NCBI GenBank assembly: GCA_050014195.1
Contig: JBEKDT010000015.1
Coordinates: forward strand, 1 to 64,000
Length of the DNA stretch: 64,000 bases
DNA from: Desulfomonilia bacterium
GTDB taxonomy: Bacteria; Desulfobacterota; Desulfomonilia; UBA1062
Reading direction: 5' to 3'
Shown: positions 1 through 64,000 of the stretch, piece by piece
How positions within the stretch are numbered: position 1 is the first letter of the stretch
How the letters are laid out: every line of letters starts with the position of its first letter
Made by a program: the position numbers and the translations under genes
Notes under the pieces: model-generated
The model's database searches: none
Told to the model about the DNA's origin: nothing
What the model saw: only the letters and a program-made list of their open reading frames with translations

Positions 1-374
1 TTGAGATTGAGACTATCCTGATACTCGTTGTAGTAGCTGCTTCCCGGGGCAGCAGCACTCGTTCCCCCCTGGGCATAGTTCCGGCTGTAGGCCGAAGACG
101 CCCCTACCTGGGGGTAATAATTCGCCCTTGCCTCAGTGACCCTGCTTTGGCTCGCCTTGAGGCTCCCGGCCGCCCCCAGGACGGTGGGGTGGTTCTTCAG
201 CGCTATCGTTATACACCGCGCAAGGTCGAGGGTCTCACCGGGCTTTATCTCATCAGCTGCACAGAGCCCTTGAGGCAACAGGGCAATCATGCAAAGACAT
301 GATGCCAGAATCCATAGTCGTTGCACGAGGCGTTTCGAACAGATTGAGTATTCTATATATCGCGTATTTTTCAT
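1..374 (-). CDS. TolC/outer membrane efflux family protein, N-terminal part (runs off the window start)
   Basis: Manual translation: MKNTRY...LCMIALLPQGLCAADEIKPGETLDLARCITIALKNHPTVLGAAGSLKASQSRVTEARANYYPQV, i.e. signal peptide plus the typical OEP start (L..CI..AL.NHP...A.A.YYP). Confidence 0.75.
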   Translation of the reverse strand, partial: MKNTRYIEYSICSKRLVQRLWILASCLCMIALLPQGLCAADEIKPGETLDLARCITIALKNHPTVLGAAGSLKASQSRVTEARANYYPQVGASSAYSRNYAQGGTSAAAPGSSYYNEYQDSLNL

Positions 375-602
375 CAAAGTTATATGATCTCAAGAGATAA
401 TTCTTTAAAGAGCATAACCCCATGCCATGCTAATTTCCAGTCCGTTCATATTTGTTTACAGACGGATGAGCAAGAGTATTTTTTTACAGGATGTTATAAG
501 GGATGAAAAATCTGCTGCAGGGTAATGTCAGGGCTGAAGCCGACCCTGTTTCTTTTGCTGCCTTACGCTGAAACTCCACTCACCCTACTTTCTGAGCACT
601 GA

Positions 603-3350
603 TCACGCTAATACTTCCCTAATCCTCATCGAGAGGACCGGGAGATTGAAGGGCTTCTGAATGAACCCCCTGCACCCGCTCTCCAATATCTCTTTTGCCT
701 GATCGTCCAGGCTGTATCCGCTTGAGAGGAGCACACGCACCTCCGGATATATCTCCTTCATGCGCACGAACACTTCTTTCCCGGCCAGATCGGGCATGAC
801 CATGTCCAAAACCACCAGGTCTATCTCCGTATGGCGCGCAGAAAACTCCTCAAGGCCTGCCTTCCCGCCCTTGGCCTTTATAACCCGGTATCCAAGCCCC
901 TCGATCATCGCAGAGGCGACATCCAGGATCATCTCCTCATCATCCACCAGGAGCACACAACCACTGCCGCTTTTCGCCTCTTCTTCCACAGATACTTCCC
1001 GCTCCGCATGTTTGATGGAGACAGGGAGATAGATGAAGAACTCGGTCCCGACACCGACTTCACTCTCAACACCGACATACCCGCCGTGATTCTTCACGAT
1101 CCCATATACCGATGCCAGACCGAGACCCGTCCCGCGGCCCATCTCCTTGGTTGTGAAGAACGGGTCGAATATCCTGGCCTTCGTGGCCTCATCCATCCCG
1201 ACACCGGTGTCACGCAAGGTGATCTTTACATAATTTCCAGGCGGAAGCTCACAGGCATCCGCAGTGCTGTCTGTTAGTTCCGCATTCTCCATGGCAACAT
1301 ACAGGTCGCCTCCTCCGGGCATGGCCTGCCTGGCATTCATATAGAGGTTCAGCATCACCTGCTCCATCTGGTTCTGGTCCACCTCAACGGGCCATACCTT
1401 CCTGTCCGCCAGGGTATGCACCCGTATCTCCTTGTGCGTGCGGGCAAACATATTGGTGCTCCTGATAATGAACTCCCCAAGGTCCGTAAGTCTTACATCG
1501 TACTTTCCTCCCCTGGCAAAACCCAGGAGCTGCTGTGTGAGATCGCTCGCCCTCTTGACGTATCCTTCGATGTTCCTCAGGCGTGCGTAGAGTGTATTCG
1601 TCTCATCCATTCCCATCATCATAAGAGAGGCGTTCCCCAGTATTCCCATCAAAAGGTTGTTGAAGTCGTGGGCGATCCCGCCTGCAAGTGTCCCGATGGA
1701 CTCCATGCGTTGTGCATGCAACAGCCGGGCCTCGAGGCTCTTCTTTTCCGAGATATCCACAAGGAAACCCCGGACGCCGACGACATTGCCTGCACGCATG
1801 ATAGGTGCGGAGTGGGCAAGCCCGGGAAACGTGGTCCCGTCTTTCCGGACAGCCATGTATTCCACAAGCCCGGTCTTCTCGCCCTTGAACATCTTGGCAA
1901 GATTCTCCTGCAGCTTGTGTATCTCTTCGGGCGGGACAACATCACGCATTCTCAAGCCTTGTTTTATATCCAGTTCGTCATATCCGAAACACGCTAAACC
2001 GCTCTTGTTCACGAAGGTCAACCGGCCGTCAAGCTCAGCCTCATAGACGGTCTCAGGAAGAAGTTCAGCAAGGTCCCGAAACCGCTCCTCGCTCAAACGC
2101 AAGGCATCTTGAGCCTGTCTCCGCTCGGTGATGTCACGCATCACTCCCCTGAATCCTATGGGCTCTCCTGTGGGGCCCTTAATCAGGGTTACCGAGATCT
2201 CGATGGCCTTCTTCTCACCGTCTTTCCTGACGATTGACCAGTCGAATCCTTTATCCGGGTTGCCGGTCAGGTAGACTCTATGGAACACGTCATAGATCTT
2301 GCGCGCCGTTTCCCGGTCAACAAACACCCGGTAGTTCGACCCCATCACCTCTTCAGGGGCATATCCGACCATCCCGCAAAAGGAATCATTGAAGAAGGTG
2401 AAGTTCCCCTTGAAATCCGTCTCATAATACCCTTCCTGTATACTTTCAAGGATGTTCCGGTACTTTTCCTCACTCTGACGCCGGGCCTTCTCAGCCTCTT
2501 TACGCTGGGTGATATCGCGGACCACGCCTTTGAAGCCGACCGCCTTCCCTTTGCCGTCACGCCGCAGTGAAATCGAGGCCTCCACAGGGAGCCGCTCACG
2601 GTTTTTCATTATCACATCATACTCAAATGCAGGAATCGGCTCGCCAGTAACAAAGACACGATGATAGGCATCGAACACTTTCCGTGTATTGTCCGCATCC
2701 ATATAATCGCGGAAATTCATATTCGTGAGCTCTTCTTTGGAATACCCCAGCACCCCCCATGCCCTTGGATTGAAGAATGTGAAGTTCCCCTTGAGATCCA
2801 CCTCGCAGTAGACCTCCTGGATGCTCTCCAGGATGTTCCGGTAGTTCTCCTCGCTCAGGCGTAATGCCTCCTCGGCGCGCTTGCGTGCCGTTATGTCCAT
2901 ACATGATGCCACACTCTGGTTCGTACCGGGGATCATGGCAATATTAAGAAGGATGTCTAGTATCTCACCAGCTCTATTGACGAATCGAAACTCATATTCA
3001 TAAGGAGCTGACGACTGGTCCAATCTGCGCTTTTCATGGTATGCCCACATCCGATCGAGGTCTCCCTCTGCTATGAAGACGGCCCAGCTCATCTTGCCTT
3101 CAAGCTCATCTTTGCTGTAACCCGAAAGCTTCTCGAAATTGGAATTGGCGATCCTGATGGTTGTGTCGCCGTCGATGGTGATGATGGCGGTCCCTGCGGT
3201 TTCAAATATAGTTCGATAGAGCTCTTCGCGTAGGCGGAGCTGTTCATCGTACTCTTTGATTCGATTCAGCTCCTCTCGGAGCTTATTCATTTCCTGTGCT
3301 CCATCCTGAGTTCGGATATCATCCGTCATAGCAATGACCTCCTGGTACAA
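603..3350 (-). CDS. Hybrid sensor histidine kinase: four PAS domains, HisKA/HATPase, C-terminal receiver
   Basis: Repeated PAS/PAC blocks (..RDITERR), H-box GIAHDFNNLL, FDPFFTTK and GTGLGL, receiver LLVDDE...VLDMVMP...IQKPF. Confidence 0.95.
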   Translation of the reverse strand: MYQEVIAMTDDIRTQDGAQEMNKLREELNRIKEYDEQLRLREELYRTIFETAGTAIITIDGDTTIRIANSNFEKLSGYSKDELEGKMSWAVFIAEGDLDRMWAYHEKRRLDQSSAPYEYEFRFVNRAGEILDILLNIAMIPGTNQSVASCMDITARKRAEEALRLSEENYRNILESIQEVYCEVDLKGNFTFFNPRAWGVLGYSKEELTNMNFRDYMDADNTRKVFDAYHRVFVTGEPIPAFEYDVIMKNRERLPVEASISLRRDGKGKAVGFKGVVRDITQRKEAEKARRQSEEKYRNILESIQEGYYETDFKGNFTFFNDSFCGMVGYAPEEVMGSNYRVFVDRETARKIYDVFHRVYLTGNPDKGFDWSIVRKDGEKKAIEISVTLIKGPTGEPIGFRGVMRDITERRQAQDALRLSEERFRDLAELLPETVYEAELDGRLTFVNKSGLACFGYDELDIKQGLRMRDVVPPEEIHKLQENLAKMFKGEKTGLVEYMAVRKDGTTFPGLAHSAPIMRAGNVVGVRGFLVDISEKKSLEARLLHAQRMESIGTLAGGIAHDFNNLLMGILGNASLMMMGMDETNTLYARLRNIEGYVKRASDLTQQLLGFARGGKYDVRLTDLGEFIIRSTNMFARTHKEIRVHTLADRKVWPVEVDQNQMEQVMLNLYMNARQAMPGGGDLYVAMENAELTDSTADACELPPGNYVKITLRDTGVGMDEATKARIFDPFFTTKEMGRGTGLGLASVYGIVKNHGGYVGVESEVGVGTEFFIYLPVSIKHAEREVSVEEEAKSGSGCVLLVDDEEMILDVASAMIEGLGYRVIKAKGGKAGLEEFSARHTEIDLVVLDMVMPDLAGKEVFVRMKEIYPEVRVLLSSGYSLDDQAKEILESGCRGFIQKPFNLPVLSMRIREVLA

Positions 3351-3612
3351 CGCAAGGAATTATCCCTGGAATAAATATGCTGCCGGCTGTCACCAATGAG
3401 TGTATCCTAAAGAAATATTCCTCTCTTCTCATTTCGGCATCAGTTGAATCAATCATGAGCCATACCGGCTTCTCTCCACATTCCAGGATGAGAGATTAGT
3501 CCGGTTCCATGATCAGAGATGATATTCTAGGCCCCCCTAATCAATTCAAGTCAAGGATTCCAAAGAATTTAAGGGGAGCACGAGTTTGTATTTCGATGTT
3601 CGAATGAACTGT

Positions 3613-3715
3613 GTCGTGGTTAAAACCGCTCCTACAACATACAACATATTTTGAGATGTAGGAGCTCCTTCAGGCGCGACCCATTCCTGATGTCTCGGCT
3701 AAAGCCGCTCCAACA
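3613..3715. repeat. Cluster of GTAG-type REP palindromes (one single and one inverted doublet)
   Basis: gtcgtggttaaaaccgctcctaca (3613-3636), tgtaggagctccttcaggcgcgac (3657-3680), gtctcggctaaagccgctccaaca (3692-3715); consensus TGTAGGAGCGGCTTYAGCCGCGAC recurs across the window. Confidence 0.8.
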
Positions 3716-3730
3716 CTACTCGTCACTCTT

Positions 3731-4075
3731 TTACTCGTCACTGTCTTTCATGACGCTTCCCGGATCGGTCCTGAGCTTTTCCAGCTTGCTCTTGAACTCC
3801 TCTGTGGGCTTGACACCTGCTTGCTTAAGCATTTGTTCGGCATTCAGACCGATGTTTCGAGAGTCCTTGTAAAAACTGTCGGACTTGCGTGCATTGGGGT
3901 TATAGGAGGAAAGACGATCGGATGAAGATGTGTGGTAGTTTACCTTGGAGATGATCCGTTTGAGGTCATCTGACCCGCACTCATCGCACGAGAGGTCTTC
4001 AGGCCCCTTGTATCCCTGGATAAGGATACTTGTCACATGAGAACATCTTAGGCATTTGTATTCATAGATGGGCAT
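3731..4075 (-). CDS. FmdB-family zinc-ribbon regulatory protein
   Basis: MPIYEYKCLRC...CDECGS signature. Confidence 0.85.
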   Translation of the reverse strand: MPIYEYKCLRCSHVTSILIQGYKGPEDLSCDECGSDDLKRIISKVNYHTSSSDRLSSYNPNARKSDSFYKDSRNIGLNAEQMLKQAGVKPTEEFKSKLEKLRTDPGSVMKDSDE

Positions 4076-4165
4076 CTTATATCACACTGAAATTGAAACG
4101 GCAGAGCCCCTTAAGGGGGAATCTATCCAATCCCTCCCAAAGGGAACCCCGCTCTTTTAGCCTTG

Positions 4166-6094
4166 TTACCCCTTATCCCCCTTTACCTCTTCAAACTCCG
4201 CATCCACCACGTCTTCACCCTGTTTTGAGGAGCCCCCGGCACCCGCACCGGGACCTGCCTGGGCGCCTGCCCCACCTGCTCCGCCCTGGGCTGCGGACGA
4301 GTAGATCACCTCAGCCAGCTTGTGCGATGCCGTGGTGAGGGCATCGATCTTTTTTCTGATCAGCGCGGCGTCATCACTCTTGAGGACTTCCTTGAGGTCG
4401 GCCAGGGCATTTTCAATGCTTGCCCGGGTCATGGAGTCGACCTTGTCGCCGTGTTCTTTTAAGGTCTTCTCGGTAGTGTAAGCAAGGCTGTCCGCGGTGT
4501 TCTTGGCCTCAACAACATCCTTGCGTTTGCGGTCCTCCGACTCGTGGTCTTCTGCCTCTCGGATCATCTTGTTGATGTCATCCTCGTTCAGGCCCGAAGA
4601 GCTCGTGATCCTTATGGACTGCTCCTTGCCCGTAGCCTTGTCCTTGGCGGAAACATGGAGGATGCCGTTGGCATCGATATCAAAGCTCACCTCGATCTGA
4701 GGGATGCCCCTGGGCGCAGGCGGTATGCCCATGAGGTCGAACTGACCCAGCAGCTTGTTGTCGCCCGCCATGGGCCGCTCGCCCTGAAACACCCTGATAG
4801 TGACTGCATTCTGGTTGTCCTCGGCAGTGGAAAAGACCTGGGTCTTCTTCGTGGGTATGGTGGTGTTGCGTTCGATGATCTTGGTGAACACGCCGCCTAA
4901 GGTCTCGATGCCGAGTGAAAGCGGAGTGACATCCAGGAGGAGCACATCCTTCACCTCACCGCCAAGCACACCGCCCTGGATGGCGGCACCGACGGCGACC
5001 ACTTCATCAGGGTTCACACCCTTGTGGGGCTCCTTGTCGAAGATCTCCTTGACCTTCTGTACTACCCTGGGCATACGCGTCTGACCCCCAACGAGGATGA
5101 CCTCATCGATCTCCTTGGGGGTGAGCCCTGCATCGGCCAATGCCTTCCTGCACGGTCCCTCGAGGTTTGCAATGATGTCTTCCACCAGGTTTTCGAGCTT
5201 GGCCCTGGTGAGTTTCATATTGAGGTGCTTGGGCCCGGACTGGTCCGCCGTGATGAAGGGGAGATTGACCTCGGTCTCCATCATGGAGGACAGCTCGTGC
5301 TTTGCCCTCTCCGCACCCTCTTTAAGCCTCTGGAGGGCCATACGGTCCTTGCTCAAATCCACGCCGGTCTCCTTCTTGAATTCGGAAACCAGGAAGTCGA
5401 TGATTCGGTTGTCGATATCCTCCCCGCCCAGGTGGGTGTCACCGTTGGTGGACTTCACCTCGAATACGCCGTCGCCGATCTCAAGGATGGATATATCGAA
5501 CGTTCCTCCGCCGAGGTCGAACACCGCCACCTTTTCTTCTTTCTTCCGGTCAAGACCATATGCAAGGGCCGCCGCAGTAGGTTCATTAATGATCCTCTTC
5601 ACTTCAAAACCTGCGATCTTACCCGCATCCTTGGTGGCCTGCCTCTGCGAGTCATTGAAGTATGCCGGCACGGTGATGACGGCCTCCTCGATCTTCTCAC
5701 CCAGGTATGCCTCAGCATCCATTTTGAGCTTTTGAAGGACCATGGCCGAGATCTCCGGGGGCGCATATTTCCTTTCCTCGATCTGGATGGCGGCATCTCC
5801 ATTATCGGCCTTGACGATCTTGAAGGGCATCACCTTGATATCCTTCTGGACTTCTTTATCATCAAACTTCCTGCCGATCAGGCGCTTGATGGCATGCATG
5901 GTCTTCTCGGAATTTGTAATGGCCTGACGTCTTGCTACCTGCCCCACAAGGCGCTCACCGCTTGTGGTGAATGCAACCACCGACGGCGTCGTCCTCGCAC
6001 CTTCTGCATTGGGGATAACCTTCGGCTCGCCTGCTTCCATAATTGCCATACAGGAATTGGTTGTACCAAGGTCAATTCCTAATATCTTTCCCAT
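4166..6094 (-). CDS. dnaK: Chaperone DnaK (Hsp70)
   Basis: [25 protein letters not shown] motifs; C-terminal [10 protein letters not shown]. Confidence 0.99.
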
Positions 6095-6124
6095 TTGAAA
6101 TATCCTCCCTTACGTTTTCTCCTC

Positions 6125-6676
6125 TTAAGAAGCTACCGTTACCTTCGCAGGTCTTAATACCCTGTCATTTAATAAGAAGCCTTTCTCGATCTCGTCGGCC
6201 ACCATGCCTTTTTCAAGGTCATCCCTTGTCACCTGCATCATGGCCTCATGATAATTCGGATCAAAGGCGACATTCGTTGTTTGTATAGGTTCAGCACCAT
6301 GTTTTTTCAAGGTCTCAAGCATCAGTTTCTCGGTCATCCTCAGGCCTTTGATGAAATTATCGTCATCCGGAAAGAGTCCAAGGGCGGAGGCTATGGATTT
6401 CTCAATGGCATCATAGACCAGGAGAAAATCCTTTAAGACGGACTCTTTGCCGTATTTCAGCACATCGGCGTACTGCCGCTGCTGGCGCTTCTTCATATTA
6501 TCCATCTCTGCCAGGGCCCTTAAGTATTTATCCGTGATCTCCACCACCTGTGCCTTGAGCTCATCAATAGACGGCTCCGGGGCCTGCACAGACTCAATCG
6601 ATTCTTCCTGGGCAGGTTGAATTTCCTCGACGTTTCTATTGTTCATCTCATCCATGCTGTCTCCCTCGTCCTGCAC
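6125..6676 (-). CDS. grpE: Nucleotide exchange factor GrpE (start may be ATG 6655)
   Basis: YLRALAEMDNMKKR, FDPNYHEAM, GFLLNDRVLRPAKVTV; lies between hrcA and dnaK. Confidence 0.97.
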   Translation of the reverse strand: MQDEGDSMDEMNNRNVEEIQPAQEESIESVQAPEPSIDELKAQVVEITDKYLRALAEMDNMKKRQQRQYADVLKYGKESVLKDFLLVYDAIEKSIASALGLFPDDDNFIKGLRMTEKLMLETLKKHGAEPIQTTNVAFDPNYHEAMMQVTRDDLEKGMVADEIEKGFLLNDRVLRPAKVTVAS

Positions 6677-7708
6677 CTACATATCCTCCAACAACTCGCT
6701 CAAGAACCTCGCCATATATCCCACGAGCGGTATCACCCGCGAATAGTCCATCCTTATCGGTCCGATCACCCCCAGGGAACCCACGGGTATATTGCGCTTA
6801 TGGTATCCGGTGGCCACCATGCTGAAATTATCCATCCCGATGTGCTCCATCTCTTCACCAAGCAGGACCGAAACACCCGGCACCTCAAGCACCCTGTTGA
6901 GTATCCGCACGATCCGGCCCTTGTCCTCAAAGGCATTCACGATATCTCTCAGCTTGGTAAGATCGGCAAGATCAGGCTTGTTGAATACGGTATCCTTGCC
7001 CTGGATGACGATGTCGGGAATGTCCTTAACGGCCTTCAGTGCAATCATCCCCAAGTCAAGGGCCTGGCTGACGAGGGAATCGAACTTCGCCTTCTCGCTG
7101 GACATCTCTCTGACGAGCTTGTCCCGCATTTCATGAATGGTGAGGTCCGCATAGGCCTCATTCAGGTAGTTTGCATACTGATCGAGCTTACTCTGCGATA
7201 TGTCCTCACCATGGACGATATGATTGTAGACCATGCCGGCCCGGCTTACCAGCACAACCATTACCCTGCTCTCGTCGAGCCTGATAAAATCGATCCGCTT
7301 GAAGAAGAACGTGTCGAACCTGGGCAGAATGATGATCGAGGCGTTCTGGGAGATTTTCGAGAGGAGTACGGATGCCTTTCTCAAGGTCTCCCTGATGTCG
7401 CCGGTGTCATGTGACATCTGGCGGGAGATCATGGTCTTTTCCATTCTCGGCAGCGACTTGATTTCCATGATATCGTTCAAATAGCAGCGAAAGCCCTCGG
7501 GTGTCGGTATCCTCCCGGCTGACACGTGAGGCTGATATAACAGGCCCATCTCCTCGAGGTCGGCCATGACGTTGCGGACCGTGGCCGGAGAAAGGGTGCA
7601 GAGGTACTTCCGTGCAATAATCCTCGAACCTACCGGTTCACCGGTTTCCACATACTCGCGGATGATTGCATTTAAAATGCTTTTATCTCGATCAGTTAGC
7701 TCGGGCAT
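6677..7708 (-). CDS. hrcA: Heat-inducible transcription repressor HrcA
   Basis: EPVGSR..LSPATVRNVMADLEEMG..QPHVSAGRIPT; GVIGPIRMDY; CIRCE directly upstream. ATG 7708 preferred over GTG 7726. Confidence 0.97.
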   Translation of the reverse strand: MPELTDRDKSILNAIIREYVETGEPVGSRIIARKYLCTLSPATVRNVMADLEEMGLLYQPHVSAGRIPTPEGFRCYLNDIMEIKSLPRMEKTMISRQMSHDTGDIRETLRKASVLLSKISQNASIIILPRFDTFFFKRIDFIRLDESRVMVVLVSRAGMVYNHIVHGEDISQSKLDQYANYLNEAYADLTIHEMRDKLVREMSSEKAKFDSLVSQALDLGMIALKAVKDIPDIVIQGKDTVFNKPDLADLTKLRDIVNAFEDKGRIVRILNRVLEVPGVSVLLGEEMEHIGMDNFSMVATGYHKRNIPVGSLGVIGPIRMDYSRVIPLVGYMARFLSELLEDM

Positions 7709-7719
7709 TGTTTCAATCC

Positions 7720-7746
7720 TTAGCACTCGCCTCCCTCAACTGCTAA
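7720..7746. promoter_or_regulatory. CIRCE element (HrcA operator)
   Basis: TTAGCACTC-N9-AACTGCTAA versus consensus TTAGCACTC-N9-GAGTGCTAA (2 mismatches), between the promoter and the hrcA start. Confidence 0.92.
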
Positions 7747-7753
7747 CAAAGGT

Positions 7754-7782
7754 TTTATAGAATCTCTCCTCCTCATTGTCAA
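7754..7782 (-). promoter_or_regulatory. Sigma70-type promoter of the hrcA-grpE-dnaK operon
   Basis: Minus strand TTGACA (7782-7777)-17 nt-TATAAA (7759-7754), immediately upstream of CIRCE. Confidence 0.85.
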
Positions 7783-7816
7783 TATTCAAACTATCGGCAG
7801 CGAGGGGTGGTTTTAC

Positions 7817-7905
7817 GTGTTAAGTTTAAAGTCTTAAGTTCCAATGTGATGTATGAGGATACTTGATCAATTGTCCTAACACTTCAAACCTCAAACTTAA
7901 AACTT
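7817..7905. repeat. Two inverted arrays of degenerate 7-bp tandem repeats
   Basis: gtgttaa gtttaaa gtcttaa gttccaa (7817-7844) faces acttcaa acctcaa acttaaa actt (7881-7905). Confidence 0.55.
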
Positions 7906-8039
7906 TTCCACCTTACACAACTCACCCTGGCATATCTTTTAATCACTTTAATTCCTAGACAAACAACAGGATTGATATTAAAGAGGCACCTGAATTGATC
8001 AGCAAAAAGTCTTAAGCGACACAGAGAAAAGAGGCGCCC

Positions 8040-9701
8040 ATGAAGGACAAGGTGGAAAGGCTGCTGAAAGATGCCGTGACCGGGCTCATCACTTCAGGCT
8101 CTCTGCCTGAACTTGATCTCGACGGCATTTCCGTAAGCATCCCTCCCAATAAAGAGTTCGGCGATTTTGCAACGAATGTTGCCATGGCGGCCGCCAGGAA
8201 AGCAAAGAAATCTCCCCGAGAGGTGGCCAATCTTGTCAAGCAGGCACTAGAGTCTCACTCCGGCTTCCTTGAGAAGATCGAGGTGGCGGGGCCTGGTTTT
8301 ATCAACCTCTTCTTAAACCCGGCCATGTGGGTGAGCGCCCTGGAGGAGATCATCTCACAAGGGAAAGCATACGGGAGAACCGACTATGGCACAGGCAGGA
8401 AGGTCCAGGTAGAGTTCGTCAGCGCAAACCCCACAGGACCGCTCCACATAGGCCATGGCAGAGGGGCGGCTGTGGGTGACACACTCGTCCGCATCCTGGA
8501 TGCGGCAGGGTTTGATTGCAAGGCCGAATACTACATCAATGACATCGGCAATCAGATGAACAACCTGGGGCTGTCCGTACTGGCCCGCTACAAGGAGATC
8601 CACGGCGATCCGGAGGCTTTTCCTGAAATCGGCTACCAGGGCGACTATATCAGAGACATCGCCGATGATCTCACCAAGGTGCATGGCAAGGATCTTCTCG
8701 AGAGAGATCATGATGAAGCGGTTCTGATCTGCAGGGAGTTCGCCGCTGATACCATCATGCAGGGCATCAAGGAAGATTTGAATCTCTTCAATGTTCATTT
8801 TCACCGCTGGTTCAACGAGTCGAGCCTGTATCGGAATCGCAAGGTCGAAGATTCCTTGAGATACCTCAAAGAAAAAGGCTTGAGCTATGAGGCCGATGGC
8901 GCCCTATGGTTCAAGACATCCCTCTTCGGTGATGAGAAGGACCGGGTGCTGCGGAAGCAGGACGGCTCACTCACCTACTTTGCGCCGGACATCGCCTACC
9001 ACAAGGACAAGCTGGACAGGGGTTTTGATCGGATCATCGACATCTGGGGCGCCGACCACCACGGCTATGTGCCCAGGATGAAGGCGGCCTTTGCCGCCTT
9101 AGGAGCCCAGGAAGACTGCTTCCATGCCCTGCTGATCCAGCTCGTCTCGCTCGTGCGCAACGGCAAACCGGTACAGATGTCAACCCGGGCCGGAGAATTC
9201 GTGACACTACGCGAGATCATCGATGAGGTGGGCAAAGATGTTGCCAGGTATTTCTTCATGATGAGGAGGTGCGACGCCCAGCTCGTCTTCGACCTTGACC
9301 TTGCCAAGAAGAAGAGTGATGAGAACCCTGTCTACTACATCCAGTATGCCCATGCCCGGATCTGTTCCATCATGAGGAATGCCGCCGAGCAGGCAAGGAG
9401 CCTGAAGCCCGAAGTTACGAACTTGGGCCTGCTTTCCCAGGGAGATGACCTCGACCTGATCAAGGTCCTGGCAGGCTACCCGGACGTCGTCGTCTCGGCC
9501 GCTTGCGACCTTGAGCCGCACAGGATCGCTTTTTATCTCTTGGATCTTGCAACGGCTTTTCATCGGTTCTATAATAGAAACCGGGTGATAACCGAGGATG
9601 CTCCATTGACTTCGGCAAGGCTTGTACTCATCGATGCGGTTAAACAGGTCATTGCCAATGCCTTGGCGCTTATGGGCATCGATGCCCCAGAGGCTATGTA
9701 A
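8040..9701 (+). CDS. argS: Arginine--tRNA ligase
   Basis: VEFVSANPTGPLHIGHGR (HIGH), GADHHGY, MSTRAG, NPVYYIQYAHAR. Confidence 0.99.
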   Translation: MKDKVERLLKDAVTGLITSGSLPELDLDGISVSIPPNKEFGDFATNVAMAAARKAKKSPREVANLVKQALESHSGFLEKIEVAGPGFINLFLNPAMWVSALEEIISQGKAYGRTDYGTGRKVQVEFVSANPTGPLHIGHGRGAAVGDTLVRILDAAGFDCKAEYYINDIGNQMNNLGLSVLARYKEIHGDPEAFPEIGYQGDYIRDIADDLTKVHGKDLLERDHDEAVLICREFAADTIMQGIKEDLNLFNVHFHRWFNESSLYRNRKVEDSLRYLKEKGLSYEADGALWFKTSLFGDEKDRVLRKQDGSLTYFAPDIAYHKDKLDRGFDRIIDIWGADHHGYVPRMKAAFAALGAQEDCFHALLIQLVSLVRNGKPVQMSTRAGEFVTLREIIDEVGKDVARYFFMMRRCDAQLVFDLDLAKKKSDENPVYYIQYAHARICSIMRNAAEQARSLKPEVTNLGLLSQGDDLDLIKVLAGYPDVVVSAACDLEPHRIAFYLLDLATAFHRFYNRNRVITEDAPLTSARLVLIDAVKQVIANALALMGIDAPEAM

Positions 9702-9708
9702 TGAAATT

Positions 9709-10239
9709 ATGAGGAAAACAAATAAAAAAAAGAAGAAAAGACGCCATACCAAGCAATCTTCGCTCGCGAAGAATATGGCGCTGCTCTTTCTTTCTTTGGG
9801 CTTGCTCGCTGGCGCAAGCTTTATCTTCTCGTATTTCGGCAACCGATCGGAACTCTCCCTTGACCCCATTCACAGTGCATGGAACAGTATCTTCTCTCCT
9901 GAGGAGAAACCCAAGGTCATAACCGAACAACCCAAGACTAAATCAAGCTCGGTGAGCCCCATCGATTATACGTTCTATGATCTCCTCAACCAAAAGGATA
10001 CCTCGGCACAGGGCGGGGATAGTTATACTATCCAGGTCGGTGCGTTCAAGAGCAAGTCCCAGGCTAAGACATTCGCCAATGAGCTTAAGGAAAAGTACAA
10101 GCTCCCCTTCAGCATCGTCAAGGATGGCAAGGTGAACTCCGTGAGGTGGGGCACATTCAATACGCTGGAAAAGGCTGAAAAATTACGTGCAGAGCTCTCT
10201 GCCAAACTCCAGCGCGACTGCAAGGTAGTGAAGATGTAA
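9709..10239 (+). CDS. SPOR-domain cell division protein (FtsN-like)
   Basis: Basic N-terminus, one TM helix, YTFYDLL motif, SPOR domain YTIQVGAF; conserved position after argS. Confidence 0.85.
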   Translation: MRKTNKKKKKRRHTKQSSLAKNMALLFLSLGLLAGASFIFSYFGNRSELSLDPIHSAWNSIFSPEEKPKVITEQPKTKSSSVSPIDYTFYDLLNQKDTSAQGGDSYTIQVGAFKSKSQAKTFANELKEKYKLPFSIVKDGKVNSVRWGTFNTLEKAEKLRAELSAKLQRDCKVVKM

Positions 10240-10271
10240 GGCCGGCCGGATAGGCCTGCCCTAGTTCATGT

Positions 10272-11336
10272 TTGAATCCGGAGGGAATAAACATCATCCT
10301 TCATATCGTCGGGGCGCGTCCCCAATTCATCAAGCTTGCACCCGTTGTGCAGGCGTTTCAGGATCTGAGCATACCATACAAGGTGCTGCATACAGGCCAG
10401 CATTACGACTACACCATGTCGGACCTTCATTTCGATTCGTTGGGCCTTAAGGCTCCAGACTATCACCTCGGGATAACCTCTGACAGCCATGCCCGCCAGA
10501 CAGCACTCATGCTTCAAGGTATAGAAGATGTGCTGATCAAGGAAACACCTAAGATGGTCCTTGTGTACGGAGACACGAACTCCACCCTTGCAGGCGCGCT
10601 GGCCGCAGTCAAGCTTGGGATCAAGGTAGGGCATGTGGAGGCAGGGGTCCGCAGCTATGACAGAAAGATGCCCGAAGAGATCAACCGGATCGTGGCCGAT
10701 CATGTGAGCAATCACCATTTCTGCCCCACACGAAACGCAGTGAATATCCTGAAAACAGAAGGAATAGAGGGCATCCTTACCGGGGATGTCATGTATGATG
10801 CACTCCTTCGTGTGCGGCAGGAAGACCTTAAGCACCCATATACCGGAGATTATGTGCTCGTTACCATCCACCGGGCTGAAAACACGGATAATCAAGAGAA
10901 GTTCCTTGCCATCTGGGAGGCCTTGAAACGTATCTCTAGGCGCATACCGGTGATCTTCCCCGTACATCCACGCACACGGAATAAGTTCGCCCATGTGCTT
11001 GCGGATACCGGATCACACGTTGACGTAATAGATCCGGTGAGCTACTTCACCATGCTCGCCATGATCAGGGATACACGATGCATGATCACCGACTCGGGCG
11101 GTGTCCAGAAGGAGGCCTTTCTCCTCGGTGCCCCGTGCGTGACCATTCGAGACACGACCGAATGGCCGGAGACGGTGCACTCGGGCGCCAACCGCCTGGT
11201 GGCAACCGATCCTGACACGATTGTAAATGCAGTATTGACTATGATGGATATGAAGGTCATAAATACGAACAATCCCTTTGGTGACGGACATGCAAGCCGG
11301 AAAATTGCAGAGTTCATCAAGGACCACTGCCCCTAA
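10272..11336 (+). CDS. wecB: UDP-N-acetylglucosamine 2-epimerase (non-hydrolysing)
   Basis: VGARPQFIK, HTGQHYD, GDTNST, HVEAG, PEEINR, TDSGGVQKEA, FGDG. Start codon uncertain. Confidence 0.93.
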   Translation: MNPEGINIILHIVGARPQFIKLAPVVQAFQDLSIPYKVLHTGQHYDYTMSDLHFDSLGLKAPDYHLGITSDSHARQTALMLQGIEDVLIKETPKMVLVYGDTNSTLAGALAAVKLGIKVGHVEAGVRSYDRKMPEEINRIVADHVSNHHFCPTRNAVNILKTEGIEGILTGDVMYDALLRVRQEDLKHPYTGDYVLVTIHRAENTDNQEKFLAIWEALKRISRRIPVIFPVHPRTRNKFAHVLADTGSHVDVIDPVSYFTMLAMIRDTRCMITDSGGVQKEAFLLGAPCVTIRDTTEWPETVHSGANRLVATDPDTIVNAVLTMMDMKVINTNNPFGDGHASRKIAEFIKDHCP

Positions 11337-11416
11337 AGGCCGGATCTAACACCTTCGATACAAGTCCTACGAAAAGATCCTCCTTATATTATGCCATGGA
11401 GTGAAAGGAGGATACC

Positions 11417-12361
11417 ATGATCAAATCCAAGAAAATTGTTGCCGACCCTCGGATTTTGTCGGCCCAGGCACAACGTGCCGCATCCGAAAAAGACATTGAT
11501 AAGGCCCTTTGTCTTTTTGATGCATGCATACAGGAATATCTTAAGAGGCAGAAGCCTTTCAAGGCCGTCGCGGTTTCCAAAAAAGCCAAAACGGTGCTCG
11601 GCCCCATCCCCAAGGTCAGTGCGCTTATCATCCGCATGTATACCTTGGTGGGTCTTCTTGGAGATGCGCATCAGGAATACGAATTCGCAGCTTCTTTACT
11701 GAAAAAAAACAATCTGGCCTTTTTTCAGGCCCTGGATGAAGAGGCCTTCATAGACCTGCTCGGGTTCATGGACCTCAAAACGTATCCGAAAGGCAGGGTT
11801 GTCTTGAAGCACCACGACGAAGGGGGTGACGTCTTCGTCGTACTATCCGGATCCTGTGAGGTCATGCGCGATGCACAAAGGCTCGGGGTCATGGTGGCGG
11901 GGGATCTGTTCGGGGAGATAGGTTTCTTCGCACAGACAGCCCGCAGCGCAACGGTGAAGACCCTGGAAAAGAGCATGCTCGTAAGGATTCCGTCAGATCC
12001 GCTCCACCGGCTCAAAGAACAACATTTATGCCTGCGGCAGATACTCGAGAGCATATACAGCGAGCGTATTCTAAAAAAGGTAACTGAAGACCTGGTATCG
12101 GATAAACCCCTCACACCCACTCCGGAAGTTATTACAACGATATACTATACAAAGGGACAGGACATACCCGTCAACCCTAAGGACAGCATGGCTATTATTA
12201 AACACGGGATTGTGGAGGTGGACTATGACGACATGTACCTCGTCAGGAAACAATATCTGAAGCCCGGCGCTGTCATCTCACACAAAAGGGCCCGCGCACG
12301 GGCCAGCACCGATGTGGTGATCCTTCTCACAAAGGCAATGCACAAGGCAAAGCAGGCATAA
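11417..12361 (+). CDS. Cyclic nucleotide-binding domain protein
   Basis: GDLFGEIGFFAQTARSATV phosphate-binding cassette; a degenerate second cNMP-like segment near the C-terminus. Confidence 0.85.
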   Translation: MIKSKKIVADPRILSAQAQRAASEKDIDKALCLFDACIQEYLKRQKPFKAVAVSKKAKTVLGPIPKVSALIIRMYTLVGLLGDAHQEYEFAASLLKKNNLAFFQALDEEAFIDLLGFMDLKTYPKGRVVLKHHDEGGDVFVVLSGSCEVMRDAQRLGVMVAGDLFGEIGFFAQTARSATVKTLEKSMLVRIPSDPLHRLKEQHLCLRQILESIYSERILKKVTEDLVSDKPLTPTPEVITTIYYTKGQDIPVNPKDSMAIIKHGIVEVDYDDMYLVRKQYLKPGAVISHKRARARASTDVVILLTKAMHKAKQA

Positions 12362-12426
12362 CAGCAGTAAGGGGATATCCAAATTTAGATCATATTTATA
12401 AAAGAAATTTGAGATTTCATATCTTC

Positions 12427-12609
12427 TTGTCCTTTCTTTTGGTGCCAAAAGAAAGGACCAAAGAAAAAGCACCCCGCGAACCCGCCCTTCGGGTGCGTTC
12501 GCTCGCTTGGAAAATTCAGGCAGCGGCTAACTCGCTTCGCTCGAACATGAGCCGCTTTTTCCCTGAATTTTCCTTCACTCGCTCACCGGGTTCAAGGGGA
12601 AAAGAAAAC
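12427..12609. repeat. Structured ~185 bp element, left copy (inverted relative to 15759-15958)
   Basis: Terminal palindrome GTCCTTTCTTTTGG-TG-CCAAAAGAAAGGAC, internal stem GGAAAATTCAGG/CCTGAATTTTCC; aligns along its length with the reverse complement of 15759-15958. Confidence 0.88.
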
Positions 12610-12619
12610 CCATACTCGT

Positions 12620-12647
12620 TGTCATTCCGAGCGACAGCGAGGAATCT
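12620..12647. repeat. GTCATTCC...GGAATCT short palindromic repeat (single copy in window)
   Basis: tgtcattccgagcgacagcgaggaatct, a widespread intergenic palindromic repeat type recognised from memory. Confidence 0.55.
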
Positions 12648-12786
12648 TTCTTTGACTGGAAAATTTTGAGAATAGAGAGTATTTATTCAGCAGTGGAATA
12701 GTCATGCAACCATGATCCCTCCAACACACCATACAGGAAACAACAGCACGCATGTGAACTGAATATCGGGATATATTGCAATCGTG

Positions 12787-12838
12787 CTTCGGATAACTAA
12801 TTATCTGAAGCAAAAGTGCAGTATAGTTATTGTTAGAC
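12787..12838 (+). other. Putative attI site (crossover G|TTAGAC at 12832)
   Basis: GTTAGAC is the exact complement of the R'' box (GTCTAAC) of the first attC; no attC precedes it, but a CTTCGGATAA-ctaa-TTATCTGAAG palindrome and an AT-rich spacer do. Confidence 0.65.
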
Positions 12839-12864
12839 GCCAAGTGATCTTATTAGGGGATGCA

Positions 12865-13449
12865 ATGACGGGTTCGGGTCAGTCGTGGAAAAACAATGAG
12901 CAACTGAATTGGGAGTATGGCGATCTGCGTCTGCGCGCTTTACGCTACGTCTACAGTGCTGGCGGTGGCATGCAAGCGATTAGCCTTCGGGGACATCTAC
13001 TCCTCGACATCGCAGTCACGCAACTGTTGCTTGCGAACGAGGCTTTCGATGTCGGAGAAGTGACACACATACCGTTCTGGCGAAAGGTCAAGACAGTTGC
13101 AGAATACGGTCTGATCTCCCCGGACATCAGATCCACCCTATCTGATATCGCCCGAATCCGGAATGCTCACGCCCATGAGTTGGAGACATACTCTACATTC
13201 CGGCAGGTGCATGCTCTCTGGGTGCGTGCACGGGAAGCCGGCATTGAACATCGGTTCAAATCGAATGATGAGGAGGTAGAAATGACTCGGCGTATCACAG
13301 CGATGGGAGAGTTGGCTGACCGCCTCTTCGACCCGGCGACCGAGATGGCGGAGCTATGCGTCGAGTTGTTTTCCCATATTGTGTTTTGGAATTACGGCTT
13401 CTTCGACCTCGTGGGTTTGGGAAGGACATTGGCTGATACTAAGTGGTGA
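12865..13449 (+). CDS. Cassette 1: HEPN-motif (MtlR/DUF4145-like) protein
   Basis: ATG after GGGGA inside the cassette; F..KV..A...GLI.......L..I.RIRNAHAH contains the HEPN Rx4H motif. Confidence 0.65.
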   Translation: MTGSGQSWKNNEQLNWEYGDLRLRALRYVYSAGGGMQAISLRGHLLLDIAVTQLLLANEAFDVGEVTHIPFWRKVKTVAEYGLISPDIRSTLSDIARIRNAHAHELETYSTFRQVHALWVRAREAGIEHRFKSNDEEVEMTRRITAMGELADRLFDPATEMAELCVELFSHIVFWNYGFFDLVGLGRTLADTKW

Positions 13450-13481
13450 TAGCAGCAGTTAGGAAGTGAGCGAGGAAAAGC

Positions 13482-13547
13482 GTCTAACCACAGCATGCAG
13501 ACGGACGCGGACTGCCGCCCGCGCCGCTGATGCTGGTCGTGTTGGAC
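13482..13547 (+). other. attC site 1
   Basis: GTCTAAC-cacagcatgcagacggacgcggactgccgcccgcgccgctgatgctggtcgt-GTTGGAC: R''/R' boxes and an imperfect inverted repeat. Confidence 0.88.
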
Positions 13548-13570
13548 CTCAGATGATTTGAGGAAGGCAA

Positions 13571-14647
13571 ATGCTAAAGATCGGCAAGACAGACACGTTT
13601 GAGAGAGAGTATATGTCCAGATTTCGCCTTATCGCTGGCAAGTTTGGCGAGTTTGTCAGTTATGAGCGCGACAGAGGTGCCAGAGATATCGGGCTTCACC
13701 TGACCAGGAGGACAACGGAAGGCGAGGAACGGTTGTCTTCCTCGCTCGTATGGTTTCAGATGAAGGGCCTTATGTCCGGTTCAGTCTCATCGGCTGAATT
13801 TAGAAAGTCCACAGACCTTAAGTTGTCTCTGCAGGTGCTTCATCTCAAGTATTGGTTTCTTCAACCGATGCCCACGTACCTAGTTGTCTACGTGGAGAGC
13901 GTGGATACGTTTCTGATACTGAATATTCAGGACTACATAGGCAAGAAATGGGGCAAGGACATACTGAAGCTCAGTCAGGAAACAGCCAATGTCGCTGTTC
14001 CGACCAATAGCACTTTGGATGAACAGGCCTTCAGGCTCATACTAACGGCAAATGACGTAAAGGAATGGCAGAAAGTGCTCGACGCTGATGATGACCGAAG
14101 CGTTCGACTCTGTAGGCGAGACTACAACCTTATCTGGCAAATAGGAACCGCTGAGGAACGTCGGGTCGAACATGTGATCCTGTTCTGGGACTGGCAGTCA
14201 AAGACACGAAGTCAGTTCTATATCAAGGAGAGAAAGCTCGGCGAAAAGGACTGGATTACACTCAGGGAGCACTGGCAATTCATGATGAATATCGGGCACC
14301 TTGAGGATGCGTATCCGTACTTGGAGCTATACTCCCTTGACGACCAGGAATCGTATGAAGATGATGACGAGAATGAAGACGAAGAAGACGACTTCTTGGC
14401 GGCCCTAGGGTTTGGCGACTACGTAAACTCGGACGAATTCAGATACAGGCTCTCCAATGGAGAGGTAGTCTGTGGAGCTGATCGTTGCGGAGAGCTTATA
14501 GAATATACCATTGGTGTGCGTCTTAACGAAATGGGCGTCGAAATGTTGGAGTGGGTGCGCACCCTTGAACAAGTAGGGCTTGTCCAAGTGCAGCCCGATA
14601 AGTCCGAATGGATCAGTGTGGCGCCGTGGCACCATAAATCTGTGTAA
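13571..14647 (+). CDS. Cassette 2: DUF4365-like PD-(D/E)xK nuclease-domain protein
   Basis: N-terminal RD.G.RDIGLHL...VWFQMKG...HLKYW...PTYLVVY pattern; GAGGAAGG RBS; acidic low-complexity stretch. Confidence 0.65.
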   Translation: MLKIGKTDTFEREYMSRFRLIAGKFGEFVSYERDRGARDIGLHLTRRTTEGEERLSSSLVWFQMKGLMSGSVSSAEFRKSTDLKLSLQVLHLKYWFLQPMPTYLVVYVESVDTFLILNIQDYIGKKWGKDILKLSQETANVAVPTNSTLDEQAFRLILTANDVKEWQKVLDADDDRSVRLCRRDYNLIWQIGTAEERRVEHVILFWDWQSKTRSQFYIKERKLGEKDWITLREHWQFMMNIGHLEDAYPYLELYSLDDQESYEDDDENEDEEDDFLAALGFGDYVNSDEFRYRLSNGEVVCGADRCGELIEYTIGVRLNEMGVEMLEWVRTLEQVGLVQVQPDKSEWISVAPWHHKSV

Positions 14648-14650
14648 AGG

Positions 14651-14721
14651 GTCCAACAAAGCACTGCAAATCGGACTGGCTCCAGCTTCGCTTCCGCCAG
14701 CCGGTGAGCGCCCCGTTAAGT
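14651..14721 (+). other. attC site 2
   Basis: GTCCAAC...gcactgcaaatcggactggctccagcttcgcttccgccagccggtgagcgcccc...GTTAAGT; GTCCAAC is the exact complement of GTTGGAC at this cassette's start. Confidence 0.88.
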
Positions 14722-14771
14722 TTTGGCTGAGGAACCGGCACACATATAAAATGAAGATAGGATAATTAATC

Positions 14772-15632
14772 ATGGAAGGGAAAATAGTAATAACAAATTA
14801 TCTTGGGGCATTTGTGATATTCCTTACTTGGTTTGTAACCGCTTATTTATCTGGATGGGTTTTTAATAAAGAAGGAGGCTACAATAAGGCTATTCTGATA
14901 GTTAATTTGGTTCTTCTGTTAGCTCTCTTCATTGGAGCAACAATAAACAGCTCAATAGGATTATCACAGAGCAGTGAACAGAAAGTAAATGATGAAAAAT
15001 TGGCTCCAACAAGAGAAATAGTAGTACGTAGTCTTGTTAGAGCATACTGCTCATCTTTTAATGCAGCTTATTGGATAATGGATTTCAATTATCAGCATAA
15101 TGATCTTCAAAATAAGGATAAGGTTAAAGGTAAATCAATTTTTCTAGAGAGACCTTTGAGAGACTTAATAAGTCTACAGAAGAGCATACAGATAAACAAT
15201 GCAGCCTTAGGTCCTGATTTAATGCCAAGCATATCAACTTTCGTATATTCCTCTGAAAATTTATTAAGGGAACTTCAGTATTATTTATTAATACATAGTG
15301 ATGAGTATGCAAAATGTGATTTTGTGACAGAGCCACCTTTCAATGAATTGAAGACAATGGAAAATATTGCGAATAGTCTAAGAAAAAATTATGGAAGGTT
15401 ATTTAAAGATAAAAAAGTATTTTACCCTACCCCCAAAACATATTTAGAAATTAAAAAGGCATGGGAAAAAGCAGCAGTAGAAACGGGCAGGTTATATTTT
15501 GATCTTGATAGCTATGAAACAAAAAAGGATAAAGTTTTATTCATTTATAATATTGATAACATGAGAGCAATACCCGGAGATAAATTGAAAGATGGGGTGA
15601 AAGCAATAGTTTATGATCCGAATCAGGGATAA
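14772..15632 (+). CDS. Cassette 3: hypothetical protein with two N-terminal TM helices
   Basis: 286-aa ORF, visibly much more AT-rich than the host, two hydrophobic N-terminal segments; no family recognised. Confidence 0.75.
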   Translation: MEGKIVITNYLGAFVIFLTWFVTAYLSGWVFNKEGGYNKAILIVNLVLLLALFIGATINSSIGLSQSSEQKVNDEKLAPTREIVVRSLVRAYCSSFNAAYWIMDFNYQHNDLQNKDKVKGKSIFLERPLRDLISLQKSIQINNAALGPDLMPSISTFVYSSENLLRELQYYLLIHSDEYAKCDFVTEPPFNELKTMENIANSLRKNYGRLFKDKKVFYPTPKTYLEIKKAWEKAAVETGRLYFDLDSYETKKDKVLFIYNIDNMRAIPGDKLKDGVKAIVYDPNQG

Positions 15633-15706
15633 AAATAACAGGGAGTGATAAAAAGGAATGGTCAAGCTGAATAACTGATTGTCTAAATGAAACCCAAGCA
15701 GATAAA

Positions 15707-15765
15707 GCCCAACCATCCACTTCAGCCGACCGGCTACGCCGCGCGGCTGAAGCGCAGCGTTTTGT
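15707..15765 (+). other. attC site 3 (terminal; R' degenerate GTTTTGT)
   Basis: GCCCAAC-catccacttcagccgaccggctacgccgcgcggctgaagcgcagc-GTT; stem cttcagccg/cggctgaag. Confidence 0.8.
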
Positions 15766-15958
15766 CTTTACTCCCCCTTGAACCCGGTGAGCGAGTGCAG
15801 GAAAATCCGGGGAAAAGCGTTTCCTGTTTGAGCGGAGTGAAACGGAGCGAGTTAAACGCGACCCGGATTTTCCCAGCGAGGGAACGCACCCTTTAGGGCG
15901 GGTTCAGGGGGTGCCTTTTCTTTGGTTACTTTCTTTTTGCACAAAAAGAAAGTAACAA
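15759..15958. repeat. Structured ~200 bp element, right copy (inverted relative to 12427-12609)
   Basis: ccccttgaacccggtgagcgagtg...GGAAAATCCGGG/CCCGGATTTTCC stem...terminal palindrome GTTACTTTCTTTTTG-CA-CAAAAAGAAAGTAAC. Confidence 0.88.
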
Positions 15959-16045
15959 TAAATATGTTATGTTACGCTAAAATTCCTATCCCGGCGAATG
16001 CATACGGTCGGGGGTGACACCTAGTTATGCAATTACCTCTCCCAG

Positions 16046-16777
16046 CTAAATGACCCCTGCGGCGCAGGCCATGACGATGCCGGCCGCCACGGCAACATTT
16101 AAGGATTCCGTCCTGCCCCTCATGGGGATGGCTACGGTATCATGCGCGATATCGAGGATTTCCCTGCTGATGCCGAAAGCCTCCTGGCCGAGGCATATGG
16201 CCACCTTCGGATCAAAGAGATTCGTTGAAAGCCTTTCCCGGCCCTGAGAAGTAAGGGCAAGGATTCGATGTGGAAGCCGCCTCAGGTCATCGGCAATGCA
16301 GCGGGCAATCCGGATGCCCAGGCATGAGCCCATGGAGGCCCGTACGGCCTTGGACGAGAAGGGGCTCGCCGTGCCCTCAATGACGATCATGCCGGTAAAC
16401 CCGAAGGCCTCGGCCGTCCGGACGATGGTGCCTACATTCCCGGGGTCCTGGAGCCCGTCGAGGATGACCACGTGGCCCTGTTCCATGATCTCTTCCATGC
16501 CTGCCCATGGGATGTCGAAGAATGCCAGGATGCCCTGGGGCGTCTCGGTTTCACTGATGCCGGCAAAGAGCTTGTCGGACATAACCACATCGGGGGATAA
16601 AGAAAGGCTGTGATCTTCGAGAAAACCTTGGGTGACAGCCATCATCCTCGGGGTAATGCCCCTCGAGACGGCATCTTCAAAAAGCCTCCTGCCCTCCAGC
16701 AGCATAACCCCCTTGTCCTTCTTCAGGTCGGAGAGCACCTTGTACGCGGGGTTATGTCTGCTGGTGAGCGTCTGCAT
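16046..16777 (-). CDS. TrmH/SpoU family RNA methyltransferase
   Basis: LQDPGNVGTIVRTAEAFG, GQEAFG, IPMRGRTESLNVAVAAG. Confidence 0.93.
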   Translation of the reverse strand: MQTLTSRHNPAYKVLSDLKKDKGVMLLEGRRLFEDAVSRGITPRMMAVTQGFLEDHSLSLSPDVVMSDKLFAGISETETPQGILAFFDIPWAGMEEIMEQGHVVILDGLQDPGNVGTIVRTAEAFGFTGMIVIEGTASPFSSKAVRASMGSCLGIRIARCIADDLRRLPHRILALTSQGRERLSTNLFDPKVAICLGQEAFGISREILDIAHDTVAIPMRGRTESLNVAVAAGIVMACAAGVI

Positions 16778-16789
16778 GCATTGCGGTAA

Positions 16790-17551
16790 TCAGGCGCTAT
16801 ACTTCTTTATCCACGTTGAGAGAAAGTCAATCGGTATGGGTAAGATCGTACTCGTTGAACCCTGTTCCGATGACATCTCGCGTACGGTCTGAAGATAGCG
16901 CAATTGCAGGGCAATAGGCTCCTTAGCCATAAGGGCTGCCGCATCCAAGAGCCTCTGGGCCGCCTGGAATTCGCCCTCGGCATTGATGACCTTGGCACGG
17001 CGCTCCCTTTCCGCCTCGGCCTGTCGTGCAATGGAGCGCTGCATCTCCTCGGGCAGGTCGATGTTCTTGAGCTCCACCGCGGAGACCTTGATACCCCAAG
17101 GTTCGGTATGCCGGTCAAGGATGGTCTGGATCTGGGCGCTCACATCTTCCCTCTTGGAGAGGAGCTCATCGAGCTCTGCCTGGCCGCATACGGACCGCAA
17201 CGTGGTCTGGCTGAGCTGGCTTGTGGCGTAGAGGTAGTTCTCCACGTCGATGACCGCCTTCAAGGGGTTGATCACCCGGAAATAGATGACGGCGCTCACC
17301 TTGACCGTGACATTATCCCTGGTGATGACGTCCTGCGGGGGGACATCCTGGACGATAGTCCTCAGACCGATGCGGATGTACCGGTCAATGAGCGGTATGA
17401 TAATGATGAGCCCCGGTCCTTTGGGCTGTCCGAGCACACGGCCCAGCCTGAATACCACGGCCCGCTCATATTCATTGAGGACCTTGATGGCGGAAAAGAG
17501 GAAGAAAACGAGAAGAACGACGATGGTGATGACGGCATACCCTGCTACCAT
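16790..17551 (-). CDS. SPFH/Band 7 (slipin/stomatin-like) protein
   Basis: [40 protein letters not shown]. Confidence 0.95.
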
Positions 17552-17581
17552 AGAACACCTCCTAAAGGGGTTCTGTCACGT

Positions 17582-19297
17582 TTAACCTGACTTACTCATC
17601 TTAAACGACTTGTCAAGAGAGCGATCATCAAGCAAAGTAAGTTCCTTGAGGCTCTGCTGCTTGAACCTTGCCAAGAGCGAGCCGTGCAGCGCGGGACCAT
17701 TGACGGGTTCGAGCCTTAAGGGATTGACGAACTTGGTCCTGCACTGGACCCTGAAATCGAGATGCGGACCCGTCGCAATGCCTGTCATCCCGACATACCC
17801 GATCACATCTCCCTGGGAGACGTGCTTACCGGGTGTAATCCCTCTGGCGAACCGGCACAGGTGCCCGTAATGAGTGATGTATCCTCCCGGGTGGCAAATG
17901 GTTATGGCCTTGCCGAAGCCCCCCGACCAGCCGCAGGCACTTATCCTGCCTTCACCAAGGGCCACTACCGGGGTACCCATTGGTGCGGCGTAATCCACGC
18001 CCAAGTGGGGTTTCTGGACATGGAAGACTGGGTGGATCCGGTGATAGGAGAAAAATGATGAGATGCGGCGGTAATTGAGCGGCGCCTTTAAGAAAAGCTT
18101 GCGGATGGGTTTGCCGTGTTCGTCATAATACCCATGCATGCCTTTGCCGTTGTCATAATAGACGGCCAAGTGTTCTTCGCCATGCACGACAAAACGCGCC
18201 GCAAGGACGCGTCCGTATCCCTTGAACCTGTCCTGGACATAATACTTCTCATAGAGGACCGTAAAGGTGTCGCCGTCCCTGATCTCGGTAAAGAAGTTGA
18301 TATCCCACCCGAATATGTCCGTGAGGCTCATGACGATCTCCGGGCTCAGGCCCGACTTTACGGCCGATTCATACAGGGAGTCCGTGATGGTCCCCTGGGC
18401 CCGTTCATTTACTACCTCCATGGTCCTCATGTGGGTCTTAGCCTGGAAGATCCCGTCCTTGGGGACCACCTCGATATATGTCACGGGATCGATATCATAG
18501 GTGAGCCTTTCCAAAGATTTTGGAGACGCTCCGGTGACCCATATCTTTAACGGATGTCCGGGGGTAATATCCGCAAGGTTATACTCACGCCTGGTTGAGG
18601 TGAAGAGATTGTGGATCTGGGCAAAGCCGATGCCGCAGGCCTTGAGCAGGCTGAAGATATTGTCCCCTCGCCGCACCTGAAGATCCACCTGCCTCAAGGT
18701 GTCCGCCCTCGGGGCGGATTTTACGATTCGGTCTATCTGCTGGGTCCTGACCTCGATAGTATCGCCATAAATGCTCACAATAAGCCTGCTGAGGTCGGCA
18801 ATCTCATACTCAAGACCCAGGAGTGCCTGGTTATCCTTGTTGAAGATGAGGGTGAGCTCATTCCCTGCCGTAATCCCCGACAGGTCGAATACACCTTTTG
18901 CGTGTTCCATAATATCAAGGACCTGATGCTTGGATATCCCGTTTTCCTGAAGTATGCCGGCAAACGTATCACCGCGGGCCACGGTGAGCACCACCTTGTT
19001 AACTGCCTCAGGGATTAAGCGTTGAGGCTGTTTGACGTGGACTGCCCGATCTTTTGCAGATGTATTGTGATCAGGGGCCCCACTATTTCCCGGAGCCGTG
19101 CGAGGCTGTTCGACCTGTACTCCGGCAAAGGCGGCCTTATGAACCGGAGCCTGGAGGGACCTGGAGGGAGCCGGACCGAGGAATGCCCACAGCATGCCGA
19201 TTACTACGGCAACCATGAGGGCGATAAATCCGAATCTCCTCGGGTTCCTCCCCTTGTTACCCCGGTATATGAACCCCCTCTTGGATATCAAACCCAT
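17582..19297 (-). CDS. M23 family peptidoglycan DD-metalloendopeptidase
   Basis: HLGVDY and GPHLDF motifs, N-terminal TM, OapA/LysM-like repeats. Confidence 0.9.
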   Translation of the reverse strand: MGLISKRGFIYRGNKGRNPRRFGFIALMVAVVIGMLWAFLGPAPSRSLQAPVHKAAFAGVQVEQPRTAPGNSGAPDHNTSAKDRAVHVKQPQRLIPEAVNKVVLTVARGDTFAGILQENGISKHQVLDIMEHAKGVFDLSGITAGNELTLIFNKDNQALLGLEYEIADLSRLIVSIYGDTIEVRTQQIDRIVKSAPRADTLRQVDLQVRRGDNIFSLLKACGIGFAQIHNLFTSTRREYNLADITPGHPLKIWVTGASPKSLERLTYDIDPVTYIEVVPKDGIFQAKTHMRTMEVVNERAQGTITDSLYESAVKSGLSPEIVMSLTDIFGWDINFFTEIRDGDTFTVLYEKYYVQDRFKGYGRVLAARFVVHGEEHLAVYYDNGKGMHGYYDEHGKPIRKLFLKAPLNYRRISSFFSYHRIHPVFHVQKPHLGVDYAAPMGTPVVALGEGRISACGWSGGFGKAITICHPGGYITHYGHLCRFARGITPGKHVSQGDVIGYVGMTGIATGPHLDFRVQCRTKFVNPLRLEPVNGPALHGSLLARFKQQSLKELTLLDDRSLDKSFKMSKSG

Positions 19298-19361
19298 GAT
19301 TAGCGCCCTTTATAAAAGGATTTTCTTGCCATATCAAGCCATTTTGTCTTTTATAGTACGC

Positions 19362-20000
19362 GTGCAAATATTCGTTGCCGATATCCATCTCAGGCCGGAT
19401 TCTAAAGAAGAGGCCGCCAGATTCATCTCATGGCTCTTAAAGGCCGTTCGCGATGCAGATGGGATCTACATCCTGGGCGATCTCTTTGACTACTGGTATA
19501 CGGGCCTGGAAGAACGGTTCCACGATGTGATCGAAGCACTTCGATCCCCCAAAGTCCATCTGATGCCGGGAAACCGGGACTTCCTCTTGAAGAATTCCAG
19601 CCTGCCGGGTGTTACGATCATACGCACCGAGGAGATTTTCATCACGATAGGTGATAGTAAAGTCCTTCTCGCGCACGGACATACACTCACCGAGGCCGAT
19701 GCCGGGTTCAGACTGCTGCACAGATATGGATGGCCCCTCTTTGAGCGCATCGATCAATGGTTGCCGCCTTCCCTCAAGGAACTCTGCGCCAGGGCTCTTG
19801 TGCAATCTTCTGCTGTCATCCGCCCGTTATCAGTTGAAATCCGCCGGAACATTGAAGAAGAAAAAGGCGTGGACACAGTAATCTGCGGCCATCTCCACCG
19901 ATACATCACAGAAAAAGGCCTTATCGTATTGCCGGCCTTCCATGACAGCGGGTCATGGCTTGCCTGGGATGAGTCAGGGCCGCATCTGTATACTCTCTAA
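19362..20000 (+). CDS. lpxH: UDP-2,3-diacylglucosamine hydrolase (LpxH-like metallophosphoesterase)
   Basis: DIH, LGDLFD, GNRD, HG, GHLH motifs; GTG start at 19362. Confidence 0.75.
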   Translation: MQIFVADIHLRPDSKEEAARFISWLLKAVRDADGIYILGDLFDYWYTGLEERFHDVIEALRSPKVHLMPGNRDFLLKNSSLPGVTIIRTEEIFITIGDSKVLLAHGHTLTEADAGFRLLHRYGWPLFERIDQWLPPSLKELCARALVQSSAVIRPLSVEIRRNIEEEKGVDTVICGHLHRYITEKGLIVLPAFHDSGSWLAWDESGPHLYTL

Positions 20001-20110
20001 AGAATCGCCGGAAGCGGTTCTACAAACCCGCATGCCTGTTGGCCTACTGATCCCCCTCTTAAGTCAAACGCTGCGCTGAGTTTCACCTACGAAACCCTAC
20101 GACGGTGCTG

Positions 20111-20135
20111 GTCGCGGCTTCAAGCCGCTCCTACA
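20111..20135. repeat. GTAG-type REP
   Basis: gtcgcggcttcaagccgctcctaca. Confidence 0.75.
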
Positions 20136-20159
20136 CCCAATCTACCTGTTCTGGCGAGA

Positions 20160-21314
20160 CTACCCCGACAGTGCGATCTTGGCGATCATGGGCGCTGCGA
20201 TGAATACGCCTATGGTGCTTCCCAGGTTGGCCATGAAGAAGACCAGCAGAATCCTGGCAATGGGGTTTTTCCACCAGCCCTTCAACGAGAGGATATCGTC
20301 ATGGATCGTCTCAAAGTCAGATACTTTTGGCTTCTTCAGATATGCCTCGCTTAAGCCTGCAAACCATCCAGAGGGGACCGTGTGAACGATGGTCGTTATG
20401 GGGGAGACGAGTGCTGCAATGATCACCGTCACCGGGTGGGCAAGGGCAAGGATCGTGGCTAATGCAGTGCAGACCATGGTGGAGACCACCCACCACTTGA
20501 TCATATCATAGCCCTGCTTGGGGCTGCCGTAAAAGAATACGGAAACTATCACGGCAAGTATGGAAAGCGGGATAATCCATTTTATAAGGCCGGCCCTCTT
20601 CGGAGGGACCTCTTCAAGCCGCGCCAGATCTTCCACGGGATGGTCTAGCTGGCCCATGAGCCCATGCATGTGGCCCGCCCCTATGACTGCAAGCACCTTG
20701 CCTGTTGAGATATCCGCCAGCTTACGGGCCATGTAGGCGTCGCGCTCATCGATGAGCACCTCTTTAATCGTGGGGGCGTACTTGGCCATCTCCTCCACCG
20801 CAGTGGTGAGCACATCCTTTTCTTTGAGCTTTTCAATATCCTTTTCATCGATCTCTTCAGCCTCGAAGATAGCGAGGAGCGCTGCATAGATCAGCTTCAT
20901 CTTCTTCCACAAGGAGAGTCCCCGCCATGCCCGTGCCAGGGTGATCTGGACGTTCCTGTCCACAAGCACTACCTCGATGCCTAAAGCCTTGGCCTCCTCG
21001 ATGGCAGCCCGCATCTCGTCACCCGGCTTGACCCCGAGCTTTTCACCAATACGCCTCTGGAAGGAAGACATCACGAGGCTGGCCATGAGAAAGGCCGCCT
21101 TCTTCTCTTTTACGACCTTGAAGATATCCATGTTCTGCCAGGCTAAGGGATTCATCATGACATCATAACGGGCCTGACACAGCTCGACAGCCACGGTATC
21201 AGGCCTGGCCTCCCGGATGGCGGACCGGACTTCCTCAACAGAGGTCTTGGAAACGTGTGCAGTGCCTACAATAATGATCTCTTTGCCCGACAGTTGTATC
21301 TTCTCAATAGACAT
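20160..21314 (-). CDS. TraB/PrgY/GumN family protein
   Basis: VGTAHVS, VAVELC..R, PGDEM, LIDERDAYM, IGAGH, C-terminal TM region. Confidence 0.92.
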   Translation of the reverse strand: MSIEKIQLSGKEIIIVGTAHVSKTSVEEVRSAIREARPDTVAVELCQARYDVMMNPLAWQNMDIFKVVKEKKAAFLMASLVMSSFQRRIGEKLGVKPGDEMRAAIEEAKALGIEVVLVDRNVQITLARAWRGLSLWKKMKLIYAALLAIFEAEEIDEKDIEKLKEKDVLTTAVEEMAKYAPTIKEVLIDERDAYMARKLADISTGKVLAVIGAGHMHGLMGQLDHPVEDLARLEEVPPKRAGLIKWIIPLSILAVIVSVFFYGSPKQGYDMIKWWVVSTMVCTALATILALAHPVTVIIAALVSPITTIVHTVPSGWFAGLSEAYLKKPKVSDFETIHDDILSLKGWWKNPIARILLVFFMANLGSTIGVFIAAPMIAKIALSG

Positions 21315-21355
21315 TTGGTTCCTCGTTCTTACATGATCGGCCTCTATACCGATGA

Positions 21356-21856
21356 TCATTTTCTCAAAAAGACAAGCTCGGAGAGTTCCTTCCTCTGAGG
21401 ATTGCCGAAAATCGGCTCGGCAGGGTAGCCCAGGGCGATCACCGCCATGAGCTCATAGGCTGCCGGCGCTTCAAGAAGGAGCTTAAGCTCTTTTTCACTT
21501 TTCAGGATCTCCCCCAGCCACACTCCCCCGAGCCCAAGCGCGTGGACCTCCAGGAGCATGTTCTGGATACAGGCCCCGACGGCCTGCACATCCTTGGTAT
21601 GGTGATAGCTGGTGGCGGTATCAAGGAAAACTGAAATGAGCACGTCGGAGCCCTGAACGACCTTGCCGTAGCGGGTCAGCCCGCTCACCATATCCTTGAG
21701 GTTTTTATCTCGGATGACGGCAAACCTCCAGGGTTGGTTGTTCATGCCCGAGGGGGCATACCTTCCCGCCTCCAGTATCTCATTGACCAGATCATCACCG
21801 ACCTCTTTGTCTGTGAAGGCCCGTATACTCCTGCGGGTCTTAATGAGATCCAGCAT
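21356..21856 (-). CDS. Nitroreductase family protein
   Basis: RRSIRAF, APSGMNNQPWRF, LGLGGVW, ALGYP; ATG at 21856. Confidence 0.92.
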   Translation of the reverse strand: MLDLIKTRRSIRAFTDKEVGDDLVNEILEAGRYAPSGMNNQPWRFAVIRDKNLKDMVSGLTRYGKVVQGSDVLISVFLDTATSYHHTKDVQAVGACIQNMLLEVHALGLGGVWLGEILKSEKELKLLLEAPAAYELMAVIALGYPAEPIFGNPQRKELSELVFLRK

Positions 21857-22965
21857 GTGCTCCTTCCTTGGTGGATGCATTATTGATAAGGTATGCATCG
21901 ATAAATGCCGAGATGTCGCCGTCCAGCACCGCACTGACATTACCCACCTCAAGATTTGTGCGGTGGTCCTTAACGAGCTGGTAGGGCTGCAGGACATAGG
22001 AACGTATTTGTGAGCCCCAGGCAATATCCTTCTTGCCCTTAGAAAACTCGTTCATGCGCTCCTTCTGCTTCATCTCCTCCAGCTCATAGAGCTTTGATGC
22101 CAAGAGCTTCATGGCAAAGGCCTTGTTCTTGTGCTGGGAGCGCTCGTTCTGACACTGGACAACGGTATTCGTGGGCAGGTGGGTGATCCTTACGGCCGAG
22201 TCGGTCTTGTTCACGTGCTGGCCCCCATGGCCCGAAGCACGATAGGTGTCTATCCGCAAGTCTTTCTCATCGATGTTGATGTCTATGTTCTGGTCCACCT
22301 CGGGTGTTGCGAGCACGGAGGCGAAGGATGTGTGCCTCCGTTTGTTGGCATCATAGGGCGATATGCGTACCAGCCTGTGGACGCCTGTCTCTCCCTTGAG
22401 ATAGCCGTAGGCCCACTGGCCCGATATCTCGACGGTAGCGTGCTTGATGCCGGCCTCTTCATCGGATGATATATCGATGATCCTGGCGGTGTAGTTGTTC
22501 ATCTCCGCCCACCTGAGGTACATGCGCAGCAGCATCTCCGCCCAATCCTGGGCCTCCAGGCCCCCGGCGCCTGCATGTATCTCCAGGAAGGCCCCCTTCG
22601 CATCATCGCGGCCCGAGAGCACATGTGCCTTTTCAATTGAATTGATATGCTTTTCAAGCTGCTTGAGGGTGTCTGTGATATCGGAGATAACGCCTTGCTC
22701 GTCATCCTTGGCAAGCTCTAAGAGGACCTGCAGGTCCTCCCAGTGTGTCGAAACCATCCGCCATTGCGAAAGGATTCCGGTGATCCTGGATTTTTCCGAC
22801 TGGAGGTCCCTGGTCTTTGATGGGTCTTTCCAGACTTCAGGCTGGATCAGGAGGGTTTCTATCTCAGAAAGCCTTTTCTCGCGTAAAGGGATTTCAAAGA
22901 TACCCCCTCATGGCGCCCAGGCGTTCGCCGATTTCTCCTATCTGTTGCTGGTAATCTGCTATCAT
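21840..22965 (-). CDS. prfB: Peptide chain release factor 2 with +1 programmed frameshift (join 22965-22897, 22895-21840)
   Basis: First 23 codons MIADY...MRGYL end in AGGGGG-tat-CTT-TGA; the +1 frame continues to SPY and GGQ motifs. Confidence 0.97.
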
Positions 22966-24491
22966 GGGACCTTGGCTTTAACACCCGAATACAGCATTGT
23001 CAATGCCGCGATTGTTGAAGCGGCAGCCCATAAAAGTGCAATGAGCGGACCGAAGCGCACATAGAAGCTTATATAATCGATCTTTTGAATATCGCAAACA
23101 ATCATACCCTCTTTGAGCAACCCGATCCGGGCAACAACCTTGCCATGGGGGTCGATGATGGCTGATATTCCATGGTTCACTGCACGCACCACCCACCTTC
23201 TTGTCTCGATGGCCCTGAAGCACAGGAACTGGAGGTGCTGCTCGGGTGTGGACCAGGTCTTGAACCATGCATCGTTGGACATATTCACCAGGAGCCGAGC
23301 ACCCTGCTTGCAGAGTTTGCGGGAGATATCCGGGAAGATGCTCTCAAAGCAGATGAGTACACCGATGCCGTCGATGGGCTTTACCGACGTACCGGCGCTG
23401 AAGTCGCCCACCTCGGAGGTGAGGTCGCCGAAAAAGTGCTTAAGCAGACCTGACAGGGGCAGGTATTCTCCAAAGGGAACCAGGTGCACCTTGTCGTAAA
23501 TCCCCTCGATCCTGCCGCTCCGCAGCAGATACGCCCGGTTGTAGAACTTGCCGTCTTCATAGGCCGGGCTCCCCACAAGCAGGTCTGCCTGGGTGGCTGC
23601 GCTGATATTCAAGACACGCAACGTCTGAGGCCACTGTCTGAAGAGGTAGAAGGTGCAAGCAGTCTCGGGCCACACTACAAGCTGCGCCTTTTGGGAGAGG
23701 GCCTGCCGGGTCAGCGATAGGTAGGTGTCCAGCGTGGCATCTACCTGCTCCTTGCGCCATTTCTGGTCCTGGGGAACATTGGCCTGGGCTGCAGCAGCCT
23801 TGATAGGCGTACCGTCAAGGTATTGCGTGCTGATGCGCCACTGCCCGAATCCCGCACAGACAATGAGCAGGACCACTGCAATGGCCATAGGGGTAAACTG
23901 TTTTTTAAGGGCCTGATAAATGGCAACATTGCCTGTCATGACTATGGCACTGATCAGGAATACCCCTCCCAACTCGGCGGTCTGGGCAAGGGTGGAGAAT
24001 GGGAGCTGGGAATGGCCAAGCAGGGCCCAGGGAAAACCGGAGAACATCGCATATGAACGTATGAGCTCAAGGGCTACCCATATCCCCGGCAGTATAAGAA
24101 AGGCAAACCTTGAATCCGTAAGCCTTGATGCCACCAGGGCAAAAACCCCGAAGTACAGCGCAAGGTAGGCAAGAAGGAGGATAAGGAGCAGGACTGCAAT
24201 GAAAAGGCTCATCCCTCCATAGGTACTCATGACCAGGGCGATCCAGTAGACCACACCCGCCCAGGCGATGAGCCCTGCGATCATACCGGAAAGGAACGCT
24301 TGGCCTGGTCCGGCCCCCTCAACACAGAACAAGAGCGGCACAGTGAATATCCACGCCAGAGGCCAGAGATTATAGGAAGGGAAGGCAAGTGCATAGAGAA
24401 TACCGGTCAGGACGGGGAGGAGGATATTCTTAAGGAGAGCCCTTAAAGGAATCCTCTCGGATACGCCATGGCTCTTAGCGCGGTGCTTCAC
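22962..24491 (-). CDS. lnt: Apolipoprotein N-acyltransferase
   Basis: GFPW, WPET, YDKVHLVPFGEY, ICFES, NDAWF; multiple TM helices. Confidence 0.96.
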   Translation of the reverse strand: MKHRAKSHGVSERIPLRALLKNILLPVLTGILYALAFPSYNLWPLAWIFTVPLLFCVEGAGPGQAFLSGMIAGLIAWAGVVYWIALVMSTYGGMSLFIAVLLLILLLAYLALYFGVFALVASRLTDSRFAFLILPGIWVALELIRSYAMFSGFPWALLGHSQLPFSTLAQTAELGGVFLISAIVMTGNVAIYQALKKQFTPMAIAVVLLIVCAGFGQWRISTQYLDGTPIKAAAAQANVPQDQKWRKEQVDATLDTYLSLTRQALSQKAQLVVWPETACTFYLFRQWPQTLRVLNISAATQADLLVGSPAYEDGKFYNRAYLLRSGRIEGIYDKVHLVPFGEYLPLSGLLKHFFGDLTSEVGDFSAGTSVKPIDGIGVLICFESIFPDISRKLCKQGARLLVNMSNDAWFKTWSTPEQHLQFLCFRAIETRRWVVRAVNHGISAIIDPHGKVVARIGLLKEGMIVCDIQKIDYISFYVRFGPLIALLWAAASTIAALTMLYSGVKAKVP

Positions 24492-25351
24492 TCTTCCTTC
24501 CTTGAGGGCGCATGGACCAAAAGCTTGTGAATCCGCCTCTTGTCAGCCCCCACGACTTCAAAGACTAAACGGGCATACTCGAGCTTCTCGCCGGGTTTTG
24601 GAATGCGCTCCATCCGGGTGGTGATGAACCCGGCCACCGTGTCGTAATCACCGTCAGGTATCTCGATCTCAAATGCCTCGGCAAATTCGTCGATGGGCAT
24701 CATAGGGTTGACCGTAAAGATCCCGGCGCCTTTGGGTATGACATATTCCTCGATATCGTCTCCCTCCTCGCCGATCATGTCGCCTACGATCTCCTCCATG
24801 AGATCGCCTAAGGTTATCAGCCCGTCCACACTGCCGTATTCGTCAATGATGATGGCGAGCTTGGTCCGCTTTTCCCTGAACTCATTCAAGAGATCGATAA
24901 GCTTCTTTCCCTCGGGGATGAAGAAGGGGGGATGCATGAGCTGCCTGATGTCCTTGATTTCATCACGGGAGTTCCAGTACTTGAGCATATCCTTGGCATA
25001 GACAATGCCGACAATGTTGTCCAGGCTGTCTTCATAAACCGGTATCCGGGAGTATCCCTCCCTTGTGAAGATCTCGGCAAGCTCATCTAAGGTTGCAGTG
25101 CTCGGGAGCGCCACAATATCACCCTTGGGCACCATGATCTCACCGGAAGATGTATCCTTGAGCACAAGGATATTCTGGATCATGTCGCCCTGGTCCTCAC
25201 CGATGATGCCATGCCCTTCCACATCATCAAGGATCTTTTCGATCTTCCTCTTCGTATCCGTAGTGCCCGCGTCGTCCTTGGCCTTGGTAAGGAAGAGCCA
25301 TAAACGCTTCAAGAGGGTGTCCGGAGGCTGGTACTCACTATTACTGCCCAA
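24488..25351 (-). CDS. CorC/HlyC family CBS-domain protein
   Basis: YSRIPVY, IDEYG, LMEEIVG, YDTVAG; conserved position upstream of lnt. Confidence 0.92.
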   Translation of the reverse strand: MGSNSEYQPPDTLLKRLWLFLTKAKDDAGTTDTKRKIEKILDDVEGHGIIGEDQGDMIQNILVLKDTSSGEIMVPKGDIVALPSTATLDELAEIFTREGYSRIPVYEDSLDNIVGIVYAKDMLKYWNSRDEIKDIRQLMHPPFFIPEGKKLIDLLNEFREKRTKLAIIIDEYGSVDGLITLGDLMEEIVGDMIGEEGDDIEEYVIPKGAGIFTVNPMMPIDEFAEAFEIEIPDGDYDTVAGFITTRMERIPKPGEKLEYARLVFEVVGADKRRIHKLLVHAPSRKEE

Positions 25352-25471
25352 TTATAAATCTCCTCTATACGCTGACTTCAGATCCTTATTTCTATCGGAA
25401 ACATCCTGAACAGTCAATGCGAGGTCACAAAATGGGCGTAAGCATGCGCTGTATGCGGTATGATCCACATT

Positions 25472-25530
25472 TGTAGAAGCGGCTTTAGCCGCGACCCGTT
25501 CCGGATGTCGCAGCTAAAGCCGCTCCTACA
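25472..25530. repeat. Inverted REP doublet (REPIN-like)
   Basis: tgtagaagcggctttagccgcgac-ccgttccggat-gtcgcagctaaagccgctcctaca; spacer resembles that at 3681-3691. Confidence 0.85.
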
Positions 25531-25546
25531 GTGCGATCCCGACTTA

Positions 25547-25600
25547 TTCCCTATTCACTAGTCACTGATCACTATCTGATCGCTGTTCACTGTTCACTGA
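25547..25600. repeat. 7-bp tandem repeat array (NTCACTR)
   Basis: ttcccta ttcacta gtcactg atcacta ... atcgctg ttcactg ttcactg. Confidence 0.6.
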
Positions 25601-25648
25601 TAGTATGCTATGACAGGAAGGCTAAATTCACGCTTCAGGAGCATACGC

Positions 25649-26482
25649 ATGCAGAACCATGAATTCACCGGCGGCAAGAATTACGTTCTCGACCCTGAGC
25701 TATCGAAGATCGTGAACGCCAGCATCAAGCTCGAGATGCCTTTACTCATCAAGGGAGAGCCCGGTACGGGCAAGACCCTTCTGGCGCACGCAATTGCGGA
25801 AAATTTATCAATGCCGCTCATCATACTGAATGTCAAATCCAGCATGAAGGCAATCGAGGCCTTGTACCAGTACGATACCCTGACGCGGCTGAACGACAGC
25901 CGCTTCGGTGACTCCAATCGTGACGTGAGCAATATTGAGCACTATATCAAGATGGGAAAGATCGGCCAGGCCTTTGCATCACAGGCCAAGGTCGTGCTGC
26001 TCATCGACGAGATCGACAAGGCCGACACCGACTTCCAGGACGACCTCTTGGACGTGCTCGACCAGATGTCGTTCGACATCATCGAGATCGATAAGACTTA
26101 TCAGGCAAAAAACAGACCCATCATCATTATTACATCCAATGCCAAGAAGGACCTCTCTGACCCCTTCCTGGGCAGGTGCGTGTTCCACCATATCGCCTTC
26201 CCGGATACCGAGATGATGAACGCCATTGTGCATGCCCACTTCCCGGATCTTAATAAGAGGCTTTCAGATGCCTGCATCGAGACCTTCTACCGCCTGCGGA
26301 ATGTCAGGGGTATCGAGAAGAAGCCCGCCACCAGGGAACTCATCAACTGGATCAGGATCCTGCTTATGGACCAAGACTTCGACCCCAAGTATCTCTCCAG
26401 GAACGATATCCCCTACCTGGGGGTACTGTTTAAGAAAAGTGAGGATTTCAAGATCGTACAGAGGCAGATCACCGGCACTTAG
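25649..26482 (+). CDS. MoxR-family AAA+ ATPase
   Basis: GEPGTGKT, LLIDEIDKAD, TSN; AGGAG RBS; followed by a VWA partner. Confidence 0.92.
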   Translation: MQNHEFTGGKNYVLDPELSKIVNASIKLEMPLLIKGEPGTGKTLLAHAIAENLSMPLIILNVKSSMKAIEALYQYDTLTRLNDSRFGDSNRDVSNIEHYIKMGKIGQAFASQAKVVLLIDEIDKADTDFQDDLLDVLDQMSFDIIEIDKTYQAKNRPIIIITSNAKKDLSDPFLGRCVFHHIAFPDTEMMNAIVHAHFPDLNKRLSDACIETFYRLRNVRGIEKKPATRELINWIRILLMDQDFDPKYLSRNDIPYLGVLFKKSEDFKIVQRQITGT

Positions 26483-26506
26483 GAACAAGGACGAAAAGGC
26501 ACAAGA

Positions 26507-27697
26507 ATGTTCACGGAGTTCTTCTATCTGCTCAGAGACAGGGGCGTCCCCATCTCGCCGTCGAGCTTTTTACGGCTCCAGGAGGCATTGCACAAAGGAT
26601 GCATAACCTCGCTGGACGACCTGTATTCGGTGAGCAGGGCCGTCCTTATCAAGACCGAGCGTCATTTCGACACCTACGACCGCGTATTCGCCCACTACTT
26701 CCAGGGTGCCGAACTGAGTCCTGAGGCCTACGCCGAGATAGACCTGGCCATAAAGGCCCTGCTGGATGAGTGGCTCAAAGAACCCAAGGCCATGGCCGAG
26801 TTTCTGGGTATCGACGAAGAAACCCTGAACAAGCTCACCCCCGAACAGCTCGAAGAATACTTTCGCCGGCGCCTTGCCGAGCAGACAGAGAGGCACGACG
26901 GGGGCAACCGGTGGATCGGCACCGGTGGCACCTCGCCTGTGGGACACTCCGGCTATCACCCGGGCGGTATGCGCGTGGGCGGACAGTCTCGCAACAAATC
27001 GGCCGTGAAGGTGGCCCTCGAGAGGCGCTATAAGGACTACACCGATGACGCAAGGCTCGGGCCCTCCCAGATTTCGGATGCCATGAAGAGGCTCCGCCAC
27101 ATGACGCCTTCCGGCCCCAAAGACCATCTGAATATCGATGAGACCATCTACCAGACCATGAAAAACGCCGGCGAGATCGAGATCATCTTTGACCGGTCGC
27201 TGAAGGACAAGCTTAAGATAATCCTCATGATAGACAACGGAGGGTTCTCCATGGACCCCTACATCAATGTGGTGCAGGTGCTTTTCAACCATGCCAAGAA
27301 CCAGTTCAAGGACCTTAAGATCTTCTATTTCCATAACACTATTTACAATCGCGTATGGAAAGACCCTCAACGATACGATAAGCCCGTCGTGGTTGATGAG
27401 TTCACACGATTTGACCCTGAGACCAGGCTGATCATCGTGGGTGATGCATCCATGGCCCCCTACGAGCTCTTAAGCCGCAACGGGAGCATCTACTACAACA
27501 CAAAGACGGACCCGAGCATAATGATGCTTGAATTCCTTGCCAGGACGTTCAAACATAGTGTATGGCTCAACCCCAAGTATGAATATACCTGGTCGCACAC
27601 CCAGACGGTGGAAGCGATCCAGGAGATATTCCCCATGTTCGAGATAACGCTGAAAGGTCTCGAAAAGGCGGTTGAGCGCTTGATGAGCAAGAATTGA
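26507..27697 (+). CDS. VWA-domain (CoxE-like) MoxR partner protein
   Basis: RHDGGNRWIGTGGTSPVG, DNGGFSM, FYFHN, VGDASMAPYEL. Confidence 0.88.
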   Translation: MFTEFFYLLRDRGVPISPSSFLRLQEALHKGCITSLDDLYSVSRAVLIKTERHFDTYDRVFAHYFQGAELSPEAYAEIDLAIKALLDEWLKEPKAMAEFLGIDEETLNKLTPEQLEEYFRRRLAEQTERHDGGNRWIGTGGTSPVGHSGYHPGGMRVGGQSRNKSAVKVALERRYKDYTDDARLGPSQISDAMKRLRHMTPSGPKDHLNIDETIYQTMKNAGEIEIIFDRSLKDKLKIILMIDNGGFSMDPYINVVQVLFNHAKNQFKDLKIFYFHNTIYNRVWKDPQRYDKPVVVDEFTRFDPETRLIIVGDASMAPYELLSRNGSIYYNTKTDPSIMMLEFLARTFKHSVWLNPKYEYTWSHTQTVEAIQEIFPMFEITLKGLEKAVERLMSKN

Positions 27698-27704
27698 AAC
27701 ATCT

Positions 27705-27781
27705 GCGCCCGTAGCTCAGTAGGATAGAGCGTAGGCCTCCGGAGCCTAAGGTCACAGGTTCGATCCCTGTCGGGCGCGCCA
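27705..27781 (+). tRNA. tRNA-Arg (anticodon CCG)
   Basis: GCGCCCG acceptor stem, D-arm, taggc-ctCCGga-gccta anticodon arm, GGTTCGATCC T-loop, encoded CCA. Confidence 0.97.
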
Positions 27782-27810
27782 GTTTTTGATATAGTATCAT
27801 AACAGATACA

Positions 27811-28944
27811 ATGTACGATAATTCAGCAAATACTATGGATCCAGAGATGACCGTATCCACAAAAGGCATTTATGGGCACAGAACGGATGAAGATGCCCAT
27901 CATGCACCTCAGAAGCTCAATCTTCTGGACTGTGACAGGCAGGAACTCGAAGCACGATTCACGGACAGGCCTTACCGCGGCTCGCAGATATTCACGTGGG
28001 TTTTCGGCAAGGGTATCAGCGACATCTCGCAGATGACCAACCTGCCCAAAGAGCTGCGCCGGGAGATCGCGTCGTCCGCCGAGATAGCATACCCCAAGGT
28101 CGTGGGTAAGCAGGTATCCGAAGACGGAACGGAGAAGCTCGCCTATGAGCTTGCTGACGGCTGCATCATCGAGAGCGTGCTCATCCCCGAGAAAGACCAC
28201 TGGAGCGTGTGCGTCTCATCACAGGTGGGCTGCGCCATGGGGTGCAGTTTCTGCTTCACCGCCACCCTGGGGTTCACCCGGCACCTCACAAGTGGTGAGA
28301 TCGTCTCCCAGGTCCTCTACCCCACCCGTGCATACCCTGACCGCGAGATCAGGAACGTAGTCTTCATGGGCATGGGCGAGCCCCTGCTCAACTATGACAA
28401 CGTGATCAAGGCAGCGAATATCATCACCGACCCTGATGGGCCGCAGATATCCAAGAGACGCCTTACCATATCCACCTGCGGCATCGCACCTGCCCTGAAA
28501 AACCTCGCCCATGACACGGAGGCGGGTCTTGCCGTCTCCCTCAATGCACCTGACGACCGGACGCGTTCGCTCATCATGCCCGTAAATAAGAAATATCCCC
28601 TTGCAGAGATCCTCCAGGCACTGAGAGCCTACGAGCTGCCGAACCGGAGGCGCATCACCATAGAATATGTGCTCATCAAGGGCATCAATGACAGTGCCGG
28701 GCATGCACGCAGACTCATCAAGCTATTGCACGGGCTCAGGGCCAAGGTAAACCTCATACCCTTCAACCCCTGGCCCGGCTGTGGGCTTGAGGCACCGGAC
28801 GCAAAGAGTGTTGAGGCATTCGAAGAGAGCTTGAAGGACAGCCCCTATACCGTGATGCTCCGCAAAGAGAAGGGCAAAGATATCTTGGCTGCCTGCGGGC
28901 AGCTTGCAGGAGGAAGGCTCGATGGCTCCAGAGAATCTCATTGA
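27811..28944 (+). CDS. rlmN: 23S rRNA m2A2503 methyltransferase RlmN (start uncertain)
   Basis: CVSSQVGCAMGCSFC radical SAM motif, MGMGEP, AACGQL. Confidence 0.96.
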   Translation: MYDNSANTMDPEMTVSTKGIYGHRTDEDAHHAPQKLNLLDCDRQELEARFTDRPYRGSQIFTWVFGKGISDISQMTNLPKELRREIASSAEIAYPKVVGKQVSEDGTEKLAYELADGCIIESVLIPEKDHWSVCVSSQVGCAMGCSFCFTATLGFTRHLTSGEIVSQVLYPTRAYPDREIRNVVFMGMGEPLLNYDNVIKAANIITDPDGPQISKRRLTISTCGIAPALKNLAHDTEAGLAVSLNAPDDRTRSLIMPVNKKYPLAEILQALRAYELPNRRRITIEYVLIKGINDSAGHARRLIKLLHGLRAKVNLIPFNPWPGCGLEAPDAKSVEAFEESLKDSPYTVMLRKEKGKDILAACGQLAGGRLDGSRESH

Positions 28945-29935
28945 GTTCTTGCAGGACCCTGGTGCATATCCCGAGAAACCAGAGAAAATCTCACTGATTC
29001 AGACTCACATCTCCTGGGTTTTCATCGGAGATGAGAACGTATACAAGCTCAAGAAGCCGGTTGATTTCGGCTTTCTTGACTTCACCACCCTGGACAAGCG
29101 CAAGTTCTATACCGAGGAGGAACTACGCCTCAATAAGCGGTTTTCCCCGGATGTCTACCTGGCGGTGGTGCCCATATCAGGGGCCGGCAGCACATTTACT
29201 ATCGGGGATTCATCAAATATTGTGGAATATGCCCTCAAGATGCAACGCATCAGCGAAGATCACATGCTCTATCGGCTCCTCGCCCAGGGCAAGGCGGGTG
29301 AGGAAGAGCTCAGGCGCGTTGGTGCTCACCTGGCGCAGGTCTACGGCACCATCCCGAGCGACGAAAAGTCACGCCCCTTCGGCAGCCTTGAGGTCATCGC
29401 GCATAACATAGTCGAAAACTTCGACCAGACAGAGAAGTATATAGGCGGCCCCATAGCGCAGAAGGCCTATGATTCCATCAAGACCTGGAGCATGGACTTC
29501 CTGAAAAATAAGACTTCCGTGTTTCATGACAGGGTGGCGCAAGGCCGCATCAAGGAGTGCCACGGCGACCTGCATTTGCAGCACATCTGCGTGGATGGCC
29601 CTCATATCTCGGTCTTTGACTGCATCGAGTTCAACGAGCGCTTCCGGTATGGCGATGTTGCATCGGATGTGGCCTTCCTTTCCATGGACCTCGACTACAA
29701 CGGCTTTCCACGGCTCGGCAATGCCTTTGTAGAGGCATATATAAAAGAATCCAATGATAAAGGCCTCCGTGAAGTATTGAAGTTCTACAAGGTCTACCGG
29801 GCTTATGTGCGCGCCAAGGTCACCTCCTTCATGCTTGACGATGCCGGTCTGGATGCGGCAACAAAGGCTACGGCGCTTCATACTGCCAGGAAATATTATG
29901 ATCTTGCCCATGAGTACATAAGCCGTGAAGATTGA
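28922..29935 (+). CDS. Aminoglycoside phosphotransferase-like protein (N-terminal module of the usual APH-AAA fusion)
   Basis: QTHISWVF, KLKKPVDFGFLDF, ECHGDLH, FDCIEFN, YRAYVRAKV. Confidence 0.85.
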   Translation: MAPENLIEFLQDPGAYPEKPEKISLIQTHISWVFIGDENVYKLKKPVDFGFLDFTTLDKRKFYTEEELRLNKRFSPDVYLAVVPISGAGSTFTIGDSSNIVEYALKMQRISEDHMLYRLLAQGKAGEEELRRVGAHLAQVYGTIPSDEKSRPFGSLEVIAHNIVENFDQTEKYIGGPIAQKAYDSIKTWSMDFLKNKTSVFHDRVAQGRIKECHGDLHLQHICVDGPHISVFDCIEFNERFRYGDVASDVAFLSMDLDYNGFPRLGNAFVEAYIKESNDKGLREVLKFYKVYRAYVRAKVTSFMLDDAGLDAATKATALHTARKYYDLAHEYISRED

Positions 29936-30797
29936 CCTGCACATACACTCCAAGAACGGCTCCGACGGAAAGTGGCCCCTGGAGCAGATCTTCCCCGAGG
30001 CTAAAAGACGCGGCATCTCTCTGATTTCCATCACGGACCATGACTCGCTCCAAGGCCAGGAGGAGGCCCGTCGGCTCGCCAAGATCCATGGGATAAAGTA
30101 CCTCACAGGCGTGGAGCTGAACGTGACTTTTACCCATTCGCACTATACAAAGGGCAAGGCCGCCTCACTCGATTTTCTCGGGTATGCCTTTGACATCAGG
30201 AACAAGGCACTCATTGACAAGCTGCATGCCTTGCGCAGTTACCGCAGGCAGCGGGCCCAGAAAATTCTTGAGAACATCAATGAGGAATTTCTGAAGCAAG
30301 GCAGGACATTATTCACAACAAAGGACATGGATGCCATAGAGGCCGGTGTGGACGGCTCCTTCGGCAGGCCTCATATCGCCAACTATCTTATAGCAAAGGG
30401 GATCGTGGCCACCAAGCAGGAGGCATTCGACCGGTATCTTACCCGGTGCGATGTACCCAAGATGCCGTTGTCACTTCAGGAGGCTTCCGCCTTGATCAGA
30501 GGCGCCGGGGGAAAACTTGTGCTTGCCCACCCCAATGACCCCAACGGCACCTCATTGGCGGTTTTGGCCGGATCTCTCGAAGAACAGAAGGAAATGATCT
30601 TGGCTTCGATGCTTCCCCTCATCGACGGCATCGAGTGCTGGCATACCAGGCACGATATACAAACTGCTTCCTTCTACCTGGGATTCGTCCGCACCGAGGG
30701 CCTGCTGGCCACGGGCGGGTCCGACTGCCACCAGCAGCCCGTACTCATGGGTAGCGTACAGGTCGCGGATTGTGTTGCCGATCAGTTTGGCATATAA
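29925..30797 (+). CDS. PHP-domain phosphoesterase
   Basis: DLHIHS..SDG, TDHD, GRPH, LAHP, GGSDCH. Confidence 0.92.
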   Translation: MKIDLHIHSKNGSDGKWPLEQIFPEAKRRGISLISITDHDSLQGQEEARRLAKIHGIKYLTGVELNVTFTHSHYTKGKAASLDFLGYAFDIRNKALIDKLHALRSYRRQRAQKILENINEEFLKQGRTLFTTKDMDAIEAGVDGSFGRPHIANYLIAKGIVATKQEAFDRYLTRCDVPKMPLSLQEASALIRGAGGKLVLAHPNDPNGTSLAVLAGSLEEQKEMILASMLPLIDGIECWHTRHDIQTASFYLGFVRTEGLLATGGSDCHQQPVLMGSVQVADCVADQFGI

Positions 30798-30881
30798 GGA
30801 TTTTTGAGAAAGGCCCATCCACGAAGCTGCTTCTCTTAAGCAGGCCTTCCTCAAGTGAATTGATGTGAAGAGGTATATACG

Positions 30882-31484
30882 GTGAGAGAACCTTTGAAGA
30901 CATTTATCGATAAAGAGATCACAGATGAGATGGTGATCATTGCCTGCGGGCTGCCTGCTACGAACAAGACCGAGACTACGGAGGTGATAGCGCGGATTAA
31001 GGGTTACACCATGCTCAGGACCGATATCATCCGCAAGGAGGTCTTGAAGGATGAAGACATCTTCGATGAAAAGGTTGCCTCCGATATGGATAAGCGAAAG
31101 CTCGTCTATGATACCATGTTCGCAAAAGCGGAAGAATTTGCGTCTCTTGGCAAGGGTGTGATCCTGGATGCCACCTTTATCACCCAGTCACTTCGCAAGC
31201 GGGCGGCAGAGGTTGCAGCCAAACATGGGAGGACTCTGCTCATCGAGCAGACATCCTGCTCGCAGAAATATTCACTGGACAAAATCTCACGAAGGACAAA
31301 AGATAACTATGAGTCCAATGCCTTGACCCCGGAAGCCTACTTAAACAACAAGAAGAAGTTTGAGCTTGTTGACCTGGATGACCTGAAGAGGGCATTCCCC
31401 GGCCTCACAATCATTCATCTGTTGGTGGAAACGGAATCCGACTCTGAAGACGGATGGTACGTCATCGCCAAGACCGTACGTTGA
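30882..31484 (+). CDS. AAA_33-like P-loop kinase
   Basis: CGLPATNKT (atypical Walker A), RTD..RK, GVILDATF. Confidence 0.78.
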   Translation: MREPLKTFIDKEITDEMVIIACGLPATNKTETTEVIARIKGYTMLRTDIIRKEVLKDEDIFDEKVASDMDKRKLVYDTMFAKAEEFASLGKGVILDATFITQSLRKRAAEVAAKHGRTLLIEQTSCSQKYSLDKISRRTKDNYESNALTPEAYLNNKKKFELVDLDDLKRAFPGLTIIHLLVETESDSEDGWYVIAKTVR

Positions 31485-31557
31485 ACAAGGCCCCTGCGGT
31501 TTGATAAACCGCAGCATGGGCAGCCCGAACAAAGAGATCATACAAGGGATGGTATCC

Positions 31558-32328
31558 ATGATGAAAAAAATTATTGTCTGTATCATGATTGCCCTTCTGG
31601 CATCCGGGTGCGCATCACACTTCAAGGAGCAGCGTAAAATTTCCAGACCTCTGGTGGCACTCGGTATGGACAAGATCAATCAGAACGACATCCAGGGGGC
31701 CTTCATTGAGCTGCGTAAGGCTCTGAATGCAAACCCTACCGACCCTGAGGTCTACTACGGCTATGCCGTGGCCTACTGGAAGTCGGGTGCATTCGACAAG
31801 GCATTACAGAACGTGGACAAGACCATAGAATATAGCGACAAGCTGGAACTGGAGCACCCGGGCATCAAGGGTGAGGCATATAACCTCAAAGGCACTATCT
31901 ATGCCGGCCAAAAGAAATTCGACGAGGCCGTTTCAAACTTTAAAAAGGCCCTGTCAGACGAACTCTATCAGACACCTGAATACTCTTTGTACAACCTTGC
32001 TACGATATACCTGGAAAAGAAAGACATAGCGCTGGCCCTCGAGACCGACCAGAAGACACTTGAACGTAATTCCCATTATGCCCCGGCATGGCATCTTCTG
32101 TCCAAGATCTATGTAGCACAAGGCAAACCGAATGATGCCATCAACGCCCTTAGGCATGCAATCCTCGAGTACCCCGGTTATGCCGAGGCCCACTACGACC
32201 TTGCCCAGCTCTACCTCCAGATGGGTGCAACTGAAAAGGCAAAGGATGAGTTCGTGAAAGTGGTCGAGCTCGACCAGGGCGGCCCGTATGCAACCATGGC
32301 GGTGGATAAGTTGAAAGAGTTGAAATAG
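31558..32328 (+). CDS. TPR lipoprotein, PilF/PilW-like
   Basis: Lipobox LASGC, multiple TPRs, LY.TPE motif; downstream of rlmN as in the conserved cluster. Confidence 0.78.
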   Translation: MMKKIIVCIMIALLASGCASHFKEQRKISRPLVALGMDKINQNDIQGAFIELRKALNANPTDPEVYYGYAVAYWKSGAFDKALQNVDKTIEYSDKLELEHPGIKGEAYNLKGTIYAGQKKFDEAVSNFKKALSDELYQTPEYSLYNLATIYLEKKDIALALETDQKTLERNSHYAPAWHLLSKIYVAQGKPNDAINALRHAILEYPGYAEAHYDLAQLYLQMGATEKAKDEFVKVVELDQGGPYATMAVDKLKELK

Positions 32329-32372
32329 TAAGTGACTAGAGTGAGAGGTTGGTAGGGGCGGACTCCAAGCCG

Positions 32373-34235
32373 CTACAAATTACCCTTACCATCCTTGCGC
32401 ATCTTTACAGCCAACTGTACTGCCTGCAGCCCGGCCGGTGTCATGCCCTCGATGCGTTCGGCCTGGCCTAGTGTGGCCGGCCTGATCTCTTCAAGCCTGC
32501 ATTTGAGCTCATTGGAGAGACCCTGGATGCCTGCAAAGTTGAGACCTACTGGAATCTTCATGCGCTCAAGCTCTTTGAGCTTCACGATCTCTTTAAGCTG
32601 CCTATCGATGTATCCCTCGTACTTTATCTCCACCTCGGTCTCCACTTCAGCAAGGGATGAGACAGGGGGAATCAGTGCATGGTGTTTGAAATCACCTAAA
32701 GTGACCTCGGGTCTCTTAAGCAGCCGCTCCAGGGTAATGCGCTCCTGGTCGTTACCGCGTGTGGGGGCAAACTCGGGCATGTCATGAGGGATGATGACGA
32801 AAGTCTTCTGCAGATGACCATGTAAGGCAGCGATCTCGTCCTTAATGTCGCAGACCCTTTCAAAGCGTTTCCTATCGATGAGCCCGAGCCTTAAGGCCTC
32901 TTCGCTCAGCCTGAATACGGCATTGGTCTCCCTGAGCATGAGCCGGTATTCGGCCCGGGAGGTGAACATGCGGTAGGGCTCGGTCGTGCCCCTGGTGACC
33001 AGGTCGTCTATCATGACGGCTATGTAGGCCTCAGACCTGTCCAGGATGAAAGGCTCCTCTCTCTTGATGCCAAGGGCGGCATTGATCCCTGCCATGATGC
33101 CCTGACCTGCGGCCTCCTCATAGCCGGATGTGCCGTTTACCTGGCCTGCCAGGTACAGGCCCTGCACGAGTTTGGTCTCTAAGGTCCGCAGGAGCTGGGT
33201 GGGCTTAACATATTCGTACTCTATGGCATATGCAGGCCTGATGATCTCCGCCTTCTCCAGACCCGGCACGGAGCGTACGATCTTGAACTGGAGCTCCACA
33301 GGCAGGCTGTTGCCCAGACCTGAGGCGTAGACCTCTTTGGTGTTGATGCCCTCGGGCTCGATAATGACCTGGTGCCCCTCCCTCTCACCGAACCGCATGA
33401 CCTTGTCCTCCAAGGACGGACAATATCTGGCAGGTGTCCCGGTGATGGCACCCGAGTACAGCGGGCTCAAAGAGATGTTGTTCCGGATAATCTCATGGGT
33501 CAGGGATGTGGTCCTGGTAAGATAGCATGAAACCTGGGGAAGACGCCCCCTCGATGAGGTAAAGCCGAAGGCCATACAGCCCGCCTCCGGGTCCTGTTTT
33601 TGGAGGGAGGAGAGGTCAATCGTATCCCGGTGTAGCCTGGGTGGAGTGCCGGTCTTGAGCCTTCCCAGGGAGAATCCCAAGGTCTTGAGAGACTCCGAGA
33701 GCTCATAGGATCCTTCCTCGCCTGCCCTGCCGGCAGGTATGCGTATCTGACCGATGTGTATGAGCCCCGAGAGGAATGTGCCGGTAGTGATGATCACGGC
33801 CTTGGCACCATAGACCATGCCGGTGCGGTCCCTGACCCCCGTGACGCGGCCATTTTTAACTTCAACAGCATCAATGCGCGCCTGGCGGATATGGATACCC
33901 GAGTCCTCCACCCTCGCCTTGACCGCGGCCTCGTACATCCTTCGATCATTCTGGGTTCTGGTGGCCCTCACGGCAGGGCCCTTCTTGGTGTTGAGAACGC
34001 GGTACTGGATGGCCGTTTCATCCGCCACTTCACCCATGATGCCGCCCAACGCGTCGACCTCCTTGACCAGGTGGCTCTTGGCAAGCCCGCCGATGGAAGG
34101 GCTGCAAGGCATCCTGCCCACGGTGTCCATGTTGAGGGTGAACAGGGCGACATTCAGTCCGAGTCTATGCGCGGCCAGGGCCGCCTCCACTCCTGCATGT
34201 CCGCCGCCCACTACGATGATGTCGAAGTCTTCCAT
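32373..34235 (-). CDS. mnmG: tRNA uridine-5-carboxymethylaminomethyl modification enzyme MnmG/GidA
   Basis: GGGHAG.EAA, LKTGTPPR, RYCPSLEDK, AGQVNGTSGYEEAA, EPYRMFTSRAEYRL. Confidence 0.98.
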   Translation of the reverse strand: MEDFDIIVVGGGHAGVEAALAAHRLGLNVALFTLNMDTVGRMPCSPSIGGLAKSHLVKEVDALGGIMGEVADETAIQYRVLNTKKGPAVRATRTQNDRRMYEAAVKARVEDSGIHIRQARIDAVEVKNGRVTGVRDRTGMVYGAKAVIITTGTFLSGLIHIGQIRIPAGRAGEEGSYELSESLKTLGFSLGRLKTGTPPRLHRDTIDLSSLQKQDPEAGCMAFGFTSSRGRLPQVSCYLTRTTSLTHEIIRNNISLSPLYSGAITGTPARYCPSLEDKVMRFGEREGHQVIIEPEGINTKEVYASGLGNSLPVELQFKIVRSVPGLEKAEIIRPAYAIEYEYVKPTQLLRTLETKLVQGLYLAGQVNGTSGYEEAAGQGIMAGINAALGIKREEPFILDRSEAYIAVMIDDLVTRGTTEPYRMFTSRAEYRLMLRETNAVFRLSEEALRLGLIDRKRFERVCDIKDEIAALHGHLQKTFVIIPHDMPEFAPTRGNDQERITLERLLKRPEVTLGDFKHHALIPPVSSLAEVETEVEIKYEGYIDRQLKEIVKLKELERMKIPVGLNFAGIQGLSNELKCRLEEIRPATLGQAERIEGMTPAGLQAVQLAVKMRKDGKGNL

Positions 34236-34320
34236 CCCAAGACACCTCTAGGTCAAACGACGCCTCATTTCAACATGAAAGGATGGAGAAGATTACCCCT
34301 ACGGGTTCATTGCACGGGTT

Positions 34321-34374
34321 GTCGCGGCTAAAGCCGCTCCTACAGGCAGTCACTATTCACTAGTCACTATTCCC
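34321..34374. repeat. GTAG-type REP followed by a 7-bp tandem array
   Basis: gtcgcggctaaagccgctcctaca then gtcacta ttcacta gtcacta ttccct; same juxtaposition as 25507-25600. Confidence 0.72.
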
Positions 34375-34379
34375 TCATG

Positions 34380-35030
34380 TTACAGCCGCCCTTTCAGCGG
34401 GCAAGCATCGCAACGGGGCTGCCTGGTCCTGCAGTAGTCCTTGCCGATGAATACCATGTGGGCATGGAGGTCTTTGTATACGTCCAGCTTCCGGGGCAAA
34501 CCCGCCTCGAAGATGGCCCGGATCTCATCATAATCGGCATGCTCATCGACGATGTGGTGCCTGACGAGCATGCGCTTCGTGTAGGCATCCACTACGAAGA
34601 TACACTTGCCCGCGGCATAGCAGCAAATGCTGTCGGCGGTCTCCTTGCCGATGCCGCTCACTTCCAGCAGTTCCGCACGTAACACATCCGGTCCCAGAGA
34701 AAACAGCCTGTCCAGGTCCCCGGCATGGAAGGCCATAATCATGCGAACAAGGTTCTTGAGGCGAGAGGTCTTGACATTGTAGTATCCTGAAGGCTTCAGA
34801 AGCGAGGCCAGGTATGGCTCATCGGCACTATGAACAGCGGACATGTCCATGAGGCCGGCTGCCTTGAGGTTAATAATGGCCTTTTCAACATTGGTCCAGG
34901 CAGTATTCTGCGTGAGAACCGCGCCGACCATCACCTCGAAGGGGGTCTCTCCGGGCCACCATCCTGATGGGCCGTAATGATCGAACAGGATGCGGTACAG
35001 ACGGGAGGGGTTAAAACCGGATCGGCTCAA
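34380..35030 (-). CDS. Endonuclease III-like HhH-GPD protein
   Basis: WWPGETPFEV, GAVLTQNT, GIGKETAD, C-x6-C-x2-C Fe-S motif. Confidence 0.9.
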   Translation of the reverse strand: MSRSGFNPSRLYRILFDHYGPSGWWPGETPFEVMVGAVLTQNTAWTNVEKAIINLKAAGLMDMSAVHSADEPYLASLLKPSGYYNVKTSRLKNLVRMIMAFHAGDLDRLFSLGPDVLRAELLEVSGIGKETADSICCYAAGKCIFVVDAYTKRMLVRHHIVDEHADYDEIRAIFEAGLPRKLDVYKDLHAHMVFIGKDYCRTRQPRCDACPLKGRL

Positions 35031-35035
35031 CGCTC

Positions 35036-35812
35036 TTAGTTTTCTCCATGCCCTTTGTGCTTGATGACGTCCTTCATCTTATCGCGGATGTCCCCGCGGA
35101 TGTTGAAGAGCATGGCGGTCATCTCCAACTCATATTCGAGCGCCGCCTTGGCATCGAGCCTGCTTACTACATCCAGGCTCCTCTTGACGGCCTTGACCAC
35201 TTCCGGCGATCTGCTCACAAGCTCTTGGGCGCAGGTCAGGACCTCTTCCCTGAAGCGCTCCGGCTCCACCACCCTGTTTACAAGACCTATTGCATGGGCC
35301 TCCTGTGCACCGATGGGATCACCTGTCAAGGCCAGATCCTTGGCCCTGGCAATACCTATGCGGGAGACCAGCGGGGTGAGCAGAGGATTGAATCCGTACT
35401 TGATCTCAGGGTGTGCGAAGATGGCGCTTTCGGATGCAATGATCATGTCTCCCATGAGCGCGAGGTTGAACCCGCCCCCAAAGGCGATGCCGCTGACAGC
35501 GGTGATGAGGATCTTGTCCTGGTCGAGCAGCAAGGAGTATACCTCTACGGCAAGCCTGAAATAATTCGCTGCCTGTTCGGTAGTAAAATGAGGCGCCTCC
35601 TTCAGGTCTATGCCTGCCGAGAAACACTCAATCCCCCCGGACAAGACGATGACCCTGATCTCGGAAGATTCATGGAGGAATTGGGAGAACACCTGATGGA
35701 TCTCCTTCATCATCCCATAAGAGAGCGCATTGAGGTCGCGCTTGCGGTCCATCTCGATAAAGGCGATCCTATCTCTTACATCTGCCTTGATGAACTGGTA
35801 CTCCATGGGCAT
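35036..35812 (-). CDS. Enoyl-CoA hydratase/isomerase family protein
   Basis: FSAGIDL, AFGGG, HPEIKYG, IGLVNRVV. Confidence 0.92.
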   Translation of the reverse strand: MPMEYQFIKADVRDRIAFIEMDRKRDLNALSYGMMKEIHQVFSQFLHESSEIRVIVLSGGIECFSAGIDLKEAPHFTTEQAANYFRLAVEVYSLLLDQDKILITAVSGIAFGGGFNLALMGDMIIASESAIFAHPEIKYGFNPLLTPLVSRIGIARAKDLALTGDPIGAQEAHAIGLVNRVVEPERFREEVLTCAQELVSRSPEVVKAVKRSLDVVSRLDAKAALEYELEMTAMLFNIRGDIRDKMKDVIKHKGHGEN

Positions 35813-35924
35813 CTCCTCTTTTGTTCTCTACGTCATGTACCCTTGGTGAAAATGCATGTCAATAACAGGATAACGGCGAGTTGATTGTAGTATGGTTACT
35901 TGATCTGCCATAGTCCTTTCTGCT

Positions 35925-37385
35925 ATGGCCTATGATGTGACCTGCCTTCGAGTCAGTGAGTTGAACGAACGCGCCCGGGAGGCCTTGAGTTCTTGCTTGG
36001 GGCCCGATGTATGGGTAGTTGGGGAGATCCACGGGTTAAAGGTCCATGCAAAATCCGGCCATATCTACTTCGACCTCGTAGAGAAGGCCGCTGCCGCGAC
36101 AGAGCAGTATATTGCAAAAGTGAGCTGCGCCTTTTTCAGAGGCTCATATGCGGCCTGGCAACGCTCGCTCACCGTGATTGGGCTGAAAGACTTCGAACTC
36201 GCAAGCGGCATAGAGATAAAACTTAAGGCCCGGGTGGATCTCTTTGTCAAAGAAGGTCGCTACCAGCTCATTGTCCTTGAGATCGACCCGAGTTATACCT
36301 TTGGCGCCATTGCACGGAAAAGGGCACAGACCATAGAGACCCTTCGTGCGGAGGGCCTCATGGAGAGGAATAAGGCCCTGGAACTACCTGCAATCCCCCT
36401 GAATATCGGACTCATCACCTCTTACGGTTCTGCCGCCTTTCAGGACTTCACAAGCATTATCTTAAAGAGCGGATATGCATTCCGTATCACGCTTTTTGAT
36501 GCGCACATGCAGGGCGAAAACACGGTGCGTGAGGTCACCCGGGGCATAAAGACCCTTGAAAAAGTTTCGGGTGTGGACACGATAGTCATTATCAGAGGCG
36601 GAGGCGCCAAGACGGATCTTTTCGTATTCGACGACATCACTATTTGTCGCGCAATCGCTACAAGCCACAAACCGGTTATCACGGGCATCGGCCACGAGAT
36701 CGATTTGTCGGTGGCGGATATGGCGGCGCACAAGTATTTCGTCACTCCTACCGACACTGCACGATTCTTTGTCTCACATATAGATGCCATATGGGACTTT
36801 CTGGAAGATGCCTCTGCCGGAGTGGCCCTTGCTGCGCGCAAAGTACTTGACACATCCTCGCAGGGCACAAGCATGATTGCAGCACGACTCGCCCTGGTTA
36901 TCCAGAGATTTTCCTCAAAGGCCCGTTCCTCCTTGGAGGCTACTGCATCCTCATTGCTGAGGAGGGGCTTAAACCATATCGCCTTGAATGACAGGCGCCT
37001 CTTGAAGGTCCTCTCCGCATTCACCCATCAGGCGGCATCGTGTATCCATGACCAGGCATCGACCTTTGACCACGCCATACTCACCATGAAATTGCATTCA
37101 ACTTCTCTCCTCAAACACATGGGCTATAACCTGGAGCACCATCATGCCTCCATGCTTAAAGAAATTTCTCAAGGCATTGCTGAAAGCCTGACAGCCCTGG
37201 TCCGCTATGAGAAGGACCTTGATCATATGAGACCGGAGGTAACCCTCCAGAGAGGATACAGCATCACTTTAGGCAGAGACGGTAAGGCACTCCGTGACGC
37301 GAATGATGCACCCATAAACGAGAGGATCGTGAGCGTGCTCATGAAAGGAAAGGTCCACTCTGTAGTATACGACAAGGAGCCGTGA
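35925..37385 (+). CDS. xseA: Exodeoxyribonuclease VII large subunit
   Basis: VWVVGEI, SGHIYF, IRGGG, TGIGHEID, TPT, L.RGYS. Confidence 0.93.
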   Translation: MAYDVTCLRVSELNERAREALSSCLGPDVWVVGEIHGLKVHAKSGHIYFDLVEKAAAATEQYIAKVSCAFFRGSYAAWQRSLTVIGLKDFELASGIEIKLKARVDLFVKEGRYQLIVLEIDPSYTFGAIARKRAQTIETLRAEGLMERNKALELPAIPLNIGLITSYGSAAFQDFTSIILKSGYAFRITLFDAHMQGENTVREVTRGIKTLEKVSGVDTIVIIRGGGAKTDLFVFDDITICRAIATSHKPVITGIGHEIDLSVADMAAHKYFVTPTDTARFFVSHIDAIWDFLEDASAGVALAARKVLDTSSQGTSMIAARLALVIQRFSSKARSSLEATASSLLRRGLNHIALNDRRLLKVLSAFTHQAASCIHDQASTFDHAILTMKLHSTSLLKHMGYNLEHHHASMLKEISQGIAESLTALVRYEKDLDHMRPEVTLQRGYSITLGRDGKALRDANDAPINERIVSVLMKGKVHSVVYDKEP

Positions 37386-37615
37386 TAAAGATGAAAAAAG
37401 CCAAGGGATATTCAGACGTATTGCGCGAACTTGAGGATATGCTGGAGCGGATGAACAGGGGTGAGATCCCCATCGACGAGCTTGAGGAGGCTGTCAAGTC
37501 AGCTGCACAGAAGATCCGCTACCTGCGTGACAAGCTTAAGGCCACCGAGGCAGAGATCATAAAGGTCTTAAGCGAGATTGAGAGTGGGTCTTCCGGCGGG
37601 AATGAGGAACAGTAG
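37382..37615 (+). CDS. xseB: Exodeoxyribonuclease VII small subunit
   Basis: Y...LRELE..LE.M..GEIPIDEL pattern; GTGA overlap with xseA. Confidence 0.88.
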   Translation: MIKMKKAKGYSDVLRELEDMLERMNRGEIPIDELEEAVKSAAQKIRYLRDKLKATEAEIIKVLSEIESGSSGGNEEQ

Positions 37616-37638
37616 TACGCCTCATTTTTCACTGATCA

Positions 37639-39267
37639 TTACATCATGGTTGCCATCCACAGCAGGCCCATGGCCGGAACAATGGCCCACAGCCCCATTA
37701 CATAGATCGTGTACATGCGGTTGTCGAATATGGTCTGTTCCGTATAAAAGTCAATCCCCTTTGCCAGGAAAAAAAGCGGCGGTAGAAGGCCATAGACAAT
37801 CGCCGGGGCGGCCTTCAGGGGGAAGCTCAGGAAGAGGACAAGTGCCAGGCCCATGATGGTGTATTCCAGCAGCATGGTTGCCTTGTCCTCGTTTATGTAC
37901 CTGGCAAGGCTCATGCGTCCCATGATGGCGTCTTTCTCCATGTTCTTGAGTCCGAGCAGGATCTCGACGGTAAGGTAATGGGTGGCCACATAGGCTGTGA
38001 GCAGGCCGATATTCGGCTGAACTGCCGTGCGGGTGAGGATCAACGGTACTACTATGCAGGTGAGGATGAAAATGGCGGCGCCGTAGAGGCTCTTCAAGTA
38101 ATCCTGCACGCCGGCCACATCCAGTAGAGGTCTTAACAGCGAGGCCCCGATGATAACAAGGGCGCCCGTAAATCCATTCGCCAGCAGGCTGATCGATAAG
38201 GCGATTCCCGTTGAGATGGCCCAGGTGGGCCACTGCCGCTGTCTCTTGGTGCGCGCCGTTGAAGAGAATGCCAGGAAGAAGACGGCAAGCAGCACATCCC
38301 ACCGGTATGCCTGTCCGGAGAAGACGAGGGCCACCATGGCGGCCCCGAGACAGCCCAGCGAGGGCAACAGCGGCGACTCGGCCAAGGTATCCAACATGAT
38401 ACCTTCGATGCCTGAGGACGCATGGATGCTCTTGAGCGCGTCGATGCACTCCTCGATCACCCAGTGAGGTGTTGATGCACCGGCGATGACGGCGACCTTG
38501 TTCATCCGGGAGCGGTTTATGCCCTCGAGCTGATCCGGTGATTCTATCTTGATGACATAGCGGTTTTCTTTGGCCGCGATCTCGGCCAGGCGCTTGGTGT
38601 TGGCCGACGTCCTGCCGCCGATGACTATGAAGGTGTCATGGTCTTTGGCGAGCTCCCTCACCTCGCTCTGGCGGTCCACCGTAGAGCGGCAGATGGTATC
38701 CGATACATCCAGGATATCGGCCTTGTCCCGCAGGATGTCTATTATCTCCTTGTAAAGGGCCACATCAAATGTGGTCTGCGCCACTACGGCAAGTCTTTTT
38801 ACCCGGGGGACCTTTTTCGCATCATCCAGGGTTTGGATGATTATCCCCTTATCCCCGGCAACACCCATGTGGGCATCCATCTCAGGATGGTCCTTGTCGC
38901 CGACGATGGCAATGAGGTCTGCGGTCTTGGCGGCCTTCTTGATGACGGTATGCAGCTTGAGCACCATGGGGCATGCAGCGTCGATGACCTCGACACCGCG
39001 CACTGTAAGCGCCGCCTTATTATCCGGTGAAATGCCATGCGCCCGTACGATGGCGATGTCGCCGGGCTTCAACTTCGGATCGTCGATGTCGTGAACGATC
39101 CCGATCCCCCGCTTGGTCAGCGCGTCAATGACCTGGGGGTTGTGGATGATCTGGCCCAGCGTGTAAATCCTCTTCCCGGGGTCATTCTGCCTTACCTTGA
39201 AGGTGATGTCGATGGCGCGGCGTACCCCGAAACAGAACCCTGCATGGCGAGCGATGGTGATCTTCAT
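37639..39267 (-). CDS. ispH: HMBPP reductase IspH fused to a C-terminal multi-TM (UbiA-like) domain
   Basis: AGFCFGV.RA, IIHN, RAHG, DAACP.V, QTT, TIC, SANT, AGASTP, then about 250 hydrophobic residues; ATG overlaps the tlyA stop. Confidence 0.9.
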   Translation of the reverse strand: MKITIARHAGFCFGVRRAIDITFKVRQNDPGKRIYTLGQIIHNPQVIDALTKRGIGIVHDIDDPKLKPGDIAIVRAHGISPDNKAALTVRGVEVIDAACPMVLKLHTVIKKAAKTADLIAIVGDKDHPEMDAHMGVAGDKGIIIQTLDDAKKVPRVKRLAVVAQTTFDVALYKEIIDILRDKADILDVSDTICRSTVDRQSEVRELAKDHDTFIVIGGRTSANTKRLAEIAAKENRYVIKIESPDQLEGINRSRMNKVAVIAGASTPHWVIEECIDALKSIHASSGIEGIMLDTLAESPLLPSLGCLGAAMVALVFSGQAYRWDVLLAVFFLAFSSTARTKRQRQWPTWAISTGIALSISLLANGFTGALVIIGASLLRPLLDVAGVQDYLKSLYGAAIFILTCIVVPLILTRTAVQPNIGLLTAYVATHYLTVEILLGLKNMEKDAIMGRMSLARYINEDKATMLLEYTIMGLALVLFLSFPLKAAPAIVYGLLPPLFFLAKGIDFYTEQTIFDNRMYTIYVMGLWAIVPAMGLLWMATMM

Positions 39268-40001
39268 TACAGGGCGTTCCTCATTGCATGGATGAGATAT
39301 TCCTGGTTTCCCTTGGCACCCTTGACCGGAGAGGGGATAACCCCGCTTACCTGAAGTGCACAATCTTCCAGGAAGGCCGCCATGTCCTTGACGACGGACT
39401 CATGTACCTGAAGGTCCCTGACCACGCCGCCTCTGCCCACCTGAAGTCTCCCCGCTTCGAACTGGGGCTTGATAAGGGCGATAATGTGCGCTTCGCTCTT
39501 TAAGAGTTCGAGCACCGGCGGGATGACCAGCCTTAAAGAGATGAATGATACGTCAAAGGTTGCCATATCGCACGGCTCCGGGATATGTTCGCGGCCGATC
39601 ATGCGTGCGTTGACGCCCTCCAGACAGACCACCCGAGGATCGGTCCTCAGCCTCCAGTGGAGCTGTCCGTGGCCTACATCCACTGCATACACCTTCTTCG
39701 CACCCCGTTTCAGCATGACATCGGTAAACCCGCCAGTAGACGATCCGACATCGAGGGCGACCATGCCCTTCACATCCACGGAAAATGCATCCAGCGCGGC
39801 ATTGAGCTTCAGCGCTCCCCTGCCCACAAAGGTGTTATAAGGCTTTATCGAGACAGGGGAATCATTTTCGATGGCGGTGCCGGCCTTGATTACGGCCTTG
39901 CCGTCCACCAGGACCTGGCCTGCCATGATAAGGCCAAGCGCCTTGGAGCGGGTCTCGGCCAGGCCTTTCTCCACCAAAAGCTTGTCCAGGCGCATCTTCA
40001 T
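39267..40001 (-). CDS. tlyA: TlyA family rRNA methyltransferase
   Basis: S4 domain, DVGSSTGGFT, DVSFISL, LIKPQFE, GNQEYL. Confidence 0.93.
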   Translation of the reverse strand: MKMRLDKLLVEKGLAETRSKALGLIMAGQVLVDGKAVIKAGTAIENDSPVSIKPYNTFVGRGALKLNAALDAFSVDVKGMVALDVGSSTGGFTDVMLKRGAKKVYAVDVGHGQLHWRLRTDPRVVCLEGVNARMIGREHIPEPCDMATFDVSFISLRLVIPPVLELLKSEAHIIALIKPQFEAGRLQVGRGGVVRDLQVHESVVKDMAAFLEDCALQVSGVIPSPVKGAKGNQEYLIHAMRNAL

Positions 40002-41845
40002 AGGATATCCCTGATGACCTTCTGGATGCCTTTTTCATCCAGACCAACGATCTTTTTAAGATCGCTCAATGATCCGTGTTCGATGAACCTGTCGGGTATG
40101 CCGATGAGCCTGAACTTGAGTGGTATATCCATGTCCTGAAGGGCCTCAAGGATGGCCGACCCGACGCCTCCATGGACACACCCGTCTTCTACCACTACAA
40201 ACCTGCCGCCACAGGAAAGCGCCAGCTCTCTGATGGTCTTCACATCGAGCGGTTTGGCAAAGACAAGGTCGACCACCGCAACATCATCAAGGTCTTTTAC
40301 CGCTTCCAGGGCAGTGTAACATAAGGGGCCTGCACAGAAGACGACAGCCTTTGTGCCCCTTTTCAGGATCTCCGATCTGCCCAGTTTCAACCTGGCTGCC
40401 TTCATGGGAGAGTCGATGACCTTGTCCCTGGGGTATCTGATGGCAACAGGCCTGTGAAGACTCAAGCCGTGTTCGAGCATCTTCTCGAGCATGAGCTGGT
40501 CTCTTGGTACCATGATCGTCATATTGGGGATGCTCCGCAGGTAGGCAAGGTCAAAGGTGCCATGATGCGTGGGGCCGTCGGGGCCCACAAGACCCGCCCT
40601 ATCGATGGCTAAGATGACCGGTGCGTTCTGCAGCGCCACGTCATGGATGATGGAGTCGAAGCCGCGTTGGAGAAAGGTGGAGTAGATGGCCACCACCGGC
40701 CTCAGGCCGAACAGTGACATGGCTGCTGCCATGGTTACGGCATGGCCTTCCGCAATACCCACATCATAAAACCGTTCCGGATATCGTCTGGCAAATTCTT
40801 TCAGCCCTGTGCCCGTAGTCATGGCAGCACTCAAGGCGATGATCCGGGGATCCCTCTTGGCAAGCCGGATAAGGGCGCTGCCGAAGACATCGGAATAAGT
40901 CGGCTCAGGAGAGGCCTTCGGTCCGTCGCCATTTTCCAGATCAAACTTGCCAACGCCATGGTAGTGCTCCGGGTCCTTCACTGCCGGATGGTATCCGCGG
41001 CCCTTCTGGGTGATTACGTGAAGGAGGATCGGCTCATTCATGGCGGCAATGTTCCGGAATGCCTCCACCAGGTGCGCCATGTTATGTCCGTCGATGGGGC
41101 CCACATACCTGAAGCCCATCTCCTCGAAGAGCAGCCCCTCGGTTACTACGCCTTTGAGGTTCCCCTCGATGAGCTTGGCAGCCTTATAGATTGCATTGCC
41201 GCCCAAGGGGATGCGTTTGAGTGTCTGCTTTATGCCGTCTTTCACGTCCCGGACACGCTGTGATGTCATGATCCTGCTCAGATAATCCGCCACTGCCCCG
41301 ACACGCTTGGATATGAACATGGTGTTGTCGTTGAGGACTACGATGAGGTTCTGCCTCCTCATGCCTACGAAATTAAGGCCTTCGAAGGTGAGTCCGTTGG
41401 ACAGCGATCCGTCTCCTATTACGGCTATCACACGGTTTTTACTCTCGGCCTTGGCAAAAGTCTCGCAGATGCCGCTTGCCGCAGGCAGGGCGTTTCCGGT
41501 ATGGCCTGAGATGAAGGCATCGTAAGGGCTCTCGGCGGGGTTCATGAACGGGCTTAAGCCCCCGTGCTGCCTCAGGGTGGGGAAGGAGTCCCTCCTGCCT
41601 GTTATGATCTTGTGCGTATACCCCTGATGGCCCACGTCCCACAGGATTTTGTCCATGGGGGTGTTGAAGACATAGTGCATGGCAATGGTGAGCTCAACGG
41701 TCCCGAGGCTCGATGCCAGGTGGCCCCCCGTACGGCTCACGCACTCTATGATAAATTCCCTGACCTCTGTGCCCAGCGTCTCAAGCTGGCTTATGCTGAG
41801 CCGCTTTAAGTCTGAAGGTGCTGAAATATTTTCAAGGATTCCCAT
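39998..41845 (-). CDS. dxs: 1-deoxy-D-xylulose-5-phosphate synthase
   Basis: GGHLASSLG, WDVGHQ, GDGS, YSTFLQR, DRAG..G.DGPTH. Confidence 0.98.
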   Translation of the reverse strand: MGILENISAPSDLKRLSISQLETLGTEVREFIIECVSRTGGHLASSLGTVELTIAMHYVFNTPMDKILWDVGHQGYTHKIITGRRDSFPTLRQHGGLSPFMNPAESPYDAFISGHTGNALPAASGICETFAKAESKNRVIAVIGDGSLSNGLTFEGLNFVGMRRQNLIVVLNDNTMFISKRVGAVADYLSRIMTSQRVRDVKDGIKQTLKRIPLGGNAIYKAAKLIEGNLKGVVTEGLLFEEMGFRYVGPIDGHNMAHLVEAFRNIAAMNEPILLHVITQKGRGYHPAVKDPEHYHGVGKFDLENGDGPKASPEPTYSDVFGSALIRLAKRDPRIIALSAAMTTGTGLKEFARRYPERFYDVGIAEGHAVTMAAAMSLFGLRPVVAIYSTFLQRGFDSIIHDVALQNAPVILAIDRAGLVGPDGPTHHGTFDLAYLRSIPNMTIMVPRDQLMLEKMLEHGLSLHRPVAIRYPRDKVIDSPMKAARLKLGRSEILKRGTKAVVFCAGPLCYTALEAVKDLDDVAVVDLVFAKPLDVKTIRELALSCGGRFVVVEDGCVHGGVGSAILEALQDMDIPLKFRLIGIPDRFIEHGSLSDLKKIVGLDEKGIQKVIRDIL

Positions 41846-41847
41846 AG

Positions 41848-42726
41848 TCACATCACCCGCTTGAGCATCCACGAGGCAAGCCCCCTGAGGGTCTCGGCCT
41901 GATCGTCCCTCAGGCCGTCAAGCGCCTTTATGGCCTTTAAGGTGGAGGTTTGCGCCCATATACGCGCCGCATCGAGGCCAAGGGCCTTCACCACGGTGGC
42001 CTTGCTCTGGACCAGGTCCTTGCCCGCACTCTTGCCCAGTGTCCGGCTGTCGGATGTCACGTCCAGGATATCATCAATGGCCTGGAATGCAAGCCCGAGG
42101 TGGGTGCCGAAGCCTGCCAGGGACCCGATCAGGGCCTTGTCATCGCAGGCTACGCGTGCACCTGCATACAGAGACATCTCAAAAAGGCGTGAGGTTTTTT
42201 GGGTGTAGATCTCTTCGATTTTAGAAAGATCCATGTCCCTTCCCTCGGCCATGACATCCTCATACTCCCCCTGGACCAGACCTGCGGTACCGCAAACATC
42301 GGCAAAAGCAGTGCACAGGTCCACCTTGACCTGAGAAGAATATGAGCTTGTGCAGATTACGGCCAGTGCCTGGAAGATCAATGCATCTCCTGCCAGGATG
42401 GCAGTGGCCTCCCCGAATTTCTTGTGGCATGTGGGCATGCCCCTCCTCAGGTCGTCATTGTCAAGGGCGGGCAGGTCGTCGTGAATGAGGCTGAAGGTAT
42501 GGACCATCTCAATGGCCAGGCCGACAGGCAGTGCGGCTGTTCCCTGACCGCCGGCGGCCTCGCATGCAAGCATGGCAAGTATCGGCCTGATCCTCTTACC
42601 GCCCGCCTTGAGGCTGTAGGCAAAGGCCTCGAAAATGCCGGAGCTGCTCTGCGTATCCCGAAGGTAGTCCGCAAGGTATTCATCAAAGGCTGCCTTCCTG
42701 GTCGTGATCAAGGCGCTGATATCCAC
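41848..42726 (-). CDS. ispA: Polyprenyl (farnesyl) diphosphate synthase
   Basis: GGKRIRP, SLIHDDLP..DNDDLRRG, FQAIDDILD; GTG 42726 follows an AGGGG RBS. Confidence 0.92.
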   Translation of the reverse strand: MDISALITTRKAAFDEYLADYLRDTQSSSGIFEAFAYSLKAGGKRIRPILAMLACEAAGGQGTAALPVGLAIEMVHTFSLIHDDLPALDNDDLRRGMPTCHKKFGEATAILAGDALIFQALAVICTSSYSSQVKVDLCTAFADVCGTAGLVQGEYEDVMAEGRDMDLSKIEEIYTQKTSRLFEMSLYAGARVACDDKALIGSLAGFGTHLGLAFQAIDDILDVTSDSRTLGKSAGKDLVQSKATVVKALGLDAARIWAQTSTLKAIKALDGLRDDQAETLRGLASWMLKRVM

Positions 42727-42807
42727 GGTTAGTCCCCTATTTAAGGCAATAGCACGGCCCAAGACAATCTTCAACAGCCTAAAGATCCACGTGAAAGACC
42801 CTGAGAG

Positions 42808-43749
42808 CTATGTCTGCGAGAGCTCCTCATAGAGTTTCATGATGGTGTTTACATAGACATCGCTGTGGTTATACAACCATATGGCGTTGCGGTTTTTTTT
42901 CTCATCACCGTTTTCCCTCCAGCCGGATATCTTGAGGAGGTTCGCAATGCTCGCAATAGCATCCGGCATTCTGAAGGGGTTTTTTTCACCATCGCCAACA
43001 CCATCGACCCCCCATTTCCTGAATGTGGTAGGGATGAATTGTGCCGGACCCAAGGCCCCTGCCACGGAGCCTTTGATCTCCAGGGGGTCCATCTTTATCT
43101 CGTCGGCAAGCATGATCAGGTTAAAGAGCTCCTCTCCCGCCCATCTTCCCCTGGCAAAAGTCTTTTTCACCCCTTCCTCATCCTGAAGAAAGGCCTCCGT
43201 CCCGCTGTTTTTGTCTTTCAGCAACTTTATTATATCCGGGTCGGATATGAGGGAGATGTTTGCATAGACCTGAAATGCATTGTATTTCTGAGGATATGTT
43301 CCCAGCCTTGTTTCAATGATGAGGATCGCGGTGATGATCTGAGGGGAGACCCCATACTTGTCCTGAACCGAGACAAAGAATTCCCGGTTTTCCTCGATGA
43401 AGGCCTTGCCCTTAATTACGTACTTCTTGTCGTACTCCATGCGTTCCGGGTGTTTTGCAGAGCCCTTGGGATGACAGAAGTCAAGGTTTTTCAAGATGAA
43501 TTTCTCATCAAAGGCCATTCGAGGATCGGTTATGAGGGCATGCGCACGGGTCCTATCAAGGCCCTTGCCCACCAGCAGTTCCTCCACAAAACCTCTGGCA
43601 TGATCATCATTGATCAGCTCCGGGCTTGGAGGGATTTGGACTGTGGGTTGGCCGGCAGGTTCGACTGCAGGCCCCTTGTGCGCACATGAGCTCATAAGCG
43701 CCAGTGTGGTTACAAAAATCGTGATGATGATAAATCCAAGTGCCTTCAT
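42808..43749 (-). CDS. Lytic murein transglycosylase B-like lipoprotein
   Basis: Lipobox MSSC, IETRLG, GS.AGALG.AQF.P, YNHS..Y. Confidence 0.88.
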   Translation of the reverse strand: MKALGFIIITIFVTTLALMSSCAHKGPAVEPAGQPTVQIPPSPELINDDHARGFVEELLVGKGLDRTRAHALITDPRMAFDEKFILKNLDFCHPKGSAKHPERMEYDKKYVIKGKAFIEENREFFVSVQDKYGVSPQIITAILIIETRLGTYPQKYNAFQVYANISLISDPDIIKLLKDKNSGTEAFLQDEEGVKKTFARGRWAGEELFNLIMLADEIKMDPLEIKGSVAGALGPAQFIPTTFRKWGVDGVGDGEKNPFRMPDAIASIANLLKISGWRENGDEKKNRNAIWLYNHSDVYVNTIMKLYEELSQT

Positions 43750-43898
43750 CTGAAAAAGGATATTATATCGCACACGGCAGAGTTACAAGTAAATATCCGC
43801 TTTCTTTCGAAATACGATAACTCTTACCATACATGGCTGACCCACACACATACGCCTGTCTTGACTTTCTGTACCGGCACATCATACAACCACTAATT

Positions 43899-45233
43899 AT
43901 GAAGAGGATTCTCATAGCCAACAGGGGCGAGGTGGTCTTGCGCGTCATCAGGACGGCCCGTGAGCTGGGGTTGGAAACCATCGTGGTCTATTCAGAGGCC
44001 GATAAGGACATGGAGTACCTGAACTTCGCCGACGAGGCGGTAAAGATCGGCCCCGAGCAGCCCTCTAAGAGCTACCTCAATATCGATGCCATCATCTCTG
44101 CGGCCCTGGCATGGAAGGCCAACGCCATCCACCCCGGTTACGGTTTCCTCTCGGAGAACCCCCAGTTCGCCTTTCTCTGCGAGGAGAACGGGATCGAGTT
44201 CATAGGGCCTACGAGTGCCACCCTTCGGACCATCGGCAACAAGTCCCGGACAAAGGAGGTTGCCAGGTCGCTGAACATACCCACCATCCCGGGATCTTAT
44301 GGAGTGGTTGCCGACATCGGACAGACTATCCTCCTAGCCCAGGACCTCGGCTTTCCCGTGATCCTCAAGTCGCTGTACGGCGGAGGCGGCAGGGGGATGA
44401 AGGTGGCATTCTCCGATGATCAGCTGAGACAGCACTTTGCCAGCGTGAGCAGCGAGGCAAGCGCAGCATTCGGCCGTAATGAGGTCTACATTGAGCACTA
44501 CATCGCATCGCCGCGACACCTGGAAGTCCAGGTCCTGGCCGATGCATATGGGAACATCAGAATCTTCAGCGACCGCGAGTGCTCTATCCAGAGGCGCCAC
44601 CAGAAGATCATCGAGGAGGCACCCATCTCCAATATCGATGAAGACCTGCGGCAGAACCTCTGGGAATGGTCGAGACAGATCATCCAGGCCATTGCATTCA
44701 AGGGCCTTGGCACTGTGGAGTTTCTCATGGATCAGGAAGGGAAGATCTTCTTCCTCGAGATCAACGGCAGGCTCCAGGTGGAACACCCGGTTACAGAGAT
44801 GATTACCGGCATCGACATGATTCGCGAGCAGATCATGATCGCAGCGGGTGCCCATATAGAACCGTCTCCTGTCATCATCACGGGGCATGCCATCGAATGT
44901 CGGATCAATGCAGAGAATCCGTCAAAGAATTTCATGCCCACTACGGGTACCATCACAAGACTGCGGCTGCCGAGCGGCCCGGGTGCGCGTGTGGATACGC
45001 ACCTCTTCCCCGGCTGCATCGTGACCCCGTTCTACGACCCCCTGCTCGTGAAGCTCATCGCCCTCCACACCACGCGCGATGGGGCTTTACGCCGCATGGA
45101 CAGGATGCTGGACGAGACCATCATCGAGGGACTCACGACCAACAAGGACCTGCTCTACAAGTTGCTCAACCATGATAGTTTTCTCTCGGGTAACGGGGAC
45201 ACATCTCTTGTGACACAGCTGCTCAATAAGTGA
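43899..45233 (+). CDS. accC: Biotin carboxylase
   Basis: ILIANRGE, HPGYGFLSEN, GGGGRGM, RECSIQRRHQK, RLQVEHPVTE. Confidence 0.9.
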   Translation: MKRILIANRGEVVLRVIRTARELGLETIVVYSEADKDMEYLNFADEAVKIGPEQPSKSYLNIDAIISAALAWKANAIHPGYGFLSENPQFAFLCEENGIEFIGPTSATLRTIGNKSRTKEVARSLNIPTIPGSYGVVADIGQTILLAQDLGFPVILKSLYGGGGRGMKVAFSDDQLRQHFASVSSEASAAFGRNEVYIEHYIASPRHLEVQVLADAYGNIRIFSDRECSIQRRHQKIIEEAPISNIDEDLRQNLWEWSRQIIQAIAFKGLGTVEFLMDQEGKIFFLEINGRLQVEHPVTEMITGIDMIREQIMIAAGAHIEPSPVIITGHAIECRINAENPSKNFMPTTGTITRLRLPSGPGARVDTHLFPGCIVTPFYDPLLVKLIALHTTRDGALRRMDRMLDETIIEGLTTNKDLLYKLLNHDSFLSGNGDTSLVTQLLNK

Positions 45234-45309
45234 TCAGAAGCTTTCTTCAAACGGTTCAGGGATTAAAATGCCTGAGGTCGCACATGTGTTCCCGACATAC
45301 TCTTAAATC

Positions 45310-45536
45310 ATAGTAACGCAGACTCAGATCATTGAGGAGCACACAAAGAGTAATATCTTACCACGAAGAGCACGAAGGACACGAAGAAAGAAAGCCTTTT
45401 GAAATAGCTGACCGGTTCAATGGATCCTAGAGTGTTTGTTCTGGTTTTTTAGATCATCTTCGTGCTCTTCGTGTCCTTCGTGGTGAGAAAAGAATTAGGA
45501 TGCAAACCATAAAAATATGCTTCAAGGAGAAGAACC
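45310..45536. repeat. ~230 bp element with inverted CACGAAGRR nonamer arrays, copy A
   Basis: accacgaagagcacgaaggacacgaag (45360-45386) faces cttcgtgctcttcgtgtccttcgtggt (45458-45484); flanks align to the reverse complement of 51641-51940. Confidence 0.85.
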
Positions 45537-45570
45537 TAAAACTTTGAAGGATACGCTCTTGAGGTTGCCC

Positions 45571-45609
45571 AAAAAAATCACGAGCCGGTTACTCGCCCGG
45601 CTCGTGATT
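45571..45609 (-). terminator. Rho-independent terminator of the leftward small-protein operon
   Basis: Minus strand AATCACGAGCCGG-loop-CCGGCTCGTGATT followed by a T-run. Confidence 0.8.
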
Positions 45610-45663
45610 CTGTTTGGTGCGATACTGTTATGATATTCTCTTGTACCGGCTGGAGGCAATTTC

Positions 45664-45930
45664 CTATGCCTGATGATGAGTTATCCTTGATCTGTTAATC
45701 TGCTCTCGTGTCTTGGCGAAATCCATATATATTCTCGCAATGCACAACGATATTGCCAATACAAATAACCCAAGCATGAATGCCGGCTCGGTGTTGAACT
45801 GTACATCTATCCATCGACCGACAAACAGGAACAGGAATGAGGAGATAACCAGGGTGAAGCTCCACGCACTCATTAATATGATATGGTTCAGATTCTTGTT
45901 CGTGAGCTTGTTTCTTCGAACCCTTTTCAT
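45664..45930 (-). CDS. AtpZ/AtpI (ATPase gene 1)-like two-TM protein, copy 1
   Basis: GRWIDVQFNTEPAFMLGL matches the G.W.D..F.T.P.F...GL signature; AAGGAGG RBS. Confidence 0.75.
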   Translation of the reverse strand: MKRVRRNKLTNKNLNHIILMSAWSFTLVISSFLFLFVGRWIDVQFNTEPAFMLGLFVLAISLCIARIYMDFAKTREQINRSRITHHQA

Positions 45931-46010
45931 CGCTGTTACCTCCTTTCCTTCTTTTCCCGCCCGTACCCCGTTAGGGAAGGGGCGGGATAACCTTACCTCT
46001 TAAGATCTTC

Positions 46011-46286
46011 TCAGCTCACCAGGCCCTTCACTGCTTCGATCACCGGGGCGGTGAACAGGGCAACCAGCACTGCATACAGTGCAAAGGACCCGACTGCCTC
46101 GCTGAGGTACATCCTCGGATAACGGTATTTCAGGGAAATGATGGTGAGCCCGCCCATGATCAGGCAGCCAAGGTGGAAGTAGGGGAAGTTCCCGCCGCCG
46201 GAAGTCTCTGCCGCTGCAAAGGCAAAGGTACCGGTGATCATCACCACGAACATCGCTACGATTATTGTCTGAATTGTCCTTTTCAT
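46011..46286 (-). CDS. Small membrane protein with signal peptide (paralog of 47151-47327)
   Basis: AAGGAGG RBS 8 nt before ATG; signal peptide ending AFA; two TM segments. Confidence 0.75.
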   Translation of the reverse strand: MKRTIQTIIVAMFVVMITGTFAFAAAETSGGGNFPYFHLGCLIMGGLTIISLKYRYPRMYLSEAVGSFALYAVLVALFTAPVIEAVKGLVS

Positions 46287-46328
46287 TGTCATTGCCTCCT
46301 TCATGATTGCTTGATGCTTATAGATAAG

Positions 46329-46343
46329 GCAAGCCCCGTGCCA
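46329..46343 (-). promoter_or_regulatory. Sigma54 -24/-12 promoter (leftward operon)
   Basis: TGGCAC-GGGGC-TTGC, exact consensus spacing. Confidence 0.88.
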
Positions 46344-46372
46344 AGTGTGCTGGATCAGCGATGAATACCTTA

Positions 46373-46385
46373 TAACATATTGATA
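46373..46385 (-). promoter_or_regulatory. IHF binding site
   Basis: TATCAATATGTTA matches WATCAANNNNTTR, about 30 bp upstream of the sigma54 promoter. Confidence 0.65.
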
Positions 46386-46547
46386 TCGAATCCATTTAAC
46401 TGAATATCCACTCAATAATCGCATGCCTCAATCCCTAAGAAAACCGGGATTCATTAAAAAAAACGTTGAGAGGTATTCAATGAAACGTTTAATCCGGTCC
46501 CTCTTGACAGACCACATTTTCAACCTTCACCCTTGACTCTCTTCAGC

Positions 46548-46856
46548 ATGAATGTCATGCCTGCCGCTATCAGGGAAAGAATGGGACTGCTCCCTAACCT
46601 TTTCGATGACAGGAGGCGAAATAGTAGGCTTCATGTCGACAAGACCGTATCCTGCATTCGCAATGGGGATGAAATGCAGACCGCACATCTGATCAATATC
46701 AGCAGGAGCGGTATGTATGTTGAGATCGATACCCCGTCTGATATCGGGCAGGAGATGTTCATCAACCTTACCGAGAGAAACCTCGGGGTGTTTACGCGGG
46801 TGAAAGGGCGGGTGATGAGGAGATCTGAAAGGGGTATGGCTATCCGGTTCATCTGA
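46548..46856 (+). CDS. PilZ domain protein
   Basis: RxxxR (DRRRNSR) and NISRSG motifs, GMAIRF end. Confidence 0.85.
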   Translation: MNVMPAAIRERMGLLPNLFDDRRRNSRLHVDKTVSCIRNGDEMQTAHLINISRSGMYVEIDTPSDIGQEMFINLTERNLGVFTRVKGRVMRRSERGMAIRFI

Positions 46857-46929
46857 CCGGCCCCTGGCTTGCAGGTTATGTTCCAAGATCAAGGCCTTAA
46901 ACCTTAGCGGGGCATTCTTTTATGTCCTT

Positions 46930-47024
46930 TGCCACTTTGTCACATTTTGACCATGGTTACCCTACGGTTTTGCCACTTTGTTCATGCCCGGTATCTTCAT
47001 TGATGCACTTGTGCCATTTTGGCA
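46930..47024. promoter_or_regulatory. Three phased candidate enhancer-binding-protein sites
   Basis: TGCCActtTGTCA (46930), TGCCActtTGTtc (46971), TGCCAtttTGGCA (47012), spaced exactly 41 bp. Confidence 0.6.
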
Positions 47025-47059
47025 AAAATATGGTGCGAGAGAATATTTATAGTTAGTAT

Positions 47060-47072
47060 AATCATTGAGTTA
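47060..47072 (+). promoter_or_regulatory. Probable IHF site
   Basis: AATCATTGAGTTA (one mismatch to WATCAANNNNTTR) between the enhancer sites and the promoter. Confidence 0.5.
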
Positions 47073-47087
47073 TAAACCATGATCATC

Positions 47088-47102
47088 TGGCACGGCCCTT
47101 GC
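47088..47102 (+). promoter_or_regulatory. Sigma54 -24/-12 promoter (rightward operon)
   Basis: TGGCAC-GGCCC-TTGC followed by CTTAT, as in the leftward promoter. Confidence 0.88.
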
Positions 47103-47150
47103 CTTATGTTAGATAGAAAGAAAAAAACAAACCCCAAGGAGGGTAAGACA

Positions 47151-47327
47151 ATGATGACATTATGGATCGTTCTCGGCGCACTGTTCATGACCGGCATAGG
47201 CATCAGGTTCACCTACAAGGTCCTTGGACTCACCCCGGCCGAAGCAACCGCAGTGTTCGTCCTGGTGGTCACCCTGATCGGCATCAACACCGGCCCGGCA
47301 CGCGAGATCCTCATGAACCTGTTCTAA
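47151..47327 (+). CDS. Small two-TM membrane protein (paralog of 46011-46286)
   Basis: AAGGAGGG RBS; 58 aa hydrophobic; aligns with the leftward protein. Confidence 0.75.
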   Translation: MMTLWIVLGALFMTGIGIRFTYKVLGLTPAEATAVFVLVVTLIGINTGPAREILMNLF

Positions 47328-47366
47328 GGCTTCTGCGGGATAGCAAAACGGATAAGGAGGAAGGCC

Positions 47367-47606
47367 ATGAAACGGATAAAGACAAAGAAAGAGAAGATCG
47401 AAAGGGCACTGGCCAACAGGCTCAGCAGGATCAGCGCATACAGTCTGGTGCTCGTTACGATGACCTTCCTCGGGCTGTACGGTGGGATGGAGCTTGACAA
47501 GATGACGGGCATGACGCCCAACTTCACCTTTGTCTGCCTGATCGTCGGCATCGCCCTGGGCTTCAAGGGCTTCATCCAGGAAGTCATCGCAGAGAGAAAG
47601 GCGTAA
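47367..47606 (+). CDS. AtpZ/AtpI-like two-TM protein, copy 2
   Basis: GMELDKMTGMTPNFTFVCLIVGIALG signature; AAGGAGG RBS. Confidence 0.78.
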   Translation: MKRIKTKKEKIERALANRLSRISAYSLVLVTMTFLGLYGGMELDKMTGMTPNFTFVCLIVGIALGFKGFIQEVIAERKA

Positions 47607-47611
47607 GTACC

Positions 47612-47704
47612 ATGACGGTTCTATTCATCACCATGGGCATAACCGCGCTGCTCGCGCTCACTGTGAGGTTCCCCAGGCACACGGGTGCACATCACGGGCA
47701 CTGA
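47612..47704 (+). CDS. Possible 30-aa single-TM peptide with His-rich tail
   Basis: MTVLFITMGITALLALTVRFPRHTGAHHGH; starts 5 nt after the previous stop; host-like codon usage. Confidence 0.5.
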   Translation: MTVLFITMGITALLALTVRFPRHTGAHHGH

Positions 47705-47803
47705 GCAACACTTATAACAACCGGGTCCACCTTACACAGAACTTACCAAGGATATCCAGCAACCTTCCCTGTAAAGCCGGCCTTCTCCACGACAAACCAT
47801 AAT

Positions 47804-47832
47804 AAAACGAAAACGACCTAGGGTCAGGTCGT
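47804..47832 (-). terminator. Probable terminator after the response regulator
   Basis: ACGACCT-loop-AGGTCGT hairpin followed by T-rich sequence on the minus strand. Confidence 0.5.
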
Positions 47833-47866
47833 CTTGGGATATTTTGATAAAACCTGTTGCAGTCCC

Positions 47867-49237
47867 CTACATCACCTCTTTGCCATGCTGGATATTATAC
47901 TTCCTGATCTTGTAATGCATGACCCTGCGGGAGATGCCGAGGATCTGGGCTGCATCTTTCTGGACCCAGTTGGACTTTTTAAGTGCCTGGATAAGCATGG
48001 TCTTCTCATGGGATTCAATGGGGTTAAGCCCTTCATCAGAGAGTGGAACAGATGTTGTATGGTCGAACATGCCCGACGGCAGGATCTCGTCCGGCGTGAT
48101 GATGGAATCTTTGCTGAGTACCACTGCCGACTGGATAATATTCTTAAGCTCTCTTACATTGCCGGGCCACGTATGGGCAAGGAGCATATCCATGGCCTCT
48201 CGGCTGAACCCGGTCACGGTCTTGCCGGTCTTGTTGCTGAATTCCGTAAGGAAGACCTGGGCGAGGCCGATTATGTCTTCTTTGCGATCTCTGAGCGGCG
48301 GCAGTTGAATAGTGAAGACCTTGAGCCGGTAGAAAAGATCTTCCCGGAATTCACCACAGTCCACTTTAGCCTTGAGGTCGACATTGGTGGCGGCAATTAT
48401 CCGGATGTCCACATGCTTCTGATTGATCTCGCCCAGGCGCCTGAACTCACCGGATTCCAACACCCTCAAGAGCCGTGTCTGCATCTCGGGTGATATGTTA
48501 CCGATCTCATCGAGAAACAACGTCCCGCCGTCGGCCTCCTCGATGATGCCGCGCTTTTCCTTTACGGCCCCGGTAAAAGCACCCCGCCCATAGCCGAACA
48601 GTTCGGCCTCAATGAGAGTGGGGGGGGTAGCCCCGCAATCCATGATAACGAGCTTGCCCTCACGCCTTTTACTCTCATAATGGAGCATCCGAGTTATAAG
48701 CTCCTTGCCGGTGCCCGACTCGCCCAGAACAAGCACGGTGGCGTCCGATGAGCTCACCTGGCGGACAAGGGCCAAGATCTTTTTCATGGCAGGGCTTTCG
48801 GCATAGATATGCTGCTCTATGTCGTCTCCGATCTCCTGCTCGAGGTAGCGCACCCGCTGCTTGAGACTGCGCTTTTCAATAGCCTTCTCGATCTTGGCCA
48901 CCAGTTCTATGGCCTCGAACGGCTTCACAAGGTAGTCATGAGCACCTTCTTTGATAGCCTGAACAGCGCCCTCGATGGAGCCGTAAGCAGTGAAGATGAT
49001 GACCTCGATGTCAGGGTCTATCTTCTTGGCCTCTTTGAGGACCTCCATGCCGTCCATGTCCGGCATCTTGAGGTCGGTAATCAGGACGCTGAAATTGTCC
49101 TTCCTGAGGGCATCCAGGGCCTTATTGGCCTTCGTATATCCAACGGCATAGAAACCCATCGCTTCAAGCCTCGCAACCAAGACCTCCACGATGTCGGGCT
49201 CATCATCAAGGATGATGATCTTATGCCTGGGATTCAT
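47867..49237 (-). CDS. Sigma54-dependent response regulator (NtrC/GlrR-like)
   Basis: Receiver, GESGTGKE, intact GAFTGA, FLDEIG, WPGNVREL, Fis-type HTH. Confidence 0.97.
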   Translation of the reverse strand: MNPRHKIIILDDEPDIVEVLVARLEAMGFYAVGYTKANKALDALRKDNFSVLITDLKMPDMDGMEVLKEAKKIDPDIEVIIFTAYGSIEGAVQAIKEGAHDYLVKPFEAIELVAKIEKAIEKRSLKQRVRYLEQEIGDDIEQHIYAESPAMKKILALVRQVSSSDATVLVLGESGTGKELITRMLHYESKRREGKLVIMDCGATPPTLIEAELFGYGRGAFTGAVKEKRGIIEEADGGTLFLDEIGNISPEMQTRLLRVLESGEFRRLGEINQKHVDIRIIAATNVDLKAKVDCGEFREDLFYRLKVFTIQLPPLRDRKEDIIGLAQVFLTEFSNKTGKTVTGFSREAMDMLLAHTWPGNVRELKNIIQSAVVLSKDSIITPDEILPSGMFDHTTSVPLSDEGLNPIESHEKTMLIQALKKSNWVQKDAAQILGISRRVMHYKIRKYNIQHGKEVM

Positions 49238-49800
49238 TGCTTTCCCCTGCGTTTAACCGATTCAATATGGATCTGCTCCAGCTTGTTCAGCTTATAACTG
49301 AGCAGTTCAATCTCTTTTTTAATGTCCTCGTTCTCCTTCTTCAAGGTCTCGATCTCTTTTTTTGCCTGTTCCAGGCTCCGTTTCAGTTCTTCACTCTCCT
49401 TGGCATATTCCTTGGCCTTGGCAGCAGACTTCTGAAAGGTCTCCATACGCTCAAGGAGTTCCAGCAAGTAGCCTGCCTCCACCTTCAGGTAACCAGGCAA
49501 TAAGGTTTGACCCCTTATCTCTTCCAGATCGGTCTTCATAATACCGAAGGCATATTCACCCTTTACGATGGAGTCCATGATGAGCGCGATCTTATGCCGG
49601 GCCACAAGCGATGGCGGAAACACAGGTTCCAAGGCCTTGAGGTTCTCTTCAGAGGCCTTGCCATGGGAGAGATTTTTCTCGGCACTGTCAATCTTCTTGC
49701 CCAGAATATCCGTCGCACATCCCTGGAAGAGAAGCATGGTCATGAGCAGCAGGGAGGCTGAAAGAAAAGATACTCCCCTTGCCCACATTGCTTTGTACAT
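49234..49800 (-). CDS. Coiled-coil lipoprotein (QseG/YfhG-like position and architecture)
   Basis: GGAGG 8 nt before ATG 49800; lipobox FQGC; C-terminal coiled coil ending KL.KLE.I; between kinase and regulator. Confidence 0.7.
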   Translation of the reverse strand: MYKAMWARGVSFLSASLLLMTMLLFQGCATDILGKKIDSAEKNLSHGKASEENLKALEPVFPPSLVARHKIALIMDSIVKGEYAFGIMKTDLEEIRGQTLLPGYLKVEAGYLLELLERMETFQKSAAKAKEYAKESEELKRSLEQAKKEIETLKKENEDIKKEIELLSYKLNKLEQIHIESVKRRGKQ

Positions 49801-51208
49801 ATACCTTTCCTCCATGTGCATCAACGATCCCCCTGGAGATCGCAAGACCGAGACCTATGCCGCCATGGCCCCTGGTGTATCTTGACTGATAGAACTTTTC
49901 AAAGATTCGGGGCAGGTCTTCTTCGGGTATCCCTTTACCGTGGTCCTCGACCTCAGTGATAATGTTATCGTCTGAGTTCCTTAACCTGATCTCTACAATA
50001 GAGCCTTCGGGTGAGTATTTGATGGCATTGTGTGTGAGGTTTGTCAAGACCTGCAGGATCTTGTTCCAGTCCACCATGACCATACAGTCTCCTTGGGTAT
50101 AATCCACGTTGATCTCCACGCCATTGATATCGGCAATGGGTTTGATCTCGGAGATAAACGAAGTGATTACGGAGTTCATGTCATGGAGCTCCATATGGAG
50201 CCTTACCATGCCGCTCTCGATTCGTGACATCTCCAGCAGCTCGGAGACTGTATGCAGGAGCCTCTTGATGCCTTGCCCCATAATCTCCACAAGCCGCTTC
50301 TGTCTGTCAGCGAGATCGCCTGCCAGGCCTTCAAGAAGCAGGCTCGCCGCTTCTTTCATTGAGGTAAGCGGCGTCTTGAGCTCGTGAGATACTACGGAGA
50401 TGAATTCAGACTTCATGTCATCGAGCTCTTTCAGACGTAGCGCCATATTATTGAAAGATTCGGCAAGCTGGCCCAGTTCGTCCTTGGAACCCAGGGCGAT
50501 ACGGTAAGAGAAGTCGCCCTCAGAGATGTGCTTGATGCCGCCCTTAATGCGTTTGAGATCCCTGGTTACACTCCGATAGATGAGGACAGGCACAATAAGG
50601 CCGATGCTCAGGGCCACTGCCAGCACCCACCATGTCCATGCCATAATCTGATCACCAAGCTCCTTCAGGTAGGCGATGTGCGCGCGTAACCGGTCGATGG
50701 CCTCATTGTTCACATAGCGTGCGATCCCCACGATGCCGTCGATCTCGCTGCTGTTGCGTTCAAAGAGCGTCTCCAGCTCCGTGGGATCATCGGGAAGCTG
50801 AGCGAGTTGCGATTGGAATCTGCTCACATAGGCCATCCACAAGCCTTTGCCGTTTTCCACCATGTTCCGCTCAGGCTCGTCGTAATACATGCCCTTGGTG
50901 CCGAGATTATCCCATGCCCGGGAGATATCATTCTCCTGCTGCTCCAAGATGACATGATAGGATTCGTTCTGGAGGAGCATATACTGCTTCCCGGTTTCTT
51001 CTATTGAGATAAGGTTGGCTATGAGCTTGTCCGTGATCTCTTTTTTCTTGTAATCTATCAGATAGATCTTGGTGCTGAGCGTGCTCACCCTTGAAGATAC
51101 CACAAAGAGAACCAGCGTGATCCCGAACAGGACTATTACAAAGACCACATAGGTCAAAATGAGCTTTTGGAGGAGACCCGGTTTTGTCATGCTTAAGATT
51201 ATAGACAT
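49688..51208 (-). CDS. HAMP-domain sensor histidine kinase (GlrK/QseE-like)
   Basis: Two TMs, HAMP (DELGQLAESFN.M), SHELKTPL, NAIKY, GIGLGL. Confidence 0.95.
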   Translation of the reverse strand: MSIILSMTKPGLLQKLILTYVVFVIVLFGITLVLFVVSSRVSTLSTKIYLIDYKKKEITDKLIANLISIEETGKQYMLLQNESYHVILEQQENDISRAWDNLGTKGMYYDEPERNMVENGKGLWMAYVSRFQSQLAQLPDDPTELETLFERNSSEIDGIVGIARYVNNEAIDRLRAHIAYLKELGDQIMAWTWWVLAVALSIGLIVPVLIYRSVTRDLKRIKGGIKHISEGDFSYRIALGSKDELGQLAESFNNMALRLKELDDMKSEFISVVSHELKTPLTSMKEAASLLLEGLAGDLADRQKRLVEIMGQGIKRLLHTVSELLEMSRIESGMVRLHMELHDMNSVITSFISEIKPIADINGVEINVDYTQGDCMVMVDWNKILQVLTNLTHNAIKYSPEGSIVEIRLRNSDDNIITEVEDHGKGIPEEDLPRIFEKFYQSRYTRGHGGIGLGLAISRGIVDAHGGKVYVQSNVGKGSIFSFSLPAAHDHASLPGMCDGYSGQED

Positions 51209-51241
51209 CTCTCCGATAAGTGAGCAAGGGAGAGATTAATT

Positions 51242-51580
51242 ATGTCATCTATACTCCTCTCGGCACTAAGGGCAAATGAAATCCTTCAGGCCAACGCCTC
51301 ATCCAATGTGGCGAACATGAACACGCCTGAATACAAGGCAATTCAGACCACCATCGTCCCATCGATCGACGACTCGGTGGATGTGACTACAACCAGCTCC
51401 GATGATCCCGCCCCTCTGGACACTGAAGGCCGCACGGGATCGAACGTGGATGTCACAAAAGATATCACCGACATGATGCAGGCTAAAACGGGTTTCGAGG
51501 CCGCGCTGAGTGCCATCAGCGTCCGTGAGGGTATGCTCGACGACCTTATGACTTTATTAACGAGAGAGCGGCCTCAGTAG
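51242..51580 (+). CDS. Orphan flagellar basal-body rod-like (FlgC-type termini) small protein
   Basis: SNVANMNTPEYK and SNVD..KDITDMM.A..GF.A terminal motifs; no other flagellar genes in the window. Confidence 0.7.
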   Translation: MSSILLSALRANEILQANASSNVANMNTPEYKAIQTTIVPSIDDSVDVTTTSSDDPAPLDTEGRTGSNVDVTKDITDMMQAKTGFEAALSAISVREGMLDDLMTLLTRERPQ

Positions 51581-51640
51581 TCAGCAGTCACTATTCAAAA
51601 TAAAAATTTTTCTTAACCGGATCCGGGAGCAATTAATTCT

Positions 51641-51940
51641 GGTTCTTCTCTGTGAAGCATACTTTTATAGTTTGCATCCTTTTCACAGCCCATTGTTCTC
51701 ACCACGAAGGACACGAAGAGCACGAAGAATGTCTAAGAAATATATAACAGCCACTCTTGGATCCTTTGCCCTGGACTGAGATTTAAAAAGGTTTCCTTTC
51801 TTCGTGTCCTTCGTGGTGAAAGTATTCCTATGTCTGCTCGAACCCCATGCTCAATTCTGGTTGCTATGCTGCGCTAAGCTCTTCGTGGTGATATATCCCT
51901 TTGTGTGCTCTTCAATGATCCGAGGATGCTTTACTGGGAT
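51641..51940. repeat. Nonamer-array element, copy B (inverted relative to 45310-45536, with an internal insertion)
   Basis: accacgaaggacacgaagagcacgaag (51701-51727) faces cttcgtgtccttcgtggt; shared flanks ggatgcaaac.ataaaa.tatgcttca..gagaagaacc and gatcattga.gagcacacaaag. Confidence 0.85.
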
Positions 51941-51974
51941 GAACCTTAATTCTTGGCAGGATTGTAAAACCCAC

Positions 51975-52200
51975 TATCTCTTCAAAAAGGGCGGGGCCCA
52001 TCCGGCGCTGGGGGCAGGCGTGCCCATCGTACCCATAACGGGAAGCGGAACTTACGGGATCCTCCCCAAACACTCAATCCGGGTCAGACCGGGCAGGATT
52101 ACCATGACCGTCCTCGAAGCCCATATACCCTAAAGGACACGATGTCGTATCGCTTATGGAAGAGGTATACAAGTCCGTCAAACTCGGTTATACTGCCTAG
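51975..52200 (+). pseudogene. C-terminal remnant of a PlsC-type acyltransferase (5' truncated, frameshifted)
   Basis: LFKKGGAH.A..AGVPIVPIT.SGTY.ILPK....VRPGRI, then after a frameshift KPIYPKGHDVVSLMEEVY; no N-terminal NH4D region. Confidence 0.7.
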
Positions 52201-52203
52201 CCG

Positions 52204-53466
52204 ATGATTGGTGATCTGCTCTACAGGTGTCCTTTGTGCGGTGCATTTGATTGGCTTGAGAGAGATCATTGCGTTTCCTGTAATATGGACTTCAGGCTCG
52301 TAACCCGCTCGCTTGCATCCGTTAACGGTGATGTCAGGCCCATCTCGCACTGGTATAAGAAGATCCGGGCCTTCGATCCGCCCAGGGACCCGTCCGGCGT
52401 CATTATGAAAAGCCGGCAGGTCAGGCTCTCCCGGGAGTCTCAAGAGGGTATATATAAGGGGTATGCAGGCATTACGGCATACCATTTCTCAAGGGTCCAG
52501 GCGGACATGGGCACCCTGACCCTGAAAGAAGACGGTCTGAGCTTCTCGGGGGCCGCCGGCAGCATCGACCTGCCGTTGAATAAAATCCTGGGGGTTACCA
52601 TCGAATCGAACACCATTATCATCATCAACCCGGCGCATGGGCCCCTGTTCTTTGATTTCCTGGAAGAATCGGGGAAAAAGTGGGAAGACCTCATCCAGGG
52701 CTCACTCATAAAACATTATGATCCCAAAAATATCGTGGAATTTTACCCACGGGTCCTCATTCAAGGCTCCCTGAGGGAAAACCCCTCAAAGGCACCGGGC
52801 CATCTCAAGCTGCACGTACCGGAGAAGAAGTGGTACGCAAAGGATAAAAGCCTGCTCTCTGCTGCGCTTAAGCCTGTTGCCCGGCCTATTCTGAAGGCAC
52901 TCCTGTCGATAAAGATTACCGGGCTTGAGAACATACCCGCAAAGGGTCCGGCCATCGTAATGCCCAATCACACGTCTTTCCTCGATTCCGTTGTCCTCGG
53001 CTTCTTTACAAAGCGGGACATCTGGTTCATGGCAAAAAATTCGGAATACCGCCACGCCTTCATGAAGTGGTTCCTGCGCCATGCAGGCTCCTTCCCCGTC
53101 CGGCGGTACAATATCGATGTCCAGGCCGTTCGAAACACCATACGGGTGGTTCAGCACGGCCACATCCTGGGCATATTCCCCGAGGGAGAGCGCACATGGG
53201 ACGGTGAGATGCTCCCGCTCCGCACCGGCACGATCCGGCTCATCCTGGCGCTGAATACGCCCATCATCCCGGTGGGCATTTCCGGTTCATACGAACTCAT
53301 GCCCCGCTGGACAGCCTCCATCAAGCGTGTCCCGGTCAATATCTCCATAGGCAAACCGATCAAGTTTGCCCACATACCTATCCCGAGACAGACCAGGGAC
53401 GACATAGAGTCCGCATCCACGGAACTGCGTACGCAGATACAAAAACTGATCGGGGGGACACCATGA
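52204..53466 (+). CDS. 1-acyl-sn-glycerol-3-phosphate acyltransferase with extra N-terminal Cys-rich domain
   Basis: C-terminal NHTSFLD, FMAK, FPEGER, IIPVGI; N-terminal CPLC...CVSC. Confidence 0.88.
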   Translation: MIGDLLYRCPLCGAFDWLERDHCVSCNMDFRLVTRSLASVNGDVRPISHWYKKIRAFDPPRDPSGVIMKSRQVRLSRESQEGIYKGYAGITAYHFSRVQADMGTLTLKEDGLSFSGAAGSIDLPLNKILGVTIESNTIIIINPAHGPLFFDFLEESGKKWEDLIQGSLIKHYDPKNIVEFYPRVLIQGSLRENPSKAPGHLKLHVPEKKWYAKDKSLLSAALKPVARPILKALLSIKITGLENIPAKGPAIVMPNHTSFLDSVVLGFFTKRDIWFMAKNSEYRHAFMKWFLRHAGSFPVRRYNIDVQAVRNTIRVVQHGHILGIFPEGERTWDGEMLPLRTGTIRLILALNTPIIPVGISGSYELMPRWTASIKRVPVNISIGKPIKFAHIPIPRQTRDDIESASTELRTQIQKLIGGTP

Positions 53467-55079
53467 GCATGGTAAAGGTAATCCCCTTAGGCGGTGTCAG
53501 AGAGTTCGGGCTCAATTCCATGGTCATCGAGACCGCTCAGGGGTCGATCGTGGTGGATACGGGCGTTATGTTCCCCAAGTTCAATCCTACCGGCATTGAC
53601 CAGATCATTCCGGACTTCAGCTATGTGGTGGATAACCAGGAGGCATTCCAGGGCATCCTCCTTACCCATGGACATGAAGACCATATCGGGGCGCTACCCT
53701 ACCTTTTGAAAGAGGCCCCCATACCCGTCTACAGCCATCCCTTTACCCTGGAGCTGGCCAAGCGAAAGCTCAAGGAATATGACATGGACGGCCGTCTCAA
53801 ACTCATCCCGGTCCATGCGGGCCAGAAGATAAGCCTGGCGGGCATGGACATCGAATTCATCGAGGTGCGCCATTCCACCATCGGGTGTTTTTCATTGAAC
53901 ATACTCACGCCCCAGGGACGCATCGTCCATTCCGGAGACTTCAAGGAGGTTCCAAGCGAATTCAGGACCATGGAAGGACCGGTGAAGCTCTTTATCTGCG
54001 AGAGCACCAACGCAGAGCTCGACCCCAGATGCTCGGACGAGGACAAGGTCTTCTCCAGCATAGACTCCATCATCAAAAAGACACACGGTGCAGTGCTCAT
54101 CTCCACATTCTCCAGTCATGTGAAGCGCGTCCAGATGCTCTATGAGCTTGCCGTGCGGAACAACAGAAAGGTCACCATCATCGGCAGGAGCATGAATCAG
54201 ATTGTGGATATCGCCACCGACCTCGGTATCCTCGATCTCGATCCGAGGGACCTCATCAAGCCTGAGGAAATCGTTTCCATTGACAGAAGCAAGCTCATGA
54301 TCATCTGCACGGGCACCCAGGGTGAGGTCTATTCGGTCCTGTCACTCATCGCGAGAGGCTGGCACAAATTCAAGGTGAAGACCGGCGACAGCGCTATCAT
54401 CTCGGCCCGCATCATCCCCGGCAACGAGATCGCCATTGCCCGCTGCATCGACCAGCTCATCGATTACGGCGCCCGGGTCTATTACCCCGATATTGCCGAT
54501 GTTCATGCCACAGGCCATGCCACACATAAGGCACTAATCGAGTCGGTCAGGCTGCTCAATCCTCAGATCCTCATGCCCATCCACGGCGAGCTGCGCCACA
54601 TGAAGTCATTAGCGGACATGGTGGAGACATCGCTCAACCTTAACCCGCAGATCATCTTCGCCAGGCCCGGACAGGTCTGGACCTTAACAGAGAACGGCAT
54701 GGAGATCACCGGTGAAGCACCCTATGGAAAGTGCTTTGTAGACGGTGAGCTCACCGGCGATATCAGGGATGTGGTATTAAGAGACCGCAGGCATATATCC
54801 GAGGGCGGGCTCGTCATCGTGTTCGTCGTGATCGACTCGGTCAAGTATGAAATTGCCCTGGGGCCCGACATCATGTGCAAAGGGGTCGTGCCCGCGAGCA
54901 TGGAGCAGGAGATCATGGAGGAGATCCGTGAGAATGTCCTTTCCATCTTGGGAATCTGCCTCGGCAAGGACACGGACACACAGATTATCCAGAACCGCAT
55001 GCGGGAATCGCTGGGCACCACTCTCAAAGCGAGGCTCGGGAAGAAGCCCATGATCATCCCGATCATCATGGAGATGTAG
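53463..55079 (+). CDS. rnj: Ribonuclease J
   Basis: LGGVREFGLN, THGHEDHIG, GDFK, IPGNE, HATGH, PIHGE. Confidence 0.95.
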   Translation: MSMVKVIPLGGVREFGLNSMVIETAQGSIVVDTGVMFPKFNPTGIDQIIPDFSYVVDNQEAFQGILLTHGHEDHIGALPYLLKEAPIPVYSHPFTLELAKRKLKEYDMDGRLKLIPVHAGQKISLAGMDIEFIEVRHSTIGCFSLNILTPQGRIVHSGDFKEVPSEFRTMEGPVKLFICESTNAELDPRCSDEDKVFSSIDSIIKKTHGAVLISTFSSHVKRVQMLYELAVRNNRKVTIIGRSMNQIVDIATDLGILDLDPRDLIKPEEIVSIDRSKLMIICTGTQGEVYSVLSLIARGWHKFKVKTGDSAIISARIIPGNEIAIARCIDQLIDYGARVYYPDIADVHATGHATHKALIESVRLLNPQILMPIHGELRHMKSLADMVETSLNLNPQIIFARPGQVWTLTENGMEITGEAPYGKCFVDGELTGDIRDVVLRDRRHISEGGLVIVFVVIDSVKYEIALGPDIMCKGVVPASMEQEIMEEIRENVLSILGICLGKDTDTQIIQNRMRESLGTTLKARLGKKPMIIPIIMEM

Positions 55080-55085
55080 TTGCGT

Positions 55086-55240
55086 GGTCTTCCTGCTTTC
55101 CATCACATCTAGGCGGCGGCAATTGCTTTCAAAGCAGGGTTGATTTCTTCTGCATTTCTGGTATGGACGTTACAAAGAGAGTCTTTTTTCATCTTTTCTC
55201 GGTATTGCTTAAGCGGCGGGAATTAACCGCCTTGGGTTGA
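55086..55240 (+). pseudogene. Possible eroded C-terminal remnant of undecaprenyl-diphosphatase (UppP/BacA)
   Basis: Reads AAAIAFKAGLISSAFLVWTLQRESFFIFSRYCLSGG with stops on both sides; resembles the UppP C-terminus AF..G..AI.FL...L.R.....F..YC...G. Confidence 0.4.
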
Positions 55241-55258
55241 GGTAAGGAAGGTTCATTC

Positions 55259-57475
55259 ATGGCGAAGCGGCAGAGCGGAAGTACGATACCCGTACACGTT
55301 ACCGGACTGGTCTTGAGCTTTGCCGCCGTTTTCCTCCTGCTCGCCCTTATCTCGTATTCCCCTCTGGACCCGGGGTTCACCCTGTCAAAACATACCGAGA
55401 CCTTCCACAACTGGATGGGTTTTGTCGGCTCCTACATAGCGGACGGGCTCTACATCATCCTCGGAATATGGGCCTTCGCCCTACCCGTCTTCCTGGTGGA
55501 CTACGCCTGGCGGTACTGTGTCAGGAAGCATCCGGTGAACTGGATGCACATAGCGAGCACGGTCATGATCATGTTCGCGGTCTTGGGCCTTCTGCACATC
55601 TTTTTAGGCGAGATAAGGCTGTTTTCAACCGCCATCAAATCAGGCGGCGCCATCGGAAAGATCATCGGGGACTCGCTTGTCGGCTACCTCAACCGCTGGG
55701 GCTCGCTGGTGCTCCTGCTCATGCTGCTGGCGGGCGGGATCATGATGGGTTATGACCTTTCTTCTCCCGTGCGCGTGTTCCGGGACTTTACCGCACTCAT
55801 CAGAGAACGGCGGTTCATCAGGGACAAGCGGGGCATGGCCGAGCGTAGTGGCGAATCAAAGCCGTCAAAGAAGAGTTCACCCAAGTCCAAGATTGATAAG
55901 GAACCGAGCGGCAAAGAACCGCGGATCACCATGATGGAACATGGAGGCGTCGATTCATCCGAGGTCCCCAAGCAGGCCACGCTGGACTTTATCAATAACT
56001 ACCAGTTCCCGCCCATATCCCTGCTCAGCAATCCGCCTTGGAAGAGCCGGACGATCACCGAAAAAGAGCTCAAGGCGAATGCCTCGCTGATCCTGTCCAA
56101 GCTCAAGGACTTCGGCGTGGAGGGAGAGATACTCGAGATCAAGCCCGGCCCGGTTATCACCATGTACGAGTTTACACCGGCGCCGGGCATCAAGATCAAC
56201 AAGATCGTGTCTCTGGCCGATGACCTTGCCATGGCGCTCAAGGCCTCTCCGGTACGGGTTGTGGCCCCCATACCCGGCAAGAATGCAGTCGGCATCGAGA
56301 TCCCCAACCGCTCCCGTGAGATCGTGATCTTGCGGAGGATCCTTTCCAGCAAAGAGTTCACAACCGCCACCGCCCCCCTGACCCTGGCCCTGGGCACGGA
56401 TATCGAGGGCGCACCCGTGGTGACCAACCTGGCCAAGATGCCCCACCTCCTCATTGCAGGTGCAACAGGCACCGGCAAGAGTGTGGGTCTGAACACCATG
56501 ATCCTTTCGCTCCTGTATAAGAACAACCCTTCCGAGCTGAAGTTCATCATGATCGACCCAAAACGCATCGAGCTTTCGCACTACGAAGGCATACCGCACC
56601 TGCTGCACCCCGTAGTCATCGACCCGCGTGAGGCCCTGCCGGTCCTCAAATGGGCGGTCAGCGAGATGGAACAGCGCTATGCCCTGTTCAAAGACCATGG
56701 AGTCAAGGGCATCGATTCGTACAACAAAAAGATCAAGAAAGAGGTTTCGGAGCCGAGGACGACCCTGGCCACCCTCGATACGGAAGACTCCGATCCGGGG
56801 CTGCTGCCCAAGATCGTGGTCGTCATCGACGAGATGGCCGACCTCATGATGGTCAACCGCGAGGTGGAGGTCTTCATCGCGCGCCTGGCCCAGATGGCCC
56901 GGGCTGCGGGCATATACATGATCGTGGCCACCCAGCGGCCGTCGGTGGATGTGATTACCGGACTGATCAAGTCCAACTTCCCCTCACGCATCTCCTTCAG
57001 GGTCTCATCAAAGATCGACTCGCGCACCATCCTCGACTCGTCCGGTGCCGATCAGCTTTTAGGCCTTGGCGATATGCTCTTCCTCTCGCCGGGCACCTCA
57101 TACCTGAAGCGCGTGCACGGGGCCTATGTCTCCGAAGAGGAGCTGGACAAGGTGATCGAGTTCATCCGAGAGCAGAAAGGTCCGGACTACATCAGGGAGA
57201 TTGATACGCAGTTAGCAGCGATAGCCAGGGAAGATGACGATTCGAATGGACCGGACGCGGAATATGACCCGGTCTATGACGAGGCATTGGAATTCGTAAC
57301 CAACAAGGGCAGCGCATCCATATCGCTGATCCAGCGGCGGTTCAGGGTTGGGTACAACCGCGCGGCACGGATCATCGAGCAGATGGAAACTGAGGGCATC
57401 TTAGGCCCTGCGGACGCTGCAGGCAAACCACGAAAGGTATTGGTCAGATCATATGCGAATGAATTGGAAGAGTAG
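55259..57475 (+). CDS. ftsK: DNA translocase FtsK
   Basis: N-terminal TMs, GATGTGKS, IDPKRIEL, ATQRPSVDVITG, gamma domain QRRFRVGYNRAAR. Confidence 0.97.
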   Translation: MAKRQSGSTIPVHVTGLVLSFAAVFLLLALISYSPLDPGFTLSKHTETFHNWMGFVGSYIADGLYIILGIWAFALPVFLVDYAWRYCVRKHPVNWMHIASTVMIMFAVLGLLHIFLGEIRLFSTAIKSGGAIGKIIGDSLVGYLNRWGSLVLLLMLLAGGIMMGYDLSSPVRVFRDFTALIRERRFIRDKRGMAERSGESKPSKKSSPKSKIDKEPSGKEPRITMMEHGGVDSSEVPKQATLDFINNYQFPPISLLSNPPWKSRTITEKELKANASLILSKLKDFGVEGEILEIKPGPVITMYEFTPAPGIKINKIVSLADDLAMALKASPVRVVAPIPGKNAVGIEIPNRSREIVILRRILSSKEFTTATAPLTLALGTDIEGAPVVTNLAKMPHLLIAGATGTGKSVGLNTMILSLLYKNNPSELKFIMIDPKRIELSHYEGIPHLLHPVVIDPREALPVLKWAVSEMEQRYALFKDHGVKGIDSYNKKIKKEVSEPRTTLATLDTEDSDPGLLPKIVVVIDEMADLMMVNREVEVFIARLAQMARAAGIYMIVATQRPSVDVITGLIKSNFPSRISFRVSSKIDSRTILDSSGADQLLGLGDMLFLSPGTSYLKRVHGAYVSEEELDKVIEFIREQKGPDYIREIDTQLAAIAREDDDSNGPDAEYDPVYDEALEFVTNKGSASISLIQRRFRVGYNRAARIIEQMETEGILGPADAAGKPRKVLVRSYANELEE

Positions 57476-58079
57476 TCTTTTACCTGTTGTATTAATCCTG
57501 ACTTTATCCGGTATCTCCAATGCGGTCGAGCTCACCAGGGTGCAGCAGCGCTTCAGCAAGGTCCAGGACTTCACGGCCGTATTCAGGCAGGAGACCTTCC
57601 AGGTGATCGCCAACAAGACGGTCCATTTCGACGGAAAGGTTTCCTACAAGCGCGACGCCGGTGTCAGGATGGATGTGACGAGCCCTCAAAAACAGATCCT
57701 TATCCTGAAAGGCCAGACCGTGCTGGTGATCCTCCCTGAGGAAGGGACCTCGCAGGTCCAGGAGATCCCGAATGAGATCGCGGCCCAGAATATCCTGGGG
57801 TTCTTCACCGGGCTTAGCTCCATCGAGGAGCACTATACCGTTCAATCCGCGGACGACCACCTTGTGCTCATGCCGAAGACCGGGACCGGGTCCATCTCGG
57901 TCTGGGTGAACACGGACAACCTCATTTCCCGTATCCTGCTGAAAGACGCCATGGGCAACACGAGCGACATCACGTTGAGCTCCTACCGCTTCAACAGGGG
58001 CATCAGCGACGAGCTGTTCCAGCAGAAAAACGGCGGTACCACGGGAACCCCGAAGGAAAAGACCCCCGGAAACGGCTAA
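57453..58079 (+). CDS. lolA: Outer membrane lipoprotein carrier LolA
   Basis: Signal peptide, F.A.F.Q pattern, conserved position after ftsK. Confidence 0.8.
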   Translation: MRMNWKSSLLPVVLILTLSGISNAVELTRVQQRFSKVQDFTAVFRQETFQVIANKTVHFDGKVSYKRDAGVRMDVTSPQKQILILKGQTVLVILPEEGTSQVQEIPNEIAAQNILGFFTGLSSIEEHYTVQSADDHLVLMPKTGTGSISVWVNTDNLISRILLKDAMGNTSDITLSSYRFNRGISDELFQQKNGGTTGTPKEKTPGNG

Positions 58080-58274
58080 CCAAAAGGTTGCAGAGCAGGA
58101 AAGGCAATAGCCCAACTCCTTCATGCCCATCGTCTCATAGAGCTCGACGTAGCCGCAGCGGATGGCCTCATGTGCCGCTTCCATGGCCCTGTCCCGGCCG
58201 AAGGCTCGTGTGAACCCCCTGATCAGGCACGCTGCGGATCTTCCGTGAGGTCGCAAACCTGGTATGCATCCCAT
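58077..58274 (-). pseudogene. Internally deleted remnant of an ATC-hydrolase-family gene
   Basis: AACLIRGFTRAFGRDRAME joined directly to RCGYVELYETMGMKELGYCLSC, the N- and C-terminal blocks of that family with the middle missing. Confidence 0.5.
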
Positions 58275-58347
58275 ATATTATTTTTATTCCAAAAAAGGGG
58301 TACCATCCTTGAAAATAAAGATTATTATATTATAAAGAGATAGCAAT

Positions 58348-58779
58348 ATGAATATCGTCGAACATGCCATAGCCCTTGCTGCCAGGGCGCATGCAGGGCA
58401 GCTTGACAAGGCAGGCGTGCCTTACATCTTTCACCCCATCAGGGTCATGCTGAGAATGACCACCGACAACGAACGCATTGCAGCCGTACTGCACGACGTG
58501 GTGGAGGACTGCGGGTGGACGCTGGAACAGCTCGCATCGGAAGGGTTCAGCAGCATTGTCATCGATGCGGTCGATGCCTTGACGAAACGGCCGGGCGAGG
58601 ACTACGAAGCCTTTGTATTACGGGCAGCCGCAAACGCCATTGCCCGGAAGGTGAAGCTTGCGGACCTGGCGGACAACAGCGACCCTCAACGGAGTGTAGA
58701 CCACACGGAACGCGGCCGTGCCCGTCTGGAGAAATACCGCAGGGCTGCCGAAGTGCTGAGCGAGATCGACCAGCCGTAG
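58348..58779 (+). CDS. Small HD-domain protein (RelA/SpoT hydrolase-like)
   Basis: AH.GQ.DK.G.PYI.HP, AVLHDVVED, VKLADLADN. Confidence 0.88.
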   Translation: MNIVEHAIALAARAHAGQLDKAGVPYIFHPIRVMLRMTTDNERIAAVLHDVVEDCGWTLEQLASEGFSSIVIDAVDALTKRPGEDYEAFVLRAAANAIARKVKLADLADNSDPQRSVDHTERGRARLEKYRRAAEVLSEIDQP

Positions 58780-58971
58780 CCCGCAGGGCCGGTGGAGATC
58801 GGGGGCATCATCACGGCCTCGCGCAAGGCATTTGTGAGTTCGCCTACTGCAACACTCCAGGCAGCTATCAAGACCTGCCTGAACAGCAAGATCGCCTTGT
58901 GCATGTTACACTTCAGGGATAAAGAATCAGCGACCTCGGAAACCCTCAAATCAGAGAACTGCGCCGCATTC

Positions 58972-59580
58972 GAGATACTCACCGACGATATAAACCACGG
59001 GGTGCCCATAATGGTATGAATTTGTGAAAGGCCTGGTTTGATCCGTAGGGTGGATGGAGCTTCAGCGTAACCCTTCAAGCCTCTGTAGGAGCGGCTTCAG
59101 CCGCGACCCTCTCCTCTATGCTTCGCTCAAGGCCATGCTCCCTGAATACGAGAGAAGTAGTTAACCCTGCTTGCCGTTTTTATGATACAATAAAAAAACA
59201 AAAAAATGACAATGGATTGGAATGGAGGTGGGGGTGCCCTTGGACTCAAAATTGTAACGTCCCCTTTGCCTCCGGAGATACTGACCAATGATAGGGGCCA
59301 CGGCGGGGTGACCATAGCGGTATGAATTTGCGAAAAGACCCGGTCTGATCCGTAGGATGAGTGAAGCCTCAGCGCAACCCTTCAAACCTCTGTAGGAGCG
59401 GCTTCAGCCGCGACCCTCCTCTATGCCGCGCTCATGGCCATGCCCCCTGTATGCGAGAGAAGTAGTTAACCCTGCTTACCGTTTTTATGATACAATAGAA
59501 AAAGCAAAAAATGACAATGGATTGTAATGAAAAAGAGATGGGGGAGCCCTCAGCTTCATAAAATGGAAACGTCTCTTTTT
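58972..59580. repeat. Imperfect ~303 bp tandem duplication, each unit carrying two REP types
   Basis: Units begin gagatactcaccgacgata (58972) and gagatactgaccaatgata (59275); both contain cgtagg..., tgtaggagcggcttcagccgcgac and agaagtagttaaccctgctt.ccgtttttatgatacaata. Confidence 0.88.
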
Positions 59581-59611
59581 TCATTCCAAATTCATGCTAA
59601 AGGAATAACGT

Positions 59612-62287
59612 TTGACCACTGAGAAGATCACCCTTTCCCAGCTCGAATCCTTTCTCTTCAAGTCCGCCGATATCCTGCGGGGCAAGATGGATGCCTCGGA
59701 GTTTAAGGAATTCATCTTCGGCATGCTGTTCCTCAAGCGCCTCTCCGATGAGTTCGACCGCAAGCGCGAAGATTTGCGCAAAAAGGACTTCGCGCATCTT
59801 AAGGATCAACCTGACCTCATCAAGGAACTGCTGGAGGACAAAACCTCCTACGGCGAAACCTTTTTCGTTCCCGTGCGCGCCCGCTGGCACGAAGCCTGGA
59901 CCGACGAGAACAATGAGCTGGTTCCGGCCCTTAAGGACCTGAAGTATGACATCGGCAACATGCTCAACAAGGCCATTGCCGCGGTTGAAGAGGAAAACGA
60001 CGCTTTGGCCGGTGTGCTGAAGAACAACATCGACTTCAATGCAGTCAAAGGCAAGACCAAGATCCCGGACCAGAAGTGGAAGGAACTGCTGGACCACTTT
60101 AACCAACCTGGGTTCGTGCTGGTCAATGACAACTTCGAGTTCCCTGACCTGCTGGGAGCGGCCTACGAATATCTGATCAAGTTCTTTGCCGACAGTGCAG
60201 GCAAGAAAGGCGGCGAGTTCTATACACCCGCCGAGGTGGTGCGTCTGCTGGTGCAGCTTACTAAGCCCGAGGCCGGCAACACGATCTACGACCCCACTGC
60301 CGGCTCAGGCGGCTTCCTGATCCAGGCGCACCAATACGTGGAGGAACAGGGACAGGACCCGAATGACCTCGCCCTTTACGGCCAGGACTCCAACGGCACG
60401 GTCTGGTCCATCTGCAACATGAACATGATCCTCCACAACATTACCCGCTTCACCATTGAGAACGGCGACACCCTGGAGGACCCGCAGATCCTGGAAAACG
60501 GCCAGGTGCGCAGATTCGACCGAGTGCTGGCCAACCCGCCCTTTTCTCAGAACTACAGCCGGGCCAATCTGAAATTCCCGGAACGCTTCCGCGAGTGGTG
60601 CCCCGAGACCGGCAAGAAGGCCGACCTCATGTTCGTTCAGCACATGCTGGCCAGCCTCAAGCAGCGCGGCCACATGGCCACCATCATGCCCCACGGGGTA
60701 TTGTCTCGGCGTGGCAAAGAAAAGCTCATCCGCGAGATCTTCATTAATGACGACGTGATCGAGGCCATCATCAGCCTGCCACCCGGCCTCTTCTATGGCA
60801 CCGGGATATCTGCCTGCGTCATCGCGGCGAACAAGAACAAGCCCGATGAGCTGAAAGAGAAGGTGCTGTTCATCAATGCCGACCACGAGTACGCCGAAGG
60901 CAAGGCCCAAAACAAGCTGCGGCCCGAGGACATCGAGAAGATCGACTTCGTGTTCACCCACAAGCTGGAAATCCCCAAGTACAGCCGCCTGGTGGACAAG
61001 GCCGAGATTGTGGATCTTCACGACTACAATCTCAACATAAGGCGTTATGTGGATAACACCCCTGACCCGGAACCGGAAGATGTGCAGGCCCACCTGATCG
61101 GCGGCATCCCCGAGGCAGCGGTCGCCTCCCGCGCTGCCGATTTTGCCCGCTTCGGCATACAGCAGGCAACGCTCTTTCAGCCCGAACGCCCAGGTTACCT
61201 CGCCTTCCTGTTACATATTGAAACCAGGCCCGCCATCAAGACCGTGCTCGAAGCTGACCCCGCACTCCTACAGACGCTCGCCGGCCACCACGATGCCCTG
61301 GAGGCCTGGTGGGCTGTGGCCCAGGTCGATTTTGCCGGGCTGCGCGATGGCAGAAAGATGCCGGAGGTCCGCCATGAGCTGTTGAAAACGCTCAAGTGCA
61401 AACTTATTCCTTTGCACGTGCTCGATGAATTCAAGGCCGCCGGGGTATTTGTGAACTGGTGGCAGCAGATCCGCTATGACCTGAAGACCATCATCTCTAT
61501 GGGCTGGCACCACGGCCTGATCCCTGATGAATACCTCATTGCCGAATTCTTCCAGTCGGAGGCAGATGGAATAGAAACATTGGAGGCAAGGATCAGCGAG
61601 GCCCAGGGCGAGCTGACCGAGGCGGTGGAGACCGCACAGGAAGTGGCCTCTTATGAGCCGGAAGAAGACGAGAACGTCACTGCAACTGTCATAAAAAAGG
61701 CTCTCAAGGACCTCATCGACGACCTCAAGACCGTCACGGGAGACTCTGCCCGCAATGAGCTTGAAAACCTGCAGGCTCAGGAAAAGGCCCTCAGTGCCAT
61801 TGAGAAACGAATTAAGGAAAGCAAGGCGGCACTGAAAGCCAAGACTAATGAGCTTGAGCTCAAGCTCCAGCTCAAGCGCCTGGGCGGTGACGAGTTCAAG
61901 GCCGAGAACCTGGAGCTGATCCGGCAGGTGGACAATCAACTGGCAAACCTCGATGGCGCCAACAAGGACGACAAAAAAAAGATCACTGCCTTGCACAAGG
62001 ACAGGACCGTATTGCATGCCCGCCTAGCCAAAACCGACGGCATCCTCAACGCCATAGGCGGCCGTCTCACCGAAGAACAAACCCGAATTCTCATCCTGAA
62101 AAAGCTCTATGACATCGCGAGCAGCGAGCTGAATCGCTATCTGAATTCTGAAAAGCGTGGACTCATTGCCGGGGTAGAGAACCTTTGGGACAAGTATGCC
62201 GTGTCAAGTCGTGAGCTGGAAAAGCAACGAGCTGAAACCTTTAAGGCGTTGGAGGGGTTTCTGGGCGGATTGAGGTATATTAGATGA
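59612..62287 (+). CDS. hsdM: Type I restriction-modification methyltransferase (long form)
   Basis: [33 protein letters not shown]; TTG start after AAGGA. Confidence 0.95.
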
Positions 62288-63549
62288 GGGCTGTGGAAAG
62301 TTGGGATCAAGTTTCTATCGGTGGATTAGTTAATCTTATTAATGGATTTGCTTTCCCTTCGAAAGGATTCACTGAGGGAGAAGGAATACCACTCATCCGA
62401 ATTCGTGACCTCGAACGTCAAAAGACAGAAGTCAATTTCCGAGGCAAATATAACGACCGCTACCTCGTAAAGAGAGATGATCTCTTGATTGGTATGGATG
62501 GTGATTTCCTGACCGTTAAATGGAAAGGAAACGATGCCCTATTAAATCAACGACTCTGCAAGCTGATAACCAAGAATCCAGAAAGTCTTGTTCAAGATTT
62601 TCTTTTCTACAGGATCATTGAGGAGATCCTTCGCATTCACCGCATCACAGCCGCTACGACTGTTAAGCATCTATCTTCGAAAGATGTTCTTGGGATAGAG
62701 ATAGATCTACCTCCCAAGCATGAACAAACTAAAATCGCCGAGATACTCTCGACCGTGGACCGTGCGATTGAACAGACCGAGGTGTTGATTGCCAAGCAGC
62801 AGCGCATCAAGACCGGCCTGATGCATGACCTCCTCACTCGCGGCATCGACAAACACGGCAACCTCCGCTCCGAACAAACTCACCGATTCAAAGACTCCCC
62901 GCTGGGCAGGATTCCGGTCGAATGGGAGGTAGAAAAATGGAGTCATGTTTGTAGTAAAATTCAAGATGGTACGCACTTCTCACCACGAACCGACTCGTCC
63001 GCAGAGTTTAAGTATGTAACATCGAAGAATATCAAATTCGGATTTTTGGATCTGTCTGATGTTGAATATATAGATAAAAGACAGCACGATGAAATATACA
63101 AGAGATGCGATGTATGTCATGGAGACGTACTACTCACGAAAGATGGTGCAAACACAGGTAATTCTGCCATTAATTTTCTGAAAGAAGAGTTTAGCCTCTT
63201 GTCTAGCGTTGCCCTCATCCGACCATTGGAGAACAAACTAACATCAATGTTTTTGCTCCAAACAATTTTGAGCGAAAACGGACAACAGCTTATTAAAGAT
63301 GCAATGTCCGGCCTTGCGATTACCCGGGTTACATTGGAAATTATCAACAACTTTTTAATAAAGATCCCTCCTATCAAGGAGCAAAAAAGCATAGGACAAT
63401 TCCTTGCATTGCAGGATGAGCGAATCAAATTAGATGCAAAAAAACTCGCCAAACTCCGCTCCCTTAAAATAGCTCTCATGCAAGACCTGCTCACCGGCAA
63501 AAAGCGCGTCACTGCCCTGCTCAACGATATGGAGGTTGCATCTCTATGA
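62284..63549 (+). CDS. hsdS: Type I restriction-modification specificity subunit
   Basis: Two AT-rich TRDs separated by conserved P...EQ..I...K.GLM.DLLT repeats; LGRIP.EWE. Confidence 0.95.
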
Positions 63550-64000
63550 GCAAACGTTACACCCCTCCTTACCGTATCACCCCAACAATCCTATACCTCA
63601 TCGAGCAGATCGGCGAGGCCTTGGGCAAACTCCGGATTCATCCCGACAGCGCCACCGTCCCCCTCCTACGGCGCGGCAACCGCATCAAGACCATCCAGGC
63701 CTCCCTTGAGATTGAAGGCAACACGCTCAACCTGGAACAGGTCACTGCAATACTCGATGGCAAACGGGTGTTGGGGCTGCCCCGTGAAATCCAGGAGGTG
63801 CGTAACGCCTTTGCCGCCTACGAAGAACTCCCGAACTGGTCTGCCCATTCCCGCAAAGACCTCCTTGCAGCCCACGGCCTGCTCATGGCCGGGCTGGTCG
63901 ATGAAATCGGGCGGTTCCGGTCAGGAGGGGTCGGCATCCACCGTGGTAAAAAAGTCGTGCATGTTGCGCCGCCTGCCGACCGGGTACCCGCGCTGATAAG
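63546..64000 (+). CDS. Fic family protein, N-terminal part (runs off the window end)
   Basis: ATGA overlap with hsdS; YTPPYRIT...LRRGNRIKTIQASLEIEGNTL...EIQEVRNA...HVAPPADRVP. Confidence 0.85.
   Translation, partial: MSKRYTPPYRITPTILYLIEQIGEALGKLRIHPDSATVPLLRRGNRIKTIQASLEIEGNTLNLEQVTAILDGKRVLGLPREIQEVRNAFAAYEELPNWSAHSRKDLLAAHGLLMAGLVDEIGRFRSGGVGIHRGKKVVHVAPPADRVPALI

Follow-up and report, generated by a model that had tools for sequence, protein, structure and literature searches.

How does an integron cassette array come to lie between two housekeeping genes, with no integrase gene beside it and with inverted copies of a structured element at its borders? The array occupies a small part of the 64 kb window, i.e., the whole 64,000 nt stretch of Desulfomonilia DNA that was analysed. 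The answer we find probable is that it represents a small, Desulfomonilia-specific family of integrase-less integron platforms, which have long, structured inverted repeats as their bounds and use an integrase supplied in trans. Related loci are designated below by L numbers.

The segment from 12418 to 15966 of the window consists of two homologous elements of about 190 nt, in inverted orientation, that enclose an attI region of about 220 nt and three cassettes. Each cassette is an ORF followed by an attC. The features, from left to right, are as follows.

11417–12361, + strand: cNMP-binding protein gene (Pfam), the left flank of the array
12418–12610, + strand: left bounding element, non-coding and structured (nhmmer 12424–12608, E 2e-55)
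12429–12458: outer perfect hairpin of the left element
12576–12599: 24-nt invariant core of the left element
12611–12832, + strand: attI region, type A, which ends with the conserved core GCAGTATAGTTATTG; crossover just after G12832
12833–13541, + strand: cassette 1, with ORF 12865–13449 (194 aa, HEPN-like lead) and attC1 13482–13547, GTCTAAC...GTTGGAC
13542–14715, + strand: cassette 2, with ORF 13571–14647 (358 aa, N-terminal DUF4365) and attC2 14651–14721, GTCCAAC...GTTAAGT
14716–15759, + strand: cassette 3, with ORF 14772–15632 (286 aa) and attC3 15707–15765, GCCCAAC...GTTTTGT
15759–15775, + strand: right junction, G|TTTTGTCTTTACTCCCC, where the last attC's R′ box is fused with the right element's conserved inner tail
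15765–15966, − strand: right bounding element, inverted (nhmmer 15765–15961, E 1.6e-65)
15925–15956: outer hairpin of the right element
16046–16777, − strand: SpoU/TrmH-type methyltransferase gene (Pfam), the right flank of the array

What lies between the elements is an array of integron cassettes with a real attI-type site in front of it and no intI. A preliminary description of this DNA had reported the absence of intI, and this holds: neither an integrase (PF00589) nor a transposase was found by Pfam in the 52 non-overlapping ORFs of at least 90 aa in the 64 kb, and no integrase remnant is present in 13 stop-to-stop frames from the interval that separates the cNMP gene from cassette 1. Nor does the attI have beside it the intI and Pc of a complete integron; no promoter signal above chance is present in 12300–12870. 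At Rfam gathering thresholds a single tRNA is the sole match in the window, and with E up to 5 the segment 12300–16100 gives only miRNA and snoRNA rows at chance level.

The same description had each of the three ORFs ending in an attC. Three sites are read on the + strand, with the R″ (RYYYAAC) and R′ (GTTRRRY) boxes seen in CALINs, two of them significant and one, attC2, having the boxes with a weak fold and score. The sites were scored with a covariance model built from seven attCs of L003, L004, L006, and L010, i.e., with no window sequence in training. In the 64 kb, the model ranked attC1 first (E 1.8e-10) and attC3 second (E 2.9e-4), with exact ends and on the right strand. The bottom strands of both fold at −19.1 kcal/mol, that of attC1 with bulges on the L″ side and that of attC3 with a z of −3.7. 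For attC2 the model gives E 1.7, and the fold (−10.8 kcal/mol, z +0.65) is no better than shuffles; attC2 is therefore assigned from its core boxes, its 7/7 boundary, and its location 3 nt past the end of the ORF. An energy scan of the window + strand at −13 kcal/mol or lower returned three matches, namely attC1, attC3, and a false one inside mnmG (34044–34137). Alignment of 12 attCs by MAFFT and RNAalifold gave no structure, because palindromes misalign, and a subset of seven did give one.

The cassette boundaries bear out the pairing originally reported. Cassettes 1 and 2 are exactly complementary (GTTAGAC/GTCTAAC and GTTGGAC/GTCCAAC, each 7/7); cassette 3 matches at 4/7, and its bottom-strand mismatches are two G-T pairs and one A-C. 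Among ten junctions in the window and the related loci, seven match at 7/7 and the others at 6/7, 5/7, and 4/7. Complementarity between a cassette's start and its own R″ box is the mark that attC recombination leaves, and the cassettes carry it.

The cargo is mostly of unfamiliar kinds. The cassette 1 protein has an RNAHAH motif that is invariant in 10 homologues; its Atlas look-alikes are MtlR/DUF4145-like (0.93–0.95), and a profile search of the PDB gave HepS at E 1.2 only. The cassette 2 protein matches Pfam DUF4365 (E 1.2e-6, 29 bits against a cut-off of 24.3). Cassette 3 has a GC content of 34%, versus 53% for the window, and its ORF encodes an N-terminal hydrophobic stretch; no family was found for it in Pfam, NCBIfam, PADLOC, or the Atlas. 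PADLOC returned zero matches for the three window cassettes and, for 17 ORFs of the related loci, one good match, PDC-S31 in L005.

An attI-like site had been proposed to precede cassette 1. The first cassette boundary is G|TTAGAC at 12832–12838, where G is nucleotide 12832, and the region upstream is homologous to regions beside left-type element copies in L008 and L001. In an alignment of seven loci anchored at the crossover, identity is 5.17/7 upstream versus 3.46/7 downstream. Conservation of the core, TATAGTWATTG|TT, ends exactly at G|TT, at the same nucleotide in 7/7 loci. That is, the loci are alike up to the same G and then differ, and each cassette starts there, which by comparison points to a functional attI. 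Upstream of the crossover, 220–300 nt are conserved, in two subtypes and with repeated motifs. In L001 the attI core is present and no recognisable attC follows the first ORF. At the other end, the right-junction tail is also found after unrelated last attCs in L010 and L006, and it is present in L016. This inner tail of the right element is presumably the right half of the original attI.

The preliminary description also placed the block between housekeeping genes and between inverted homologous elements. The two elements are 79% identical over 195 nt by blastn, with a mean column identity of 82%. No further copy turned up in the 64 kb when it was searched with a 24-mer and a 19-mer at up to three mismatches and by blastn with both copies, and 0/100 shuffled sequences gave a match. 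Related MAGs have 2–5 full or near-full copies each. The element is thus rare, and the objection that two inverted copies might lie this close by chance fails. Copies differ by 1-nt and 10-nt indels, so the element is non-coding. As a single strand it folds well (z −5.5 for the left copy and −5.9 for the right), and 0/200 shuffles equal either value. Across 15 copies, 96.3% of cells are paired and 11/42 pairs show compensatory change; 0/500 shuffles reach the observed covariation, and slid controls are 44–64% paired. Judged by this pattern of substitution, selection acts on the element's fold. It follows that the earlier contrast between hairpin elements and classical terminal inverted repeats needs amending. 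The structured ends stand, and the "rather than" falls, as the elements are inverted repeats of about 190 nt; the unit in effect has very long, structured terminal inverted repeats.

Several identities were considered for the element and rejected. As an attC-like site it would have the wrong polarity, the hairpin having GTT first and AAC last, opposite to attC; in addition, GTT is not conserved among copies, and the attC covariance model does not match the element. There is no above-chance signal of a canonical terminator or promoter, and no match to a known RNA family in Rfam. Left and right elements do not form separate clades in the element tree. A 190-nt element with strong covariation is thus also described here.

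The window pair is not alone. A scan of genome contigs with a 20-mer from the element core gave 18 loci, of which 14 belong to four MAGs (Desulfomonilia or "delta proteobacterium") and the other 4 are chance matches of 20–23 nt. A separate search for the spread of the element by way of spurious ORFs gave only six matches and is silent on context. In the window plus the 14 loci, nhmmer identified 19 element copies and two fragments. Seven copies are left-type with the attI core, five right copies abut a last attC by way of a conserved tail, and two more have the right-type tail. The remaining 5/19 (L002, L011, two in L012, and L018) have no integron feature within the DNA covered, and the two in L012 are in tandem, not inverted. 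Four complete pairs are found, each between different housekeeping genes, as follows.

Window pair: 3.2 kb inside, between the genes for the cNMP-binding protein and the SpoU-TrmH-type methyltransferase
L004 pair: 0.95 kb inside, between tatC and a periplasmic binding protein gene
L017 pair: 0.7 kb inside, between accC and an AIR-synthase-like gene
L007+L005 pair: 6.6 kb inside, between phaE and a class II tRNA synthetase gene

The layout is shared: an element with its hairpin outward, an attI region running to TATAGTWATTG|TT, unrelated cassettes, and an inverted element. In the four pairs all hairpins point outward, and attI lies at one end of the interior, opposite the last attC. Beyond these pairs, seven copies mark one recognisable unit end each. 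The spacing of the element ends is fixed, both to the attI core and to the last attC. Mapping the copies, a check proposed at the outset, thus yielded four inverted pairs with one layout at different sites, and it supports the conclusion that the flanking elements belong to the window array and are not chance neighbours. As in the MITE/IMU type of arrangement, a short, non-coding, multi-copy repeat brackets cargo (19 copies, four pairs). Copies are 64–93% identical. The nearest relative of the left window element is the L008 copy (97/93 support); both adjoin attI type A, at different genomic sites. The left element and the attI type co-vary and, on the evidence of the tree, are inherited together. 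In the L007/L005 unit, the two ends are each other's nearest copies (93%). Other small palindromic repeats are abundant in these genomes and are nested in the same regions.

One locus, L010 (contig CAWKAM010000039.1), comes from a related species and is orthologous to the trmH/SPFH site of the window, with 92% identity over 1832 nt. It has the right element, 87–91% identical to the window's right copy. Its cassettes are wholly different: 0/3 of the L010 cassette ORFs match a window cassette, and neither does any of 18 other locus ORFs tested. The cassette content at the trmH site has therefore been shown to turn over completely. An empty site had been hoped for at this junction; L010 is occupied, and because only its attC-side end is readable, an intI at its far end is possible. 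The unit at trmH is old, since the orthologous site is also occupied; it was in place before the L010 species diverged, and it faces the same way with respect to trmH in the two species.

Traces of movement were sought at the pair junctions and near the copies. Direct repeats at the junctions of the four pairs reach 5–7 nt, versus 4–6 nt in 12 mismatched controls; that is, no target-site duplication above chance is found at these junctions. Among 67 ORFs of at least 70 aa in the 14 loci (2 kb on each side), there is no intI and no transposase or autonomous element, and no Y1 or HUH gene was seen. Comparisons for an empty site gave none: the window does not have the solo elements that L012 has between the metallophosphoesterase and TraB genes, the intergenic DNA there being too diverged to align, and the neighbour gene of L017 is not downstream of accC in the window. 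Of the non-autonomous, cassette-carrying unit that had been proposed, the integrase-less array and its associated elements are borne out, and movement as a unit is inferred, no duplication, empty site, or transposase being seen. Any spread of units is old, as the trmH unit predates the L010 split and copies are 64–93% identical.

We suggest the following scheme for these platforms. A unit comprises three parts: an element of about 190 nt with its perfect AT-rich hairpin facing outward; an attI region of 220–300 nt ending in TATAGTWATTG|TT; and a second, inverted element, whose inner tail, TTTTGTCTTTA, would contribute the original attI's right half. The platform would rely on an integron integrase encoded elsewhere, and so presumably acting in trans, to recombine the folded attC bottom strands of circular cassettes with the double-stranded attI at G|TT. 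Cassettes would therefore accumulate between attI and the right element, and they could later be lost by attC × attC excision. The structured repeats would be the ends by which a trans-acting enzyme, either a transposase or one recognising single-strand hairpins, spread the platform to several chromosomal sites, the whole unit being mobile. A bolder version, which we hold only tentatively, is that the units are a new, hairpin-ended, non-autonomous mobile carrier of an integron docking site that seeds attI at sites around the chromosome, so that many small arrays would be served by one distant integrase, its multi-helix ends being handled as folded single strands.

Other histories could have produced the same arrays. 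It is rather unlikely, in our estimate, that a dispersed, intergenic palindromic repeat made up of left element, spacer, and right element came first and by chance included a good attG-type secondary site, with the arrays as by-products and no dedicated or mobile platform today. The solo and tandem copies (5/19) would fit such an origin, as would the other palindromic repeats common in these regions, the age of the copies, and the fact that no target-site duplication was found; cassette insertion by integrases has also been reported at numerous GTT sites across genomes (bioRxiv 10.1101/2022.09.11.507474). It accounts poorly for the attI-bearing copies. No empty left–spacer–right repeat is found among them, all seven being occupied; the identical nucleotide is used in each; and the conserved upstream region, in two subtypes and with repeated motifs, is more than the minimal attG presented in that report. 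The diversity of attG-type sites, which share little beyond GTT, is likewise not seen here, where 200–300 nt upstream are conserved.

A second alternative, which we judge improbable, makes the elements working parts: structured RNAs, or hairpins of single-stranded DNA, whose task would be to insulate the array (stopping read-through or making transcripts more stable are examples), or else sites for segment inversion, in units multiplied by duplication or homologous recombination. The strong covariation for a fold and not for sequence alone, the constant outward direction of the hairpins, the stable residence at trmH, and again the failure to find a target-site duplication agree with it. Against it, Rfam gives no match even when E is relaxed to 5; the outer hairpin, rich in AT and with no T run after it, is not a canonical terminator; the unit has one orientation relative to trmH in both species, hence no sign of inversion; and the arrival of units at unrelated sites is left unexplained. 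Finally, the window array could be a decayed chromosomal integron of the ordinary kind (CALIN), with two copies of an unrelated repeat that entered it in separate events. CALINs are described as common and of debated origin (PMC4889954, PMC9024848), and the far end of the orthologous L010 array is outside the readable part. This account is disfavoured, and we give it very little credence: the same layout occurs at four sites, element ends keep fixed distances from the attI core and the last attC, the 64 kb has two copies only, and no integrase remnant was found beside the attI.

If the array is a platform of the kind we favour, how does it compare with known systems? Tn402-type class 1 integrons that lack tni and keep IRi and IRt also have an attI-cassette platform between inverted terminal repeats and are trans-dependent. 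Those units have ends of 25 bp and include intI1 as well as a 3′ conserved segment. They have no sequence likeness to the window unit, and a plasmid collection searched with the element and attI gave zero matches. REP/BIME sequences with RAYT, and the palindromic elements derived from IS200/IS605, have structured ends, are non-coding, and produce no target-site duplication. Their hairpins are short, about 20–40 nt, and on one strand at both ends. The window ends, in contrast, are 190-nt, multi-helix, and inverted.

Like the CALINs described in 2016 (PMC4889954), the window has three attC sites within 4 kb, no nearby intI, and cassettes mostly without known function. The definition of a CALIN includes neither attI nor bounding repeats, and the usual view is that CALINs are decayed integrons or stray insertions, whereas the window array, which recurs as a family, is equipped with a conserved attI and lies inside a fixed repeat pair. 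In the MITE-integron-MITE structure and the 288-bp IMU, as reported in PMC3575428, two short non-coding repeats likewise bracket an integron part that is immobile alone. The cases presented there are single captures of class 1 integrons, with intI1 whole or defective, and show target-site duplications or transposition with a trans transposase. The window family differs in having no intI, in having attI inside the repeated module, and in occupying several chromosomal sites in environmental anaerobes, with no duplication or transposase found. Insertions by attC × attG, which give SALINs and small CALINs (bioRxiv 10.1101/2022.09.11.507474), resemble it in that cassettes enter at G|TT, outside a complete integron, through an integrase from elsewhere. 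The attG sites of that report are many, diverse, and unlike attI; the window family reuses one conserved site. No description of such a platform family was found in the literature searched, which lay mostly outside subscription journals.

The origin of integrase-less cassette arrays is presented as unsettled in the accounts at hand (PMC4889954, PMC9024848). Here is an array that brings a conserved attI of its own and has fixed, structured borders, a package that recurs at several sites per genome, and a defined attI is now on hand for an uncultured lineage. Should the units prove to be hairpin-ended mobile carriers, their spread would be coupled to the single-stranded DNA states that drive attC recombination, and a class of CALINs would have a concrete origin. 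If an integrase supplied in trans is at work on these sites, the bacteria would distribute their integron activity among many small platforms instead of confining it to one, and integron counts based on intI would understate it.

The block in the window consists of two homologous, inverted elements that enclose an attI region and three gene cassettes. Its features are as follows.

12418–12610, + strand: left element, non-coding, ~190 nt, homologous to the right copy
12429–12458: outer hairpin of the left element, perfect, AT-rich (14–15 bp in the two elements)
12832, + strand: first cassette boundary, G|TTAGAC
attC1 (end of cassette 1): canonical core boxes, GTCTAAC...GTTGGAC
attC2 (end of cassette 2): canonical core boxes, GTCCAAC...GTTAAGT
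attC3 (end of cassette 3): canonical core boxes, GCCCAAC...GTTTTGT
15765–15966, − strand: right element, non-coding, ~190 nt, inverted relative to the left copy
15925–15956: outer hairpin of the right element, perfect, AT-rich

The elements enclose a 222-nt AT-rich stretch (40% GC) followed by three + strand ORFs, each with an attC-type imperfect palindrome 3′ of it. In cassettes 1 and 2, the start is exactly complementary to the cassette's own R″ box. The boundary of cassette 3 is complementary at 4/7 positions, and its sequence bears out the claim of the preliminary description that two of the mismatches become G-T pairs on the bottom strand. The flanking genes, encoding a cNMP-binding protein and a SpoU/TrmH methyltransferase, both have their 3′ ends toward the block, and the remaining genes of the window are housekeeping genes (dnaK-grpE-hrcA, argS, lnt, mnmG, dxs, ispH, accC, and ftsK). 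No tyrosine recombinase or transposase is found among the 52 window ORFs, and no promoter stands out above chance in the window attI region. The earlier observation of an integrase-less cassette array between inverted elements is confirmed. Elsewhere in the window, the type I restriction-modification genes hsdM and hsdS occupy the right end (59612–63549). A release-factor ORF at 21840–22757 (PCRF and RF-1 domains) starts at PCRF profile position 48, so its N-terminus may lie in another frame. As prfB usually has a programmed frameshift, a frame change of that kind may be present here by analogy.

The attCs were tested independently with a covariance model built only from seven attCs of other genomes (loci L003, L004, L006, and L010, see below) and searched against the whole window with filters off. 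The two best matches are attC1 (E 1.8e-10) and attC3 (E 2.9e-4), both on the correct strand and with ends exactly as predicted. attC2 is the fourth match (E 1.7), and its fold is no better than those of shuffles; its putative assignment rests on core boxes, position, and a 7/7 boundary. The third-best match, which is not significant (E 0.46), is a hairpin at 45567–45619, in the 45233–45700 region just downstream of accC, that also resembles a terminator stem with T-rich sequence after it. An energy scan for attCs proved moderately specific, giving one false match, in mnmG, at −13 kcal/mol and many at −10. Over all arrays, 7 of the 10 cassette junctions are complementary at every position (7/7), and the remaining three score 6/7, 5/7, and 4/7. 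The chance of this is ~5e-7, by arithmetic that assumes boxes already fitting the consensus and an exact match in 1 of 16 cases.

By blastn, the two window elements share 79% identity over 195 nt, and their mean column identity is 82%. Each contains a 12-bp stem, GGAAAATYCRGG / CCYGRATTTTCC, and an enclosing stem, CCCC..GAACCCG / CGGGTTC..GGGG, and the folds of both are much stronger than those of shuffles (z −5.5 and −5.9). Neither Rfam families nor the plasmid collection matched the element. No third copy was found in the 64 kb, either with two motifs at up to 3 mismatches or by blastn with both copies; shuffles were likewise matchless. Most element copies end on the outer side in TTATTGT(T), e.g., at window 15957–15966, which resembles the attI core TTATTG|TT (12824–12834, bar at the crossover). 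This likeness may be due to chance in AT-rich DNA, as the GTT is kept in some copies only.

Species-representative genomes were scanned with a 20-mer from the invariant element core, which returned 18 loci (L001–L018). Four of them, in two Streptomyces, a Verrucomicrobia MAG, and a Pyrinomonadaceae MAG, are chance matches of 20–23 nt. The remaining fourteen belong to four related MAGs that bear the label Desulfomonilia or ‘uncultured delta proteobacterium’ (CAWKAM01, CAWCTR01, DATKLV01, and JBEKLI01). The loci exclude the window's own genome, the best match being 92%. A profile built from 15 copies finds 19 copies and 2 fragments in the window plus the fourteen loci, 2 to 5 copies per MAG and several at contig ends; these counts are minimums, because the scan could find exact-core copies only and diverged copies were missed. 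Identity between copies ranges from 64 to 93%, and the predicted fold is kept, with 96.3% of cells paired and compensatory change in 11 of 42 pairs. None of 500 shuffles reaches the observed value, and slid controls are 44–64% paired. Five copies have no integron feature in the sequence available around them, and two of these are in tandem. The tandem copies, in the same orientation at L012 (2001–2266 and 2460–2653), one interrupted by an insertion, have a metallophosphoesterase gene on one side and a TraB/PrgY/gumN gene on the other; no element is present in the syntenic window spacer (19982–20173).

Four complete element pairs were found, with the hairpins outward in all.

Window: 3.2 kb inside, between the cNMP-binding protein gene and trmH
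L004: 0.95 kb inside, between tatC and a periplasmic binding protein gene
L017: 0.7 kb inside, one cassette, between accC and an AIR-synthase-like gene
L007 + L005 (one contig): 6.6 kb inside, between phaE and a class II tRNA synthetase gene

The L017 unit is directly downstream of an accC ortholog 78% identical to window accC. In the window, the spacer downstream of accC has, at 45357–45487, ~27-nt inverted repeats, ACCACGAAGAGCACGAAGGACACGAAG ... CTTCGTGCTCTTCGTGTCCTTCGTGGT, seen by eye ~70 nt apart, and ORFs without any Pfam family follow at 45713–47497. Beside the L008 unit, a class III aminotransferase gene (248–1674) is split into overlapping ORFs, 248–823 and 820–1674, which may reflect a frameshift, a pseudogene, or an error in the assembly.

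The two sides of the unit are distinct. Seven of the 19 copies are of the left type (the window's left copy, L001, L003, L004b, L007, L008, and L017b), and the core TATAGTWATTG|TT lies 220–300 nt inward of each. When these seven loci are anchored at the crossover, the upstream sequence is conserved, with 5.17 of 7 identical over 30 nt, and the downstream sequence is unrelated, with 3.46 of 7. Two alignable subtypes can be told apart among the upstream regions, type A (window, L008, and L001) and type B (L003, L004, L007, and L017), the latter having TTCTGCAT twice in direct and once in inverted orientation. Known attI sites have several integrase-binding sites, which the type B repeats may, by inference, recall. 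L001 has the attI core and no recognisable attC, and the plasmid collection gave no match to the attI region. Five of the 19 copies adjoin a last attC (the window's right copy, L004a, L006, L010, and L017a). The right junction in the window, L010, L006, and L016 reads (G/A)|TTTTGTCTTTAYYCCCCC, unrelated left of the G and conserved right of it. The simplest reading is that an ancestral empty site, ...TATAGTAATTG|TTTTGTCTTTA..., would have adjoined the right element; no empty unit was found among the loci. Nested in type A attI is a short repeat, GTCATTCCGAGCGACAGCGAGGAATC (window 12622–12647, also L001 and L008), which appears to form a short repeat family of its own because variants recur near other element copies, in L005, L012, and L016. 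REP-like palindromes, GTAGGGGCAGCCCTTGTGGCTGCCC, occur beside or inside units at L008 (~2080–2110), L011 (~255–285), and L012 (~1935–1965 and ~2400–2430), and L012 also has repeats of the form CCCTCACCCTGTCCCTCTCCC...GGGGCGAGGGGA.

Ten homologues of the cassette 1 protein were found, none of them named, and the RNAHAH (Rx4H) motif is invariant. The Atlas look-alikes of this protein bear the labels mannitol repressor/MtlR and DUF4145 (0.93–0.95), families that we take to be HEPN-like, and its PDB match to HepS is weak (E 1.2). Together, the motif, the look-alikes, and the HepS match provide a lead to a HEPN-type protein. Cassette 2 encodes DUF4365 at its N-terminus. Cassette 3 has 34% GC, and no family was found for its protein. 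PADLOC gave no match to the three window cassettes. In other units, cargo matches include a GIY-YIG protein, a DSP-type phosphatase, a TRADD-N-associated transmembrane domain, and one PDC-S31 candidate defence protein.

The preliminary description had proposed a non-autonomous unit. The architecture supports this, as does the evidence that the elements belong to the unit; the mobility of the unit is putative. No intI or transposase was found among 67 ORFs within 2 kb of element copies, no target-site duplication above chance at pair junctions, and no empty chromosomal site.

The block fits the working definition of a CALIN, an attC cluster without intI, in the portions of PMC4889954 and PMC9024848 drawn on here; the CALINs described in those portions differ in that a conserved attI and fixed bounding repeats recur here as a family. 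The block works like the MITE-integron-MITE and IMU structures, which, in the part of PMC3575428 used, each represent one capture of a class 1 integron that carries intI1, with duplications or demonstrated transposition. Stray insertion at secondary, attG-type sites, as outlined in the part consulted of bioRxiv 10.1101/2022.09.11.507474, differs in that one conserved site is re-used here. A literature search that drew on passages of papers returned no description of such a repeat-bounded integrase-less attI family. The family is a variant of CALINs and MITE-bounded integrons.

The history of the unit is indicated by L010, the orthologous site in a related species (contig CAWKAM010000039.1), with 92% identity over 1832 nt in trmH and SPFH. 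Its right element is 87–91% identical to that of the window and lies on the same side. The trmH stop abuts the element in L010 (1830–1840) and is separated from it by an 84-nt spacer in the window (15962–16046), reflecting a deletion or else an insertion point that differs slightly. The visible part of the L010 unit is the attC side only, with at least three cassettes and two exact junctions; its attI side would lie beyond contig position 45923. In a blastp and tblastn comparison of 24 ORFs in all, no ORF of L010 and none of the other locus ORFs compared resembles a window cassette. With the right element at trmH in both species, the unit is therefore older than the species split, and, as its content has been completely replaced, a recombination system must have been active in that period.

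Follow-up and report, generated by a model that had tools for sequence, protein, structure and literature searches.

Proteins of the AtpZ/AtpI class are thought to assist the insertion, assembly or stabilisation of the c-ring. The AtpZ-like family (PF09527) is represented by AtpZ in F-type operons (atpZIBE) and by AtpQ in N-type operons (atpDCQRBEFAG), and its small genes head such operons or lie inside them. Two families of small membrane proteins that help in c-ring assembly are encoded beside PF09527 genes, UncI/AtpI (PF03899) and AtpR (PF12966), each with four helices, and the c subunit itself (PF00137) is a two-helix hairpin. Work cited in PMC4154653 has UncI aiding c-ring assembly, and the same paper locates PF09527 proteins in atp loci.

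The locus described here comes from an uncultured member of the class Desulfomonilia, among the UBA1062/UBA6087-like genomes obtained by metagenome assembly. In the window (the whole 64-kb stretch that was analysed), two operons on opposite strands carry AtpZ-like genes outside any atp operon, each driven by a sigma-54 promoter and each placing the PF09527 gene after a gene for a new hairpin family rather than with atpI-atpB-atpE (Table 1). We refer to the minus-strand unit (sigma-54 promoter, A1 and A2) as cassette A and to the plus-strand unit (sigma-54 promoter, B1, B2 and B3) as cassette B. The PilZ gene between them is a member of neither cassette family and in two relatives (G003 and G008) stays beside the response regulator of the neighbouring trio. 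A sequence-only reading had described the operons as having the same layout; this is right for the hairpin gene followed by a PF09527 gene, but the plus-strand operon has an extra third gene.

Table 1. Features of the cassette locus and its neighbours, in window coordinates
Feature	Position	Strand	Remarks
Intrinsic-terminator-like hairpin, then T run	45576..45609	-	3' of A2
A2, 88 aa, two predicted membrane helices	45664..45930	-	PF09527 (AtpZ-like), 30.6 bits
A1, 91 aa, signal-peptide-like N-terminus and two-helix hairpin	46011..46286	-	Conserved Glu at start of helix 2
A operon sigma-54 -24/-12 promoter	46329..46343	-	57 nt 5' of A1 start
Type A predicted activator sites	46450..46493	-	TTAAACGTTTCATTGAAT and second AACGTTT element
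PilZ-domain protein, 107 aa	46533..46856	+	PF07238, 43.3 bits; between the two cassettes
Segment of ~985 bp holding whole B cassette	46857..47845	+	Absent in sister species G003, 18 bp instead
Type B predicted activator sites	46930..47024	+	TGCCACTTTGTCA (46930-46942), palindrome TGCCATTTTGGCA (47012-47024)
A/T-rich element ATCATTGAGTTAT	47058..47076	+	Between type B activator sites and promoter
B operon sigma-54 -24/-12 promoter	47088..47102	+	63 nt 5' of B1 start
B1, 58 aa, two-helix hairpin	47151..47327	+	Paralog of A1 hairpin (moderate support)
B2, 79 aa, two predicted membrane helices	47367..47606	+	PF09527 (AtpZ-like), 39.9 bits
B3, 30 aa, single helix, conserved ..RF.. motif	47612..47704	+	3' of B2
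Weak terminator-like hairpin	47817..47838	+	3' of B3
Kinase-lipoprotein-regulator trio, overall	47867..51208	-	Neighbour of cassettes; candidate type B regulator only
Sigma-54-dependent response regulator	47867..49237	-	Trio; 160 bp from B operon
Coiled-coil putative lipoprotein	49234..49845	-	Trio, middle gene
Histidine kinase, HAMP domain	49688..51208	-	Trio

The two promoter sequences, TGGCACGGGGCTTGCCTTAT and TGGCACGGCCCTTGCCTTAT, agree with the letters given in the sequence-only reading and have the canonical spacing of the -24 GG and -12 GC elements. They are the only two exact matches to TGGCAC-N5-TTGC in the window, where ~0.03 chance matches would be expected for a slightly stricter form of the pattern. 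Among related B1 genes, 35/44 are preceded, at 52-63 nt, by an exact TGGCAY-N5-TYGC, and the remaining nine mostly have TGGCAC-N5-TTGA; variants of the sigma-54 promoter are also visible at the A promoters of relatives.

Neither A1 nor B1 has a significant match in Pfam or NCBIfam. The best scan matches of A1 were to Vma12 (E=0.32) and WGxxGxxG (E=0.38), both on the signal-peptide region. In a protein atlas, A1 matched proteorhodopsin with a score of 0.78, under the level taken as a lead, and otherwise its own 'hypothetical protein' clusters only. We found 388 homologs of A1, every one with a hypothetical or generic name, and 296 of B1; a hairpin profile run against 1.84 billion protein representatives recovered just 48 clusters. 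Median dN/dS is 0.17 (B1) and 0.21 (B2). These values and the homolog counts strongly indicate that the genes are real and under purifying selection. The first genes had been proposed as distant paralogs that share a conserved Glu where the second helix begins. By BLASTP they are 28% identical (E=0.002), by profile-profile comparison they match with 79% probability (E=1.5e-5 over 52 columns), and the profile search yielded forms that bridge the two; in the merged alignment G, G, I, E-A and P columns are invariant, the Glu included. The evidence for paralogy thus has moderate strength.

The second genes had been called AtpZ/AtpI-like, and both A2 and B2 exceed the Pfam gathering cut-off of PF09527 (26.6 bits), in agreement with the whole-genome scan. 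The NCBIfam model TIGR02230 (putative F0F1-ATPase subunit) gave 12.1 bits for B2 against a cut-off of 46.7, and no match for A2. A2 and B2 match each other by BLASTP with E=6e-8, and A2, B2 and the genome's own AtpZ score 27-44 bits in all three pairwise comparisons. They share with AtpZ/AtpQ a two-helix layout and a G..D....P.F-type motif. They differ in lying outside atp operons, in being sigma-54-driven and in number: up to seven extra copies per genome, and nine PF09527 genes in the host genome, versus one or two in the majority of 150 phylum genomes. An A2 homolog follows A1 in 17/20 loci fetched around A1 in relatives, and a B2 homolog adjoins B1 in 36/49 related loci. The pairing has exceptions: six related loci carry B1 and B3 without B2, and in the host genome one A1 has no A2 with it and one A2 adjoins a broken A1, so the AtpZ-like partner need not be encoded in cis. 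A complex prediction for B2 with B1, both supplied as alignments, scored 0.00, the partner's own fold being uncertain. B3 has no significant Pfam or NCBIfam match; at least 36 of the 50 cassettes keep its recognisable open frame, which follows either B2 or, with no gene between, B1.

Like UncI/AtpI and AtpR, A1 and B1 are small membrane proteins encoded beside a PF09527 gene, but with two helices in place of four and in the opposite gene order. Against an alignment of five AtpI sequences, profile-profile comparison gave a probability of 0.6-0.8%, and a Pfam scan, which was the whole of the comparison with AtpR, found no match to PF03899 or PF12966 even at E up to 1. Both A1/B1 and the c subunit are two-helix hairpins, and the genome's c subunits have a signal-peptide-like N-terminus, as does A1. 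The second helix of A1/B1 can be suggestively aligned with that of the c subunit, which puts Glu on the ion-binding Glu and Pro on Pro at the same 18-residue spacing. However, the A1/B1 hairpin is ~25 residues shorter, and its Glu is preceded by polar residues and hence stands at the helix start, whereas that of the c subunit is mid-membrane. The profile-profile match to the c subunit (10-15% probability, E=0.002-0.003; 4.3% for an unrelated control) was not significant, and there was no match to PF00137 at E up to 1.

The promoters had been described as near-identical. This applies to the sigma-54 core elements but not to the predicted activator sites upstream. The A promoters (22/22) carry an 18-mer whose distance upstream from the A1 start is ~204 nt. 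At the B promoters, sites of the pattern TGNCA-N3-TGNCA are found at -158 and -76 in all five B cassettes of the genome, with one single-site candidate elsewhere, and most related B promoters can be seen to have a similar palindrome on their upstream side. A sigma-54 promoter with a bacterial enhancer is expected to have activator sites 80-200 bp upstream, and conserved sites are present for both B (5/5 of the genome's own copies) and A (22/22). In a comparison of sites across the genome, the A-type sites occurred only at the two A promoters, and the A-site matrix gave p=0.15-0.73 on B promoters. Since the upstream sites differ, a different sigma-54 activator very probably acts on each of the two cassette types. 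Domains of such activators number 25 in the genome. For B, there are 13 perfect B-type palindromes in the genome, six of them in B cassettes and none in the promoters of the 25 sigma-54 activator genes. The A/T-rich element beside the B promoter, which recurs as ATCAATNAGTTA in many B promoters, is a candidate IHF-like site.

For cassette A, the genomes point to a particular activator. A1-A2 lies directly downstream of a kinase-regulator pair, HK-A/RR-A (a dCache-PAS histidine kinase and a sigma-54 response regulator), in three genera (G020, G022 and G023), and next to RR-A only, within the stretch fetched, in G017. The ortholog of this pair in the host genome (regulator identity 73-81%) is at 119133-123142 of the same contig, 73 kb away, where it faces a sigma-54 promoter followed by a c-subunit gene (PF00137, 62.6 bits) and a gene for a dCache protein with a membrane anchor. 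G020 and G022 carry this same divergent c-subunit gene. In a member of another family (G114) all the parts are in one cluster, with a terminator between the Cache gene and the hairpin gene and no sigma-54 promoter seen before the latter.

The type A sites, TTAAACGTTTCATTSAAT, are candidate targets of RR-A. An A-type site also precedes the orphan c-subunit gene in 3/3 family genomes tested (p=0.002, p<0.0005 and p=0.01); at the G114 c-subunit promoter the A-site matrix had no match within 300 nt (p=0.35). RR-A and A1 are both present in 17 of 25 genomes of the family and both missing from seven, with A1 on its own in one; in a sample of 401 phylum genomes, a hairpin match, including an A-type one in every case, was found in 16 of the 17 genomes with an ortholog of the Cache protein (in five of the 16 within 400 bp of the Cache gene), counts that overstate the support because related genomes are not independent. 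These observations strongly indicate that cassette A belongs to the HK-A/RR-A regulon, together with the sigma-54-driven operon of orphan c-subunit and dCache genes. The earlier remark that there is no ATP synthase needs narrowing: it is true of the window, where no atp gene lies, but the genome has F-type and N-type atp operons (contigs C1 and C2) with PF09527 genes of their own, and the orphan c-subunit gene is on the contig of the window. For cassette B, a functional link to the c-subunit operon would run only through its paralogy with A and through the frequent adjacency of A and B cassettes in related loci.

Cassettes A and B are dispersed at one to eight per genome in a few families of the phylum; the hairpin profile matches 18/401 phylum genomes, from five families. 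B1 is found in 21/24 genomes of the host's family (one to seven matches each) and A1 in 18/24, each of them in 0/16 of the sister family. The host genome has five B copies, two intact A1 and two intact A2. At this site, comparison with the sister species strongly indicates that the B cassette is either a recent insertion or what remains of a variable site. Such variation, with copy number and location differing among close species, and the existence of another B copy in the genome that shares 98% of its B1 protein and nearly all of ~760 bp of DNA with the copy in the window, might suggest selfish or mobile modules encoding small toxins (holin-like or type I toxin-like). We consider this very improbable: the junction of the B segment has no transposase, integrase, inverted ends or target duplication; a search of 72,556 plasmid and 50,697 phage records gave no cassette match; and the cassettes combine elaborate host-type sigma-54 promoters and activator sites with strong purifying selection on their genes.

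The gene trio beside cassette B has the gene order of a HAMP kinase, a small secreted coiled-coil or lipoprotein-like protein and an NtrC-type regulator, the same as in QseE-QseG-QseF (GlrK-YfhG-GlrR) of Escherichia coli, to which we liken it. GlrR is among the NCBIfam matches of the regulator at 341 bits, below the cut-off, with the AtoC, NtrC and ZraR models scoring higher; the middle protein does not reach the cut-off of the YfhG/QseG family (PF13942; E=0.19, 12.1 bits versus 27). The sequence-only reading placed both operons in one signal-induced system under this kinase and regulator; in a weaker form, the regulator would control B only. A sigma-54 activator so close to the B operon is suggestive, a B regulon would need a dedicated activator, and the only family in which the regulator (61-97% identity) turned up as an ortholog is the one that bears B cassettes. 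One other species (G007) likewise has its orthologous regulator followed, ~1.1 kb further downstream, by a B operon, there in a different orientation. Against this, the activator sites of A and B differ, cassette A adjoins and co-occurs with another kinase and activator, and B is missing at this site in G003. The trio genes stay together in 10/10 relatives fetched, with varying content downstream, and in 8/10 no cassette is beside them; 0/49 related B loci have a sigma-54 activator within 8 kb. Co-occurrence of regulator and B1 proved uninformative, both being nearly universal in the family; four genomes are discordant (the regulator without B1 found in G016 and G021, B1 without an ortholog of the regulator found in G020 and G361), all of them incomplete or fragmented assemblies. 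Control by the trio in either form is thus quite improbable, and the comparison strongly indicates that it is not the conserved partner of A.

We lean towards two related, separately regulated cassette families, with type A in the HK-A/RR-A regulon, whose products act with AtpZ-like partners in a c-ring-type assembly. The Cache domains would sense an extracellular signal, leading to the production of the small hairpin proteins in large amounts; the PF09527 proteins, by analogy, would be dedicated membrane partners of the hairpins, needed for insertion, assembly or stabilisation; and the products may form, or alter, an oligomeric membrane assembly of the c-ring type, for instance an ion-conducting ring that stands alone or an ATP synthase rotor that is remodelled. 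The suggestion in the sequence-only reading of ring or channel subunits with a dedicated assembly factor gains indirect support from the tie of type A to the orphan c-subunit gene. Our best guess for the cassettes in general would be inducible small-subunit membrane assemblies that have dedicated AtpZ-like partners and are linked to a c-ring. A more specific proposal, which we regard as unlikely, is an auxiliary c-ring device under Cache/sigma-54 control, in which the orphan c subunit and the shortened c-like hairpins (A1, B1 and perhaps B3), with their own AtpZ-like inserters, would form a separate ion-conducting ring or a swapped or hybrid rotor that gives the ATP synthase another ion-to-ATP ratio.

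There are two further readings. In one, bulk production of small proteins would stabilise a damaged or de-energised membrane, as in a phage-shock-type envelope stress response with no tie to ATP synthase. Sigma-54 control, tiny membrane proteins and multiple copies suggesting a need for high dosage would suit such a role, and the layout of the adjacent trio resembles envelope-sensing three-gene systems; yet the cassette proteins scanned have no phage-shock family match in Pfam or NCBIfam, and type A is tied to Cache sensors and a c-subunit gene, which makes this distinctly unlikely. The other takes the cassettes for Mg2+/Ca2+ uptake channels made under cation starvation, after the role proposed for AtpZ/AtpI in alkaliphilic Bacillus. 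Pfam describes PF09527 as a 'putative F0F1-ATPase subunit Ca2+/Mg2+ transporter', and PMC3543383 implicates atpZ and atpI in magnesium import. One B copy is beside a gene with a putative MgtC-like N-terminus, as judged by eye, but no other cation-related neighbour recurs among 49 B loci and 20 A loci. Cache domains such as those of the type A sensors, moreover, more often have organic ligands, and the link to the c-subunit paralog would be left unexplained. We therefore find uptake channels improbable.

That the cassettes encode a hitherto undescribed group of small membrane proteins under sigma-54 promoters away from atp operons was the core of the sequence-only reading, and it has held up: the hairpins match no Pfam or NCBIfam family, and a search of the openly available literature returned no description of AtpZ-like genes under sigma-54, of orphan c-subunit/Cache operons or of the hairpin proteins. 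Few components of bacterial ATP synthase loci are as poorly understood as the PF09527 proteins. In the cassettes they stand outside the atp operon, have multiplied and are paired with a new hairpin family, and one branch of them is linked with a c-subunit gene under separate regulation and with sensors that bear Cache domains. The cassettes offer a natural system for probing the function of the AtpZ class. They are also a clear example of a sigma-54 regulon made from dispersed copies of one tiny cassette, with activator sites that are cleanly defined and directly testable. The question they raise is whether assemblies of the c-ring type can be remodelled, on receipt of a signal, by bacteria that live close to the thermodynamic limit; if the products did form a swapped or hybrid rotor, energy-starved anaerobes could re-gear their ATP synthase on demand.

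The A cassette (A1, a membrane hairpin protein, followed by the AtpZ-like A2) and the B cassette (hairpin B1, AtpZ-like B2 and the small B3) each lie behind a sigma-54 promoter, and these two promoters were the only exact matches to TGGCAC-N5-TTGC in a pattern search of the 64-kb window. Signal peptides, membrane helices and topology were read directly off the sequences. The PilZ-domain gene between the cassettes encodes 107 aa, compared with a 145-aa open frame in the sister species G003 (window 46420-46560 against 7799-8400 of its locus, L069), and the stretch from the A activator sites to this gene is also unlike that of G003; a rearrangement at the 5' end of the gene is suggested. The type I restriction-modification system at the far end of the window is ordinary and has no relation to the cassettes.

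Positions of the cassettes, their neighbors and related loci in the same genome (C, contig; L, locus)
Feature	Position	Strand	Remarks
Strong terminator after A2	45576-45609	-	
A2	45664-45930	-	88 aa
A1	46011-46286	-	91 aa
Sigma-54 promoter of A operon	46329-46343	-	TGGCACGGGGCTTGC; upstream of A1
PilZ-domain gene	46533-46856		between A and B operons
Sigma-54 promoter of B operon	47088-47102	+	TGGCACGGCCCTTGC; upstream of B1
B1	47151-47327	+	58 aa
B2	47367-47606	+	79 aa
B3, third small gene	47612-47704	+	30 aa; weak terminator downstream
Adjacent trio: histidine kinase, coiled-coil putative lipoprotein, NtrC-type sigma-54 response regulator	47867-51208	-	
Flagellar-rod-like gene	51242-51580		112 aa; basal-body rod N- and C-terminal motifs (PF00460, PF06429)
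Type I restriction-modification system	59612-64000		HsdM methylase, HsdS specificity subunit, further open frame past window edge
Type A kinase and regulator, HK-A/RR-A	same contig, 119133-123142		73 kb from cassettes
Two-helix open frame	C15, ~123220-123390	-	56 aa, starts MREI...; just upstream of type A kinase
Orphan c-subunit/Cache operon (L120)	C15, 123816-125628		sigma-54 promoter TGGCATGTCTATTGC; c subunit 125 aa, signal-peptide-like N-terminus
Second c-subunit/Cache pair (L121)	C14, 78609-80455		c-subunit-like protein 122 aa; Cache protein 431 aa (38% identical)
Decayed A cassette	C8, 44867-45307		A1 truncated with stop codon, A2 intact; convergent with a B cassette
Solitary A1 (decayed A cassette)	C23, 13077-13409		A1 and promoter intact; apparently only a short remnant in A2 position

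Judged by their conservation, the cassette genes are real. We collected 296 homologs of B1 and 388 of A1, all named 'hypothetical' or generically; record titles give metagenome-assembled genomes of uncultured Desulfomonilia, 'Syntrophaceae bacterium UBA1062/UBA6087' and 'Deltaproteobacteria'. Median pairwise dN/dS was 0.17 for B1 and 0.21 for B2, and at least 36 of 50 cassettes retain B3 as an open frame in which a ..RF.. motif is conserved. The sequence-only reading had called the second genes AtpZ-like and the first genes distant paralogs. The former was borne out, with both A2 (30.6 bits) and B2 (39.9 bits) exceeding the curated Pfam threshold for PF09527 (26.6 bits) and matching one another at E=6e-8. 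The latter is moderately supported: A1 and B1 have no family in Pfam or NCBIfam, but matched each other by BLASTP (E=0.002) and in a profile-profile comparison (79% probability, E=1.5e-5, 52 columns), and their merged alignment has invariant columns at G9, G15, I18, E31-A32 and P49. At E up to 0.001, a joint A1+B1 profile found just 48 clusters among 1.84 billion protein representatives, including one long repeat protein that is spurious; intermediates between A1 and B1 were among the matches.

Both cassettes are multi-copy and dispersed. The 4.2-Mb genome (29 contigs) has nine PF09527 genes over the cut-off: five B2, two A2, and one each in a canonical atpZ-atpI-atpB-atpE operon and an N-type atp operon. 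All five B cassettes are preceded by a sigma-54 promoter of their own. The second A2 adjoins a broken A1 on contig C8, and the second intact A1 is solitary, on C23. In a sample of 150 genomes from the phylum, PF09527 usually numbers one or two genes per genome, and expansions were seen in this family and in one genome of another. Within the family, B1 was matched in 21 of 24 genomes (1-7 matches each) and A1 in 18 of 24, one of these being a weak match (E=0.005) that we discounted; neither was matched in 16 genomes of the sister family. A joint hairpin profile matched 18 of 401 genomes sampled across the phylum, from five families. These relatives are all uncultured and metagenome-assembled, and repeated cassettes are readily lost in such assemblies. 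One genome of another family, G361, carries a B1 78% identical to that of the window on a contig of <2 kb (C59, locus L119) and otherwise only A-type hairpins; either contamination during binning or gene transfer would account for this B1.

The divergent arrangement that had suggested twin operons holds in the window but is just one of several layouts, since A often adjoins B convergently elsewhere (L024, L059, L061, L064, L079 and L081). Among 49 related B loci, a B2 homolog adjoins B1 in 36, and in six B1 is followed directly by B3; in a few B1 is alone or the locus is cut by contig ends. In the six variants that omit the AtpZ-like gene (L026, L028, L030, L034, L038 and L042), B1 ends in ...NLLG or similar.

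The near-identity of the A and B promoters is confined to the -24/-12 core, which is the part read by sigma-54 itself; upstream, the sites differ. B cassettes have TGNCA-N3-TGNCA sites at -158 and -76, together with an IHF-site-like element, ATCAATNAGTTA. Genome-wide, such pairs of sites were found only at the five B cassettes, with a single site at one other sigma-54-like candidate on C4. In A promoters the site is TTAAACGTTTCATTSAAT, some 204 nt upstream of the A1 start (22 of 22 examined), and a weight matrix of it gave B promoters scores in the range of random DNA (p=0.15-0.73). On the evidence of these sites, A and B very probably form two regulons, not one.

For type A, the probable regulator lies elsewhere. 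In three relatives (G020, G022 and G023) A1-A2 immediately follows genes for a histidine kinase (dCache-PAS-PAS) and a sigma-54 response regulator, and in G017 the regulator is just upstream of A1 on a contig that begins before any kinase gene. The orthologs in the window's genome, HK-A/RR-A (regulator identity 73-81%), are faced by a sigma-54 promoter and a gene for an ATP synthase c subunit (PF00137, 62.6 bits), followed by one for a 429-aa membrane-anchored protein in which two membrane helices flank a dCache domain. The divergent c-subunit gene also occurs in G020 and G022. In G114, from a different family, all the parts form one cluster: one strand carries the regulator, the kinase and a short conserved protein of two helices; the other carries a sigma-54 promoter, the c subunit, the Cache protein and, after a terminator, a 64-aa member of the A1/B1 hairpin family with an A2-like gene. 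Within the family of the window's genome, 17 genomes yielded both an RR-A ortholog and A1, 7 yielded neither, and one fragmented genome yielded A1 alone. A Cache-protein ortholog (at least 48% identity) was present in 17 of the 401 sampled genomes, 16 of which had hairpin matches; the two hairpin-positive genomes lacking it have type B only, and in five genomes a hairpin gene lies <400 bp from the Cache gene. Because related genomes are not independent, these co-occurrence counts serve as description and not as a statistical test. The A-site matrix matched upstream of the c-subunit gene in all three genomes of the family to which it was applied (p=0.002, <0.0005 and 0.01), and in G114 gave no site within 300 nt of it (p=0.35). 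From the kinase/regulator adjacency, the co-occurrence and the shared site, we conclude that the window's A cassette very probably belongs to the HK-A/RR-A regulon, along with the orphan c-subunit/Cache operon.

Several further features of these loci were noted. The conserved MREI... two-helix frame, which belongs to no Pfam family, also occurs in G020, G022 and G114. The second c-subunit/Cache pair, at which no sigma-54 promoter was seen, has orthologs across the family and brings the c-subunit genes in the genome to four. In the complete genome G405 the Cache ortholog (C1, 584637-585911) crosses seven stop codons and is probably a pseudogene; its hairpin genes are kept elsewhere.

The adjacent trio, which is QseEGF-like in gene order, had been proposed to control both operons. 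The trio and the small flagellar-rod-like gene occur together in all 10 fetched relatives; the latter is beside the kinase in 9, and no further flagellar genes lie near it. The content downstream of the trio varies: PilZ-A1-A2 and no B operon in G003, a tandem B operon in G007, PilZ only in G008, and a second two-component system in most of the others. The adjacent regulator is ruled out as the conserved partner of A. In the alignment with G003 the whole B cassette (~46857-47845) stands in place of 18 bp, and its junctions are free of repeats. Its B1 protein is 98% identical to the copy on contig C2. By eye, the DNA of the two copies is also nearly identical for ~760 bp, beginning at the activator sites and ending within B3, a pattern suggestive of a recent duplication or of gene conversion. 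For B, the adjacent regulator is still a candidate, although we would give it well under an even chance. Its orthologs were found only in the family with B; discordant genomes (regulator without B1, G016 and G021; B1 without regulator, G020 and G361) all involve incomplete assemblies or small contigs. No sigma-54 activator lay within 8 kb in any of the 49 related B loci, and the B-type palindrome was absent from the promoters of all 25 sigma-54 activator genes of the genome.

Proteins of the PF09527 family have been described in atp loci, and the related UncI/AtpI is reported to aid c-ring assembly (PMC4154653). A2, B2 and the AtpZ of this genome are separated by similar distances (27-44 bits between them) and look like three sister branches. 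The hairpins show no relation to AtpI (0.6-0.8% probability). Their likeness to c subunits is weak and non-significant, confined to helix 2 (10-15%; controls, 0.2% for reversed sequences and 4.3% for the unrelated B2 family); in this non-significant alignment the ion-binding Glu of the c subunit falls on the hairpin Glu, and Pro on Pro, with the same 18-residue spacing.

As rivals to the c-ring reading given below, the cassettes might serve cation uptake, AtpZ and AtpI being said to be implicated in magnesium import (PMC3543383), or might mediate a general membrane-stress response. A selfish, toxin-like role would fit less well, as there were no plasmid or phage matches and the promoters are host-type. 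We regard the anatomical and regulatory part of our explanation as very probable. The weak c-subunit likeness and the genomic tie to the orphan c subunit lead to our best guess at function, which is tentative and to which we give well under an even chance: the hairpins would build, or become part of, a membrane oligomer of the c-ring kind, with the AtpZ-like proteins as their dedicated partners, and the many cassette copies would supply dosage.
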